DNA from: an uncultured Clostridia bacterium
GTDB lineage: Bacteria > Bacillota > Clostridia > Oscillospirales > Acutalibacteraceae
NCBI GenBank assembly: GCA_946646305.1
Contig: CAMPCO010000001.1
Coordinates: 1-39,394, forward strand
Direction: 5' to 3'
Length of the DNA: 39,394 nucleotides
The notes beneath the pieces were generated by a model, which worked only from the letters and a program-made list of their open reading frames with translations, was not told the DNA's origin and did no database searches. A program made the position numbers and the translations under genes. Within the stretch, counting starts at the first letter, position 1; each line of letters begins with the position of its first letter. Below are positions 1-39,394 of this stretch, in pieces.

Positions 1-28
1 ATCTTGTATATTTAGCGTTTATGACATA

Positions 29-57
29 TTGCAAACCACGATATGTTGTGGTAAAAT
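29..57 (+). promoter_or_regulatory. Putative sigma-A-type promoter of nrdG
   Basis: -35 TTGCAA (29-34), 17-bp spacer, extended -10 TGgTAAAAT (49-57), about 45 nt upstream of the nrdG ATG. Confidence 0.5.
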
Positions 58-83
58 ACTTTTTGCGACCATATATATTATAC
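36..83. promoter_or_regulatory. Tandem NrdR boxes overlapping the nrdG promoter
   Basis: Box 1 is ccacgatatgttgtgg (36-51) and fills the promoter spacer. Box 2 is accatatatattatac (68-83). Both resemble the 16-bp palindromic NrdR consensus acaCwAtATaTwGtgt, and their centres are 32 bp apart, which is typical tandem spacing. Confidence 0.6.
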
Positions 84-102
84 TATTTATCGGGGGTGTG
101 AT

Positions 103-795
103 ATGAAAATATACGGCTTTCAGAAAATGACCTTGCTTGATTTCCCCGGTCATGTTGCGGCAACGGTTTTCACCGGCGGATGCAATTTAAGGTGTCCTTT
201 TTGCCACAATGCCGCCCTTGTGACCGAAATCGATCCCGCGGCTATATATAATGAAGATGATATCATCGCCTTTTTGGCAAAGCGAACAAATCTGCTTGAT
301 GGCGTTGCCATAACCGGCGGCGAACCGCTTATGCAGGTTGATATATGCGGGTTTATTAAAAAGGTGAGGGGTTTGGGCTACAAGGTTAAGCTTGATACAA
401 ACGGCAGTTACCCCGATAAGCTGGAAGAGATAGTAAGCGAGCATTTGGTAGATTACATCGCAGTCGATATAAAAAACAGCCGCGAAAAGTATGCGCTTAC
501 CACAGGCGTTAAAGATTATGACCTGGCTTCCCTTGATAGATCGCTTGAAATTCTTAAAAACTGCGATATAGAGCATGAATTCCGCACTACTATTGTTAAA
601 GAACTTCACGAAACCGAGGACATAATAAAGATAGGCGAGTGGATGAAGGGCGAAAAGAACTACTTTTTGCAAAACTTTGTTGATAGCGGAAACCTCATAG
701 GAAGCGGTTTTTCCGCCGTTTCAAGGGAGAAGTTAGAGGAAATGCGCAAGGCAGCCACCCCTTATTTTGAAAATGTTGGGGTCAGAGGGATATAA
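103..795 (+). CDS. nrdG: Anaerobic ribonucleoside-triphosphate reductase activating protein (radical SAM)
   Basis: N-terminal GGCNLRCPFCHN radical-SAM CxxxCxxC cluster motif. GGGTG RBS 6-11 nt upstream. Lies beside nrdD and has NrdR boxes upstream. Confidence 0.9.
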   Translation: MKIYGFQKMTLLDFPGHVAATVFTGGCNLRCPFCHNAALVTEIDPAAIYNEDDIIAFLAKRTNLLDGVAITGGEPLMQVDICGFIKKVRGLGYKVKLDTNGSYPDKLEEIVSEHLVDYIAVDIKNSREKYALTTGVKDYDLASLDRSLEILKNCDIEHEFRTTIVKELHETEDIIKIGEWMKGEKNYFLQNFVDSGNLIGSGFSAVSREKLEEMRKAATPYFENVGVRGI

Positions 796-797
796 AA

Positions 798-845
798 ACA
801 CAAGATATTGTGTTTTTTCTCTTGACAAACCACAAATGATATGGT
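798..845. promoter_or_regulatory. Tandem NrdR boxes upstream of nrdD
   Basis: Box 1 is ACACAAGATATTGTGT (798-813), a near-perfect palindrome matching the NrdR consensus. Box 2 is ccacaaatgatatggt (830-845); it is weaker and sits inside the promoter spacer. Centres are 32 bp apart. Confidence 0.7.
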
Positions 846-850
846 ATATT
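822..850 (+). promoter_or_regulatory. Putative sigma-A-type promoter of nrdD
   Basis: -35 TTGACA (822-827), 17-bp spacer, -10 TATATT (845-850), 35 nt upstream of the ATG at 885. Confidence 0.55.
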
Positions 851-884
851 CTTAAATACAGCAATAAAAATATGGAGGATAAAT

Positions 885-3260
885 ATGTATTCAGTAACCA
901 AACGAGACGGTCAGATAGTTGGCTTTGAACTGGGAAAAATAAAGGATGCTATTATTAAAGCATTTGAAGCATGCCAAAGGGAATATAACCCCGAGGTTAT
1001 AGATTTTCTTTGTTTAAAAGTTACAGCTGATTTTGAGCCGAAGATTGAAAACGGAACTATCACCGTTGAAAAAATTCAGGATAGTGTTGAATCGGTTTTA
1101 AGCAAAGCCGGTTATGATGATGTTTCTAAGGCTTATATCCTTTATCGCCGTCAGCACGAAAAAATTCGTAACATTTCAAATACAATGGTTGACTATAAGT
1201 CGATTGTTGATAACTATCTTAATGTTGCAGACTGGCGCGTTAAGGAAAACTCCACCGTTACCTATTCGGTAGGCGGTCTTATCCTTTCAAACTCGGGCGC
1301 TATCACTGCTAACTATTGGCTTTCCGAAATATATGATGATGAAATCGGCAATGCTCACCGCAATGCGGATATTCATATTCATGACCTTTCCATGCTTACA
1401 GGTTACTGCGCAGGTTGGTCACTCAAGCAGCTCATTCAGGAAGGTCTCGGCGGTGTTCCCGGCAAGATTACTTCTTCTCCCGCTTCCCACCTTTCAACCC
1501 TCTGCAACCAGATGGTTAACTTCCTCGGTATTATGCAGAACGAATGGGCGGGCGCGCAGGCGTTTTCATCCTTTGATACTTATCTTGCTCCCTTTGTTAA
1601 GGCGGACAACCTTACCTATAAGGAAGTTAAACAGTGCATTCAATCCTTCATTTACGGTGTAAATACTCCTTCTCGTTGGGGTACTCAATCACCCTTTACC
1701 AATGTAACACTTGACTGGACAGTTCCTAACGACCTTGCAGAACTCAACTGCATCGTAGGCGGCAAGGAAATGGACTTTAAGTATAAAGATTGTAAGAAAG
1801 AAATGGATATGGTAAACAAGGCGTTTATCGAAATCATGATCGAAGGCGATGCCAACGGTCGCGGCTTCCAGTATCCTATTCCGACCTATTCAATCACCCG
1901 TGATTTTGACTGGTCTGACACAGAAAACAACCGTTTGCTCTTTGAAATGACCGCAAAATACGGCACACCTTATTTCTCTAACTATATCAACAGCGATATG
2001 GAACCCAGCGATGTTCGCTCTATGTGCTGCAGACTTCGTCTTGACCTTCGTGAGCTTCGCAAAAAGTCGGGCGGTTTCTTCGGAAGCGGTGAGTCAACAG
2101 GTTCTGTCGGCGTTGTTACCATCAATATGCCGCGTATAGCCTATCTTTCCGAAACACCGGAAGAATTCTATAAGCGCCTTGACCATATGATGGATATTTC
2201 CGCCCGTTCACTTAAAGTTAAGAGAACAGTTATCACAAAGCTTCTTGAAAACGGTCTTTATCCTTATACCAAGCGCTATCTCGGCACATTTAACAACCAC
2301 TTCTCAACCATCGGTCTTGTTGGTATGAACGAAGCAGGTCTTAACGCCAAGTGGCTCAGGAAAGATATGACCCATAAGGAAACCCAGCAGTTTACCATTG
2401 ATGTATTAAATCATATGCGTGAGCGCCTTTCCGATTATCAGGAGCTTTACGGCGACCTTTACAACTTAGAGGCAACACCTGCCGAGTCAACCTCTTACCG
2501 TCTTGCTAAGCACGATAAGAAGCATTATCCCGATATCATCACCGCCAACGAAAACGGCACACCTTACTACACCAACTCTTCTCATCTGCCGGTTGGCTTT
2601 ACCGAGGATGTATTCACGGCTCTTGATATTCAGGATGAATTGCAGACCCTTTATACCTCAGGTACCGTTTTCCACGCATTCCTCGGTGAAAAACTTCCCG
2701 ATTGGTCTGCGGCGGCAAATCTTGTAAGAAAGATTGCCGAAAACTACAAACTGCCTTACTACACCATGTCTCCGACATATTCTGTATGTAAGAACCACGG
2801 CTATCTCACCGGCGAGCAGTTCTCCTGCCCGATATGCGGCGAAAAGACCGAGGTTTACAGCCGTATCACCGGTTACTATCGCCCGGTACAAAACTGGAAC
2901 GATGGTAAGGCTCAGGAATATCAAGACAGAAAGACCTATGATATTGCTCATTCTCATCTCACCCACGATGGCGTTATAGGTGCCGATGCCAAACCGCAAA
3001 CCGAAGCGACAGCCACCGTTAGTGCGGATAGCGAAAACGCAACCTATCTCTTTGCAACACCCACTTGCCCCAACTGCAAAATAGCGGCAAGCCTGCTTGA
3101 TAAACAGGGTGTGGCTTATGAAAAGGTTTTTGCAAACGAGCATGTCGATATGGTTGAAAAATTCGGTATTAAGCAAGCTCCCACCCTTGTAGAGGTTAGA
3201 AACGGCGAGTTTGAGAAATTTACCGGTGTATCTGATATAAAGAAACATCTTAACATTTGA
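885..3260 (+). CDS. nrdD: Anaerobic (class III) ribonucleoside-triphosphate reductase with a C-terminal thioredoxin/glutaredoxin-fold extension
   Basis: N-terminal ATP-cone-like region (VTKRDGQIVGFELGKI). Finger-loop RSMCCRLRLD. Zn-ribbon CKNH...CPIC. Glycyl-radical motif SRITGYYRPV (G663). About 125 additional in-frame codons end in a CPNC redoxin-like module. GGAGGA RBS. Confidence 0.95.
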   Translation: MYSVTKRDGQIVGFELGKIKDAIIKAFEACQREYNPEVIDFLCLKVTADFEPKIENGTITVEKIQDSVESVLSKAGYDDVSKAYILYRRQHEKIRNISNTMVDYKSIVDNYLNVADWRVKENSTVTYSVGGLILSNSGAITANYWLSEIYDDEIGNAHRNADIHIHDLSMLTGYCAGWSLKQLIQEGLGGVPGKITSSPASHLSTLCNQMVNFLGIMQNEWAGAQAFSSFDTYLAPFVKADNLTYKEVKQCIQSFIYGVNTPSRWGTQSPFTNVTLDWTVPNDLAELNCIVGGKEMDFKYKDCKKEMDMVNKAFIEIMIEGDANGRGFQYPIPTYSITRDFDWSDTENNRLLFEMTAKYGTPYFSNYINSDMEPSDVRSMCCRLRLDLRELRKKSGGFFGSGESTGSVGVVTINMPRIAYLSETPEEFYKRLDHMMDISARSLKVKRTVITKLLENGLYPYTKRYLGTFNNHFSTIGLVGMNEAGLNAKWLRKDMTHKETQQFTIDVLNHMRERLSDYQELYGDLYNLEATPAESTSYRLAKHDKKHYPDIITANENGTPYYTNSSHLPVGFTEDVFTALDIQDELQTLYTSGTVFHAFLGEKLPDWSAAANLVRKIAENYKLPYYTMSPTYSVCKNHGYLTGEQFSCPICGEKTEVYSRITGYYRPVQNWNDGKAQEYQDRKTYDIAHSHLTHDGVIGADAKPQTEATATVSADSENATYLFATPTCPNCKIAASLLDKQGVAYEKVFANEHVDMVEKFGIKQAPTLVEVRNGEFEKFTGVSDIKKHLNI

Positions 3261-3270
3261 GTTGATTTTT

Positions 3271-4179
3271 ATGTATGATATTATAATTATCGGCGGCGGC
3301 CCTGCGGGGCTCGTCGCCGCAGTATATGCGCGCCGCGCGCAAAAAAGCGTTCTCGTAATTGAAAAAGAGGTCTTCGGCGGACAGATAACCTTTTCGCCTA
3401 AGGTTGAAAACATACCCGGCTTTAAAGAACTTTCGGGCAATGAGTTTGCCGAAAATCTGGTTGACCAGGCAATAAACCTCGGCGCGGATTTTGAAATGTG
3501 CGAAGCGGTATCGGTAAAACAGGGGGATATAAAAACCGTTGTGACCGATTCGGGCGAGTATGAGGGCAAGGCCGTTATAATCGCAACCGGCGCCAAGCAC
3601 CGCAGATTAGGTCTTCCAAACGAGGATAAATTCATCGGCGAGGGAATATCCTTTTGCGCCGTTTGTGACGGTGCTTTTTATAAGGATAAAACCGTTGCCG
3701 TTATCGGCGGCGGCAATTCCGCTTTGCAGGAAGCCATTTTATTGTCCGAGCAGGCAAAAAAAGTTTATGTTATTCAAAACCTTGATTTTTTAACCGGCGA
3801 AGCCGCTTTGCAGGAGCAATTAAAGGCAAAGCCCAATGTTGAAATAATCTTGGGCTCCGTGCTTGATGCATATCTTGGCGAAGATGAAATCAAAGGCGTT
3901 CGCATAAAACGCGAAAAGGATGGGGAACTTTCCGAAATCGCGCTTGACGGCGTTTTCCTTGCGATTGGTCTTATCCCGCAGAACGAGGCTTTTGCCGATA
4001 TTATTCCTCTTGATGAAAGGGGATATGCAATAGCCGATGAAAACTGCCTTTTAGATGGCGGAATATTTGTTGCGGGCGATTGCAGAACCAAGAAAATCAG
4101 GCAGGTTACAACCGCCGCCGCGGATGGTGCGGTTGCCGCGCTTGCCGCCTGCGATTATATTGAAACCTTGACAAAATAA
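3271..4179 (+). CDS. trxB: Thioredoxin-disulfide reductase homologue (low-Mr TrxR family) with a non-canonical pyridine-nucleotide site
   Basis: GGGPAG FAD motif, redox-active CAVC, second GGGNSA dinucleotide motif and C-terminal GDC motif. ATG 3271 was chosen as the start because it gives MYDIIIIGGGPAG. The ORF track's TTG at 3262 is an alternative. No strong SD, so translation may be coupled to nrdD. Confidence 0.85.
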   Translation: MYDIIIIGGGPAGLVAAVYARRAQKSVLVIEKEVFGGQITFSPKVENIPGFKELSGNEFAENLVDQAINLGADFEMCEAVSVKQGDIKTVVTDSGEYEGKAVIIATGAKHRRLGLPNEDKFIGEGISFCAVCDGAFYKDKTVAVIGGGNSALQEAILLSEQAKKVYVIQNLDFLTGEAALQEQLKAKPNVEIILGSVLDAYLGEDEIKGVRIKREKDGELSEIALDGVFLAIGLIPQNEAFADIIPLDERGYAIADENCLLDGGIFVAGDCRTKKIRQVTTAAADGAVAALAACDYIETLTK

Positions 4180-4230
4180 CTCTATGCGAGTATAATCTTT
4201 ACACACAAGTCTTTTAATGGGAGTGTTGAT

Positions 4231-4365
4231 ATGAAAAAGATTATTGCGCTCGTAGTATCAGTTCTGCTTATGGCAACGGTTTTTTGCTCTTGCCGAACGG
4301 TAAATGATACAAAACCGAAAAATGAAACCACAAACCCTAACCCGATTGCAAGAGTGGTAAAATAA
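4231..4365 (+). CDS. Hypothetical 44-aa secreted peptide or lipoprotein (below the ORF-track cutoff)
   Basis: MKKIIALVVSVLLMATVFCSCRTVNDTKPKNETTNPNPIARVVK. Has a signal-peptide-like N-terminus with Cys residues after the hydrophobic core, a GGGAG RBS 7 nt upstream, a TATAAT-like element at 4191-4196, and a strong terminator immediately downstream. Confidence 0.45.
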   Translation: MKKIIALVVSVLLMATVFCSCRTVNDTKPKNETTNPNPIARVVK

Positions 4366-4370
4366 GTTTA

Positions 4371-4405
4371 ATCCCGTATCGCCTTGGGCGATACGGGATT
4401 TTGTT
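4371..4405. terminator. Rho-independent terminator shared by two convergent small ORFs
   Basis: Perfect 13-bp stem atcccgtatcgcc / ggcgatacgggat (4371-4383 / 4387-4399) followed by TTTGTT on the plus strand. An A/T-rich tract on the other side makes bidirectional use plausible. Confidence 0.7.
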
Positions 4406-4406
4406 A

Positions 4407-4550
4407 TTATTCGCAGTCTTCTGAATTGTTGTTCTTCTTGTTAGAATAAGAATTAAGCTTCTTTTCAGTCTCGTTATTATTATATTGCTTATTCTTTTCA
4501 GCCTGAGACTTTTTGTTTTGCATTTCCTGCCTTTGCTTATTTTTAGACAT
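4407..4550 (-). CDS. Hypothetical 47-aa highly hydrophilic K/N/Q-rich protein (below the ORF-track cutoff)
   Basis: Hand translation: MSKNKQRQEMQNKKSQAEKNKQYNNNETEKKLNSYSNKKNNNSEDCE. GAGGTG SD 7 nt upstream of the ATG (4548-4550), TAA stop at 4407-4409, terminator just downstream. Confidence 0.45.
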   Translation of the reverse strand: MSKNKQRQEMQNKKSQAEKNKQYNNNETEKKLNSYSNKKNNNSEDCE

Positions 4551-4553
4551 AAA

Positions 4554-4598
4554 AAATCACCTCGCTTTTAGTTATTATGTACTTTGGCGGGGTGATTT
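4554..4598 (-). promoter_or_regulatory. Hairpin between tatD and the 47-aa sORF that contains the sORF Shine-Dalgarno sequence
   Basis: 12-bp arms aaatcacctcgc (4554-4565) and gcggggtgattt (4587-4598), one mismatch, 21-nt loop. On the minus-strand RNA the 3' arm is GCGAGGTGATTT, followed by TTT and the ATG. Confidence 0.4.
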
Positions 4599-4602
4599 AT
4601 TC

Positions 4603-5391
4603 TTATTCTATTGCAAAAAGTGTTTTGGCATTTTTTGCCGTAAGTTTTAGTATATCTTCTGCGGAAACGCCTCTTATTTCGGCTAATTTTGCGGCGGTAA
4701 GCGGAATATACCCGCTATGGCAAAGCCTGCCTCTGTACGGCTCGGGCGCAAGATAGGGGCAATCGGTTTCGATAAGCAGTTTGTCATCGGGAACAATTTG
4801 CGCGACATCGGGCAGTTTTTTAGCATTTTTAAAGGTAATTACACCGCCGATGCCGATATACATCCCAAGCTTTAATATCTCTTTTGCCATCTCGACACTG
4901 CCCGAAAAGCAATGAACAACGCCTTTTGGTTTGTAGGCTTTTAGAATATTAAGGGTATCTTCGTGGGCATCGCGGTCATGAACAATTATCGGCAAATCTA
5001 ATTCCTTTGCGATAATAATCTGCTTTTTAAACAGTTCTTTTTGTTCTTCTGCTTTGTCTTTTTCCCAATAATAATCGAGCCCTATTTCACCGATGGCAAC
5101 GCATTTTTTATGACTGCATAATGCTTTTATTTCATCCGCATTTTCGCCTTTTGATATTTCCTGCGGATGAATACCCACCGCGGCATAGATAAAATCATAC
5201 TTTTCGGCAAGCATTAAAGCCGCTTTTGAAGAGTTTATATCACAACCGCAGGTGATAATACCCATAACACCGCAACCGGACATAGCGGGTATCAGTTCAT
5301 CTCTTATGCTATCAAATTTTGCGTCATCCAAATGAGCGTGACTGTCAAAAATCAGTGGCTCATCTAAAATACATTCCTTTGGGTATTCCAT
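4603..5391 (-). CDS. tatD: TatD-family metal-dependent DNase/hydrolase
   Basis: FDSHAHLDD N-terminal metal motif and later conserved VHCFSG and ETDCPYL motifs. Start ATG overlaps the metG stop (TAATG), matching the conserved metG-tatD(yabD) pairing of Firmicutes. Confidence 0.9.
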   Translation of the reverse strand: MEYPKECILDEPLIFDSHAHLDDAKFDSIRDELIPAMSGCGVMGIITCGCDINSSKAALMLAEKYDFIYAAVGIHPQEISKGENADEIKALCSHKKCVAIGEIGLDYYWEKDKAEEQKELFKKQIIIAKELDLPIIVHDRDAHEDTLNILKAYKPKGVVHCFSGSVEMAKEILKLGMYIGIGGVITFKNAKKLPDVAQIVPDDKLLIETDCPYLAPEPYRGRLCHSGYIPLTAAKLAEIRGVSAEDILKLTAKNAKTLFAIE

Positions 5392-7313
5392 TATCTCACC
5401 GTACTGCCGGGGGCAATACCATCGGCGAAAATAACGCGAATGCCATCCTTTGTGTCGGCGGCAAGTATCATTCCGCAGCTTTCTATTCCGAAAAGCTTTG
5501 CGGGTTTTAGGTTTGCAACCACTATAACCGTTTTGCCGATAAGGTCATCGGGTTTATAATATTTGGCAATACCTGAAGCCACCGTTCTTTCCTTGCCACT
5601 GCCGTCATCAAGGGTAAGCTTTAGCAGTTTTTCGGATTTTTTCACCGCTTCGCACGAGGTAACGCGGGCGGTTTTAAGTTCTATTTTAGCAAATTCATCA
5701 ATGGAAATCTGCGGCAGAGTAACAATGTTTTCTGCGTTTTCTTCCTTTGTTTCTTTCTCTTTTTCCGCTAAAATTTCGCTTATAACCTTTTCTGCATCAA
5801 TTCTTGCAAAAAGCGGAGTAGCTTCGCCCACAGAGAACTTTTCGCTCTCGCCAAAGGCAAGGGAATTATCCTTTGTGCCGAGTTGTTCCATTATCTTTTC
5901 GGCGCTTCCCGGAATAATCGGCAGATACATTGTGGCAATAAGCCTGATGCATTCAAGCAGGTTATAAAGAACATCATTAAGCCTTGCTTTGTTATTCTCA
6001 TCCTTTGCAAGCGCCCAGGGTGTTGTTTCATCTATATATTTATTACAGCGCTTGGCAAGGTTTAAAACCGTATTAACGGCATCCGCATTGTGATAATCTT
6101 CCATAAAGGACAGATAGTTTTCAATCGTTTCTTTTGCCGTTGTGATAAGCTCGGTATCAAGGCTTGTATTCTCTTTGGGCTTTGTAACTGTTCCGCCAAA
6201 GTATTTGTTTGTCATGGCAATAGAACGGTTAACAAGGTTGCCGAGCGTATTTGCAAGGCAGGTATTGTAAACACCTATAAAGTTTTCATAGGTAATACTG
6301 CCGTCTTGGGTGAAGGGTATTTCGCTTAAAAGATAATATCTTACCGCGTCAACGCCAAAACGGTTTGCCAAATCATCGGAATATATAACATTGCCTTTTG
6401 ATTTGCTCATCTTATCCTCGCCGAAAAGCACCCACGGGTGACCAAGCACCTTTTTAGGCAGCGGCTCGCCGAGCGCCATAAGAATTATCGGCCAGTAAAT
6501 CGTATGGAACCTTACAATATCTTTGCCGATAACATGAAGGTCGGCAGGCCAAAGTTTTTTGTATCTTTCATCGGGGTTTTCGGTATCATAACCTATACCT
6601 GTTATATAGTTTGAAAGCGCATCTATCCAAACATAGATAACATGTCCCGGGTCAAACTCAACCGGGATACCCCATTTAAAGGATGAACGCGAAACGCATA
6701 AATCGGCAAGACCGGGTTTTATAAAGTTGTTTATCATCTCGTTTCTGCGGGAAGCGGGGGCGATAAAATCAGGATGCTCTTCAAAATGTTTCATAAGCCT
6801 GTCCTGATACTTTGAAAGGCGGAGGAAATATGCTTCTTCCTTTGCATCAATTACATCGCTTCCGCAATCGGGGCATTTGCCGTCAACAAGTTGTGATTCG
6901 GTAAAGAAAGATTCGCAGGGAACACAGTATTTACCCTCATAAGTGCCCTTGTAAATATCGCCGTTTTCGTAAAGCTTTTTAAAGATTTTTGAAACGGTTT
7001 TTTCGTGATAATCATCGGTTGTTCTTATGAACTTATCATAGCTTGTGTTAAGCCCGTCCCAAACCGCTTTGATTTCGGAAGAAATATTATCAACATATTC
7101 TTTCGGTGATATACCTGCGGCTTTGGCGTATTCTTCAATTTTCTGTCCGTGTTCATCAGAACCGGTCATAAAGAAAACATCGAAGCCCCTCATCCTTTTA
7201 TATCTCGCAATCATATCCGCAAGCACAACATCATAGGTGTTGCCGATATGCGGTTTTCTGGATGTGTAGGCAATCGCCGTTGTAATATAAAACTTTTCCT
7301 TTTCTTTGCACAT
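5391..7313 (-). CDS. metG: Methionine--tRNA ligase with a C-terminal tRNA-binding (EMAP/Trbp111-like) domain
   Basis: HIGH-type motif KPHIGNTYD, KMSKS motif, Zn knuckle CVPC...CPDC, and a C-terminal OB-fold segment IELKTARV...VANLKPAKLFGIES. AGGAGA RBS. Confidence 0.95.
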   Translation of the reverse strand: MCKEKEKFYITTAIAYTSRKPHIGNTYDVVLADMIARYKRMRGFDVFFMTGSDEHGQKIEEYAKAAGISPKEYVDNISSEIKAVWDGLNTSYDKFIRTTDDYHEKTVSKIFKKLYENGDIYKGTYEGKYCVPCESFFTESQLVDGKCPDCGSDVIDAKEEAYFLRLSKYQDRLMKHFEEHPDFIAPASRRNEMINNFIKPGLADLCVSRSSFKWGIPVEFDPGHVIYVWIDALSNYITGIGYDTENPDERYKKLWPADLHVIGKDIVRFHTIYWPIILMALGEPLPKKVLGHPWVLFGEDKMSKSKGNVIYSDDLANRFGVDAVRYYLLSEIPFTQDGSITYENFIGVYNTCLANTLGNLVNRSIAMTNKYFGGTVTKPKENTSLDTELITTAKETIENYLSFMEDYHNADAVNTVLNLAKRCNKYIDETTPWALAKDENNKARLNDVLYNLLECIRLIATMYLPIIPGSAEKIMEQLGTKDNSLAFGESEKFSVGEATPLFARIDAEKVISEILAEKEKETKEENAENIVTLPQISIDEFAKIELKTARVTSCEAVKKSEKLLKLTLDDGSGKERTVASGIAKYYKPDDLIGKTVIVVANLKPAKLFGIESCGMILAADTKDGIRVIFADGIAPGSTVR

Positions 7314-7337
7314 AAAATATTATCTCCTAAAAAGTAA

Positions 7338-9851
7338 TCAAGGTTTTTTAATCATAAACGCCGCAAGTGAAACCGCGGTGGCGGCAAGTTCAAATATGAG
7401 AACGGTAAGTCCGCGCTCCGCTATGGTAACATCGCCGAGGAAGGAACCGTAGATAAAGTAGATGGTTCCTATAACCGCCGCGATAACATATAAAACGGTC
7501 AGCAATATGTTTGATTTTTTTATCCTCGCCGCGCTGCACATTATCTGCAAAAGGCTCATAGATGTGCCGCGGAAAGCCGCCGGAGCGGAGGTCTCTTCGC
7601 AGGGCATAGTCGCTTCCTTGTGGGCATTTGCACCGGTTACATTCATAACCAGCACCGAGTCTTCATAAAGATCAAAATAATCGCAGATCATCTCGTTTGT
7701 AACATTAGGATCGGTGTTATCTACAAGAAGAGTGATGCCGAGATCCGCCGCGCTTTTAAGCTGTTTTGTAACCGCGTGATTAACCTTGTATTTTATAACA
7801 AGTAATAGGCAGGCTTTGTTGTCGGTTGCAACATAAACAGGGAAGAAGCCTTTTCTTAAAATCTCGCGATCGTATTCAAGATCGGGAACTTCAATGCCGT
7901 GGGCTTGAAGCAGGGTGCGGTTGCCTATAAACATCAGTTTATCATCAACCCAGCCGGATATACCGAGCCTTTTTTCGTATTTAACCGTATCGGATGGCGG
8001 AACATCATAAGCGGCATTTGTTTTTGCAATTTGCTTAAATATGTTGGAAAGCGGGCTTGATACCGCATCGGTAAGCGAAGCGGCGCGAAGAATAATATCA
8101 TCAACATTGTTGTTTGCAAGAACCTTCATATCTTTTAAAACAACACTTCCGTGCGGGAAGATATCTTCTGTTTTTATAACCACCGCGTTTGCCTGGTTTA
8201 TTTTATCCGCCCCTGCATAGCCGTTTAACATTGCGCCTATTCTGTTAAGCCTTGTTGCGGCACTGCGAAGCGGCAGAACATCAAGCAGGAAAACAACAGG
8301 CATCGCCGCCGCGCACAGGATGGCGGATGAAACATAAAGCGATTCGGTAACACTGTGTTTTATAAGTCCCGCAATTATCGCCGCCACAACAGCCAGCGAA
8401 AGGGAAACAGCAATAAGTATAGATGATTTTTCAAAGGTTTTCGGCTTGTATGAAGAATACTTCATAAAGTCGGCTACGCGGTCGGTTTGCCTTGAAGTGG
8501 CAATCATAACCTTACCCTCTATGGAATTCCTCGCCATAACAATGGTTGTCGGGTCATCATTGATAAGGCTGACCGCTTTTTTTGGCCTTTGAACAGAAAT
8601 GATTTTTAAATTTCCTTGTTTTATTGAAACATCATAAAAACGGGAAATTATGCGGATAAGCAACATAAATGCGCAAACCACTATAACCGTAAAGCAGTTT
8701 TCTCCTTTAATGCAGGAAAAAACGGAAAGCGCCAAAGTGGAAAGGGAGGCCAGAGCGGCGCATAAATCAAAACTCGGCTCGCCCTTTATAACCTTCGCAA
8801 AGCTTGTAAACATTTCGCAGTTTAAAAGCACCATAACCGAAAGAATGGCGGTAGAGGCGATAAGCAATGCCGATGAGCCGCTATAAAATGAGGCATAGAT
8901 AGAAGGCATAAGGAAAATCAGCAAAACAAATAACAGAACGCCGCAAAGAATAGAACTCAAAAACAGGTTGCGCTTTTTGATTGCGAACTTATGTAAAAAC
9001 AGTTTTTCATCCTTGCGATCGTTTATTTCCTCTTTTGGAGCAAAGGTGTCAAAATCATCCTCTTCATAATCGGAGATGGTATCATCATCCGAAACGGGTC
9101 TCTCGGTAAATTCGCCGCTTATATCAAACTGATTTGTAATTGTTTCAACCTTTAAAACAGGCTTATCGCTTCCCGTGTCGGTAACAGGGGTAAACCTGAT
9201 TGTTGCCGTATCGGATGTGGCGGGTTTATCCTGAATGGTATCGGTTTCTTCGGGTTTATCGATATCGGAAATATAACCCTTAATGTTTTCCGCGGGTTCT
9301 TCCATTGTTTTTTCATCAGAATGAATCTCTTCAGGCTCTCGGTCTTCTTCAGGTTGAACCGTGTCCTTAGCATCTTCGGACTTATCCTCTGTATCTATTC
9401 CGAGTATTTCATCCACCGTTTCAAGCTCGTATGCAGGCTTTTCATCCTCTTCTTGAACCTTCTCTTCGGTTTTAAGTATCTCATCAACCGTTTCAAGTTC
9501 ATAAGAAGGCTTTTCCATCTCTTCAAGCGCATCCTCGCCCTTATCATTTGTTGTAAAACGGCGCATTCGCTTTAAAAATGAAAGCTTGCTTTTGTTTGAT
9601 GGGGTATCATCCTCTTCGCCGATAAAATCGGGGGCAGGGGGAAGCGGGTTCGAAAAATCTTTTTCTTCAGCCGCTTCTTCTGTTTTTGCAACATCGGCTT
9701 CCGCCGCTTCTTCATCGGTATCAACAACAAAGCCTACAAAGTCAGTGGGCTTTTTATCTGCGGTCTCACCCGATTGAATGGACTTAATTCTATCTTTTAA
9801 AGCATCCAGGGGGCTTTTTTCGTTTTCTTTATTGTTGCTATATTCGTTCAC
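7338..9851 (-). CDS. Membrane protein: acidic disordered N-terminus (about 285 aa) fused to a degenerate P1B-type (heavy-metal) ATPase-like body
   Basis: GTG start with GGAG RBS 9 nt upstream; the RBS overlaps the rlmB stop. The C-terminal 550 aa are collinear by eye with CopA/ZntA-type ATPases (GEPSFDLCAALASL, ILCAAAMPVV, ANAVVIKTEDIF, ILRAASLTDAVSSPL, FIGNRTLLQAHGI, GITLLVDNTDPN), but the catalytic motifs are mutated. Multiple TM helices. Confidence 0.75.
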   Translation of the reverse strand: MNEYSNNKENEKSPLDALKDRIKSIQSGETADKKPTDFVGFVVDTDEEAAEADVAKTEEAAEEKDFSNPLPPAPDFIGEEDDTPSNKSKLSFLKRMRRFTTNDKGEDALEEMEKPSYELETVDEILKTEEKVQEEDEKPAYELETVDEILGIDTEDKSEDAKDTVQPEEDREPEEIHSDEKTMEEPAENIKGYISDIDKPEETDTIQDKPATSDTATIRFTPVTDTGSDKPVLKVETITNQFDISGEFTERPVSDDDTISDYEEDDFDTFAPKEEINDRKDEKLFLHKFAIKKRNLFLSSILCGVLLFVLLIFLMPSIYASFYSGSSALLIASTAILSVMVLLNCEMFTSFAKVIKGEPSFDLCAALASLSTLALSVFSCIKGENCFTVIVVCAFMLLIRIISRFYDVSIKQGNLKIISVQRPKKAVSLINDDPTTIVMARNSIEGKVMIATSRQTDRVADFMKYSSYKPKTFEKSSILIAVSLSLAVVAAIIAGLIKHSVTESLYVSSAILCAAAMPVVFLLDVLPLRSAATRLNRIGAMLNGYAGADKINQANAVVIKTEDIFPHGSVVLKDMKVLANNNVDDIILRAASLTDAVSSPLSNIFKQIAKTNAAYDVPPSDTVKYEKRLGISGWVDDKLMFIGNRTLLQAHGIEVPDLEYDREILRKGFFPVYVATDNKACLLLVIKYKVNHAVTKQLKSAADLGITLLVDNTDPNVTNEMICDYFDLYEDSVLVMNVTGANAHKEATMPCEETSAPAAFRGTSMSLLQIMCSAARIKKSNILLTVLYVIAAVIGTIYFIYGSFLGDVTIAERGLTVLIFELAATAVSLAAFMIKKP
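9402..9515 (-). repeat. In-frame tandem duplication inside the acidic N-terminus of the 837-aa protein
   Basis: EKPSYELETVDEIL (aa 113-126) and EKPAYELETVDEIL (aa 137-150), period 24 aa. Visible in the DNA as accgtttcaagctcgtatgcaggcttttc and accgtttcaagttcataagaaggcttttc. Confidence 0.85.
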
Positions 9852-9864
9852 CCTAAATCACTCC

Positions 9865-10638
9865 TTATATCTTTTCTCTTCCTGCGGCGGCGGCATACAT
9901 AAGAATTCCTGCCGCAACCGAAGCATTAAGGGAATTTATCTTGCCGTTCATCGGCAGACTGATTATCCCATCACATTTTTTTGAAATCAAAGTTCCTATT
10001 CCTTTACCCTCACTGCCTATAACCAATGCCAGCGGAGTATCATAATCAAACTTGCGGTAATCGGTTCCGTTCATATCCGCACCGAAAACCCAAACGCCCT
10101 TTTCTTTTAGATATTCAATGGTGTTTGATATGTTTGTAACCCTTGCAACCGGCACATATTCAAGCGCCCCGGCAGAGGTTTTTTCAACAGTGGCATTAAG
10201 GGTTGCCGAGCGGTTCTTCGGGATGATAACCCCGTGAACACCGCAGGCCTCGGCAGTTCTTATAATCGCGCCGAGGTTATGTGTATCGGTTATCTCATCG
10301 CATATTACAATAAATGGCTTTTCGTTTCTTTCCTTTGCAAGATTTAATATATCTTCAACCGTGCTGTACTTATGAGCCGCACAGGAAACGGCAACACCCT
10401 GATGGTTTAAGTTGCCGCAATAAAAATCCATTTTTTGCGGGCTTATTTCTTTTATGGGAACACCCTTTGCCTTGCATTTGGCAACAATCGCGGTAACCGT
10501 TCCGCCCGATGCCCCTTTTACAATAAAGAGCTTGTCTATCTCGCGGTTTGAACGCAAAACCTCCATAACCGGGTTTCTGCCGCAGACAATATCATTTCTT
10601 TTGCTTTCGTTTATTTCAGGTGTATTATTATCAGTCAA
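9865..10638 (-). CDS. rlmB: 23S rRNA (guanosine-2'-O)-methyltransferase, SpoU/TrmH family
   Basis: N-terminal substrate-binding segment GRNPVMEVL and C-terminal SPOUT motifs LVIGSEGKGI and SLNASVAAGILMY. Apparent TTG start at 10636-10638. Confidence 0.85.
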   Translation of the reverse strand: MTDNNTPEINESKRNDIVCGRNPVMEVLRSNREIDKLFIVKGASGGTVTAIVAKCKAKGVPIKEISPQKMDFYCGNLNHQGVAVSCAAHKYSTVEDILNLAKERNEKPFIVICDEITDTHNLGAIIRTAEACGVHGVIIPKNRSATLNATVEKTSAGALEYVPVARVTNISNTIEYLKEKGVWVFGADMNGTDYRKFDYDTPLALVIGSEGKGIGTLISKKCDGIISLPMNGKINSLNASVAAGILMYAAAAGREKI

Positions 10639-10757
10639 AACCTAACCGCCCTTTTATATTTAATCAATTTATTATAGCATAACAAAACTCAAAATAAAAG
10701 TATAAATCTTAATAAAGTATAAATTATTTTATTTCTATAATAATAGCGCCCGTTTCC

Positions 10758-10786
10758 TTGACAATTTTTTCTGTATATAGTAAAAT
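10758..10786 (+). promoter_or_regulatory. Putative sigma-A-type promoter of the FAD-protein gene
   Basis: -35 TTGACA (10758-10763), 17-bp spacer, -10 TAAAAT (10781-10786). Confidence 0.5.
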
Positions 10787-10824
10787 GTATCGGAATGTTC
10801 CTCATTTTAACGGAGATGATACAG

Positions 10825-12198
10825 ATGAACGAAAAGATATATGATGTTGTTATAATAGGCGGCGGAATAGGCGGCCTTATGGCGGCATACAGGTTGCATA
10901 AAAATGCGCCCGAGCTTAAAATTGCCATTACCGAGCGCGGCAACACTCTTGAAAAAAGAGTATGCTTTGCCGGCAAGGATAAAACCTGTGCTCACTGCAA
11001 AATCTGCAATATAACAAGCGGTTTTGCGGGTGCGGGCGCTTTTTCGGACGGTAAGTTTAATCTCGGCACCGCTTACGGCGGCACCCTTGGCGAAGCACTT
11101 GGTGAAGATGTTGCCAATAAATTTATCAATGAGGTTGATAAAATACTTACCGAGTATTGCACATCGGGCGAACCGGTTGTTTATAAATCAAACGATGCAT
11201 TGCGTCTTAAATGCCTGCAAAATAATCTTCGGCTTCTTGATATGAATGTTAAGCACCTCGGTACGGATAACAACTATCTCACAATGCAAAATCTGATAAA
11301 CGCCATCGCCGAAAGCGGCACAGAGCTTTATCATTTTTATGATTGTGAAAAGGTTGAAAAGATTGACGAAATCTATCATCTGACATACGAAAACAATGAG
11401 GTTTTAAAGGCTAAAAATATAATCATCGCAACCGGCCGCGGCGGTGCAAATTTTGTTTCCCGCTTTTGCAAAGATTTTGGCGTAAAGGTTCGTTCAAATC
11501 ATGTTGATATCGGTGTTCGCGTAGAGATGAAAGATATTATATGGCGCGAGTTTTCATCGGCTATTTATGAGCCTAAAATTCTCTATAAAACCAAAACATT
11601 TGAAGATAGATGCCGTATGTTCTGCTTTAACCAGGGCGGCCTTGTTTCGGCGGAAAGCAACCGCGGAATAATCACCGCAAACGGGCATTCTTTTGCGCAG
11701 GCGGATAAAAAGACCGAAAACTGCAATTTTGCCATTCTTTCAAGCATTCGTTTTACCGAGCCTTTCGATCAGCCTACCGAGTATGCCGAGAATATATCCC
11801 GCCTTGCAAATATGATAGGCAACGGCAATGTTCTTGTTCAGCGTTTCGGCGATTTAATTCGCGGCCGCAGAACTAATGACCACAGACTTTCTCAAAACAC
11901 CGTTACCCCGACCCTTAAAGCCACCGCCGGCGATATATCTCTTGTTTTGCCCCATAGAATACTTACAAATATAATTGAAACCATATATGCTCTTGATAAG
12001 GTTGCCCCGGGTACTGCCAATGATGATACCTTGCTTTACGGTTGCGAAAGCAAGTACTATTCCATCCGCCCGCAGTTCAATGAAAACTTTGAACTTACCC
12101 CCGGCGCATATATAATAGGTGACGGCAGCGGTATCTGTCGCGGTCTGTCGCAGTCGGGCGCAATGGGCATATATGTTGCGGATTGCATCACAAAGTAA
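10825..12198 (+). CDS. Uncharacterised FAD-dependent dehydrogenase (COG2509-like)
   Basis: N-terminal YDVVIIGGGIGGLMAA Rossmann motif and C-terminal GDGSG motif. Start moved to ATG 10825 (GGAG RBS 9 nt upstream) from the longer ORF-track start at 10795. Confidence 0.8.
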   Translation: MNEKIYDVVIIGGGIGGLMAAYRLHKNAPELKIAITERGNTLEKRVCFAGKDKTCAHCKICNITSGFAGAGAFSDGKFNLGTAYGGTLGEALGEDVANKFINEVDKILTEYCTSGEPVVYKSNDALRLKCLQNNLRLLDMNVKHLGTDNNYLTMQNLINAIAESGTELYHFYDCEKVEKIDEIYHLTYENNEVLKAKNIIIATGRGGANFVSRFCKDFGVKVRSNHVDIGVRVEMKDIIWREFSSAIYEPKILYKTKTFEDRCRMFCFNQGGLVSAESNRGIITANGHSFAQADKKTENCNFAILSSIRFTEPFDQPTEYAENISRLANMIGNGNVLVQRFGDLIRGRRTNDHRLSQNTVTPTLKATAGDISLVLPHRILTNIIETIYALDKVAPGTANDDTLLYGCESKYYSIRPQFNENFELTPGAYIIGDGSGICRGLSQSGAMGIYVADCITK

Positions 12199-12214
12199 TA
12201 CTACAACTTGTGTA

Positions 12215-12249
12215 ATACAAAAAATCGTTTTTTGATTTGTATATTTTTT
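12215..12249 (+). terminator. Weak A/T-rich candidate terminator after the FAD-protein gene
   Basis: atacaaa(aaa)tc (12215-12226) pairs with gatttgtat (12234-12242), leaving a 3-nt bulge, followed by TTTTTT (12244-12249). Low stability. Confidence 0.3.
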
Positions 12250-12321
12250 ACAAAGCGAATTTAGTTTTGTCAGTGAGAAAACAACAAGTTGTCCAAACTT
12301 TAAAAAATAGGGGTTTTTTTA

Positions 12322-12350
12322 TTGACAAAAAATGACCCTTATGTTAGTAT
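12322..12350 (+). promoter_or_regulatory. Putative promoter of the riboswitch-xpt operon
   Basis: -35 TTGACA (12322-12327), 17-bp spacer, extended -10 TGtTAGTAT (12342-12350), about 20 nt upstream of the aptamer. Confidence 0.45.
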
Positions 12351-12371
12351 AAAATCAACAATTAAATTGTT

Positions 12372-12439
12372 TGCCGATATAGTTTCGAGTTTATGGTTCG
12401 AATGTTTCTACCGTGGCGCCTAAGTCACGACTATCGGTG
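12372..12439 (+). promoter_or_regulatory. Purine riboswitch aptamer, guanine/xanthine class (G-box)
   Basis: Collinear with the B. subtilis xpt G-box. P1 is ccgata/tatcgg. L2 is UUAUGG. J2/3 is UGUUUCUACC. P3 is cgtgg...tcacg with L3 CGCCUAA. J3/1 GACUAU carries the specificity C rather than the U of adenine switches. Located upstream of xpt. Confidence 0.85.
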
Positions 12440-12499
12440 AAGTTTTCCATTTTTCACTGCTTTATTTTATATAAAACGGTGTAATATTTGGTTATCGGC

Positions 12500-12535
12500 A
12501 AACAGACTGGTTTTTATCGGTCTGTTTTTTCTTTT
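12500..12535 (+). terminator. Riboswitch expression-platform terminator
   Basis: 11-bp stem 12500-12510 / 12517-12527 (aaacagactgg / tcggtctgttt, including G-U pairs), 6-nt loop, then TTTTTTCTTTT. Lies 22 nt upstream of the xpt ATG. Confidence 0.65.
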
Positions 12536-12557
12536 GTTGTAAGGGAGGCGATTTTTA

Positions 12558-13130
12558 ATGAAATCACTTGAAGAGAAAATACTTCGCGAGGGTATTGTGC
12601 TTGATGGTGATGTTCTTAAAGTCGGCTCTTTTTTAAATCAACAAATTGATATTGATTTTCTTTTTAAAATGGGTGATGAAATCGCTCGCGCTTTTGCGGA
12701 TGAACATATAACAAAGGTTCTAACCGTCGAAGCTTCGGGCATTGCGATTGCCGTTGCGGCGGCACATTATATAAATGTACCGGTTGTGTTTGCAAAAAAG
12801 AGCAAGACAATAAATGTTCACGGTGAGGTTTATTCCGCGCGTGTTCATTCCTATACGCATTGTATTGATAATAATATAATCGTTCCGAAAGACTACCTCA
12901 GCCCAAACGATAAAGTCCTTATTGTTGATGATTTTCTTGCAAACGGAAAGGCGTTTGAAGGCCTTATAGAGATTGCGAAACAGGCGGGAAGTCAGATTGC
13001 GGGTTGTGCCGTTGCGATAGAAAAAGGATACCAGGGCGGCGGCGATAATCTTCGCGCCAAGGGATATAAAGTTCATTCCCTTGCTATTATCGATGAAATG
13101 TCCGCCGGCGGTATAAAATTCCGCAAATAA
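12558..13130 (+). CDS. xpt: Xanthine phosphoribosyltransferase
   Basis: 190 aa. MKSLEEKILREG...VLKVGSFLNQQID N-terminus typical of Xpt, and PRPP-binding loop VLIVDDFLANG. GGGAGG RBS. G-box upstream. Confidence 0.9.
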   Translation: MKSLEEKILREGIVLDGDVLKVGSFLNQQIDIDFLFKMGDEIARAFADEHITKVLTVEASGIAIAVAAAHYINVPVVFAKKSKTINVHGEVYSARVHSYTHCIDNNIIVPKDYLSPNDKVLIVDDFLANGKAFEGLIEIAKQAGSQIAGCAVAIEKGYQGGGDNLRAKGYKVHSLAIIDEMSAGGIKFRK

Positions 13131-13188
13131 ATTCGGTGTAAATAAAATTTACATAAAAAACCAAAACAAAATCAGGGGGAAAACAAAA

Positions 13189-14388
13189 ATGAAAAAACTT
13201 TTTGCACTCTTGCTTGCAGTAGTAATGCTTATGGGCCTTGCTGCTTGCGGTAGCAAAAACACCGAAGAAAAGAAGACCGAAGAAGGCATCAAGGTTGGCC
13301 TTATCTGTCTCCACGATGAAAACTCAACCTATGATAATAACTTCATCCAGGCTTTAAAAGAAGTTCAGGAAGAACTCGGCCTTAAAGATGATCAGGTTCT
13401 TATCAAAACAAACGTAGATGAAAGCGATGCTTGCTACAATGCAGCTGCTGAACTCGTTGACGCAGGATGCGACATCATCTTTGCTGACTCTTTCGGTCAT
13501 GAATCTTTCATGATTCAGGCTGCTAAGGAATTCCCGGAAGTTCAGTTCTGCCACGCTACCGGCACAAAGTCACAGACCGAAGGTCTTGACAATTTCCACA
13601 ATGCATTTGCCGCTATCTATCAGGGTCGTTACCTTGCAGGTGTTGCTGCAGGCATGAAGCTCAACGAAATGATCGAAAAAGGCACTATCACCGCTGATAA
13701 GGCTGTTATCGGTTATGTTGGCGCATTCGACTATGCAGAAGTTGTTTCAGGTATGACTTCATTCTTCCTCGGCGCTCGTTCTATCTGCCCGACCGCTACT
13801 ATGAAGGTTACATACACCAACTCTTGGTTCGATATAGCAAAAGAAAAAGAATCTGCTCTTAACCTCATCAACTCCGGTTGTGTTCTTATCAGCCAGCATG
13901 CTGATAGCGAAGGCGCACCGAAGGCTTGCGAAGAAAAAGGCGTTCCGAATGTTGCTTACAACATCAGCACCATCTCCATGGGCCCGAACACCGCTCTTAT
14001 TTCTTCCAAGATTGATTGGAGCGTATACTTCAAGCTCGCTATCGAAGCTGTTATGAACGGCAAAGAAATCCCCACTGATTACTGTGGCACTATGGCAGAA
14101 GGCGCTGTTAAGCTCACCGAGCTCAACGAAAAAGCAGCTGCTGCCGGCACTCAGGAAAAACTTGACGAAGTTCAGGCTAAGCTTGAAAGCGGCGAACTCA
14201 AAGTATTCGACACCAAGACCTTTACCGTTGGTGGTAAAGAACTCACCACCTATACCGCCGATGTTGTAGACGAAGGCGACTTCGTTCCGGAAACAGAGGC
14301 TATTGAAAACGGTGAATTCGCTGAATCAGTAAAGAGATCTGCTCCTTACTTCGATATTAAATATATTGACGGTATCAGCGCTCTTTAA
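13189..14388 (+). CDS. BMP-family (Med/PnrA-like) ABC transporter substrate-binding lipoprotein, probable nucleoside binding
   Basis: Lipoprotein signal peptide with LAAC lipobox (MKKLFALLLAVVMLMGLAACGS). BMP-family length and composition. Followed by a two-domain ATPase and two permeases, as in nucleoside importers of the nupNOPQ type. Confidence 0.85.
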   Translation: MKKLFALLLAVVMLMGLAACGSKNTEEKKTEEGIKVGLICLHDENSTYDNNFIQALKEVQEELGLKDDQVLIKTNVDESDACYNAAAELVDAGCDIIFADSFGHESFMIQAAKEFPEVQFCHATGTKSQTEGLDNFHNAFAAIYQGRYLAGVAAGMKLNEMIEKGTITADKAVIGYVGAFDYAEVVSGMTSFFLGARSICPTATMKVTYTNSWFDIAKEKESALNLINSGCVLISQHADSEGAPKACEEKGVPNVAYNISTISMGPNTALISSKIDWSVYFKLAIEAVMNGKEIPTDYCGTMAEGAVKLTELNEKAAAAGTQEKLDEVQAKLESGELKVFDTKTFTVGGKELTTYTADVVDEGDFVPETEAIENGEFAESVKRSAPYFDIKYIDGISAL

Positions 14389-14407
14389 TTTTTAAACTAA
14401 CAGAAAA

Positions 14408-14431
14408 AGGCGGAGTTTTTATACTCCGCCT
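14408..14431 (+). terminator. Intra-operon hairpin after the binding-protein gene (possible partial terminator or RNA stabiliser)
   Basis: Perfect 9-bp stem aggcggagt / actccgcct with a 6-nt loop. The T-run begins only about 10 nt downstream, so this is not a canonical terminator. Confidence 0.4.
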
Positions 14432-14534
14432 GTATCTGTTATTTTTTTTAAAAATCTACCTTCGCAAAAGGGTACAAGGCTTTGGTTTATACCTTTTTTC
14501 GAATGCAGTAAAAAAGAAAGGTTGTGTAAGGAAT

Positions 14535-16076
14535 ATGGCTTGTGCCGCAATAGAACTTAAGAATATAACTAAGCGTTTCGGCAGCAAGGTTGTTGCCAAT
14601 CACAATGTTTCACTAAGTGTTTACAAGGGCGAGATATTGTCCTTGCTCGGTGAAAACGGAAGCGGCAAAACAACACTTATGAATATGATTTCGGGTATCT
14701 ATTACCCGGATGAGGGTCAAATCTTTATAGATGGGGAAGAGGTTGTAATTCGTTCCCCTAAAGATGCCTTTAAATATAAAATAGGAATGATACATCAGCA
14801 TTTTAAACTAATCGATGTATTCTCCGCCGCGCAGAATATCGTTTTGGGACTTGAAGAAGAGGGTAAGTTCGATATTAAATCCGTAACGCAACGGGTTAAA
14901 GAGATAAGCAGTATGTACGGCTTTGATATTGACCCGAATAAAAAGATTTATGAGATGTCCGTTTCGGAAAAGCAGACCGTTGAGATAATCAAGGTGCTTT
15001 ACCGCGGCGCGGATATTCTTATTCTCGATGAACCCACCGCGGTTCTCACCCCGCAGGAAACTCAAAAGCTTTTTGCAGTTCTTCGCAAAATGCGTGACAG
15101 CGGCAAGGCGATTATCATAATCACCCATAAGCTTCATGAGGTTTTATCCCTTTCCGATAAGGTTGCGGTACTGAGAAAAGGTGAATATATCGGCACGGTA
15201 AACACCGCCGAAACCAGCGAATCGGAACTGACCGAGATGATGGTCGGCAAGAAGATTAGTCTTAATATCAACAGAACAGAGCCAAAAGACCCCGAAGACC
15301 GACTTGAGGTTAAAAATCTTAACTGCGTAAGCGCTGATGGTGTAAAGCTTCTTGATAATGTTTCTTTCACAGCCCGTTCGGGAGAGATACTCGGCATTGC
15401 CGGTATCGCCGGAAGCGGACAGAGGGAACTGCTTGAATCAATCGCGGGACTTCAGGTGATTGAAAGCGGCAGTATCATTTACCACAACCCCAAAACAGGA
15501 ACAGAAGATGAGCTTCGCGGCAGAAGTCCCATTCAGATAAGAGAACTCGGCGTTCGCCTCTCATTCGTTCCGGAAGACCGACTCGGTATGGGACTTGTCG
15601 GCAATATGGATATCATTGACAATATGATGCTCAGAAGTTACAGAAAGGGTCATTCAATGTTCCTTGAAAAGAAGGGACCGAAAGACCTTGCCGAGCGCAT
15701 TATAAAGGACTTGGAGGTTGTAACCCCATCTGCCCAAACCCCCGTTCGTAAACTCTCGGGCGGTAATGTTCAAAAGGTGCTTGTGGGTCGTGAGATTGCG
15801 GCTTCGCCGACTGTTCTTATGGCGGCTTATCCCGTAAGAGGGCTTGATATCAACTCTTCTTATGCTATTTATAATCTTTTAAATCAGCAGAAAGAACGCG
15901 GTGTAGCGGTTATTTTTGTCGGTGAAGATTTGGATGTTTTAATAGAACTCTGTGATAGAATTCTTGTTATCAGTTCAGGTAAAGTCAGCGGTATAGTTGA
16001 AGGCCGCGGCGCAGATAAAGGTGAAATCGGTCTTATGATGACCGGCGCAAATGGAGGTGCAAACGGTAATGACTAA
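14535..16076 (+). CDS. ABC transporter ATP-binding protein with duplicated ATPase domains (nucleoside/sugar CUT2 type)
   Basis: Walker A GENGSGKTT, signature MSVSEKQ, Walker B ILILDEPT. The second half has GIAGSGQRE and LSGGNVQK. Confidence 0.9.
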   Translation: MACAAIELKNITKRFGSKVVANHNVSLSVYKGEILSLLGENGSGKTTLMNMISGIYYPDEGQIFIDGEEVVIRSPKDAFKYKIGMIHQHFKLIDVFSAAQNIVLGLEEEGKFDIKSVTQRVKEISSMYGFDIDPNKKIYEMSVSEKQTVEIIKVLYRGADILILDEPTAVLTPQETQKLFAVLRKMRDSGKAIIIITHKLHEVLSLSDKVAVLRKGEYIGTVNTAETSESELTEMMVGKKISLNINRTEPKDPEDRLEVKNLNCVSADGVKLLDNVSFTARSGEILGIAGIAGSGQRELLESIAGLQVIESGSIIYHNPKTGTEDELRGRSPIQIRELGVRLSFVPEDRLGMGLVGNMDIIDNMMLRSYRKGHSMFLEKKGPKDLAERIIKDLEVVTPSAQTPVRKLSGGNVQKVLVGREIAASPTVLMAAYPVRGLDINSSYAIYNLLNQQKERGVAVIFVGEDLDVLIELCDRILVISSGKVSGIVEGRGADKGEIGLMMTGANGGANGND

Positions 16077-17172
16077 TGAAAAACATGTAAAAGAACCTCT
16101 GTTTCATATAACCCGCCGCACCGATATTAAACCGCTTGCGGCTTGGGGAATAAGACTCATAGCCGTTGTTGCGGCGCTTATAGTCAGCGCTTTGGTTATT
16201 GTAACCATAACAAATTACAACCCGATTGAAGTTTATGCAAAGATGATTGAGGGCAGCTTCGGTTCCGAGCGTAAATTCTTTATTCTGCTTCAAAACACCG
16301 CAATGCTTCTCTGTGTTTCCCTTGCGGTAACGCCGGCATTTAAGATGAAGTTCTGGAACCTCGGTGCCGAGGGTCAGGTGCTTGTCGGCGGTCTTGCAAG
16401 CGCGGCTTGTATGTTTTATGCAAAAGACAGCCTGCCTTCCTGGTTGCTTATAATCATAATGCTTGTAACAAGTATTTTAAGCGGTATTATCTGGGGCGTA
16501 TTGCCCGCCGTTTTCAAGGCGATTTGGCGGACCAATGAAAGCCTTTTCACCCTTATGATGAACTATGTTGCAATGCAGCTTGTTTCATTCTTTATAATGG
16601 TTTGGGTTCCAAACGGTTCAAGCGTTATGGGCGTTTTAAACCAAAAGAGTGAAAGCGGCTGGTTGCCGGTTGTTTTCGGTCAAAAATACGGGCTTAATAT
16701 TATAATAGTTGCACTGCTCACAGTTGTGATGTTTATCTACCTGCATTTCAGCAAGCAGGGCTATGAAATCTCCGTTGTGGGTGAGAGCGAAAACACTGCG
16801 AGATATGTCGGCATAAATGTTAAAAAGGTTATAATCAGAACAATGGTTATTTCCGGCGCTATATGCGGTCTTGCGGGCTTCCTGCTTGTGTCGGGTACCA
16901 ACCATACCATTTCAAAAGAACTCGCAGGCGGTATGGGCTTTACGGCTATTATGGTTTCCTGGCTTGCAAAATTTGAGCCTGTTATGATGATTTTCACTTC
17001 TATGTTTATTGTCTTCCTTCAAAAGGGAGCAGGGGAGATTGCAACCGCTTTCAGGCTTAATGAAAGTGTTTCCGATATCCTGACCGGTATCATAATCTTC
17101 TTTATTATAGGCAGTGAATTCTTTATAAACTATAAAATCAATATGCGTTCTAAATCGAAGGGGGCGGAATAA
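16069..17172 (+). CDS. ABC transporter permease (BMP-system permease 1)
   Basis: Polytopic membrane protein. ATG 16069 is preferred (GGAGGTG RBS 9 nt upstream, overlaps the upstream stop) over the ORF-track start at 16051. Confidence 0.85.
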   Translation: MTNEKHVKEPLFHITRRTDIKPLAAWGIRLIAVVAALIVSALVIVTITNYNPIEVYAKMIEGSFGSERKFFILLQNTAMLLCVSLAVTPAFKMKFWNLGAEGQVLVGGLASAACMFYAKDSLPSWLLIIIMLVTSILSGIIWGVLPAVFKAIWRTNESLFTLMMNYVAMQLVSFFIMVWVPNGSSVMGVLNQKSESGWLPVVFGQKYGLNIIIVALLTVVMFIYLHFSKQGYEISVVGESENTARYVGINVKKVIIRTMVISGAICGLAGFLLVSGTNHTISKELAGGMGFTAIMVSWLAKFEPVMMIFTSMFIVFLQKGAGEIATAFRLNESVSDILTGIIIFFIIGSEFFINYKINMRSKSKGAE

Positions 17173-18155
17173 TGATTAAAACAATTTTTGCTTTTATCAA
17201 TGCGGCTATCATTCAGTCAATTCCGTTGCTTTACGGTGCCACGGGCGAGATTATTACCGAAAAAAGCGGCAACCTTAACCTCGGTATTCCGGGTATTATG
17301 TATATGGGCGGCATTTCGGGAATTATCGGCGGTTATCTTTATGAACATTCGGTTGCAAACCCAAGCGCAATTCTCTGTGTTTTAATTCCGCTTTTATCAT
17401 CCCTTATCGGTTCAACCCTTTTGGCGCTTATTTACAGTTTCCTTACCATAAGCCTTCGCGTAAACCAGAATGTTACAGGTCTTGCGCTCACAACCTTTGG
17501 TATAGGCATAGGAAACTTCTTTGGCGGTTCGCTACTGAGTTTCTTTGGCGAAACCGGCTCTATATCATTGATAAGAACAGGTAAAGCTTTTAAAGCAAGC
17601 CTGCCCTTTGCTCATAAACTCGGTATTTTCGGCAAAACCTTTTTATCTTTTGGTTTCCTTGCTTACCTTGCAATAGCCATCGCGCTTGTAACATCCTATT
17701 TCTTCAATCGCACAAGAGCAGGTCTTAACCTTCGCGCGGTTGGTGAAAACCCCGCGACTGCCGATGCGGCGGGCATAAATGTTACCAAGTATAAATATCT
17801 TTCAACCCTTATAGGCGGCGCTATTGCAGGACTCGGCGGCCTGTATTTCGTTATGGACTATACCGGCGGCGCCTGGACAAATAACGGCTTTGGCGATAGA
17901 GGTTGGCTCGCAATCGCGATAGTTATTTTCGCTATCTGGCGACCCACAACCGCCATCCTGAGTTCCTTCCTCTTCGGCGGACTTTATATCCTTTCAATCT
18001 ATATCCCCGGTCTTTCGGGCAGTGCGAAAGAGATTATAAATATGTTGCCTTATGTGGTAACAATTCTTGTTCTTGTAATTATCAGTATGCGCAAGAAGAG
18101 AGAAAACCAACCCCCGGCACATCTCGGACTTTCATATTTCAGAGAAGAAAGATAA
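17172..18155 (+). CDS. ABC transporter permease (BMP-system permease 2)
   Basis: Polytopic membrane protein. TAATG start/stop overlap with the preceding permease. Confidence 0.85.
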   Translation: MIKTIFAFINAAIIQSIPLLYGATGEIITEKSGNLNLGIPGIMYMGGISGIIGGYLYEHSVANPSAILCVLIPLLSSLIGSTLLALIYSFLTISLRVNQNVTGLALTTFGIGIGNFFGGSLLSFFGETGSISLIRTGKAFKASLPFAHKLGIFGKTFLSFGFLAYLAIAIALVTSYFFNRTRAGLNLRAVGENPATADAAGINVTKYKYLSTLIGGAIAGLGGLYFVMDYTGGAWTNNGFGDRGWLAIAIVIFAIWRPTTAILSSFLFGGLYILSIYIPGLSGSAKEIINMLPYVVTILVLVIISMRKKRENQPPAHLGLSYFREER

Positions 18156-18159
18156 TATT

Positions 18160-18191
18160 AAAAGCGGACTGCAAAAGCGGTTCGCTTTTTT
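18160..18191 (+). terminator. Candidate rho-independent terminator of the xpt-ABC operon
   Basis: 10-bp stem aaaagcggac (18160-18169) / gttcgctttt (18180-18189) with one G-U pair and a 10-nt loop. T-run at 18186-18191. Confidence 0.5.
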
Positions 18192-18308
18192 ATATTGGTA
18201 TTATATAGTAAATATATAGTTATATTAAAATTGCTCTTTACTTTTTCCTTTAAAAGTTATATAATTACTATGAGCGAATTTTTAAGCTTTTATTTAGGAG
18301 GAAAACAA

Positions 18309-21300
18309 ATGTCTAGAAAGTTCAAAACAATGGACGGTAACAACGCGGCTGCTCATGTAGCCTATGCGTTTACAGAGGTTGCGGGTATTTACCCGATTAC
18401 TCCGTCCAGTCCTATGGCTGACTATGTTGATCAGTGGTCTGCTCAGGGACTTAAAAATATTTTCGGCACCACGGTAAAAGTGGTTGAAATGCAGTCCGAA
18501 GCCGGTGCGGCCGGTACAGTTCACGGCTCTTTGGCGGCCGGTGCTCTTACCACCACCTTCACGGCATCTCAGGGTCTTCTTCTTATGATCCCGAATATGT
18601 ATAAGATTGCCGGTGAACTTTTGCCTGCGGTATTCCATGTTTCAGCTCGTTGCGTAGCAAGCCATGCGCTTAACATTTTCGGCGATCATTCCGATGTTTA
18701 TGCTTGCCGTCAAACCGGTTTTGCAATGCTTGCCGAAACCAACACTCAGGAAGTTATGGACCTCGGCGCAGTTGCTCACCTTTCTGCAATTAAAGGCCGT
18801 GTTCCTTTCATCAATTTCTTTGATGGTTTCCGTACCTCTCATGAAATTCAGAAAATCCGCGTTTGGGATTATGAAGATCTTAAAGAGATGTGCGATATGG
18901 ATGCCGTTGCCGCATTCCGCAAGCGCGCGCTTAATCCTGAGCGCCCCGTAATGCGCGGCAGCCATGAAAATGACGATATCTTCTTCCAGCACAGAGAAGC
19001 CTGCAACAAATACTATACCGCTTTGCCGGCTATCGTTGAAGAATATATGGACAAAGTTAACAAGAAACTCGGCACTGACTATAAACTCTTCAACTACTAT
19101 GGCGCTCCCGATGCTGAAAAGGTTATTATCGCTATGGGCTCTATCTGCGATGTTGCAGAAGAGGTTATCGATTACCTTACCGCTCAGGGTGAAAAGGTTG
19201 GTCTTGTAAAGGTTCGCCTTTATCGTCCGTTCAGCGCAGAAAAGCTGGTTGAAGCAATTCCTGCAACCACCAAGAAGATTGCCGTTCTTGACCGCACCAA
19301 GGAACCCGGTGCTCTCGGCGAACCGCTTTATATGGATGTTATCAGCGCCCTGGCTCAAAAAGGCAGACATATTGATACCGTTATCGGCGGTAGATATGGT
19401 CTTGGTTCTAAGGATACTCCTCCTTCAAGTATATTTGCTGTATATAAAGAACTTGGCAAAGATGAGCCCAAGGCTCAGTTCACTCTCGGTATCAACGATG
19501 ATGTTACTCATCTTTCACTTCCCGAAGAGCATGCGCCCAACACCGCGGCAGAAGGCACTATCGAATGCAAATTCTGGGGTCTCGGCGGCGATGGTACCGT
19601 TGGTGCAAACAAAAACTCCATCAAAATCATCGGTGATCATACCGATAAATATGTTCAGGCTTACTTCCAGTATGACTCTAAGAAGACCGGCGGTATAACA
19701 ATTTCTCACCTTCGTTTTGGTGATAAGCCGATCAAGAGTCCTTACTACATAAACAAAGCCGACTTCGTTGCCTGCCATAACCCCTCTTATGTAATCAAGG
19801 GTTATAAGATGGTTAACGATGTTAAGCCGGGCGGCGTGTTCCTTATCAACTGCCAGTGGGATAAGGATGAACTCAGCGCTCATATGCCTGCCGAGGCAAA
19901 ACGCTATATCGCTAAGAATAACATTCAGCTTTATACCGTTAATGCTATCGACCTTGCGGCTCAAATCGGTATGGGTAAGCGCACCAACACCATTTTGCAG
20001 TCTGCTTTCTTTGCTCTTTCTAAGGTATTGCCGGTTGACGATGCTATTAAATATATGAAAGAAAAAGCAGAAATCTCTTACTCCAAGAAGGGTGCCGATG
20101 TTGTTCAGATGAACTTCAAGGCTATCGATATAGGCGCTACCGCTTTTGTTAAGGTTGATGTTCCCGCCGATTGGGCAGATGCAGCCGATGAAAAGAAGAC
20201 AGGCGCTTTGGAAGACAGCACCAAGCTTGAAGTTATGGTTGATAACATCATGAAGCCGGTTGGCCTTATGAATGGTTACGAAGTTCCGGTTTCCGCTTTC
20301 GTTCCCCATGCAGACGGTACCTTTGAACAGGGCGCTTCCGCATTTGAAAAACGCGGTGTTGCCGTTATGGTTCCCGCTTGGAACAACGAAACCTGCGTTG
20401 CTTGTAACAAGTGCGCATTCGTTTGCCCGCATGCTACAATTCGCCCCTTTGCTTTAAGCGAAGAAGAAGCAAAGAATGCTCCCGAAAACATCCGCTATGC
20501 CGACAAGGCAAAGGCTGTTCAGAACGCGGGCTACAAATTTGCTCTTACCGTTTCTCCGCTTGATTGTATGGGATGCGGCGTTTGCGTTGGCGTTTGCCCG
20601 ACCAAGTCGCTCGAAATGGTAGCACAGAGCAGCCAGCTTGATGAGCAGAAGGTATTTGACTACTGCGTAGCAAATGTTACCGAAAAAGCAGGCGTGGCTT
20701 CTGATGCAAATGTTATTTCCTCTCAATATAAAAAGCCGTTGCTTGAATTCTCAGGCTCTTGCGCAGGATGTGCTGAAACATCCTATGCTCGCCTTATAAC
20801 TCAGCTCTTCGGCGACAGAATGTATATTTCCAATGCAACAGGTTGCTCATCCATTTGGGGTGGCCCTGCCGCAACTTCACCTTACACTACCGACTTTAAC
20901 GGTCACGGTCCTGCCTGGGCAAACTCTTTGTTTGAAGATAACGCAGAACACGGCTACGGTATGTATTTAGGTCAGCAGGCTATTCGCCGCCGCCTTATTG
21001 ATGAGGTTAAGGAAATAGCTGAAAACAGCAAAAACGATGCAGTTAAATCTGCCGCAGGCGAGTATCTTGATACTGTTAATGACGGCGCTAAGAACTCCGC
21101 TGCTGCAAAGGCTTTGGTAGAAGCAATCAAGGCCGCAGGTGCTGACTGCGATAACTGCCGCGATGTTGTTGCCAATGCTGAATATCTTTCCAAGAAATCT
21201 GTATGGATCTTCGGCGGTGACGGTTGGGCTTATGATATAGGCTTCGGCGGTGTTGACCATGTTCTTGCTTCCGGCGACAATGTAAACATTATGGTATTCG

Positions 21301-21851
21301 ATACCGAGGTTTACTCAAATACCGGCGGTCAGGCTTCCAAGGCTTCCAATATCGGTCAGGTTGCTCAGTTCGCAGCTGCCGGTAAAGCGATTGCCAAGAA
21401 GAGCCTTGCAGAAATCGCTATGAGCTATGGTTATATCTATGTTGCTCAGATAGCTATGGGCGCTGATCAGAACCAGACCCTTAAAGCAATCAAAGAAGCA
21501 GAAGCTTATGATGGTCCTTCGCTTATCATCGGTTATGCTCCTTGCGAAATGCATTCAATCAAGGGCGGTATGGTTAACTGCCAGGCAGAAATGAAGAAGG
21601 CTGTTGACAGTGGATATTGGGATCTCTTCCGTTACAACCCTGCACTTAAAGCAGAAGGCAAGAACCCGTTCTCCCTCGATAGCAAGCCCGCAACTGCTGA
21701 TTATAAGGAATTCATAATGAATGAAGCCCGTTATAACAGACTTACTCGTGAATTCCCCGAAAGGGCAGAGGTTCTCTTTGACAAGGCGGCAGAAACCGCT
21801 AAGGCAAGACGCGCTCACCTTGAAAAACTTGTTGAGCTTTACGGCAAGTAA
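18309..21851 (+). CDS. nifJ: Pyruvate:ferredoxin (flavodoxin) oxidoreductase, single-polypeptide PFOR
   Basis: About 1180 aa. MSRKFKTMDGNNAAAHVAYAF N-terminus. Two ferredoxin-type clusters CVACNKCAFVCP and CMGCGVCVGVCP. TPP motif GGDGWAYDIGFGG. Start set at ATG 18309 (AGGAGG RBS), not the in-frame upstream start at 18195. Confidence 0.95.
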   Translation: MSRKFKTMDGNNAAAHVAYAFTEVAGIYPITPSSPMADYVDQWSAQGLKNIFGTTVKVVEMQSEAGAAGTVHGSLAAGALTTTFTASQGLLLMIPNMYKIAGELLPAVFHVSARCVASHALNIFGDHSDVYACRQTGFAMLAETNTQEVMDLGAVAHLSAIKGRVPFINFFDGFRTSHEIQKIRVWDYEDLKEMCDMDAVAAFRKRALNPERPVMRGSHENDDIFFQHREACNKYYTALPAIVEEYMDKVNKKLGTDYKLFNYYGAPDAEKVIIAMGSICDVAEEVIDYLTAQGEKVGLVKVRLYRPFSAEKLVEAIPATTKKIAVLDRTKEPGALGEPLYMDVISALAQKGRHIDTVIGGRYGLGSKDTPPSSIFAVYKELGKDEPKAQFTLGINDDVTHLSLPEEHAPNTAAEGTIECKFWGLGGDGTVGANKNSIKIIGDHTDKYVQAYFQYDSKKTGGITISHLRFGDKPIKSPYYINKADFVACHNPSYVIKGYKMVNDVKPGGVFLINCQWDKDELSAHMPAEAKRYIAKNNIQLYTVNAIDLAAQIGMGKRTNTILQSAFFALSKVLPVDDAIKYMKEKAEISYSKKGADVVQMNFKAIDIGATAFVKVDVPADWADAADEKKTGALEDSTKLEVMVDNIMKPVGLMNGYEVPVSAFVPHADGTFEQGASAFEKRGVAVMVPAWNNETCVACNKCAFVCPHATIRPFALSEEEAKNAPENIRYADKAKAVQNAGYKFALTVSPLDCMGCGVCVGVCPTKSLEMVAQSSQLDEQKVFDYCVANVTEKAGVASDANVISSQYKKPLLEFSGSCAGCAETSYARLITQLFGDRMYISNATGCSSIWGGPAATSPYTTDFNGHGPAWANSLFEDNAEHGYGMYLGQQAIRRRLIDEVKEIAENSKNDAVKSAAGEYLDTVNDGAKNSAAAKALVEAIKAAGADCDNCRDVVANAEYLSKKSVWIFGGDGWAYDIGFGGVDHVLASGDNVNIMVFDTEVYSNTGGQASKASNIGQVAQFAAAGKAIAKKSLAEIAMSYGYIYVAQIAMGADQNQTLKAIKEAEAYDGPSLIIGYAPCEMHSIKGGMVNCQAEMKKAVDSGYWDLFRYNPALKAEGKNPFSLDSKPATADYKEFIMNEARYNRLTREFPERAEVLFDKAAETAKARRAHLEKLVELYGK

Positions 21852-21872
21852 TTTTACAAATAAATATTTGGG

Positions 21873-21906
21873 AAAGCCCGGTCAATTTGACCGGGCTTTT
21901 TTTATG
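21873..21906 (+). terminator. Rho-independent terminator of PFOR
   Basis: 11-bp perfect stem aaagcccggtc / gaccgggcttt (21873-21883 / 21889-21899) followed by TTTTTT. Confidence 0.8.
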
Positions 21907-21963
21907 CCTTTTTTTATCTTTTTCGACATTTTTTATTTTTTTAAAAAAATATTAAAAAAACTC

Positions 21964-21992
21964 TTGATTTTTGTTAAAAAGTCCTATATAAT
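21964..21992 (+). promoter_or_regulatory. Putative dcw (mraZ) promoter
   Basis: -35 TTGATT (21964-21969), 17-bp spacer, -10 TATAAT (21987-21992), preceded by a long A/T tract that could act as an UP element. Confidence 0.55.
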
Positions 21993-21998
21993 ACATAC

Positions 21999-22046
21999 AA
22001 GTGGTGAAAAGTGTGTCTAAAATCACTAAAAGTGTTTAAAAGTGTT
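21999..22046 (+). promoter_or_regulatory. Phased AAAGTG repeats, candidate MraZ operator
   Basis: AAGTGG (21999-22004), AAAGTGT (22008-22014), AAAGTGT (22029-22035) and AAAGTGT (22039-22045). The GTG cores lie at 22001, 22011, 22032 and 22042, giving spacings of 10, 21 and 10 bp. The array sits between the -10 element and the mraZ RBS. Confidence 0.5.
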
Positions 22047-22076
22047 GAATTTGTTTAGAAAAGGTGGTGGCTTTCT

Positions 22077-22502
22077 GTGTTGTATGGCGGATATGATCAT
22101 TCAATAGATAAAAAAGGCAGAATAGCCATTCCTTTTAAACTGCGCGTAGAACTCGGCGAAAGTTTTATGGTTTGCCGCGGTATTTTCGGCAAGCGTTGTG
22201 TTTGCGTTTATTCTATGAAGCAGTGGGAAGAACTTGTAAATAAAATCGGCAGTTTGCCAATGGCAAAATCAAGTGTTGTTAAGCGCTTTTTGTATGATGG
22301 CGCATTTAATGTTGAATTTGACAGCCAGGGAAGAATACTTTTGCCTCTTTCCTTGCGCGAATATGCCGACCTTCAATCGGAAGCACATATTATAGGTGTT
22401 GATTCCAATATAGAAATATGGAACAAAGACCTTTGGGCTAAAGAGAATATGGAATACACGCCCGAAGCCATTGCTTCCATTGTTAACGAACTGGAAATAT
22501 AA
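22077..22502 (+). CDS. mraZ: Transcriptional regulator MraZ
   Basis: GTG start after an AAGGTGGTGG RBS. Two DxxxR-type repeats (IDKKGRIAIP and DSQGRILLP). First gene of the dcw cluster. Confidence 0.9.
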   Translation: MLYGGYDHSIDKKGRIAIPFKLRVELGESFMVCRGIFGKRCVCVYSMKQWEELVNKIGSLPMAKSSVVKRFLYDGAFNVEFDSQGRILLPLSLREYADLQSEAHIIGVDSNIEIWNKDLWAKENMEYTPEAIASIVNELEI

Positions 22503-22504
22503 TT

Positions 22505-23425
22505 ATGGAATTTGTTCATAATCCCGTAATGTTAAACGAAGCCGTTTCCTCGTTAAATATTAAAGAAAACGGTATATATGTTGATGGCACGGCAGGTGGT
22601 GCCGGTCATTCAAAGCAGATTGCTTTAAAACTAAAAACAGGCCATCTTTATGCATTTGATCGCGATCCCGATGCGGTAAAGGTTGCCTCATCCCGCCTTG
22701 AAGGGCTTAATGCAACAGTAATAAACGCCAACTTTTTTGATATGAAGGACGAGCTTTCTCGCCTCGGTATTAAAGAGGTTGACGGTATTTTGCTCGATTT
22801 GGGTGTCTCATCTTATCAGCTTGATAACGGCGAGCGCGGATTTTCCTATAAGACAGAAGCCCCGCTTGATATGAGAATGAGCAAGCAGGGACCCACGGCG
22901 GCAGACCTTGTAAACAACCTTTCCCGCGATGAACTGACAAGGATATTCAGAGATTTTGGGGAAGAAAAGTTTGCTTACAGAATAGCGGGGGCGATAGTTT
23001 CCGCCCGCGAAAAAGAGGAAATAAAAACCACAACTGCTCTCGGTAGTATAATTGCTTCGGCGGTTCCCGCCGCGGCAAGAAGAGACGGCCATCCGGCAAG
23101 AAAATGCTTTCAGGCGCTAAGAATTGAAGTAAACCACGAACTTGAGCATCTCGATGCCGCCCTTCAAAATGCTTTTGATATTTTAAAGCCCGGCGGTGTT
23201 TTATCGGTTATAACCTTCCATTCCCTGGAAGATAGAATAGTAAAGCAAAAGTTTAAAGAATTATGTACAGGGTGTATATGCCCGCCGGATATTCCGGTTT
23301 GTGTTTGCGGCAGAAAGCCGCAGGGCAGACTTCCCCACAGAAAACCAATAACACCCGGCGAAGAAGAATTAAACAGTAACAAGAGAAGCCGCAGTGCGAA
23401 GCTTCGAACGATAATAAAGATATAG
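22505..23425 (+). CDS. rsmH: 16S rRNA (cytosine1402-N4)-methyltransferase
   Basis: HNPVMLNE N-terminus, SAM motifs DGTAGGAGHS and LLDLGVSSYQLD, and ITFHSLEDR. Confidence 0.95.
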   Translation: MEFVHNPVMLNEAVSSLNIKENGIYVDGTAGGAGHSKQIALKLKTGHLYAFDRDPDAVKVASSRLEGLNATVINANFFDMKDELSRLGIKEVDGILLDLGVSSYQLDNGERGFSYKTEAPLDMRMSKQGPTAADLVNNLSRDELTRIFRDFGEEKFAYRIAGAIVSAREKEEIKTTTALGSIIASAVPAAARRDGHPARKCFQALRIEVNHELEHLDAALQNAFDILKPGGVLSVITFHSLEDRIVKQKFKELCTGCICPPDIPVCVCGRKPQGRLPHRKPITPGEEELNSNKRSRSAKLRTIIKI

Positions 23426-23436
23426 GAGATAGGCAA

Positions 23437-23925
23437 ATGAATAACGTTAAATATTATAATGATAGCCTGGCGTATGATTTTAATATGTTTATGCCGCGTG
23501 AAAGCGCAGCGCCTGCAGTCGCAAGTGGCGGCAGGGAAAATGTTATGCCTATGCCTAAAACCTATACAAGGAAAAAAGCCAAGGCCGCAAAGTCAGCGGT
23601 ATCGCTTTCGGCGTTTGCGGTTATGTTCAGCATAATTCTTCTTGCGGCTTTTTGCGGAAACATATATCTTAGAATGCGCGTAAATGAGGTTAATTCAAAG
23701 ATAAATTCCGTAAAAGAGGAAATAGAGGTTTTAAATACCGAAAAAACAAGTCTTCAGGTTGAACTCGAGCGCCGCATATCCTATTCCAATATCGAGGTTG
23801 AAGCTACTAATATAGGTATGCAAAAGCTTGATAAATCACAGGTTAAATATATAAGAGTAAATGATAAAAACACCGCTGTTAATTCAGATGGTGAAATTAT
23901 GAGCAGCAGTGAAAGTGTTCAGTAA
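23437..23925 (+). CDS. ftsL: Cell-division protein FtsL-like (bitopic, coiled coil) with an extended N-terminus
   Basis: Single TM segment (LSAFAVMFSIILLAAFCGNIYL) followed by a heptad-like segment (VNSKINSVKEEIEVLNTEKTSLQVELE). Position between rsmH and the class B PBP. Confidence 0.75.
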   Translation: MNNVKYYNDSLAYDFNMFMPRESAAPAVASGGRENVMPMPKTYTRKKAKAAKSAVSLSAFAVMFSIILLAAFCGNIYLRMRVNEVNSKINSVKEEIEVLNTEKTSLQVELERRISYSNIEVEATNIGMQKLDKSQVKYIRVNDKNTAVNSDGEIMSSSESVQ

Positions 23926-23961
23926 TAATCAAAGAGAATAGATAGTATAATAAATATATAA

Positions 23962-23997
23962 ATACGAGAGTTAAAGCAGGGCTTTTGACTCTCGTAT
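23962..23997 (+). other. Intergenic hairpin between ftsL and the PBP gene
   Basis: 10-bp stem atacgagagt (23962-23971) / actctcgtat (23988-23997) with an inner aaagc/gcttt helix. Only TT follows, so it is not a canonical terminator. Confidence 0.5.
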
Positions 23998-24033
23998 TTG
24001 GGCATTAAAAAAGGGCTGAAAGCGGGGAACAAA

Positions 24034-26286
24034 ATGTCGGCAAGACCTGATAAACAAATGACTGTAAGAGCGAATGTAACGCGCATAATAGCACTCGTGT
24101 GTCTTGTGGGTGTTTCTTTCGTAAGCCTTTTTAATGTTATGATTTTAAAGGGTGAAAAATATCAAAGCCTTGCTTCACAGCAACAGCTTTACGATAGTTT
24201 TATATCGGCGCCGAGGGGCGATATTTACGATTGCAATATGAACCTTCTTGCAACAAGCGCCACCGATTGGAATGTCTTTATAACGCCAAACGGTCTTAAA
24301 GGCCTAACCGAGGAGGAAGCGGAAAAAATCAGAAAAACGATTGCGACAGGCCTTTCGGAAATTTTAAGTATCAAATATGATGATGTTTATGAGGATACAA
24401 AAGAAAACGACTACTATGTAGTAATAAAAAAGCGCATAGGAAAAGAAGCCGCTGATAAAATCAGAAAATTTATATCGGATAATTCCGATTTGGAACTTAC
24501 AAAATACATAGGTCTTGATGAAACCACCAAGCGCTACTATCCAAACGATAGCCTTGCTTCTTCCGTTTTGGGCTTTGTAGGGGATGATAACCAAGGCCTT
24601 GCGGGAATTGAGAGTTATTATGACACAACCCTTACCGGCGTTGCGGGAAGAGTTGTTGCGGCAAAGAACGCCAAGGGAACCGATATGCCTTTTACCTATG
24701 AAAAGGTAGAGGAGGCAAAGCAGGGCAATTCACTTGTTTTAACCCTTGATTCTTATATTCAGTATGCTTGTGAAAAGTATCTTGATAACGCGGTTGAGCA
24801 GTTTGGCGCGGTTGAGCGCGGTGCCGCAATAGCGATGGATGTTAATACCGGTGAAATTCGCGGTATGGCGGTTGCGGGCGATTTTAACCCCAATGAGCCG
24901 TTCACCCTCTCTTCCGCCGACCAGGCAAAGGTTGATGCGGTCACCGATCCGGAAGAGAAAAAGGAATTAAGGTCCGAACTTTTAAGCCGCCAGTGGCGAA
25001 ACAAAGCCGTTTCCGATACATACGAACCCGGTTCGGTTTTCAAAATTTTCACCGCCGCTACCGCGGTTGAAGAAAAACTTGTAAACGATAACAGTACATT
25101 CACTTGTAACCACAGATATGTTGTTGCGGGAAATGTTTATAACTGCCACGAAAACATCGGCGGACACGGAATACAAACGATAATGCAGGCAATGGGTAAC
25201 TCCTGCAACCCTGCTTTTATACAAATAGGTCAGTTAATAGGTGTTAATCTTTTTTCAAAATATTTCAGGGCTTTCGGACTTACAGGCAAAACAGGAATTG
25301 ACCTTCCCGGCGAAGCAATGCCTAATTATCATAAGGAAGAGAATATGGGCCCTGTTGAGCTTGCATCTTCTTCATTTGGTCAGACATTTAATATTACACC
25401 CATTCAAATGATAACCCTCGCGGCTACAACCGTAAACGGCGGCTATCTTGTAAAGCCCCATATTGTAAGTAAAGAACTCGATAGCGAAGGTAACATTGTT
25501 AAAACTGTTTCCAATGATTATAAAAGACAGGTTATTTCAAAAGAGACATCCGAAAAGATGAGAACCTATCTTGAATATGTTGTTGAAAATAATGCTAAAA
25601 ACGGCAAGGTGGCGGGCTATCGCATAGGCGGTAAAACCGGTACATCGGAAAAAATTGCAGAGATGTTATCATCAGGTCAGCAAGGCCTTTATATCGGTTC
25701 TTATGTCGGAATAGCGCCGATTGATAACCCGCAAATCGCAGTTTTTGTTATGATAGACCAGCCGACCGGCGGCTCTTATTACGGCGGAACGATTTCCGCT
25801 CCTGCGGCTTCAATGATAATGGGCGATATATTGCCTTATATGGGCATAGAACCGCAATACAGTGAAGATGAACTTGAGAGGCTTTCGGTATCGGTTCCCG
25901 ATACGGTAGGTAAAGATACCGATACCGCAAAACAAATCATCCAAAATTCAAATCTTTCTTATAAAACTGTAGGCGAAGGCGGAAAGATAATTAAACAACT
26001 GCCCGAAGCCGGAAGCAGTGTATATAAGGGCGGAACAGTAATTCTTTATACCGATGATTCATCTTCCGGTAATACAACCGTTCCGAATTTCATAGGACTG
26101 ACTGCGGCAGAGGTTAATACCGCCGCCGCATCGGCAGAGGTAAATATTGTTTATTCCGGCTCAACAACATCATCCACCGCCAGGGCGGGAAGTCAGAGCA
26201 TATCCGCCGGAACAGCAGTTCAAAAGGGCGAAGTTGTAACCGTTTACTTTACGGAAGAAGCACAGCCCGATATTTCTACCGAATAA
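24034..26286 (+). CDS. Class B penicillin-binding protein (FtsI/PBP2B/SpoVD-like) with two C-terminal PASTA domains
   Basis: N-terminal TM anchor. Transpeptidase motifs SVFK (SxxK), SCN (SxN) and KTGT. Two PASTA-like repeats (VPDTVGKD... and VPNFIGLTAAE...). ATG 24034 preferred over TTG 23998. Confidence 0.9.
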   Translation: MSARPDKQMTVRANVTRIIALVCLVGVSFVSLFNVMILKGEKYQSLASQQQLYDSFISAPRGDIYDCNMNLLATSATDWNVFITPNGLKGLTEEEAEKIRKTIATGLSEILSIKYDDVYEDTKENDYYVVIKKRIGKEAADKIRKFISDNSDLELTKYIGLDETTKRYYPNDSLASSVLGFVGDDNQGLAGIESYYDTTLTGVAGRVVAAKNAKGTDMPFTYEKVEEAKQGNSLVLTLDSYIQYACEKYLDNAVEQFGAVERGAAIAMDVNTGEIRGMAVAGDFNPNEPFTLSSADQAKVDAVTDPEEKKELRSELLSRQWRNKAVSDTYEPGSVFKIFTAATAVEEKLVNDNSTFTCNHRYVVAGNVYNCHENIGGHGIQTIMQAMGNSCNPAFIQIGQLIGVNLFSKYFRAFGLTGKTGIDLPGEAMPNYHKEENMGPVELASSSFGQTFNITPIQMITLAATTVNGGYLVKPHIVSKELDSEGNIVKTVSNDYKRQVISKETSEKMRTYLEYVVENNAKNGKVAGYRIGGKTGTSEKIAEMLSSGQQGLYIGSYVGIAPIDNPQIAVFVMIDQPTGGSYYGGTISAPAASMIMGDILPYMGIEPQYSEDELERLSVSVPDTVGKDTDTAKQIIQNSNLSYKTVGEGGKIIKQLPEAGSSVYKGGTVILYTDDSSSGNTTVPNFIGLTAAEVNTAAASAEVNIVYSGSTTSSTARAGSQSISAGTAVQKGEVVTVYFTEEAQPDISTE

Positions 26287-26309
26287 GACAAAATTTTAAG
26301 GAGAAAACC

Positions 26310-27752
26310 ATGCTTTTTAAAGAGTTATTACCGCAGTATAAAGGAAACTTTGGCGAGTGCGATATAAAAAACATAACCGATGACTCAAGAAAAGTTACAA
26401 AGGGCAGTGTTTTTGTTTGCATCTGCGGCCCTGATAATGACGGTCATAATTTTGCCCATAAAGCGGTCGAGGCGGGTGCGACTGTTGTCGTTTGCGAAAA
26501 AGATTTAGGGCTTGAAAACCAGGTTATAGTTGAAGATACCCATGCCGCTCTTGCCCTTATGTGCTCAAAATGGTTTAATTCTCCGCAGGATAAACTTAAA
26601 ATAATAGGTGTTACGGGAACAAACGGAAAAACATCCGTTACCTATATGATAAAAAGCGCGCTCGAAAATGCCGGACATAAGGTCGGTCTTATAGGCACGA
26701 TATTCTATATGATAGGCGATAAAAAAATCGAGTCGCATAATACAACCCCCGGAATGTTCGAGCTTTATTCCTTGCTTTCCCAAATGGTTGAAAGCGGATG
26801 CGATATGGCGGTTATGGAGGTATCCTCTCATGCGCTCCACCAGCGCCGCGTTGAAGGACTTACCTTTGAAAGGGCGGTTTACACAAATCTTACGCAGGAT
26901 CACCTTGATTATCATAAAACTATGGAAAATTATCTTGCCGCCAAAAAACTGCTCTTTAAAAAATGCAAAAAAGCCATAATAAATATTGATGATAATTATT
27001 CAGAAGAACTGATAAAAGGCCTTGATTGCGATATAATAACCTATTCGCTCGGCAACAATTCCGATTACTCTGCAAAATCGATAAACTATAAGCCCACAGG
27101 TGTTGAATATGAACTGCTCGGCAATGATGTTTTGCAGCATATATCGGTAAATACCGGCGGAAAGTTTACGGTATATAATTCTCTTGCTTCGGCGGTATGT
27201 GCCATAAGCCTTGGCGAAAGCGCTGAAGATGTAAGCGCGGGGCTTTCAAATATCAAGGGTGTTAAGGGCAGGGCAGAGGTTGTCCCCTGTGATTTGGGCT
27301 TTACGGTGATAATAGACTATGCCCACACCCCCGATGGTTTAAAGAATATAATCTCCGCTTTTACCGATTGTGAAAAAAATCGCCTGACCGTGCTCTTTGG
27401 TTGCGGCGGCGACCGGGATAAAACCAAACGACCGATTATGGGCAATATCGCCGTTCATTATGCCGATAATGTTATTATCACAAGCGATAACCCGAGAAGC
27501 GAAGACCCCGAGGCCATAATAAAGGATATCCTTGAAGGCGTTAAAGGGTTCAGCACTCCGGTTAAAACAATAGTAAACAGACCCGAAGCAATTAAATACG
27601 CCCTTGAAAACGCAATGCCGGGTGATATTATAATACTTGCGGGGAAAGGCCACGAAACCTACCAGATTTTGGCAAGCGGTACCATCCATCTTGATGAACG
27701 CGAGGTAGTGGCAAAAGTAATAGAAGAGATTAAACAAAAAAGGAATTTGTAA
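26310..27752 (+). CDS. murE: UDP-N-acetylmuramoyl-L-alanyl-D-glutamate--2,6-diaminopimelate ligase
   Basis: Mur ligase P-loop GVTGTNGKTS and the DNPR motif (ITSDNPRSEDP) associated with meso-DAP-adding MurE. AAGGAGA RBS. Confidence 0.9.
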   Translation: MLFKELLPQYKGNFGECDIKNITDDSRKVTKGSVFVCICGPDNDGHNFAHKAVEAGATVVVCEKDLGLENQVIVEDTHAALALMCSKWFNSPQDKLKIIGVTGTNGKTSVTYMIKSALENAGHKVGLIGTIFYMIGDKKIESHNTTPGMFELYSLLSQMVESGCDMAVMEVSSHALHQRRVEGLTFERAVYTNLTQDHLDYHKTMENYLAAKKLLFKKCKKAIINIDDNYSEELIKGLDCDIITYSLGNNSDYSAKSINYKPTGVEYELLGNDVLQHISVNTGGKFTVYNSLASAVCAISLGESAEDVSAGLSNIKGVKGRAEVVPCDLGFTVIIDYAHTPDGLKNIISAFTDCEKNRLTVLFGCGGDRDKTKRPIMGNIAVHYADNVIITSDNPRSEDPEAIIKDILEGVKGFSTPVKTIVNRPEAIKYALENAMPGDIIILAGKGHETYQILASGTIHLDEREVVAKVIEEIKQKRNL

Positions 27753-27753
27753 A

Positions 27754-28776
27754 ATGGATAAATATGTTACCATAATTGCGGCTGTTGTATCTTTTGCCGT
27801 AACATCACTTTTGGGATTTATTGTAATACCTTATCTCAGAAAGTTAAAATTCGGGCAAACTATTCTTGAAATAGGCCCTAAATGGCACGAAAAGAAACAG
27901 GGAACACCGACAATGGGCGGAATAATGATTATGCTCGGCGTTATATTCTCGTTTGCGATTGCTTTTTGTGTCTCTGCGGCATTTAAAGGCTCGCTTTATA
28001 TGGAGTTTAAAGCCAACAATCGCCTCGTAACAATGCTTTCCGGCATAATAATGGCACTTCTTATGGGGGCTATTGGCTTTTTCGATGATTATATCAAGGT
28101 TGTAAAAAAACGCAACTTAGGTCTTACCGCAAGACAAAAGACATTTTTGCAGTTGCTTGTTTCCGCCGCTTATCTTGCAACACTCGCGCTTGGCGGAATG
28201 AATGAAACTTATATTCCGTTTGTGGGAAATGTAAACATTGTAAAAGGCGCGGGACTTATTTTCTGGCCGATAGCGCTAATGTTTATTTACGGCTTTACAA
28301 ATGCCGTCAATCTTACCGATGGACTTGATGGCCTCGCTTCCGGGGTAACCCTCGTGGTGGCTTGTGCATTTATGCTTGCAAGCGGTTTTTTAAATCTATC
28401 TGCACCCAATGCGCTTTCTGCGTCTCTTGCGGGTGCTTGTGCCGGCTTTATAGTTTGGAATGCAAAACCCGCCAAGGTCTTTATGGGAGATACCGGCTCG
28501 ATGTTTTTAGGCGGAATGGTGGTTGCCCTTTCTTTTGCGATAAATCGCCCTGTTTTGCTAATTATTATGGGCGGTGTTTATCTTATGGAAGCGCTTTCTG
28601 TTATTATTCAGGTTGCATATTTTAAAAAGACAAAAAAGCGTATTTTTAAGATGGCTCCCATCCATCACCATTTTGAAATGAGCGGTTTTTCCGAAGAAAA
28701 GATAGTTTTCCTTTTCTCGCTTGTATCGTTTGTGCTTTGCTTTGTAGCACTTCTCAGCATTATCTTTTCGTGGTGA
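27754..28776 (+). CDS. mraY: Phospho-N-acetylmuramoyl-pentapeptide transferase
   Basis: Polytopic protein with NAVNLTDGLDGLA, VFMGDTGS and APIHHHFE motifs. Confidence 0.95.
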   Translation: MDKYVTIIAAVVSFAVTSLLGFIVIPYLRKLKFGQTILEIGPKWHEKKQGTPTMGGIMIMLGVIFSFAIAFCVSAAFKGSLYMEFKANNRLVTMLSGIIMALLMGAIGFFDDYIKVVKKRNLGLTARQKTFLQLLVSAAYLATLALGGMNETYIPFVGNVNIVKGAGLIFWPIALMFIYGFTNAVNLTDGLDGLASGVTLVVACAFMLASGFLNLSAPNALSASLAGACAGFIVWNAKPAKVFMGDTGSMFLGGMVVALSFAINRPVLLIIMGGVYLMEALSVIIQVAYFKKTKKRIFKMAPIHHHFEMSGFSEEKIVFLFSLVSFVLCFVALLSIIFSW

Positions 28777-28779
28777 TAT

Positions 28780-28983
28780 ATGAGAATTCTTCAAATAATA
28801 GAAATAGTTTTAATTCTTATTTTGTTTTGTGTCGGAATAAATACGGTAATCATTTTTAAGAAAAATGGGGAAGATCCGATAGAAAAAATAAAAAAGCCCC
28901 TTATTATTCGAATTGATATAATAATGGCGCTTACAATAATTATAGGTGTTTTAACAATTATAAATATTATTTTAAACAGATAA
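28780..28983 (+). CDS. Hypothetical 67-aa two-TM membrane protein, very A/T-rich
   Basis: ORF-track ORF. Two hydrophobic segments flank a charged loop (KKNGEDPIEKIKKP). Sits between mraY and ftsW. Only a weak SD (GGTGA). 47 G+C out of 204 nt by hand count. Confidence 0.5.
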   Translation: MRILQIIEIVLILILFCVGINTVIIFKKNGEDPIEKIKKPLIIRIDIIMALTIIIGVLTIINIILNR

Positions 28984-28999
28984 ACAAGGAGGTAATAAT

Positions 29000-30145
29000 A
29001 TGCCGGAAAAAGCCGAAAGACGCAAGCGCGGTATGTTTATAAAAGGCGGCCGCTTAGATATTACCTTTTTGTCTTTTGTACTGATACTTCTTACAATAGG
29101 ACTTGTAATGCTTTTTTCTGCAAGCTATGCTTACAGTCTTGAATATTACGGTTCAAGCTATAAGTTTATAACCCAGCAGTTGTTATTCGCATTGGTCGGC
29201 CTTGTCGCTATGTATGCATTATCCCGAATTGATTACCATTTTTGGCGAAAGTTTGCGGTTTTTCTTTATATAGCAACTCTGGTTGTTTTGGCGGCGCTGC
29301 TTATTATGCCGCCGATGATACCGGGACTTGATGTTAAACGCTGGCTTGTTATCGGCTCTTTCAGCTTCCAGCCATCGGAAATTGCCAAGTTTGCGGTAAT
29401 ACTTCTTTTCTCGTCGGTAATCTCTGCAAACTATAAAAAGATGGGCGAAATTAAGTTTGTTTTGTTTCTAGCAGTTCTTTTGGCATTGCCTTGCGGACTT
29501 ATTGTTTTAGAACCTCATCTTTCCGCCACCATTCTTGTTTTTGCAATAGGAATTGTTTTAATGGTAATAGGCGGTATAAAGAAAAAAATAATAGTATTAG
29601 GCGGGGGAGCAGCAGTAGGGCTTGTCGGTGTCGCCATTGTTTCGGGTGTTATCAGTTACGGCTCTGACCGTATTAAATATTGGCTTAACCCCTGGCTTGA
29701 CCCGGCAGGCAAAGGCTTTCAAACAATTCAATCGCTTTTGGCAATAGGCTCCGGCGGTATACTCGGCCGCGGCTTTGGTCAATCAAGACAAAAATACCTT
29801 TGGGTGCCTGAACCGCATAATGATTTTATCTTTTCAATAGTTTGCGAAGAGTTAGGGCTTATCGGCGCAATGGTAATTATAATTCTGTTTGCATTACTTG
29901 TTTGGCGCGGATTTACAATCGCAATGCACGCGCCCGATAAATTCGGCTCGCTCCTCGCAGTGGGACTGACGGTGCAGGTCGGTATTCAGGCAATACTCAA
30001 TATCTGGGTTGTAACAAATACAATGCCGAATACGGGCATCAGTCTTCCGTTTTTCAGTTACGGCGGAACATCACTCTTTATGCTGCTTGCCGAAATGGGG
30101 ATAGTTTTATCGGTTTCAAGAAGCAGTGCGATAGAAAAAACATAA
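29000..30145 (+). CDS. ftsW: SEDS-family peptidoglycan glycosyltransferase FtsW/SpoVE
   Basis: Ten-TM-like profile and conserved SEDS segments (PSEIAKF, LEPHLSAT, QSLLAIGSGGILGRGFGQS, PEPHNDFIFS, LPFFSYGGTS). AAGGAGG RBS. Confidence 0.9.
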   Translation: MPEKAERRKRGMFIKGGRLDITFLSFVLILLTIGLVMLFSASYAYSLEYYGSSYKFITQQLLFALVGLVAMYALSRIDYHFWRKFAVFLYIATLVVLAALLIMPPMIPGLDVKRWLVIGSFSFQPSEIAKFAVILLFSSVISANYKKMGEIKFVLFLAVLLALPCGLIVLEPHLSATILVFAIGIVLMVIGGIKKKIIVLGGGAAVGLVGVAIVSGVISYGSDRIKYWLNPWLDPAGKGFQTIQSLLAIGSGGILGRGFGQSRQKYLWVPEPHNDFIFSIVCEELGLIGAMVIIILFALLVWRGFTIAMHAPDKFGSLLAVGLTVQVGIQAILNIWVVTNTMPNTGISLPFFSYGGTSLFMLLAEMGIVLSVSRSSAIEKT

Positions 30146-30165
30146 GAAAACAAAGGGGAATTATA

Positions 30166-31281
30166 ATGCATATTCTTTTTGCGGGCGGCGGTACTGCCGG
30201 TCATATCAACCCGGCGCTTGCCATAGCAGGGTATATAAGGGAAAAACATCCCGATGCAAGAATAAGTTATATCGGAACACGCGATAAATTAGAAGCAAAA
30301 TTAGTCCCCGAAAAGGGTTATAATTTCAGAACGATAGATATAGCCGGGTTTAAACGCAGTTTTTCTCCTTCTGCAGTTATATATAATTTAAAGGTTGCAA
30401 GAAAAGCGGTTACATCCTCTATGACCGCTAAAAAAATTCTTAAGGAATTATCGCCCGATTTGGTTATCGGAACAGGCGGCTATGTAAGCGGACCTGTTTT
30501 GCGCGAAGCCGCGAAGATGGGCTTTAAAACCATTATTCATGAACAAAATGCCTACCCCGGTGTTACAACCAAAATGCTATCCGATAAGGTGGATAGGGTT
30601 TTGCTGGCAATGCCACAGGCAGAAAAATATTTAAAATGCAAAAATGCCCCGATTATAGTGGGCAACCCCGTAAGAAGAGAACTCCTCCTTTCAGACAAAA
30701 AGTCTGCAAGGAAAAAACTCGGACTTGATAAAAGACCGCTTATACTTTCCTTTGGCGGCTCTTTGGGTGCAAGACCGATAAATGAAGCGGTAGAAGAACT
30801 TATAAAATGGCATAACGGCACAGGTAAATATTATCATATTCATGCAACAGGAAAAAACGGTTATAAAACAATGATGGAGCGCCTGAAAAACGATAATATA
30901 ACCTTATCGCCTGAGATTGAAATAAGAGAATATATATCCGATATGGATATCTGCCTTGCGGCGGCTGATATTGTCATTTGCCGCGCAGGAGCTATAACAC
31001 TTAGTGAATTAGAGGCTTGCAGAAAGCCTGCAATACTCATCCCGTCACCTTATGTTGCCGAAAATCATCAGTATCATAATGCTATGACTCTAAAGCAGGC
31101 GGGAGCCGCAGAGGTAATAGAAGAAAAAGATTTGAATAAAAATACAATAATATCCGCGGTATCGGAACTTTTGTCAGATAAAAACAAACTACTTGAAATG
31201 CAAAAGGCTGATGAAAAAATAGCAATAACCGATTCAAATGAAAGAATTTACGCGGTAATAGAAGAACTTTTGGCAAAATAA
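30166..31281 (+). CDS. murG: Undecaprenyldiphospho-muramoylpentapeptide beta-N-acetylglucosaminyltransferase
   Basis: GGGTAGHINPALA N-terminal G-loop, FGGSLGA, and C-terminal RAGAITLSEL...PAILIP. Confidence 0.95.
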   Translation: MHILFAGGGTAGHINPALAIAGYIREKHPDARISYIGTRDKLEAKLVPEKGYNFRTIDIAGFKRSFSPSAVIYNLKVARKAVTSSMTAKKILKELSPDLVIGTGGYVSGPVLREAAKMGFKTIIHEQNAYPGVTTKMLSDKVDRVLLAMPQAEKYLKCKNAPIIVGNPVRRELLLSDKKSARKKLGLDKRPLILSFGGSLGARPINEAVEELIKWHNGTGKYYHIHATGKNGYKTMMERLKNDNITLSPEIEIREYISDMDICLAAADIVICRAGAITLSELEACRKPAILIPSPYVAENHQYHNAMTLKQAGAAEVIEEKDLNKNTIISAVSELLSDKNKLLEMQKADEKIAITDSNERIYAVIEELLAK

Positions 31282-31348
31282 TGGCAAAAATCATACGATT
31301 GCATAGTATGAAATATGTTTCAAACTATTGCATGAAAGGTATGATTTT

Positions 31349-32602
31349 ATGCCTAAAATGATTATAACGGGCGGAAAAACTTTAAATGGAGATGTTTTCA
31401 TTTCCGGCGCAAAAAACAGTGTTTTGCCACTTCTTGCGGCAACCTTGCTCTGTGATGGCGAGGTAAAGCTTTATAACTGCCCTGATATTTCAGATGTTGA
31501 AAACTCGTTACATATTTTAAATTCGCTCGGTATCGAAACTGCTTTTAAGGATGATTGTATTACTGTAAACGGAAGAATGCCGATAAATACGACAATCAGT
31601 GAGAATATGATGCGTAAAATGCGCTCGTCGGTTGTTTTTGTCGGCAGTATTTTAGCCCGTAGGGGAAAAGCCGTTATCAGTACACCGGGCGGTTGCGAAT
31701 TAGGGCCGAGACCCATTGATATTCATATAGATGTTTTAAAGAGTCTTGGCGCTACCGTAACAGAAGACCGCGGTAAAATGCTTTTTACCGCAGAAAACGG
31801 GCTTAAAGGTAACACGATTGATCTTAAACTGCCGAGTGTCGGCGCAACCGAAACGGCAATTCTTGCAGCTGTAACGGCACAAGGCACTACTGTAATCAAT
31901 AATGCCGCAAGAGAACCGGAAATCGGCGATCTTATAGATTTTTTAAATAAAGCCGGCGCCGATATTATCGGTAAAAACAGCAGTACAATAACTATTAAAG
32001 GCGTTAATAAACTAAACGGTGTAAGCCACCGCGTAATACCCGATAGGATAGAGGCGGCAACCTTTATGGCGGCGGTAGGCTCTGCCTCGGGTAGTATTAC
32101 ACTGCATAATGTAATTCCGGCACATTTAGAAAGTGTCACCGAGGTTTTAACCCGTGCGGGATGCAAAATAACGGCGGGGGATAACACCCTTGACATCACA
32201 GCGCCAAAGAGCCTTAAATCGGTGTGCTTTATAAAAAGCCTGCCTTATCCGTCATTCCCGACCGATGCAGGACCTATGATTTGCGCGGCGCTATCTAAGG
32301 CAGAGGGTAATTCTGTTTTTTGCGAGGGAATATTTGAAAACCGGTTTAGATACATCTCAGAACTTATAAAAATGGGCGCCGATATAAAGATTGAGGGCAA
32401 CATTGCGGTAATAAACGGAAAACCGCTTTTCGGCGCCGAATGTAAGTCTTTTGATTTGCGCGGCGGAGCGGCGGTGGTTGTTGCGGCGCTCGGCGCTCGC
32501 GGTACAACGGTTTTAAGCAATATAGAATATTTAAACCGCGGATATGATAATTTATCAGAAAAACTTGCCCTTATAGGTGCGGATATTTATATAAAGGAGT
32601 AA
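31349..32602 (+). CDS. murA: UDP-N-acetylglucosamine 1-carboxyvinyltransferase
   Basis: ISGAKNSVLPLLAATLL N-terminus. Active-site loop PGGCELGPRPID with the catalytic Cys present. ATG 31349 chosen (AAAGG RBS 9 nt upstream) over TTG 31328. Confidence 0.9.
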   Translation: MPKMIITGGKTLNGDVFISGAKNSVLPLLAATLLCDGEVKLYNCPDISDVENSLHILNSLGIETAFKDDCITVNGRMPINTTISENMMRKMRSSVVFVGSILARRGKAVISTPGGCELGPRPIDIHIDVLKSLGATVTEDRGKMLFTAENGLKGNTIDLKLPSVGATETAILAAVTAQGTTVINNAAREPEIGDLIDFLNKAGADIIGKNSSTITIKGVNKLNGVSHRVIPDRIEAATFMAAVGSASGSITLHNVIPAHLESVTEVLTRAGCKITAGDNTLDITAPKSLKSVCFIKSLPYPSFPTDAGPMICAALSKAEGNSVFCEGIFENRFRYISELIKMGADIKIEGNIAVINGKPLFGAECKSFDLRGGAAVVVAALGARGTTVLSNIEYLNRGYDNLSEKLALIGADIYIKE

Positions 32603-32606
32603 AAGG

Positions 32607-33377
32607 ATGCCGAAAAACGATGAATTTGAAGCCAGAAGAAGATCTCGCCAAAGGGAAATAAAACGCAAAAGAAGAAAAAGAAACTTTGTGGTTTTTTGTT
32701 TTTTTCTCGTTGTGACCCTTGTTGTTTTATGCTTTACCGTGTTTTTTAAAGTTGAAACGGTAAAGGTAACAGGCAGTGATATTTATTCAGAAGAGCAGAT
32801 ATCATCGGCATCGGGAATAACAGGGCAAAATATGTTCCGGTTATCCGCATCAAAGGTAGAAGATAAAATAAGAGAAACACTGCCGTATGTCGACTCTGTT
32901 AAAATAAACAGAAAAATTCCTCATACCGTAAAGCTTACGGTAGAGGATGCGGCGCCGTACTCATATTATATAAATAATGGTAAGTGTTATATAGCAAGTA
33001 AAAAAGGTTATGTTTTGGAAGAGTCTTCCGCAGGAGCTAATGAGCTTATCCGAATAGAATGCAGCAAAGCGGTTTGTAATGTAGGTAAAAAGGTTACGAT
33101 AGTTTCCAAAAAAGAACAAAAACTTGTAGATGAACTATTAACTGTTTTAGAGGATAGGGATATTCCGATAACCGCAATAGATGTCAGAAATCCCGCGGCA
33201 ATAAAAATAAATGTCGGCAATCGGTTTGAAATAAACCTCGGCACCAAAGATTATCTTACCAAAAAAATTGCCCATTTAAAAGGGATGTTAGGATCTATTG
33301 AACCCGATAAAAAAGGCACTATTGACCTTAGTATGTGGACCCCTGAAAACAGTCAGGGAAGCTTCATAAAAAAATAA
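32607..33377 (+). CDS. ftsQ: Cell-division protein FtsQ/DivIB (POTRA-containing)
   Basis: Basic N-terminus, single TM segment, then a POTRA-like segment (KVETVKVTGSDIYSEEQI). Position between the mur genes and ftsZ. Confidence 0.8.
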   Translation: MPKNDEFEARRRSRQREIKRKRRKRNFVVFCFFLVVTLVVLCFTVFFKVETVKVTGSDIYSEEQISSASGITGQNMFRLSASKVEDKIRETLPYVDSVKINRKIPHTVKLTVEDAAPYSYYINNGKCYIASKKGYVLEESSAGANELIRIECSKAVCNVGKKVTIVSKKEQKLVDELLTVLEDRDIPITAIDVRNPAAIKINVGNRFEINLGTKDYLTKKIAHLKGMLGSIEPDKKGTIDLSMWTPENSQGSFIKK

Positions 33378-33411
33378 TTGAAAAAAAGTTACAATTTTGT
33401 AATAAAAAATC

Positions 33412-33440
33412 TTGCAATTTGAAAATATATGTGCTAATAT
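33412..33440 (+). promoter_or_regulatory. Putative ftsZ-proximal promoter
   Basis: -35 TTGCAA (33412-33417), 17-bp spacer, extended -10 TGcTAATAT (33432-33440). Confidence 0.5.
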
Positions 33441-33498
33441 AAATTTACGCACTTAAAAATAAAGGATAAAAATAAATAAAAAAGACGGAGGAAAAGCA

Positions 33499-34563
33499 AT
33501 GTCATTCGAAGTAGCAGATGATATGGAAAAGGTTGTTAATATTAAAGTCGTTGGTGTAGGCGGCGGCGGTGGCAATGCCATTAACAGAATGGTTGCTGCA
33601 GGTGTTCGCGGCGTTGAATTTGTCGCAATAAATACCGATAAAGCTGCTTTGTTCCTTTCCAAGGCTGATCAGAAAATACAAATCGGTGAAAAATCATCAT
33701 TAGGTATGGGCGCAGGCGGTAATCCGGAAAACGGTCGCAATGCAGCTGAAGAATCCCGTGATGAAATCACCAATGCAATCCGCGATGCGGACATGATATT
33801 CATTACCGCAGGTATGGGCGGCGGCACAGGTACAGGTGCGGCTCCTATCGTTGCAGCTATCGCAAAAGAACTCGGTATCCTTACCGTTGGTATAGTTACA
33901 AAGCCTTTTGCTTTTGAAGGCAGAAAGCGTATGACTCAGGCTGAATCGGGTATTGCCGCTCTCAGCGAACAGGTTGATAGCCTTGTTGTAATTCCGAATG
34001 AACGCCTTAAATATGTTTCTGAAGAAAAGATTACATTTAAGAATGCATTCAATATTGCTGACGATGTTCTTCGCCAGGGTGTTCAGAGCATCTCTGAACT
34101 TATCAATGTTACAGCCCTTGTAAACCTTGACTTTGCAGATGTTAAGGCTATTATGGCTGATGCCGGCTATGCTCATATGGGTGTTGGTTCTGCTACCGGT
34201 CGCGATAAGGCTGAGCAGGCTGCTCGTATGGCTATCACAAGCCCGCTTATTGAAACCTCTATGGATAATGCCCGCGGCGTTATCATCAGCATCACCGGTT
34301 CTGAAGATATCGGTCTTGAAGAGGTTGAACAGGCTTCTTCCATCATTTCCGATATGGCTCATCAGGATGCAACCATCATCTGGGGTGCTCAGCTTGATGA
34401 AAACTTGGAAGATACCATCCGCGTTACCGTTATTGCTACCGGCCTCGGCGATAGCAAGAAGGAAAACAAAGGCGATGATCTTGCTAAAATTATCGGCGAC
34501 TCTCTCGAAGATGAGGATGACGATAACTTAGGCGATGTAATGAGCATCTTTAAAAGAGACTAA
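33499..34563 (+). CDS. ftsZ: Cell-division GTPase FtsZ
   Basis: [13 protein letters not shown], tubulin signature [17 protein letters not shown], and an acidic linker plus C-terminal peptide DVMSIFKRD. Confidence 0.97.
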
Positions 34564-34581
34564 TTAAAATTACATAGTCAA

Positions 34582-34612
34582 AAACCCGAAGATATTTCTT
34601 CGGGTTTTGTCT
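34582..34612. terminator. Bidirectional rho-independent terminator (ftsZ / convergent sORF)
   Basis: 10-bp stem aaacccgaag / cttcgggttt (34582-34591 / 34598-34607), flanked by an A-run upstream and a T-rich run downstream. Confidence 0.8.
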
Positions 34613-34617
34613 TTTTC

Positions 34618-34644
34618 GGCAGGGAATATATCCCTGCCTTTTTT
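34618..34644 (+). terminator. Second hairpin plus T-run downstream of ftsZ
   Basis: 8-bp stem ggcaggga / tccctgcc (34618-34625 / 34631-34638) followed by TTTTTT on the plus strand. It lies directly after the stop of the minus-strand sORF. Confidence 0.6.
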
Positions 34645-34656
34645 ATTTGCGGATTA

Positions 34657-34761
34657 TCAGCAGCAACCGTTGTTGTCGTTATTACCGCAGCAGCATGTAA
34701 GGATAAGGATGAGAATGAGTATCCAGGTACAATTTCCACCAAAACCGTTGTTATTACACAT
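34657..34761 (-). CDS. 34-aa Cys/Gly/Asn-rich single-TM peptide (tiny-TM / YjcZ-like architecture), below the ORF-track cutoff
   Basis: Hand translation: MCNNNGFGGNCTWILILILILTCCCGNNDNNGCC. GGAGG SD (34771-34775) 9 nt upstream of the ATG (34759-34761), TGA stop at 34657-34659, hairpins immediately downstream. Confidence 0.6.
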   Translation of the reverse strand: MCNNNGFGGNCTWILILILILTCCCGNNDNNGCC

Positions 34762-34852
34762 TATACAAGACCTCCTTTTTGTCTTTCATCCCATACTATG
34801 CTGATGTTTTTTTGTTGTTAAAAAAATTTTTTAAAAAAATTTTAAAATAGGT

Positions 34853-34901
34853 ATTGACTTTTTCTGACTAATGATTATAATTAAAGTCAGAGAAAGTCAA
34901 A
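34853..34901 (+). promoter_or_regulatory. ctsR promoter with two CtsR operators
   Basis: -35 TTGACT (34854-34859), 16-bp spacer, -10 TATAAT (34876-34881). Direct heptad repeat AGTCAGAgaaAGTCAAA (34885-34901). An inverted copy AGTCAGAaaaAGTCAAT on the minus strand (34853-34869) overlaps the -35. Consensus is (A/G)GTCAAAnAn(A/G)GTCAAA. Confidence 0.7.
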
Positions 34902-34915
34902 AAAGGGGAATTGTT

Positions 34916-35368
34916 ATGAAAATCAGTGACTTAATTACAGAAGAGATTTTAAGGGCAATCAGCGAATCGGATGAGCATATCGCCGATATTCAAAGAAATA
35001 TGCTTGCAAGTCATATCGGTTGCGCGCCGAGCCAGATAAACTATGTTTTATCTTCGCGCTTTACCCCTGAAAACGGATATATCATCGAAAGCCAGCGCGG
35101 CGGCGGCGGTTATATCCGAATTAAAAAGGTAATAATGAATAAAACCAGTCCCATAATGCATATAATCAATTCGTTAGGGGATACAATAGACCAAATCAGC
35201 GCTCGTATCGTTATCGAAAACTGTTTGGAGTCGGGACTTATATCGCAGAACAGCGCCAGAGTTATGTATGCGGCGCTTTCAAACAATGTTATGCGCCAGG
35301 TTCCCGTTGAAATAAGGGATAAGGTAAGGGCGGCAACACTTAAAGAAATGTTGCTTGTTCAAATCTAA
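34916..35368 (+). CDS. ctsR: Class III stress-gene repressor CtsR
   Basis: N-terminal MKISDLITEEIL. Glycine-rich thermosensor loop ESQRGGGGYIRI. First gene of ctsR-mcsA-mcsB-clpC. Start at ATG 34916 (AAGGGGA RBS), not 34871. Confidence 0.9.
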   Translation: MKISDLITEEILRAISESDEHIADIQRNMLASHIGCAPSQINYVLSSRFTPENGYIIESQRGGGGYIRIKKVIMNKTSPIMHIINSLGDTIDQISARIVIENCLESGLISQNSARVMYAALSNNVMRQVPVEIRDKVRAATLKEMLLVQI

Positions 35369-35394
35369 ATATTTTACAAAAGGATGTGTTTTAT

Positions 35395-35928
35395 ATGTTG
35401 TGTGAAGAATGCAAAAAAAGAGAAGCCACAACCCATGTCAAAACAAATATAAACGGACACATAACCGAACAACATCTGTGCCACGAATGTGCCGAAAAGA
35501 AGGGAATAGCAAAAGATTTCAGTTTTAATAATCCGCTTGCCGATATGTTAACATCGATTTTCGGCAGTGCGGCTGAGCACCAAAAACCGCTCAGTGCAAA
35601 GCATTGCAGTTGTTGCAACAGTACTCTTGCCGATATTATGAATAGCGGTAAGCTCGGTTGCAGTGAATGCTATGATAGTTTTTACGAAGATTTACTGCCT
35701 TATTTCAATCGAATTCACGGCGGTATAAAGCATATAGGAAAAATAGCCTATACCGTTGAGAATAACGATGATAAGCCCGCAGAAAAGGCGGAAGAGGAAA
35801 AGCATGAAAAGGGCGAAACTGTCGAAACCTTAAAAGCAGAACTTGAAAAACTTATAAAAGAGGAAAATTTTGAGCAGGCGGCAGTTGTAAGGGATAAGAT
35901 AAAAGCCTTGGAGGAAAAGAATAAATGA
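35395..35928 (+). CDS. mcsA: McsA (protein-arginine kinase activator; zinc-finger and UVR-motif protein)
   Basis: CEEC...CHEC and CSCC...CSEC zinc-finger pairs. C-terminal UVR-like LKAELEKLIKEENFEQAAVVRDKIKAL. ATG 35395 preferred over GTG 35386. Confidence 0.85.
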   Translation: MLCEECKKREATTHVKTNINGHITEQHLCHECAEKKGIAKDFSFNNPLADMLTSIFGSAAEHQKPLSAKHCSCCNSTLADIMNSGKLGCSECYDSFYEDLLPYFNRIHGGIKHIGKIAYTVENNDDKPAEKAEEEKHEKGETVETLKAELEKLIKEENFEQAAVVRDKIKALEEKNK

Positions 35929-36929
35929 GTTGGTATGACAGGAAAGGTCCAAACGATGATATAGTAGTCAGCACGCGCATCCGCCTTGCAAGAAATCTTC
36001 GCGGAATACCTTTTCCGGCAAAAATGAATAAAGAGCAGTTTGAAAAGGTTAATAACATAGTAAAAGAAGCCGTTTTAAACTCAAGCGCCCCTATCGCAAA
36101 AGGGCTTAAATTCATAAAGATGGAAGATATCCCCGCCAATGAGCGTGCTTGTATGGTCGAGCGCCATATTATAAGCCCCGCTTTTGCGGAAAACTATCAA
36201 AACAGGGCAATAATCATCTCAAGCGATGAAAGCATAAGCATAATGCTCGGCGAAGAAGACCATATAAGAATTCAAATAATCTTACCCGGTCTTCAGCTTG
36301 AAAAGGCTTATGAAATAGCCTCTCTTGTGGATGATATGCTCTGCGAAAAAGCCGATATTGCTTTTCATAAAGAGTTGGGCTTTTTAACCGAATGTCCTAC
36401 AAATCTCGGTACAGGGCTCAGGGCATCGGTTATGATGCATCTGCCCCTCAGTAGTGAAAGCGGAAACTTTAAATCGTTTATAGACTCCGCTTCAAAAATC
36501 GGCTACACCGTAAGAGGGCTTTACGGCGAGGGTACAAAGGCGACCGCTTATCTTTATCAGATTTCAAATCAGATAACTCTCGGTATCAGTGAAAAAAGCG
36601 TTATAGAAAATCTGAAAGTCATCGCGGAAAACCTTATAAAAAATGAAAAAGAACTGCAAAGCAAAATAGATAAAACAAAACTTGAAGATATTTCGATGCG
36701 TGCGCTCGGCACACTAAAATACGCAAGAATAATATCCAGCAGTGAAATGATGCAGCTGCTAAGTAATCTTTCTGTCGGAATATCTGCAGGCGTTATAGAA
36801 AAAGATATAAAACCATTTGCGTTGTTTATAGAAGGACAACCGCATACCCTAATGAAAAAATACGGCGAAATGACCGCCGCCGACCGCGATATAAAGCGCG
36901 CCGGGGTGTTAAGGGATGTCCTTAAATAG
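35925..36929 (+). CDS. mcsB: Protein-arginine kinase McsB (ATP:guanido phosphotransferase family)
   Basis: RIRLARNL, EDHIRIQ, guanidino-kinase signature CPTNLGTGLRASVM, and RGLYGEG. ATGA overlap with mcsA. Confidence 0.9.
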   Translation: MSWYDRKGPNDDIVVSTRIRLARNLRGIPFPAKMNKEQFEKVNNIVKEAVLNSSAPIAKGLKFIKMEDIPANERACMVERHIISPAFAENYQNRAIIISSDESISIMLGEEDHIRIQIILPGLQLEKAYEIASLVDDMLCEKADIAFHKELGFLTECPTNLGTGLRASVMMHLPLSSESGNFKSFIDSASKIGYTVRGLYGEGTKATAYLYQISNQITLGISEKSVIENLKVIAENLIKNEKELQSKIDKTKLEDISMRALGTLKYARIISSSEMMQLLSNLSVGISAGVIEKDIKPFALFIEGQPHTLMKKYGEMTAADRDIKRAGVLRDVLK

Positions 36930-36944
36930 AAAGAAGGAATGTTT

Positions 36945-39394
36945 ATGCAATACAATTTCAGCGGTTTTACCGAAAAGGCAAACCTTGCAATCAATAAAGC
37001 CATAGAAAAAGCAGGCGCTATGGGCCATACCTATGTCGGCAGTGAACATCTGCTGCTGGGTATTCTCTGTGTCGGCAGTGGTGTAGGCTACTCATTGCTT
37101 ACCAATGCCGGTGTATCGGAAGAAAAGGTTGAAGAAGCAATAACCGCCACAATCGGTCGTGGCGCCCCAACCCGCCTTTCTCCCGATTATTTAACCCCAA
37201 GGGCAAAAAGGGTAATAGAAATCGCAATGCAAACCTGTCAGGGAACAGGAAAGAAATTTGTCGGAACAGAACATCTGCTTGCCGGTGTTTTAAGCGATAG
37301 CGACAGTTATGCCGTAAGGTTTATAAACGAATGCGGCGGCGATGTTCAGGCCATTCAAGCTGAAGCCTTTAAAGCGGTGGGAATTGACATTGAAAATCTC
37401 GCTTCCGAAGAGGGGCAGGGTATTCCCGGCAATGCCCAAAACAAAAAGAATACCGTTATGAAATTCGGCAGAGATTTAACCGAAGATGCCAAAAAAGGCA
37501 AAATCGACCCCGTAATCGGAAGAGATAAGGAAATTGAGCGAATTATCCAGGTTCTTTGCCGCCGAACAAAAAACAACCCCTGCCTTATCGGTGAACCGGG
37601 TGTCGGCAAAACGGCGGTTGTAGAGGGCCTCGCTCAAAAGATAAGCGATGGCGATGTGCCTGATCTTTTGGCGGATAAAAAGATTATCTCCCTTGACCTT
37701 ACAGGTATGGTTGCAGGTACTAAATACCGCGGCGATTTTGAAGAAAGAATAAAAGCGGTAATCGATGAAGCGATAAAATCAAAGAATATCATTTTGTTCA
37801 TCGATGAAGTCCATACAATTATCGGCGCAGGCTCTGCCGAAGGCACAACCGATGTTGCCAATATCTTAAAGCCTTCGCTTGCCCGCGGTGATTTGCAGCT
37901 TATCGGCGCCACCACCATTTCCGAATACCGCAAGAATATCGAAAAAGATGCCGCGCTCGAAAGACGCTTCCAGCCGGTAACCGTTTCAGAGCCTTCAAAA
38001 GAAGATGCTATTCTTATCTTGAAAGGGCTTAAAGATAAATATGAAGCCCACCACAAGGTAACAATAACCGATGAGGCAATAACCGCGGCGGTAGAACTTT
38101 CTTCCCGCTATATCAATGATAGATTTTTGCCCGATAAAGCGATAGACCTTATCGATGAAGCATCCTCCCGTGTTCGCCTTGATTCAAGAACCGAATCGGC
38201 TCATATAAAAGAACTAAAAGCCGAACTCTCAAAACTACAGGCGGAAAAAGACGATGCCATTTCTTCCCAGGAATTTGAATCTGCGGCAAAACTCAGGGAT
38301 CGCATAAAAGAAATCGAAACCGAGATAAAAACCGAAAAAGAAAACCGCAAAAAGGAAAACGAACATTCAAACGGCACCGTAACCGAAAAAGAAATTGCGA
38401 ATATTGTTTCAAGCTGGACAGGTGTTCCCGTAACCCAGCTTACCGAAGAGGAAAGCCAAAGGCTTTTAAACCTTGAAAATGTTTTGCATGAGCGCCTTAT
38501 CGGTCAGGAGGAAGCGGTAACCGCCGTTTCAAAAGCCATAAGAAGGGGCAGGGTAGGACTGAAAGACCCCAAAAGACCTATCGGCTCGTTTATATTCTTA
38601 GGTCCTACCGGTGTCGGCAAAACCGAACTTTGCAAAGCCTTGGCGGCCGCTATGTTCGGCAGTGAAGAAATGATGATAAGGCTTGATATGTCGGAATATA
38701 TGGAAAAGTATTCCGTTTCCCGCCTTGTCGGTTCGCCTCCGGGATATGTCGGCTATGATGAGGGCGGTCAGCTTACCGAAAAGGTGCGCAGTCATCCTTA
38801 TTCGGTTGTGCTTTTTGATGAAATAGAAAAAGCCCACCCCGATGTTTTCAATATTCTGTTGCAAATTCTTGATGATGGCGTTTTAACCGATTCGCAGGGT
38901 CGCAAGGTCGATTTTAAGAATACCATAATCATTATGACCTCCAATATCGGCGCCAGACAGATCGTGAATAAAAAGGTAAACTTCGGATTTGGCGATAAAT
39001 CCGCCGAGGAAGCCTCTAACGAAGATGTTAAGGAAAAAGTCCTCGCCGAGCTTAAAGAAGCCTTCAGGCCCGAATTTTTGAACCGTGTGGACGATATAAT
39101 AGTCTTTACCAAACTCGGCAAAGAAGAAATCAAAAAAATTGCGGGTAATATGCTTAAAAATCTTAATACAAGACTTTCAAATCTCAATATTACCGCAAAC
39201 TTTACCGATGCTTTGCTCGAGCATTTGGCAGAAAAAGGTTTCGACCCCGTTTATGGCGCAAGACCGCTCAGAAGACTTATTCAAAGCGAAGTTGAAGATG
39301 CGCTTAGCGAAAAGATACTTGATAACTCGGTCAAAAACGGCGATACCGTTCTTTGTGATTATAAAGACGGCAAAGTTACCTTTACGGTAGAAAA
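36945..39394 (+). CDS. clpC: ATP-dependent Clp protease ATP-binding subunit ClpC (3' end truncated by the window)
   Basis: Absent from the ORF track because no stop codon is reached. Hand translation from ATG 36945 (GAAGGAA RBS) gives [23 protein letters not shown]... with Clp_N repeats, Walker [19 protein letters not shown] motif [13 protein letters not shown], and second Walker [12 protein letters not shown]. The frame I translated stayed open as far as I read it. Confidence 0.95.

Follow-up and report, generated by a model that had tools for sequence, protein, structure and literature searches.

The gene examined here raises a simple question: why does the reading frame of a class III RNR continue well beyond its glycyl-radical motif, and what does the additional segment contribute to the enzyme? 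The gene lies on a 39,394-nucleotide stretch of DNA from an uncultured Clostridia bacterium (GCA_946646305.1, CAMPCO010000001.1:1-39394), called the window below. An earlier note on this DNA had interpreted the extension as a covalently tethered thioredoxin-fold CxxC domain. Coordinates are counted from the first nucleotide of the window, and all features lie on the plus strand, except for a bidirectional hairpin to which no strand is assigned.

Domain organization of the fusion gene

The nrdD::redoxin fusion gene (885-3260) encodes 791 amino acids, followed by a stop codon. An ATP-cone (891-1160, aa 3-92; PF03477, E = 9e-22) is followed by the class III RNR catalytic core with the glycyl-radical domain (1245-2972, aa 121-696; PF13597, E = 7e-191), a variable tether (2973-3038, aa 697-718, VIGADAKPQTEATATVSADSEN) and a thioredoxin-fold redoxin module of 73 aa (3039-3257, aa 719-791), delimited by AF2, Foldseek and profile matches. 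The matches to Pfam NRDD (562 positions) and NCBIfam PRK08270 (684 positions) both stop at aa 685-687, leaving about 105 codons of the ORF beyond the end of the NrdD family models, so the frame indeed stays open well past the glycyl-radical motif. The motif positions read earlier are also correct (CKNH at aa 635, CPIC at aa 648, RITGY at aa 660 with Gly663, CPNC at aa 728-731), and the cis-Pro-like PT expected downstream of CPNC is found as QAPT at aa 764-767. The linker proposed for aa 686-718 starts later: in the homologue alignment, the conserved NrdD core extends to about aa 696, ending in D-I-x-H-S-x-L-T-H-x-G, and the tether spans about aa 697-718.

The same alignment separates the three segments by the frequency of the consensus residue per column, which is 0.95 in the core, 0.76 in the redoxin module and only ~0.1-0.3 in the tether. 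The tether is variable in length and E/A/D-rich, and in about half of the homologues it carries an acidic CxC/CCC cluster. With an AF2 pLDDT below 50, it is predicted to be disordered. The full-length AlphaFold model has a mean pLDDT of 51.7 and a pTM of 0.36, and its confident parts are limited to the ATP-cone and the redoxin module. This low confidence results from a shallow alignment, in which the sequences are 83-95% identical.

The C-terminal module is a thioredoxin-fold redoxin

Modelled separately, the module reaches a pLDDT of ~90 and shows the topology β1-α1-β2-α2-β3-β4-α3, at the size of a Grx or NrdH protein. A Foldseek search with this model returned 219 PDB matches at E ≤ 1e-3, headed by thioredoxins with a probability of 1.00. 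The redox motif Cys728-Pro-Asn-Cys731 (3066-3077), defined from the homologue alignment, is located at the N-terminus of helix 1. Of 120 homologues, 119 have CPNC and the remaining one has CPKC. Ala765-Pro766-Thr767 (3177-3185), which is invariant, forms the presumed cis-Pro loop, placed before strand 3 by the AF2 model. Both T-C-P-N-C and A-P-T are unchanged in 51 divergent tails. The model and the alignments thus combine the β-α-β-α-β-β-α order, a CxxC at helix 1 and invariant C728, C731 and P766, as in the thioredoxin fold. Profile searches, AF2 and Foldseek therefore agree with the domain proposed in the earlier note.

Sequence profiles recognize the fold at the edge of their thresholds. 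The tail alone (2940-3257) scores 26.7 bits against Pfam Glutaredoxin PF00462 (gathering threshold 22.9), and 23.2 bits against Pfam Thioredoxin, just under the gathering threshold of 23.5. The full protein reaches 23.4 bits against PF00462 (threshold 22.9), in a match that covers only profile positions 3-37 of 60. In a profile search, the nearest sequence families are PDO ("glutaredoxin-like protein"), NrdH and small thioredoxins of the Mj0307 type. PDO, NrdH and the Mj0307-type thioredoxin are reduced by TrxR-type enzymes and are not known to depend on glutathione. A glutathione-type glutaredoxin is unlikely on the basis of the active site (CPNC instead of CPYC), the loop (APT instead of TVP) and the sequence GVSDIK in place of GGxdD; NCBIfam Grx3 models score 16-20 bits on the tail, at cutoffs of 90-129. 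The top NCBIfam match of the tail is the NrdH model TIGR02194, and the PDB sequence matches include NrdH proteins (4hs1, 4f2i, 1r7h). NrdH-redoxins are marked by the motifs C-V/M-Q-C and WSGFRP. Both are absent here, and the TIGR02194 score (25.1 bits) is far under the cutoff of 85.75, so the module was not assigned to NrdH-redoxin either.

Distribution and integrity of the fusion

The fusion is a genuine protein under selection, and hundreds of uncultured species and some phages share this conserved design. All of the 120 closest homologues are 787-950 aa long and contain CP[NK]C. Among species-representative genomes, at least 571 stretches encode the tail. At the species-representative loci, it follows directly in frame after the NrdD core in 80 of 80, and the frame from the glycyl-radical motif to the tail is unbroken in all 77 loci in which that motif is visible, with 61-75 residues between the motif and CxxC. 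Selection on the fusion, and not chance, is indicated by the fact that the tail is conserved and in frame in every homologue examined and that the module is far better conserved than the tether. The fusion is also present on nine IMG/VR viral contigs. In the examined flanks of these nine viral loci, no TrxR gene was found, and two viral variants (L092 and L094) have tethers of merely ~8-10 residues. Uncultured gut and rumen Clostridia commonly have this design, and it also occurs in their phages, which makes it relevant to DNA-precursor synthesis in dominant gut anaerobes and their viruses.

Two further searches describe the tail rather than the fusion. A search of the representative library with the 76-aa module gave 629 matches, nearly all of them short fragments or split gene calls, with no full-length NrdD representative, and shows tail diversity and not fusion frequency. 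A word-indexed search with the tail alone returned 52 short proteins and no full-length fused protein, and is unusable as a domain survey.

The earlier note had also considered that nrdD and the redoxin might be two genes whose separating stop codon is masked by a sequencing or assembly error. Some support could be seen in a few database entries in which the redoxin is a short separate protein (P0136, P0137, P0146). As candidates for free-standing redoxins, these entries and P0196 were rejected, since they are explained by an uncalled, apparently broken nrdD in a MAG, a scaffold gap, or contig starts consisting of Illumina adapter. Several independent contigs encode near-identical 791-aa proteins (~100% identity; P0002-P0005), the fusion is present in all independent assemblies with a continuous frame wherever it is visible, and no break in base composition was found at the nrdD/redoxin junction. 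An artefact is therefore hardly credible. Only one module among those examined, L083, appears to be genuinely free-standing, and it adjoins a TrxR gene.

Catalytic core

The core matches the NrdD family models well above their cutoffs: PF13597 with 636 bits (gathering threshold 26.2), NF006126 with 1148 (548) and TIGR02487 with 518 (326). Its nearest PDB match is T. maritima NrdD (4coi/4u3e, E = 1.6e-42), to which the functional residues can be aligned. The β-A active-site cysteine, Cys175 (1407-1409), corresponds to T. maritima Cys125. The finger-loop motif Met380-Cys381-Cys382-Arg383 (2022-2033) is of the double-cysteine type and aligns with SCCR, and the NrdD2-type active-site glutamate, Glu529 (2469-2471), aligns with Glu495 ("NIEQVP"). 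These positions are invariant in 65 homologues, and MCCR is found in every genome locus whose finger-loop region is visible. Towards the C-terminus, a Zn-ribbon-like C635-K-N-H638 ... C648-P-I-C651 (2787-2837), aligned with the C...H...CPVC region of T. maritima, is followed by the glycyl-radical motif RITGY (aa 660-664, Gly663; 2862-2876), located from the sequence and by alignment to the same enzyme.

NrdD2 enzymes are defined by a third active-site cysteine, in a double-cysteine finger loop, together with an active-site glutamate (PMC4493059), and both C381-C382 and E529 are present and invariant in the 65 homologues. The T. maritima enzyme was inactive with formate and depended on a protein of more than 10 kDa supplied by cell extract (PMC4493059). 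In the E. coli enzyme, which depends on formate, the finger-loop Met has an important role (Burnim et al.). Among double-cysteine class III RNRs, 83% combine this formate-type Met with the thioredoxin-type Cys/Glu, and their reductant is considered undecided (Burnim et al.). By its residue signature, the core is a thiol-type NrdD2, for which MCCR may leave the use of formate possible. All residues that define NrdD2 are thus in the core, in line with the thiol-dependent reading of the earlier note, in which the module would act as the RNR reductant.

Operon structure

The fusion gene is preceded by nrdG (103-795), encoding the radical-SAM activase of class III RNR, with 211.5 bits against TIGR02495 NrdG2 (cutoff 131) and a match to Pfam Radical_SAM. 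An nrdG match lies upstream of nrdD in 52 of the 53 loci with a full-length nrdD, L046 being the exception; in L042, the match is on the opposite strand. Between the two genes, the NrdR-box-like palindrome ACACAAGATATTGTGT (798-813) has one mismatch to ACACWATATATWGTGT, the consensus reportedly given by Rodionov and Gelfand in 2005. Allowing up to two mismatches, 35 of 53 loci have a box within the 400 nt that precede nrdD. The 725 kb of locus DNA contain 41 matches of this quality, and 38 of them fall in this region. The conserved box identifies this as the working RNR operon. A putative sigma-70-like promoter (TTGACA-17-TATATT with an extended TG, 822-850) lies downstream of the NrdR box and ahead of the nrdD start; it is a consensus match only, at 11 of 12 positions. 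The operon is closed by a bidirectional terminator-like hairpin with a 14-bp stem (4370-4400), recognized in the sequence. A PFOR gene is located 14 kb away from the operon.

The next gene (3262-4179) encodes a TrxR-like FAD disulfide reductase, with a likely start at the ATG at 3271, 10 nt past the nrdD stop. The identification as a TrxR homologue made in the earlier note agrees with a full-length match to TIGR01292 (312.6 bits, below the cutoff of 343.45), with top PDB matches that are all named thioredoxin reductase (4zn0, 7jyp), and with conserved synteny. In 76 of 80 loci the tail is followed by a reductase match, and the motif region is readable in 74. In the window, the motifs are GGGPAG at aa 11, which corresponds to the GxGxxG motif for FAD, CAVC at aa 132, which is the redox-active disulfide (3655-3666), and GGGNSALQE at aa 149, in which the Glu is one position off relative to the pyrophosphate motif GGGxxAxE. 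CAVC and GGGNSA are kept in all 74 readable loci, and HRR is absent from all of them.

VxxxHRRDxxR is the motif for the NADPH 2'-phosphate (PMC5627308). At this site, the reductase reads VYVIQNLDFLTGE, with HRRD changed to QNLD. Alignment to 4zn0 (HRRD) and 7jyp (VQNLPYLT) shows IQNLDFLTGE (3772-3801) in place of HRRDxxR; like the reductase of the window, 7jyp has no HRR. The replacement follows the pattern [VIF]QN[LF]xxxTGE, or LQDLPxFT[GA]E in four loci, and the two together account for all 74. As the arginines that bind the 2'-phosphate are lost, NADPH is unlikely to be the electron source. NADH is the preferred donor of the T. maritima TR (PMC5627308). Assignment to the ferredoxin-dependent flavin thioredoxin reductases (FFTR), which we take 6gna, 6gnc and 6gnd to be, was rejected, because 6gna matches with E = 7e-34 compared to 1.7e-72 for 4zn0, and GGGNSA is intact, whereas FFTR has a degenerate pyridine-nucleotide pyrophosphate motif. 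The partner of the T. maritima TR is a Grx-like protein.

Proposed mechanism and alternative functions

Beyond the directly observed fusion, fold, redox-residue conservation, synteny and NrdD2 residue signature, we infer the target of the redoxin, its reduction by the neighbouring gene product and the identity of the ultimate donor. The enzyme is probably a thiol-dependent RNR of the NrdD2 type whose physiological reductant is fused to its C-terminus, with electrons passing from the TrxR-like protein over the tethered redoxin to NrdD. Turnover would leave Cys175 and either Cys381 or Cys382 as a disulfide. The CPNC redoxin, on its tether of ~22 residues, would reduce this active-site disulfide by dithiol exchange, in which Cys728 would attack and Cys731 resolve. 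The co-transcribed flavoprotein (FAD, CAVC) would then re-reduce the oxidized redoxin, itself fed by NADH or another donor, probably. With NrdG and a promoter under NrdR control added, the relay would form a self-contained module for dNTP synthesis.

The position of the TrxR-like gene, 10 nt downstream and with CAVC and GGGNSA in all readable loci, suggests such a relay, as does, by analogy, the Grx::NrdB precedent in class I (PMC6187632). Against it, the finger loop retains the Met of formate-dependent enzymes, and a folded domain cannot enter the barrel as the C-terminal tail of class I/II does. Since the tethers of L092 and L094 are so short, the site of action must lie close to the point at which the C-terminus leaves the glycyl-radical domain. 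Since the nine viral loci have no TrxR in the examined flanks, an adjacent reductase is not obligatory.

The retained Met is also the starting point of a different account, in which formate is the turnover reductant through a Met380/Cys175 thiosulfuranyl route and the redoxin serves maintenance or activation. By holding the cysteines of the Zn-ribbon/glycyl-radical domain in the reduced state, or by reducing a Cys175-Cys382 disulfide formed adventitiously, it would allow NrdG to generate the glycyl radical, for instance when the cell has briefly met oxygen in the gut. The tether begins directly after the Zn-ribbon/glycyl-radical domain and, when very short as in some viral variants, would hold the redoxin close to it. 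Padovani, Mulliez and Fontecave (J Biol Chem, 2001) are said to have found that E. coli NrdD can be activated only once the thioredoxin system has reduced cysteines at its C-terminus, which would favour such a role. We consider this account unlikely, given that Glu529 and the third cysteine, the signature of thiol turnover, are invariant, and that a stoichiometric, dedicated reductase in the operon exceeds the apparent need of occasional repair. A general-purpose thioredoxin system could also merely be encoded with, and fused to, NrdD, with its main targets (peroxiredoxins, methionine sulfoxide reductase and others) elsewhere and served in trans. Pairs of an NADH-type TrxR and a Grx-like protein serve peroxide defence in anaerobes, as Cp34/Cp9 in C. 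pasteurianum, the L083 module appears free-standing beside a TrxR, and no second thioredoxin gene was seen among the annotated ORFs of the 39-kb window. For a diffusible reductant, however, covalent attachment to an enzyme with subunits of ~90 kDa is a poor design, and phages keep the fusion with NrdD but, in the flanks examined, not the reductase, which ties the redoxin to NrdD. The NrdR box, too, would imply control responsive to dNTPs and not to oxidative stress. These points make a general-purpose system distinctly improbable.

For the thiol relay, the conserved redoxin fusion and the reductase in the operon provide strong "Rosetta-stone" evidence of thiol turnover, at least in this clade. 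NrdG, the NrdD-redoxin and the reductase form a ready-made, self-contained three-protein system. With it there is no need to guess the physiological reductant, which was the obstacle in the work on T. maritima (PMC4493059).

A broader reading combines several of these elements: the redoxin as an independent class III counterpart of the class I/II shuttle tail, a relay over the CxC/CCC cluster of the tether, and a reductase fed by NADH or reduced ferredoxin instead of NADPH, with the PFOR gene 14 kb away. In this combination we regard it as tentative and rather doubtful. If true, electrons would pass from the reductase to the redoxin, the tether dithiol and the active site in the CxC/CCC homologues, and anaerobic dNTP synthesis would be wired directly to fermentative redox carriers. 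The reductant question for the majority "MCCR + Glu" class III enzymes would then be settled toward thiols.

Comparison with known systems

The fusion extends known principles and is not a new kind of system. The NrdD2 enzymes of N. bacilliformis and T. maritima share the β-A Cys, the double-Cys finger loop and the active-site Glu with the fusion enzyme, and their reductant is a protein dithiol. However, their redoxin is a separate protein whose gene lies elsewhere, and their finger loop reads SCCR and has no Met, whereas here the redoxin is tethered after the glycyl-radical domain, the loop is MCCR and a dedicated reductase is in the operon. The contrast drawn in the earlier note, with redoxins that are separate polypeptides, holds for the systems cited there. 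The architecture is not unique, as the fusion is widespread in metagenome-assembled genomes and a "Glutaredoxin:NrdD" (Lachnospiraceae bacterium TWA4, subclass NrdDd, WP_082039398.1) was included in 2018 as a single, uncharacterised entry in Table S1 of PMC6187632.

The joining of a redoxin to an RNR subunit is also known from class I, as Grx::ATP-cone::NrdB in Facklamia ignava and Grx::NrdB in Francisella and vibriophages (Rozman Grinberg et al. 2018, PMC6187632), where the fused Grx domain is a functional reductant of that RNR (PMC6187632). There, a glutathione-type GrxC is fused to the N-terminus of the subunit that generates the radical in an aerobic class I enzyme, and it acts through the C-terminal cysteine pair of NrdA; here, the redoxin is attached to the C-terminus of the catalytic subunit, in a glycyl-radical enzyme, and has a TrxR-like gene as its partner. 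That cysteine-pair tail of class I/II is likewise a flexible appendage of the catalytic subunit, ferrying reducing equivalents. It is a short peptide dithiol that itself reaches into the active site and receives its electrons from free Trx or Grx, unlike the whole folded redoxin found here.

The M. barkeri NrdD3 system uses an NrdH-like redoxin together with an Fe-S ferredoxin:disulfide reductase. Like NrdH and this redoxin, the fused module is Grx-sized, dedicated to RNR and encoded alongside it, but it differs from NrdH in its motifs and profile score, as described above. The presence of Glu529 places the core in NrdD2 and not NrdD3, and the partner is a flavoprotein TrxR homologue instead of the Fe-S enzyme. 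The top profile matches of the module are the PDOs of the hyperthermophiles P. horikoshii (1j08, E = 5e-9) and P. furiosus (1a8l, E = 2e-8), in both cases to the second, CPYC-containing unit. PDOs are free two-unit proteins of ~25 kDa, whereas here a single unit is fused to NrdD.

Domain organization of the NrdD-redoxin protein

The nrdD::redoxin gene is a single uninterrupted reading frame (885..3260, forward strand) encoding 791 aa. Pfam places an ATP-cone at aa 3-92 and an NRDD domain at aa 121-685, the latter covering all 562 model positions (E = 7e-191). The NCBIfam model PRK08270, 'ribonucleoside triphosphate reductase', is matched over its entire 684 positions at aa 2-687 (1148 bits). 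The earlier note had the frame open for about 125 codons past the glycyl-radical motif, and it does run on: both family matches stop at aa 685-687, with roughly 105 more codons up to the stop. The motifs described there were re-found at their positions, namely C635-K-N-H, C648-P-I-C651, RITGY with Gly663, C728-P-N-C731 and Q-A-P-T at 764-767.

Across 119 aligned sequences, the per-column frequency of the consensus residue is 0.95 in the core, 0.76 in aa 719-791 and 0.41 in aa 687-718. A T/A/D-rich linker had been placed at aa 686-718. The variable tether is indeed present, but since aa 686-696 (D-I-x-H-S-x-L-T-H-x-G) are still conserved, it only starts at about aa 697 and extends to about 718 (nt 2973-3038). 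It varies in length and sequence and is enriched in E, A and D.

Occurrence of the fusion

The tethered redoxin is a well-supported, real feature of NrdD. A survey of homologue lengths bears out the extension: the best 120 database homologues, 83-100% identical, are 787-808 aa long, with a single exception of 950 aa, and each carries CPNC (119/120) or CPKC (1/120). Near-identical 791-aa proteins were found on several independent contigs. One genome per GTDB species was scanned with two peptide patterns taken from the tail, and at least 571 tail stretches were confirmed. The best 80 of these loci belong to Clostridia MAGs from gut and rumen (Acutalibacteraceae, Ca. Fimenecus, Oscillospiraceae, Ruminococcus sp. 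CAG:488, Pumilibacteraceae and one Lachnospiraceae). Every one of these loci has the tail directly after the NrdD core, and the frame is unbroken from the glycyl-radical motif to the tail wherever the motif is visible, with 61-75 residues between the Gly motif and CxxC and 63-71 between CxxC and the stop. There is no break in base composition at the NrdD/tail junction. The 80 loci, the independent contigs and the even base composition rule out an assembly artefact fusing two genes.

Short entries with a 'separate' redoxin trace back to a scaffold gap (contig L082), to an nrdD region that appears broken and was not called as a gene, or to adapter-started contigs. Illumina adapter sequence (…GCTCTTCCGATCT) opens two public contigs, L084:1-80 and L085:1-40, so that nrdD is truncated and the redoxin looks like a small gene of its own. 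An AT-rich organism encodes an apparently free-standing 74-aa relative of the module (L083:167-391), directly upstream of a thioredoxin reductase (TrxR) gene. Three proteins of the representative library (P0174, P0184 and P0281) have an N-terminal TrxR-like piece joined straight to the redoxin module, with CVCEE in the junction linker of P0184; the joins may be genuine rearrangements or chimeric assemblies.

Fold and family of the redoxin module

The thioredoxin fold proposed for the extension was recovered by HMM searches of the tail alone (nt 2940-3257), which scored 26.7 bits for Pfam Glutaredoxin, above the gathering threshold of 22.9, and 23.2 bits for Thioredoxin, just short of 23.5. An AlphaFold2 prediction from the tail and 50 divergent homologues gave a confident domain model (pLDDT about 90) with the order b1-a1-b2-a2-b3-b4-a3, in which CPNC sits where helix 1 begins and A-P-T precedes strand 3; the tether has a pLDDT < 50. 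Foldseek returned 219 PDB matches at E <= 1e-3, thioredoxins ranking top with a probability of 1.00, and the strand-CxxC-helix pattern first read from the sequence is upheld by both model and matches.

The tail profile comes closest to the archaeal 'glutaredoxin-like protein / protein disulfide oxidoreductase' (1j08, 1a8l), specifically to its second CPYC unit; small thioredoxins, 1fo5 among them, and NrdH proteins rank next. These matches point to a Grx-sized, thioredoxin-like redoxin, a kind presumably reduced by TrxR-type enzymes. On these matches, a glutathione-type glutaredoxin was rejected. Membership of the NrdH family proper was also rejected: NrdH is the top NCBIfam match, with a score far under its cutoff.

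The neighboring reductase

The next gene (3262/3271..4179, forward strand) begins ten nucleotides past the nrdD stop. It is a TrxR homologue, as the earlier note had it, and in the PDB it matches thioredoxin reductases best (4zn0, E = 1.7e-72; 7jyp, E = 8.8e-69). Identity as a ferredoxin-dependent flavin thioredoxin reductase was discarded, the match to 6gna being much weaker (E = 7e-34). The protein has the FAD motif GGGPAG, a CAVC disulfide and the pyrophosphate loop GGGNSALQE. At the canonical VxxxHRRDxxR position it reads VYVIQNLDFLTGE, with QNLD replacing HRRD (window 3772-3801, reductase aa 171-180). Valette et al. (PMC5627308) ascribe selection of the NADPH 2'-phosphate to HRRD and take its absence as the mark of TrxRs that are NADH-dependent or NAD(P)H-independent.

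Of the 80 loci, 76 have a TrxR-like match immediately 3' of the tail. CAVC, GGGNSAL[QV]E and [VIF]QN[LF]xxxTGE occur in the readable loci (n=74), four divergent loci having LQDLPxFT[GA]E instead. Because the replacement of HRRD is kept in 74/74 readable loci, and VQNLPYLT is likewise found in 7jyp, NADPH is probably not the electron donor; NADH, ferredoxin or another carrier may serve instead. A pyruvate:ferredoxin oxidoreductase (PFOR) gene in the window (18195-21851, forward strand), 14 kb from the operon, makes reduced ferredoxin a plausible source of electrons in the cell. In a more distant variant (L084:312-905, nrdD cut by the contig end), the redoxin module is followed by a canonical HRRD-type TrxR; the association thus extends to TrxRs beyond the HRR-less subtype.

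Catalytic core and proposed mechanism

The nearest solved structure to the core is T. maritima NrdD (4coi/4u3e, E = 1.6e-42). Cys175 aligns with its Cys125, Met380-Cys381-Cys382-Arg383 with its SCCR motif and Glu529 with its Glu495, and none of these residues varies among 65 homologues. The Wei et al. classification, as relayed by Aurelius et al. (PMC4493059), defines NrdD2 by a third Cys and a Glu, with Met too in some members. The enzyme has both the third Cys and the Glu, and by these residues its core is predicted to be of the thiol-dependent type, already known among class III ribonucleotide reductases (RNRs).

Burnim et al. found MCCR in 83% of double-Cys class III enzymes. The enzyme belongs to this majority, for which the reductant is undecided, and this is what makes the fusion informative. 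Beyond the architecture, fold, residue conservation, synteny and regulation documented here, we infer the target and partner of the redoxin and the electron donor. In the most likely relay, the reductase (FAD/CAVC) would hand electrons to the tethered CPNC redoxin, which would deliver them to the Cys175-Cys381/382 disulfide left by nucleotide reduction. The fusion would raise the local concentration of the reductant and free the system from the general thioredoxin pool of the host. In the main alternative reading, which we consider unlikely, formate, with Met380, drives turnover and the redoxin keeps the Zn-ribbon or other cysteines reduced for activation. Reduction of the active-site disulfide by the redoxin would be the same dithiol chemistry as that established, in summary accounts, for N. 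bacilliformis NrdD with free thioredoxin, and would match the redoxin chemistry shown for the class I Grx::NrdB fusion.

Redoxin-RNR fusions are already known, Grx::NrdB being the one characterised (PMC6187632); a supplementary table of that paper lists, uncommented, one 'Glutaredoxin:NrdD' protein from Lachnospiraceae bacterium TWA4. In full-text searches, two Burnim papers on RNR extensions and a 2026 glycyl-radical enzyme review, no account was found of a redoxin tethered to the C-terminus of NrdD, of how common this is, of its pairing with a TrxR that lacks HRR or of its occurrence in phages; a passing mention in Wei et al. 2014 is possible.

Viral variants and tether cysteines

The NrdD-tether-redoxin fusion is also encoded on nine IMG/VR viral contigs, L086-L094 (for example L089:2787-5219 and L088:2760-5231). 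The viral cores are 70-85% identical to the window core and are surrounded by DNA methylases and unknown genes. Neither a TrxR-like gene nor a window-like NrdG was found in their flanks (+/-5 kb in seven; L086 and L092 lack an upstream flank), so the redoxin stays with NrdD even in the absence of its reductase. The tethers of L092 and L094 have only ~8-10 residues, so the redoxin can apparently function near the point where the chain leaves the glycyl-radical domain at its C-terminus.

In 67/138 parsable fused tails, the region equivalent to window aa 697-718 contains at least two cysteines (P0010-P0120 and other homologues), usually as an acidic-flanked CxC, CCC or CxCC cluster such as ECACE, HEGCVCG or KACDCCEN. 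Such cysteines are absent from the tethers of the window protein and of its closest relatives. By analogy with the class I/II tail, the cluster could act as an extra relay dithiol, or it may be a metal site. The 950-aa homologue P0006 is ~160 aa longer than the other close homologues and has a CCCC cluster in its tether.

Regulation and genomic context

An NrdG2-type activase gene (103..795) lies upstream of nrdD. A near-perfect NrdR-box palindrome, ACACAAGATATTGTGT, is located at 798-813, 72 nt ahead of the nrdD start. Matches with <=2 mismatches occur <=400 nt upstream of nrdD in 35/53 loci, and the 725 kb of locus DNA hold 41 matches of this quality in total, 38 of them at these nrdD-upstream sites. 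Weaker NrdR-like palindromes are found at ~36-51, upstream of nrdG, and at ~828-843, overlapping the promoter spacer. A sigma-70-like promoter with a strong consensus match (822-850) stands between the NrdR box and the nrdD start, and a bidirectional terminator-like hairpin with a 14-bp stem (4370-4400) follows the reductase gene.

The remaining window is ordinary chromosome, with tatD, metG, PFOR and a dcw cell-division cluster; its annotated ORFs include no second thioredoxin gene. An 837-aa ORF (7338-9851, reverse strand), without Pfam match at E <= 1e-5, is acidic over a long N-terminal stretch and contains several hydrophobic segments. A purine riboswitch (RF00167, 57.6 bits; 12355-12453, forward strand) precedes a phosphoribosyltransferase gene (12558..13130) and, further 3', a PnrA/Bmp-type nucleoside ABC transporter operon (13189..18155).

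Follow-up and report, generated by a model that had tools for sequence, protein, structure and literature searches.

A thioredoxin reductase homologue with a remodelled coenzyme site, encoded next to a class III ribonucleotide reductase with a fused redoxin domain in an uncultured member of the Clostridia

In the genome of an uncultured Clostridia bacterium, the gene of a thioredoxin reductase (TrxR) homologue directly follows that of a class III ribonucleotide reductase (RNR), and the encoded flavoprotein has lost the HRRxxxR motif, the site of the NADPH 2'-phosphate. Which donor would then reduce this enzyme, and which disulfide would it reduce in turn? The window analysed here is the whole stretch of 39,394 nucleotides that contains the locus, and its first-pass annotation had left the choice of donor between NADH and ferredoxin. 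The features on which the argument rests are the following.

29-57: promoter-like site ahead of nrdG
103..795, forward strand: nrdG, radical-SAM activase of the class III RNR (TIGR02495 NrdG2, 211.5 bits against a cut-off of 131)
822-850: promoter-like site listed with nrdD
885..3260, forward strand: nrdD, 791 aa (Pfam NRDD 7e-191, ATP-cone 9e-22, Glutaredoxin 7e-5 at aa 722-754)
2955..3257, forward strand: C-terminal linker and thioredoxin-fold domain of NrdD, with T-P-T-C728-P-N-C731 at nt 3057-3077 and the APT cis-Pro region at nt 3177-3197
3271..4179, forward strand: trxR, low-Mr thioredoxin-reductase-type flavoprotein of 302 aa (ATG at 3271, TAA at 4177-4179)
3292-3309, forward strand: GGGPAG FAD motif of TrxR, aa 8-13, intact
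3655..3666, forward strand: redox-active C129-A-V-C132 of TrxR (MAFFT alignment)
3706..3723, forward strand: GGGNSA dinucleotide (pyrophosphate) motif of TrxR, aa 146-151, intact
3775..3795, forward strand: Q169-N170-L171-D-F-L-T175 of TrxR, in place of H-R-R-x-x-x-R, the NADPH 2'-phosphate site
4370..4400, bidirectional: intrinsic terminator with a 14-bp stem, 8 GC pairs and T-runs on both strands

Only 10 nt separate the nrdD stop from the trxR start, and no good terminator was found between the two genes. The terminator at 4370..4400 is the first one after trxR and is predicted to end the nrdD-trxR transcript together with a small downstream ORF.

In a MAFFT alignment, VYVIQNLDFLTGE of TrxR pairs with VHLIHRRDGFRAE of the TrxB from the annotated E. 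coli K-12 genome, with VTLLEFAPEMKAD at the matching place of E. coli AhpF, and HMMER against the PDB gives an identical register for the NADPH-dependent TrxR of M. mazei (4ZN0). Within the segment IQNLDFLTGE (aa 168-177, nt 3772-3801), QNLDFLT stands opposite HRRDGFR of E. coli TrxB, while the CAVC of TrxR pairs with the CATC of the same enzyme. Both methods bear out the first reading of this gene as a TrxR homologue without HRRxxxR but with intact GGGPAG, CAVC and GGGNSA motifs; the three arginines of the 2'-phosphate site, already noted as absent, are indeed missing, and the histidine has gone with them. Since all four residues are lost, a normal NADPH-dependent TrxR is unlikely. The end of strand beta-2 reads Q-N-L, with no acidic residue where AhpF has a Glu. 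Judging by these residues, the coenzyme pocket would be neutral and not classically NADH-specific, and a dual use of NADH and NADPH is possible.

The AF2 model of the protein (pLDDT 96.8) shows the two-domain TrxR fold. Every match listed by Foldseek is a TrxR or an AhpF, the first of them being 7JYP, with TM values of 0.86-0.87 to the closest conformers, among which is the FR-state structure of L. lactis. A sequence search of the PDB gives E 6e-72 for an NTR. With TIGR01292, TrxR reaches 312.6 bits, under the curated equivalog cut-off of 343.45, and its close relatives are named by NCBI only as 'FAD-dependent oxidoreductase'. TrxR appears to belong to the ordinary low-Mr (TrxB/NTR) lineage and to have been recruited into a class III RNR operon (nrdG, nrdD-redoxin, trxR).

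The possibility of a canonical HRRxxxR-containing trxB elsewhere in the genome had also been raised at the outset. A search of the 1.17-Mb, 93%-complete genome turned up no further TrxR carrying HRRxxxR, and TrxR is the sole homologue detected; the one other hit, a flavoprotein on contig C5 considered as an alternative TrxR, proved to be a dihydrolipoyl dehydrogenase, the E3 component encoded in a 2-oxoacid dehydrogenase operon. One canonical WCGPC thioredoxin is encoded at C5:1432-1719, and the presence of this single thioredoxin together with a single TrxR homologue suggests that TrxR probably doubles as the housekeeping TrxR. No RNR other than the class III NrdD was detected in the genome, which also encodes a PFL-like glycyl-radical enzyme and a NAD kinase.

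NrdD is composed of an ATP-cone, a catalytic core, a linker and the fused redoxin domain. When aligned to the NrdD of T. maritima (4COI), the Tyr-Cys of its GYC motif (aa 173-175) falls on Y124-C125, so that C175 corresponds to C125, and Glu529 of NLEATP falls on E495; the finger loop reads M-C381-C382-R, and the glycyl-radical motif RITGYYRP occupies aa 660-667. An additional finger-loop Cys and an active-site Glu are the published criteria for NrdD2 enzymes (PMC4493059; definitions also in PMC9669993). With its MCCR loop, beta-A Cys and Glu, this NrdD is, as far as its residues can tell, of the thiol-dependent NrdD2 type. Its finger loop also retains the Met that serves formate-dependent chemistry which, together with the PFL-like enzyme, makes formate a possible alternative reductant. 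The fused domain has its best pairwise match in the C-terminal TPTCPYC unit of the two-domain glutaredoxin-like protein of Thermotogae (E 1e-9, 37% over 57 aa), and we propose it as the direct substrate of TrxR. In the literature searched, the only trace of an NrdD-redoxin fusion is a single line that refers to grx::nrdD in one genome of the Lachnospiraceae (PMC6187632), and no description of the pairing with a TrxR was found.

A path from the flavoenzyme through the fused redoxin to the class III RNR, as envisaged in the first-pass annotation, is strongly backed by the conservation of the gene order. Among 151 genomes from the host's order, 48 TrxR genes lie at most 1.3 kb from a gene for a redoxin-fused NrdD; in 44 cases the TrxR gene follows it directly, after no more than 301 nt. 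The encoded TrxRs span many families at 45-72% identity. In an order-level FastTree phylogeny with the motif columns masked and with SH-like supports only, the nrd-linked proteins cluster as one clade (48 of its 49 tips, SH-like 0.885), the remaining tip being encoded after nrdG. The active site of this clade is typically CAVC (CAIC in two members), and that of most unlinked TrxRs of the order is CATC. The Arg/Lys of the GRG Trx-docking motif is lost in 39 of 47 linked relatives, and most linked TrxRs have A-F or A-Y at the F-F pair of E. coli; substitutions at both docking sites have been tied to a changed partner specificity (PMC5627308).

The 35 proteins with a QN/QD motif all fall into a single subclade of the nrd-linked TrxRs (SH-like 0.18 for the uniting node), and 13 linked TrxRs that retain HRRxxxR sit basal in the larger clade. 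This topology makes the change from HRRxxxR to QN/QD look like a single switch within the RNR-linked lineage, at a weakly supported node. The pattern Q-N/D-L/M-x-x-L/F-T is invariant in the 35 clade relatives sampled from the order, all 35 keep GGGN(S/T)A, and three of them carry at the first Arg position an Asp, which would repel the 2'-phosphate. At seven of the 302 positions the QN/QD clade differs from both groups of HRR enzymes. The phosphate ligands account for four of these (H to Q, R to N/D, R to L and R to T), and the others comprise one conservative D to E change and two minor sites. The change is confined to the coenzyme-specificity site, its non-conservative substitutions being those at the four 2'-phosphate positions. 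In 13 genomes with a QN/QD enzyme a second TrxR-family gene is present, which suggests a division of labour; it is mostly of the unlinked HRR type, four genomes have a TRi-like gene, and one has another nrd-linked copy. The TRi-like proteins of the order (~285 aa, with TDGxPLT) form an outgroup to the nrd-linked clade; as candidates for an FFTR class they were discarded after the PDB search, which matches them to DvTRi (5NII at 3e-67).

The data show directly that the motif is replaced and the replacement conserved, how the genes and clades are arranged, that the protein has a TrxR fold and that NrdD carries NrdD2-type residues. The most likely reading, to which we give a probability of roughly 0.6, is that TrxR is an NADH-preferring enzyme serving both the redoxin domain of NrdD and the single Trx. 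We infer the NADH preference as well as each electron-transfer step of the following pathway. The coenzyme pocket of TrxR would have shifted from NADPH to NADH, which would reduce the FAD. The flavin would then reduce the C129/C132 dithiol, and this pair would in turn reduce the CPNC dithiol of the NrdD-tethered redoxin domain. The redoxin domain would reduce the active-site disulfide that links C175, the beta-A Cys, to one of the finger-loop cysteines (C381/C382). Finally, NrdD would carry out ribonucleotide reduction with Glu529 as proton donor.

A different source of electrons has to be weighed first, namely that TrxR is independent of pyridine nucleotides and is fed by reduced ferredoxin, flavodoxin or another carrier, as FFTR, DTR or DvTRi. 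The entire loss of HRRxxxR would fit such a route, as would the fermentative anaerobic life of the host, whose PFOR is encoded within the window, and surveys in which two motifs decide whether a TrxB counts as NTR or as 'non-NTR, probably FFTR' call motif-less clostridial TrxBs probable FFTRs (PMC10880999). In addition, DvTRi keeps G-x-G-x-x-A in the alignment although NAD(P)H does not reduce it (PMC5627308). However, GxGxxA and HRRxxxR, the two NAD(P)H motifs, are both missing from FFTRs (PMC10880999), whereas TrxR has lost only HRRxxxR: GGGNSA is invariant, and the nucleotide domain is unchanged apart from the four phosphate ligands. The comparison with FFTRs was made by PDB search and not by tree: about 44 NTR/AhpF sequences rank above the FFTR structures 6GNA/6GND/6GNC, whose E values are 1e-33 to 4e-31, and DTR and DvTRi reach 5e-43 and 6.5e-24, all of them weak against the 6e-72 of an NTR. 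TrxR is nested among HRR-bearing TrxRs in the tree, it has no C-terminal tail of the DTR/DDOR kind, and the TRi-like enzymes of the order, of about 285 aa, are a separate and shorter class. The link from PFOR to ferredoxin drawn in the first-pass annotation finds no support at this locus either, as the PFOR (18309-21851) is real but lies 14 kb from trxR behind unrelated operons on both strands, and the trxR operon contains no ferredoxin or flavodoxin gene. We regard a ferredoxin or flavodoxin route as unlikely; of the two donors first offered, NADH is the better supported, and the other is weakened by the FFTR E values, the intact GxGxxA and the gene content of the operon.

An enzyme that still uses mainly NADPH, or both nucleotides equally, with a motif change that merely weakens binding and has no physiological meaning, appears quite improbable. 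In its favour, TrxR lies inside the NTR radiation, HRR-type enzymes are found in sister operons, the presence of NAD kinase implies that NADPH is available, and 77% of the clade has a Lys/Arg four residues past the Thr. Besides, the T. maritima enzyme studied by Yang and Ma in 2010 reportedly retains some NADPH activity. But all four positively charged or polar phosphate ligands were swapped together and then strictly conserved (35/35), three members have the Asp at the first Arg, and an identical replacement occurred independently in Thermotogae, where a preference for NADH is reported in a secondary account (PMC5627308). The first-pass annotation had foreseen as an objection a position inside the canonical enzymes combined with a compensating Arg nearby. 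TrxR is nested in HRR-bearing TrxRs but has no compensating basic residue; a compensating arginine was dropped from consideration because the sole clade-wide K/R gain, at position 179, reads Ala in TrxR.

Least probable of all, and indeed very unlikely, is an incidental gene order, with TrxR a housekeeping enzyme for the free WCGPC thioredoxin alone and the NrdD-fused domain reduced otherwise or non-catalytic, a reading that can draw on the sole TrxR of the genome and the thioredoxin encoded elsewhere but is opposed by the 48 linked TrxRs of one clade over many families, by their altered docking sites and by the 13 QN/QD genomes with a second TrxR-family gene.

If TrxR is NADH-driven, as preferred here, both DNA-precursor synthesis and the thiol-disulfide homeostasis of many abundant uncultured gut Clostridia would be coupled to the NADH/NAD+ pool, with no dependence on NADPH, formate or ferredoxin for those processes. 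A wider proposal, which we make tentatively and at odds a little short of even, is that of a radiation of gut Clostridia with a self-contained NADH-driven deoxyribonucleotide module, made of a class III RNR, a tethered redoxin and a private TrxR. Its four-substitution coenzyme flip, with an independent flip in Thermotogae, would represent a minimal natural NADPH-to-NADH recipe, and in most genomes the module would replace the housekeeping NADPH-thioredoxin system. The sister operons, whose TrxRs differ essentially at four residues (HRR..R vs QNL..T), offer a natural test of TrxR coenzyme specificity. Moreover, two-motif scoring (PMC10880999) would wrongly label the QN/QD clade as ferredoxin-dependent.

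How does this enzyme compare with known systems? Canonical NADPH-dependent TrxRs (E. coli TrxB, M. mazei 4ZN0, S. aureus 4GCM) share with it the fold, the FAD motif, the position of CxxC, GxGxxA and the length; TrxR shares 39% of its residues with E. coli TrxB and is phylogenetically nested in the low-Mr TrxB family. Unlike them, it lacks H175/R176/R177/R181 and stays under the TIGR01292 cut-off; its docking residues are GEG/A-F versus GRG/F-F in E. coli, and it is encoded in an RNR operon. The peroxiredoxin reductase system Cp34/Cp9/Cp20 of Clostridium pasteurianum is described as NADH-dependent and also combines an HRRxxxR-less TrxR-like flavoprotein with a small glutaredoxin-like CxxC protein. 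It was named in the first reading, but the corresponding C. akagii operon (L105) encodes an enzyme of a separate clade with HQFDTLQ as motif and CELC as active site, and with a peroxiredoxin, not an RNR, as operon partner. FFTR (6GNA) and DvTRi (5NII) are likewise TrxR-superfamily members of anaerobes without HRRxxxR, TRi having TQ/NGK in place of HRRD (PMC5627308), but they measure about 285-290 aa and are far less similar (E 1e-33 and 6.5e-24).

On the side of the reductase's substrate, the NrdD2 of Neisseria bacilliformis (Wei et al. 2014) has the same double-Cys finger loop, beta-A Cys and Glu, with a thiol-redoxin chain acting instead of formate or in addition to it, as summarised in PMC4493059 and PMC9669993. 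In the Methanosarcina barkeri system of Wei et al. 2015 (ferredoxin:disulfide reductase/NrdH), a redoxin and its reductase are likewise reported to be encoded with nrdD. Unlike in both cases, the redoxin is here fused to NrdD, and the reductase is a TrxB-family flavoprotein with a rebuilt coenzyme site instead of a general NADPH-TrxB or an Fe-S FDR.

The use of NADH by reductases of this family has precedents. The TrxR of T. acidophilum lacks HRRxxxR and is NADH-dependent (Susanti 2017, as cited in PMC6262447), and that of T. maritima is reported to favour NADH as donor and to have a glutaredoxin-like protein as its partner (Yang and Ma 2010, as cited in PMC5627308). The Thermotogae enzymes resemble TrxR in keeping GGGxxA and in having Q-(N/L)-L-x-x-L-T at the place of HRRxxxR, with VQNLPYLT in Thermosipho (7JYP) and Fervidobacterium and QLLETLT in the ten Thermotoga-type genomes sampled (10/10), HRRDKLR being kept in four other Thermotogaceae genomes. 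The top Foldseek match, 7JYP of Thermosipho africanus, is also the second-best sequence match; the Thermotogae enzyme, too, is the one TrxR that its genome encodes, and its partner is a TPTCPxC glutaredoxin-like redoxin, whose C-terminal unit is the best match of the NrdD-fused domain. They differ in an 18-aa N-terminal extension, in CA(A/T)C instead of CAVC, in the retained GRG, and in a partner that is a free two-domain protein encoded upstream and not an NrdD fusion, with genes that are not beside nrdD. The motif-masked FastTree phylogeny, whose deep nodes are weak, contradicts a sister relationship to the QN/QD clade and places the Thermotogae enzymes elsewhere among HRR-type TrxRs, which suggests that the Q-x-L..T motif of the two groups is convergent. 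A protein reductant is described as missing for the NrdD of T. maritima (PMC4493059), and the TrxR/glutaredoxin-like pair of this bacterium may be that reductant.

The flavoenzyme gene starts 10 nt after the nrdD stop codon, and no good terminator was found at the nrdD/trxR junction. Its boundaries in the first-pass annotation were exact, as was the placing of the IQNLDFLTGE segment at nt 3772-3801.

Features of the nrd operon in the window
103-795, + strand: nrdG, encoding a radical-SAM activase of the NrdG2 type (Pfam and NCBIfam)
885-3260, + strand: nrdD, 791 aa, 3' of nrdG
3271 (ATG) to 4179 (TAA), + strand: trxR-type ORF, 302 aa
4370-4400, bidirectional: first terminator 3' of trxR

Separate promoter-like sites lie 5' of nrdG (29-57) and 5' of nrdD (822-850). 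In the stretch 4168-4400, the final trxR codons overlap with a perfect sigma-70 consensus (TTGACA-17-TATAAT), after which comes a 44-aa lipoprotein-like ORF (4231-4365) that begins MKKIIALVVSVLLMATVFCSC and ends at the terminator.

In the upstream partner, NrdD, Pfam and NCBIfam detect an ATP-cone and, at aa 722-770, a weak match to glutaredoxin/NrdH. Its finger loop contains a double cysteine (M-C381-C382-R), its beta-A cysteine, preceded by a tyrosine, aligns with Y124-C125 of TmNrdD, and Glu529 aligns with E495. Such features define the thiol-dependent NrdD2 type (PMC4493059, PMC9669993), and the window NrdD bears them. Neither class I nor class II RNRs were found in the host genome. Formate-dependent turnover may also occur, since the genome encodes a PFL-like glycyl-radical enzyme and the finger loop retains its Met.

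Pfam and NCBIfam place the window TrxR among the pyridine-nucleotide-disulphide oxidoreductases, with GGGPAG (aa 8-13), CAVC (aa 129-132) and GGGNSA (aa 146-151) all present, and it scores 312.6 bits against the thioredoxin-disulfide reductase equivalog TIGR01292, under the 343.45 cut-off. When aligned with TrxB and AhpF from the annotated E. coli K-12 genome, VYVIQNLDFLTGE stands opposite VHLIHRRDGFRAE and VTLLEFAPEMKAD, respectively, and a HMMER search of the PDB aligned the segment in an identical register with 4ZN0, the NADPH-dependent enzyme of M. mazei. None of His175, Arg176, Arg177 and Arg181 (E. coli numbering) is retained, which bears out the reported loss of HRRxxxR. The closest solved relatives are ordinary low-Mr TrxRs: 4ZN0 (NTR; E 6e-72), 7JYP (1e-68) and those of S. 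pyogenes, D. radiodurans, B. cereus and S. aureus (1e-67 to 1e-63), followed by the DTR 5J60 (5e-43), the FFTR entries 6GNA/6GND/6GNC (1e-33 to 4e-31) and DvTRi 5NII (6.5e-24). An AlphaFold2 model (74-sequence alignment; pLDDT 96.8, pTM 0.89) retrieved 7JYP, entitled Thermosipho africanus TrxR, as its first Foldseek match, and this protein reads VQNLPYLTA at the motif site in the HMMER/PDB alignment, the same replacement as in the window TrxR.

Of the matches from a search of 151 genomes of the order Oscillospirales, 69 were inspected with their flanks, and the best 29, from many families (54-72% identity), all lie just 3' of a NrdD with a C-terminal redoxin domain. Altogether, 48 TrxR genes map within 1.3 kb of such a fusion, 35 of them encoding Q-N/D-L/M-x-x-L/F-T (QN/QD type) and 13 a normal HRRxxxR (HRR type). 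The unlinked TrxRs of the order show HRRxxxR (a near variant in three) and mostly CATC, whereas the linked ones have CAVC (CAIC in two). The linked enzymes also differ at two partner-specificity markers (PMC5627308): 39 of 47 linked relatives lack the Arg/Lys in GRG, the Trx-docking motif, and in most A-F or A-Y replaces the E. coli F-F pair. In 22 of the 35 QN/QD genomes, host included, the window-type enzyme is the sole TrxR-family gene at E <= 1e-30. The literature searched yielded no account of the clade or its operon other than a single line in PMC6187632 that notes a grx::nrdD fusion. One genome (G020; 77% complete, 2% contamination) holds two nrdD-redoxin-trxR operons on different contigs (L116/L123; C48, C53), one HRR-type and one QDL-type, which may reflect true duplication or a mixed bin. 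A third TrxR class of the order, with ~285 aa, GAGDYA and TDGxPLT (L153-L155 in G145, G002 and G010), was considered as FFTR and rejected, its closest solved relative being DvTRi (5NII, E 3e-67), which is NAD(P)H-independent (PMC5627308). Four genomes hold both a QNL enzyme and a match that is short and low-scoring like this class, the one in G010 having been inspected.

In a FastTree ML tree of the order with motif columns masked, the nrd-linked TrxRs were monophyletic (48 of 49 tips; SH-like support 0.885). The odd tip, L137 (G086:C74), is an HRR-type enzyme encoded directly 3' of nrdG, and the surrounding 3 kb lack nrdD. All 35 QN/QD proteins fell into one subclade with the linked HRR-type enzymes branching at its base, so that a single switch from HRR to QN/QD would be the most parsimonious history, though not a proven one, as the node has an SH-like support of 0.18. 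Comparison of the 35 with 14 basal HRR members (L137 and the 13 linked ones) and with a further 18 HRR enzymes revealed seven discriminating positions out of 302, four of them phosphate ligands: His to Gln (35/35), first Arg to Asn (32) or Asp (3), second Arg to Leu (34) or Met (1), and last Arg to Thr (35/35). A fifth is a conservative Asp to Glu, no acidic residue was gained, and GGGN(S/T)A is invariant. This pattern, swapped phosphate ligands beside a kept nucleotide motif, is that expected of a change in coenzyme specificity and not of nucleotide-site abandonment. The closest 50%-cluster representative (P0121; 58% identity, HRRDTFR and an odd NGGGNSA) nests amid QNL sequences in a broader tree; it may have reverted to HRR, may be a linked enzyme of basal position, or may be misplaced by the tree.

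The host genome (1.17 Mb, 97 contigs, 93% complete) contains no canonical HRRxxxR trxB and no second TrxR of any kind, as searched with the protein and the TIGR01292 profile; a weak match on contig C5 was discarded as a dihydrolipoyl dehydrogenase, the E3 component encoded in a 2-oxoacid dehydrogenase operon. In the region C5:1369-7961, the single canonical WCGPC thioredoxin (C5:1432-1719) lies just 5' of a DeoR-type regulator and of that operon, which encodes E2, E3 and an 824-aa fused E1. The window TrxR probably reduces this free thioredoxin as well.

The window TrxR is thus a flavoenzyme of the TrxB lineage that is either dedicated to a redoxin-bearing class III RNR or, at a minimum, expressed together with it, and its NADPH 2'-phosphate site has been replaced in a conserved manner. 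The narrowness of the change and the convergence with NADH-preferring Thermotogae enzymes make a preference for NADH the most likely reading (probability about 0.6). A donor independent of pyridine nucleotides is the best placed of the alternatives, though unlikely. Its proposed form was a chain from PFOR through ferredoxin; the ORF at 18309-21851 does encode a bona fide PFOR, but it lies 14 kb away, beyond unrelated genes on both strands. With no ferredoxin or flavodoxin gene in the nrd operon, weak FFTR similarity and an intact nucleotide motif, this chain is left as a minority possibility. Retained or dual use of NADPH comes next and is likewise doubtful: an NAD kinase is encoded, so NADPH is not unavailable to the host, but the sole basic residue gained by the QN/QD clade, at position 179, four residues past the Thr (K/R in 77%), is Ala in the window TrxR. 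An incidental nrdD-trxR order is least credible, the gene being directly 3' (gap <=301 nt) in 44 of the 48 linked cases.

Among known systems, the Cp34/Cp9/Cp20-type operon, as in C. akagii, differs from the window TrxR in its motif, HQFDTLQ, and in its separate clade. The nearer parallel is found in Thermotogae, whose loci were fetched with a 79-residue stretch of 7JYP: the TrxRs of Fervidobacterium and Thermosipho read VQNLPYLTA, and that of a Thermotoga MAG IQLLETLTA. Within Thermotogaceae (14 full-length TrxRs from 16 genomes; L156-L169, G151-G169), all ten Thermotoga-type enzymes show QLLETLTA and four others HRRDKLRA, a split inside one family that parallels the clostridial one. In a motif-masked tree with 130 database representatives, the Thermotogae enzymes and the clade of the window TrxR are not sisters, which suggests that the Q-x-L..T solution evolved at least twice. 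According to Yang and Ma (2010), as cited in PMC5627308, the T. maritima enzyme prefers NADH over NADPH and has a glutaredoxin-like partner, and the T. acidophilum TrxR, also without HRRxxxR, is reportedly NADH-dependent (Susanti 2017, as cited in PMC6262447). In Thermotogae loci, the gene 5' of the TrxR gene encodes a glutaredoxin-like protein with two domains and 216-230 aa, with an 80-aa TPTCP(W/Y)C glutaredoxin also 3' of it in Fervidobacterium and Thermosipho, and the best match of the NrdD-fused domain (TPTCPNC) is the C-terminal unit of that two-domain protein (E 1e-9, 37% over 57 aa).
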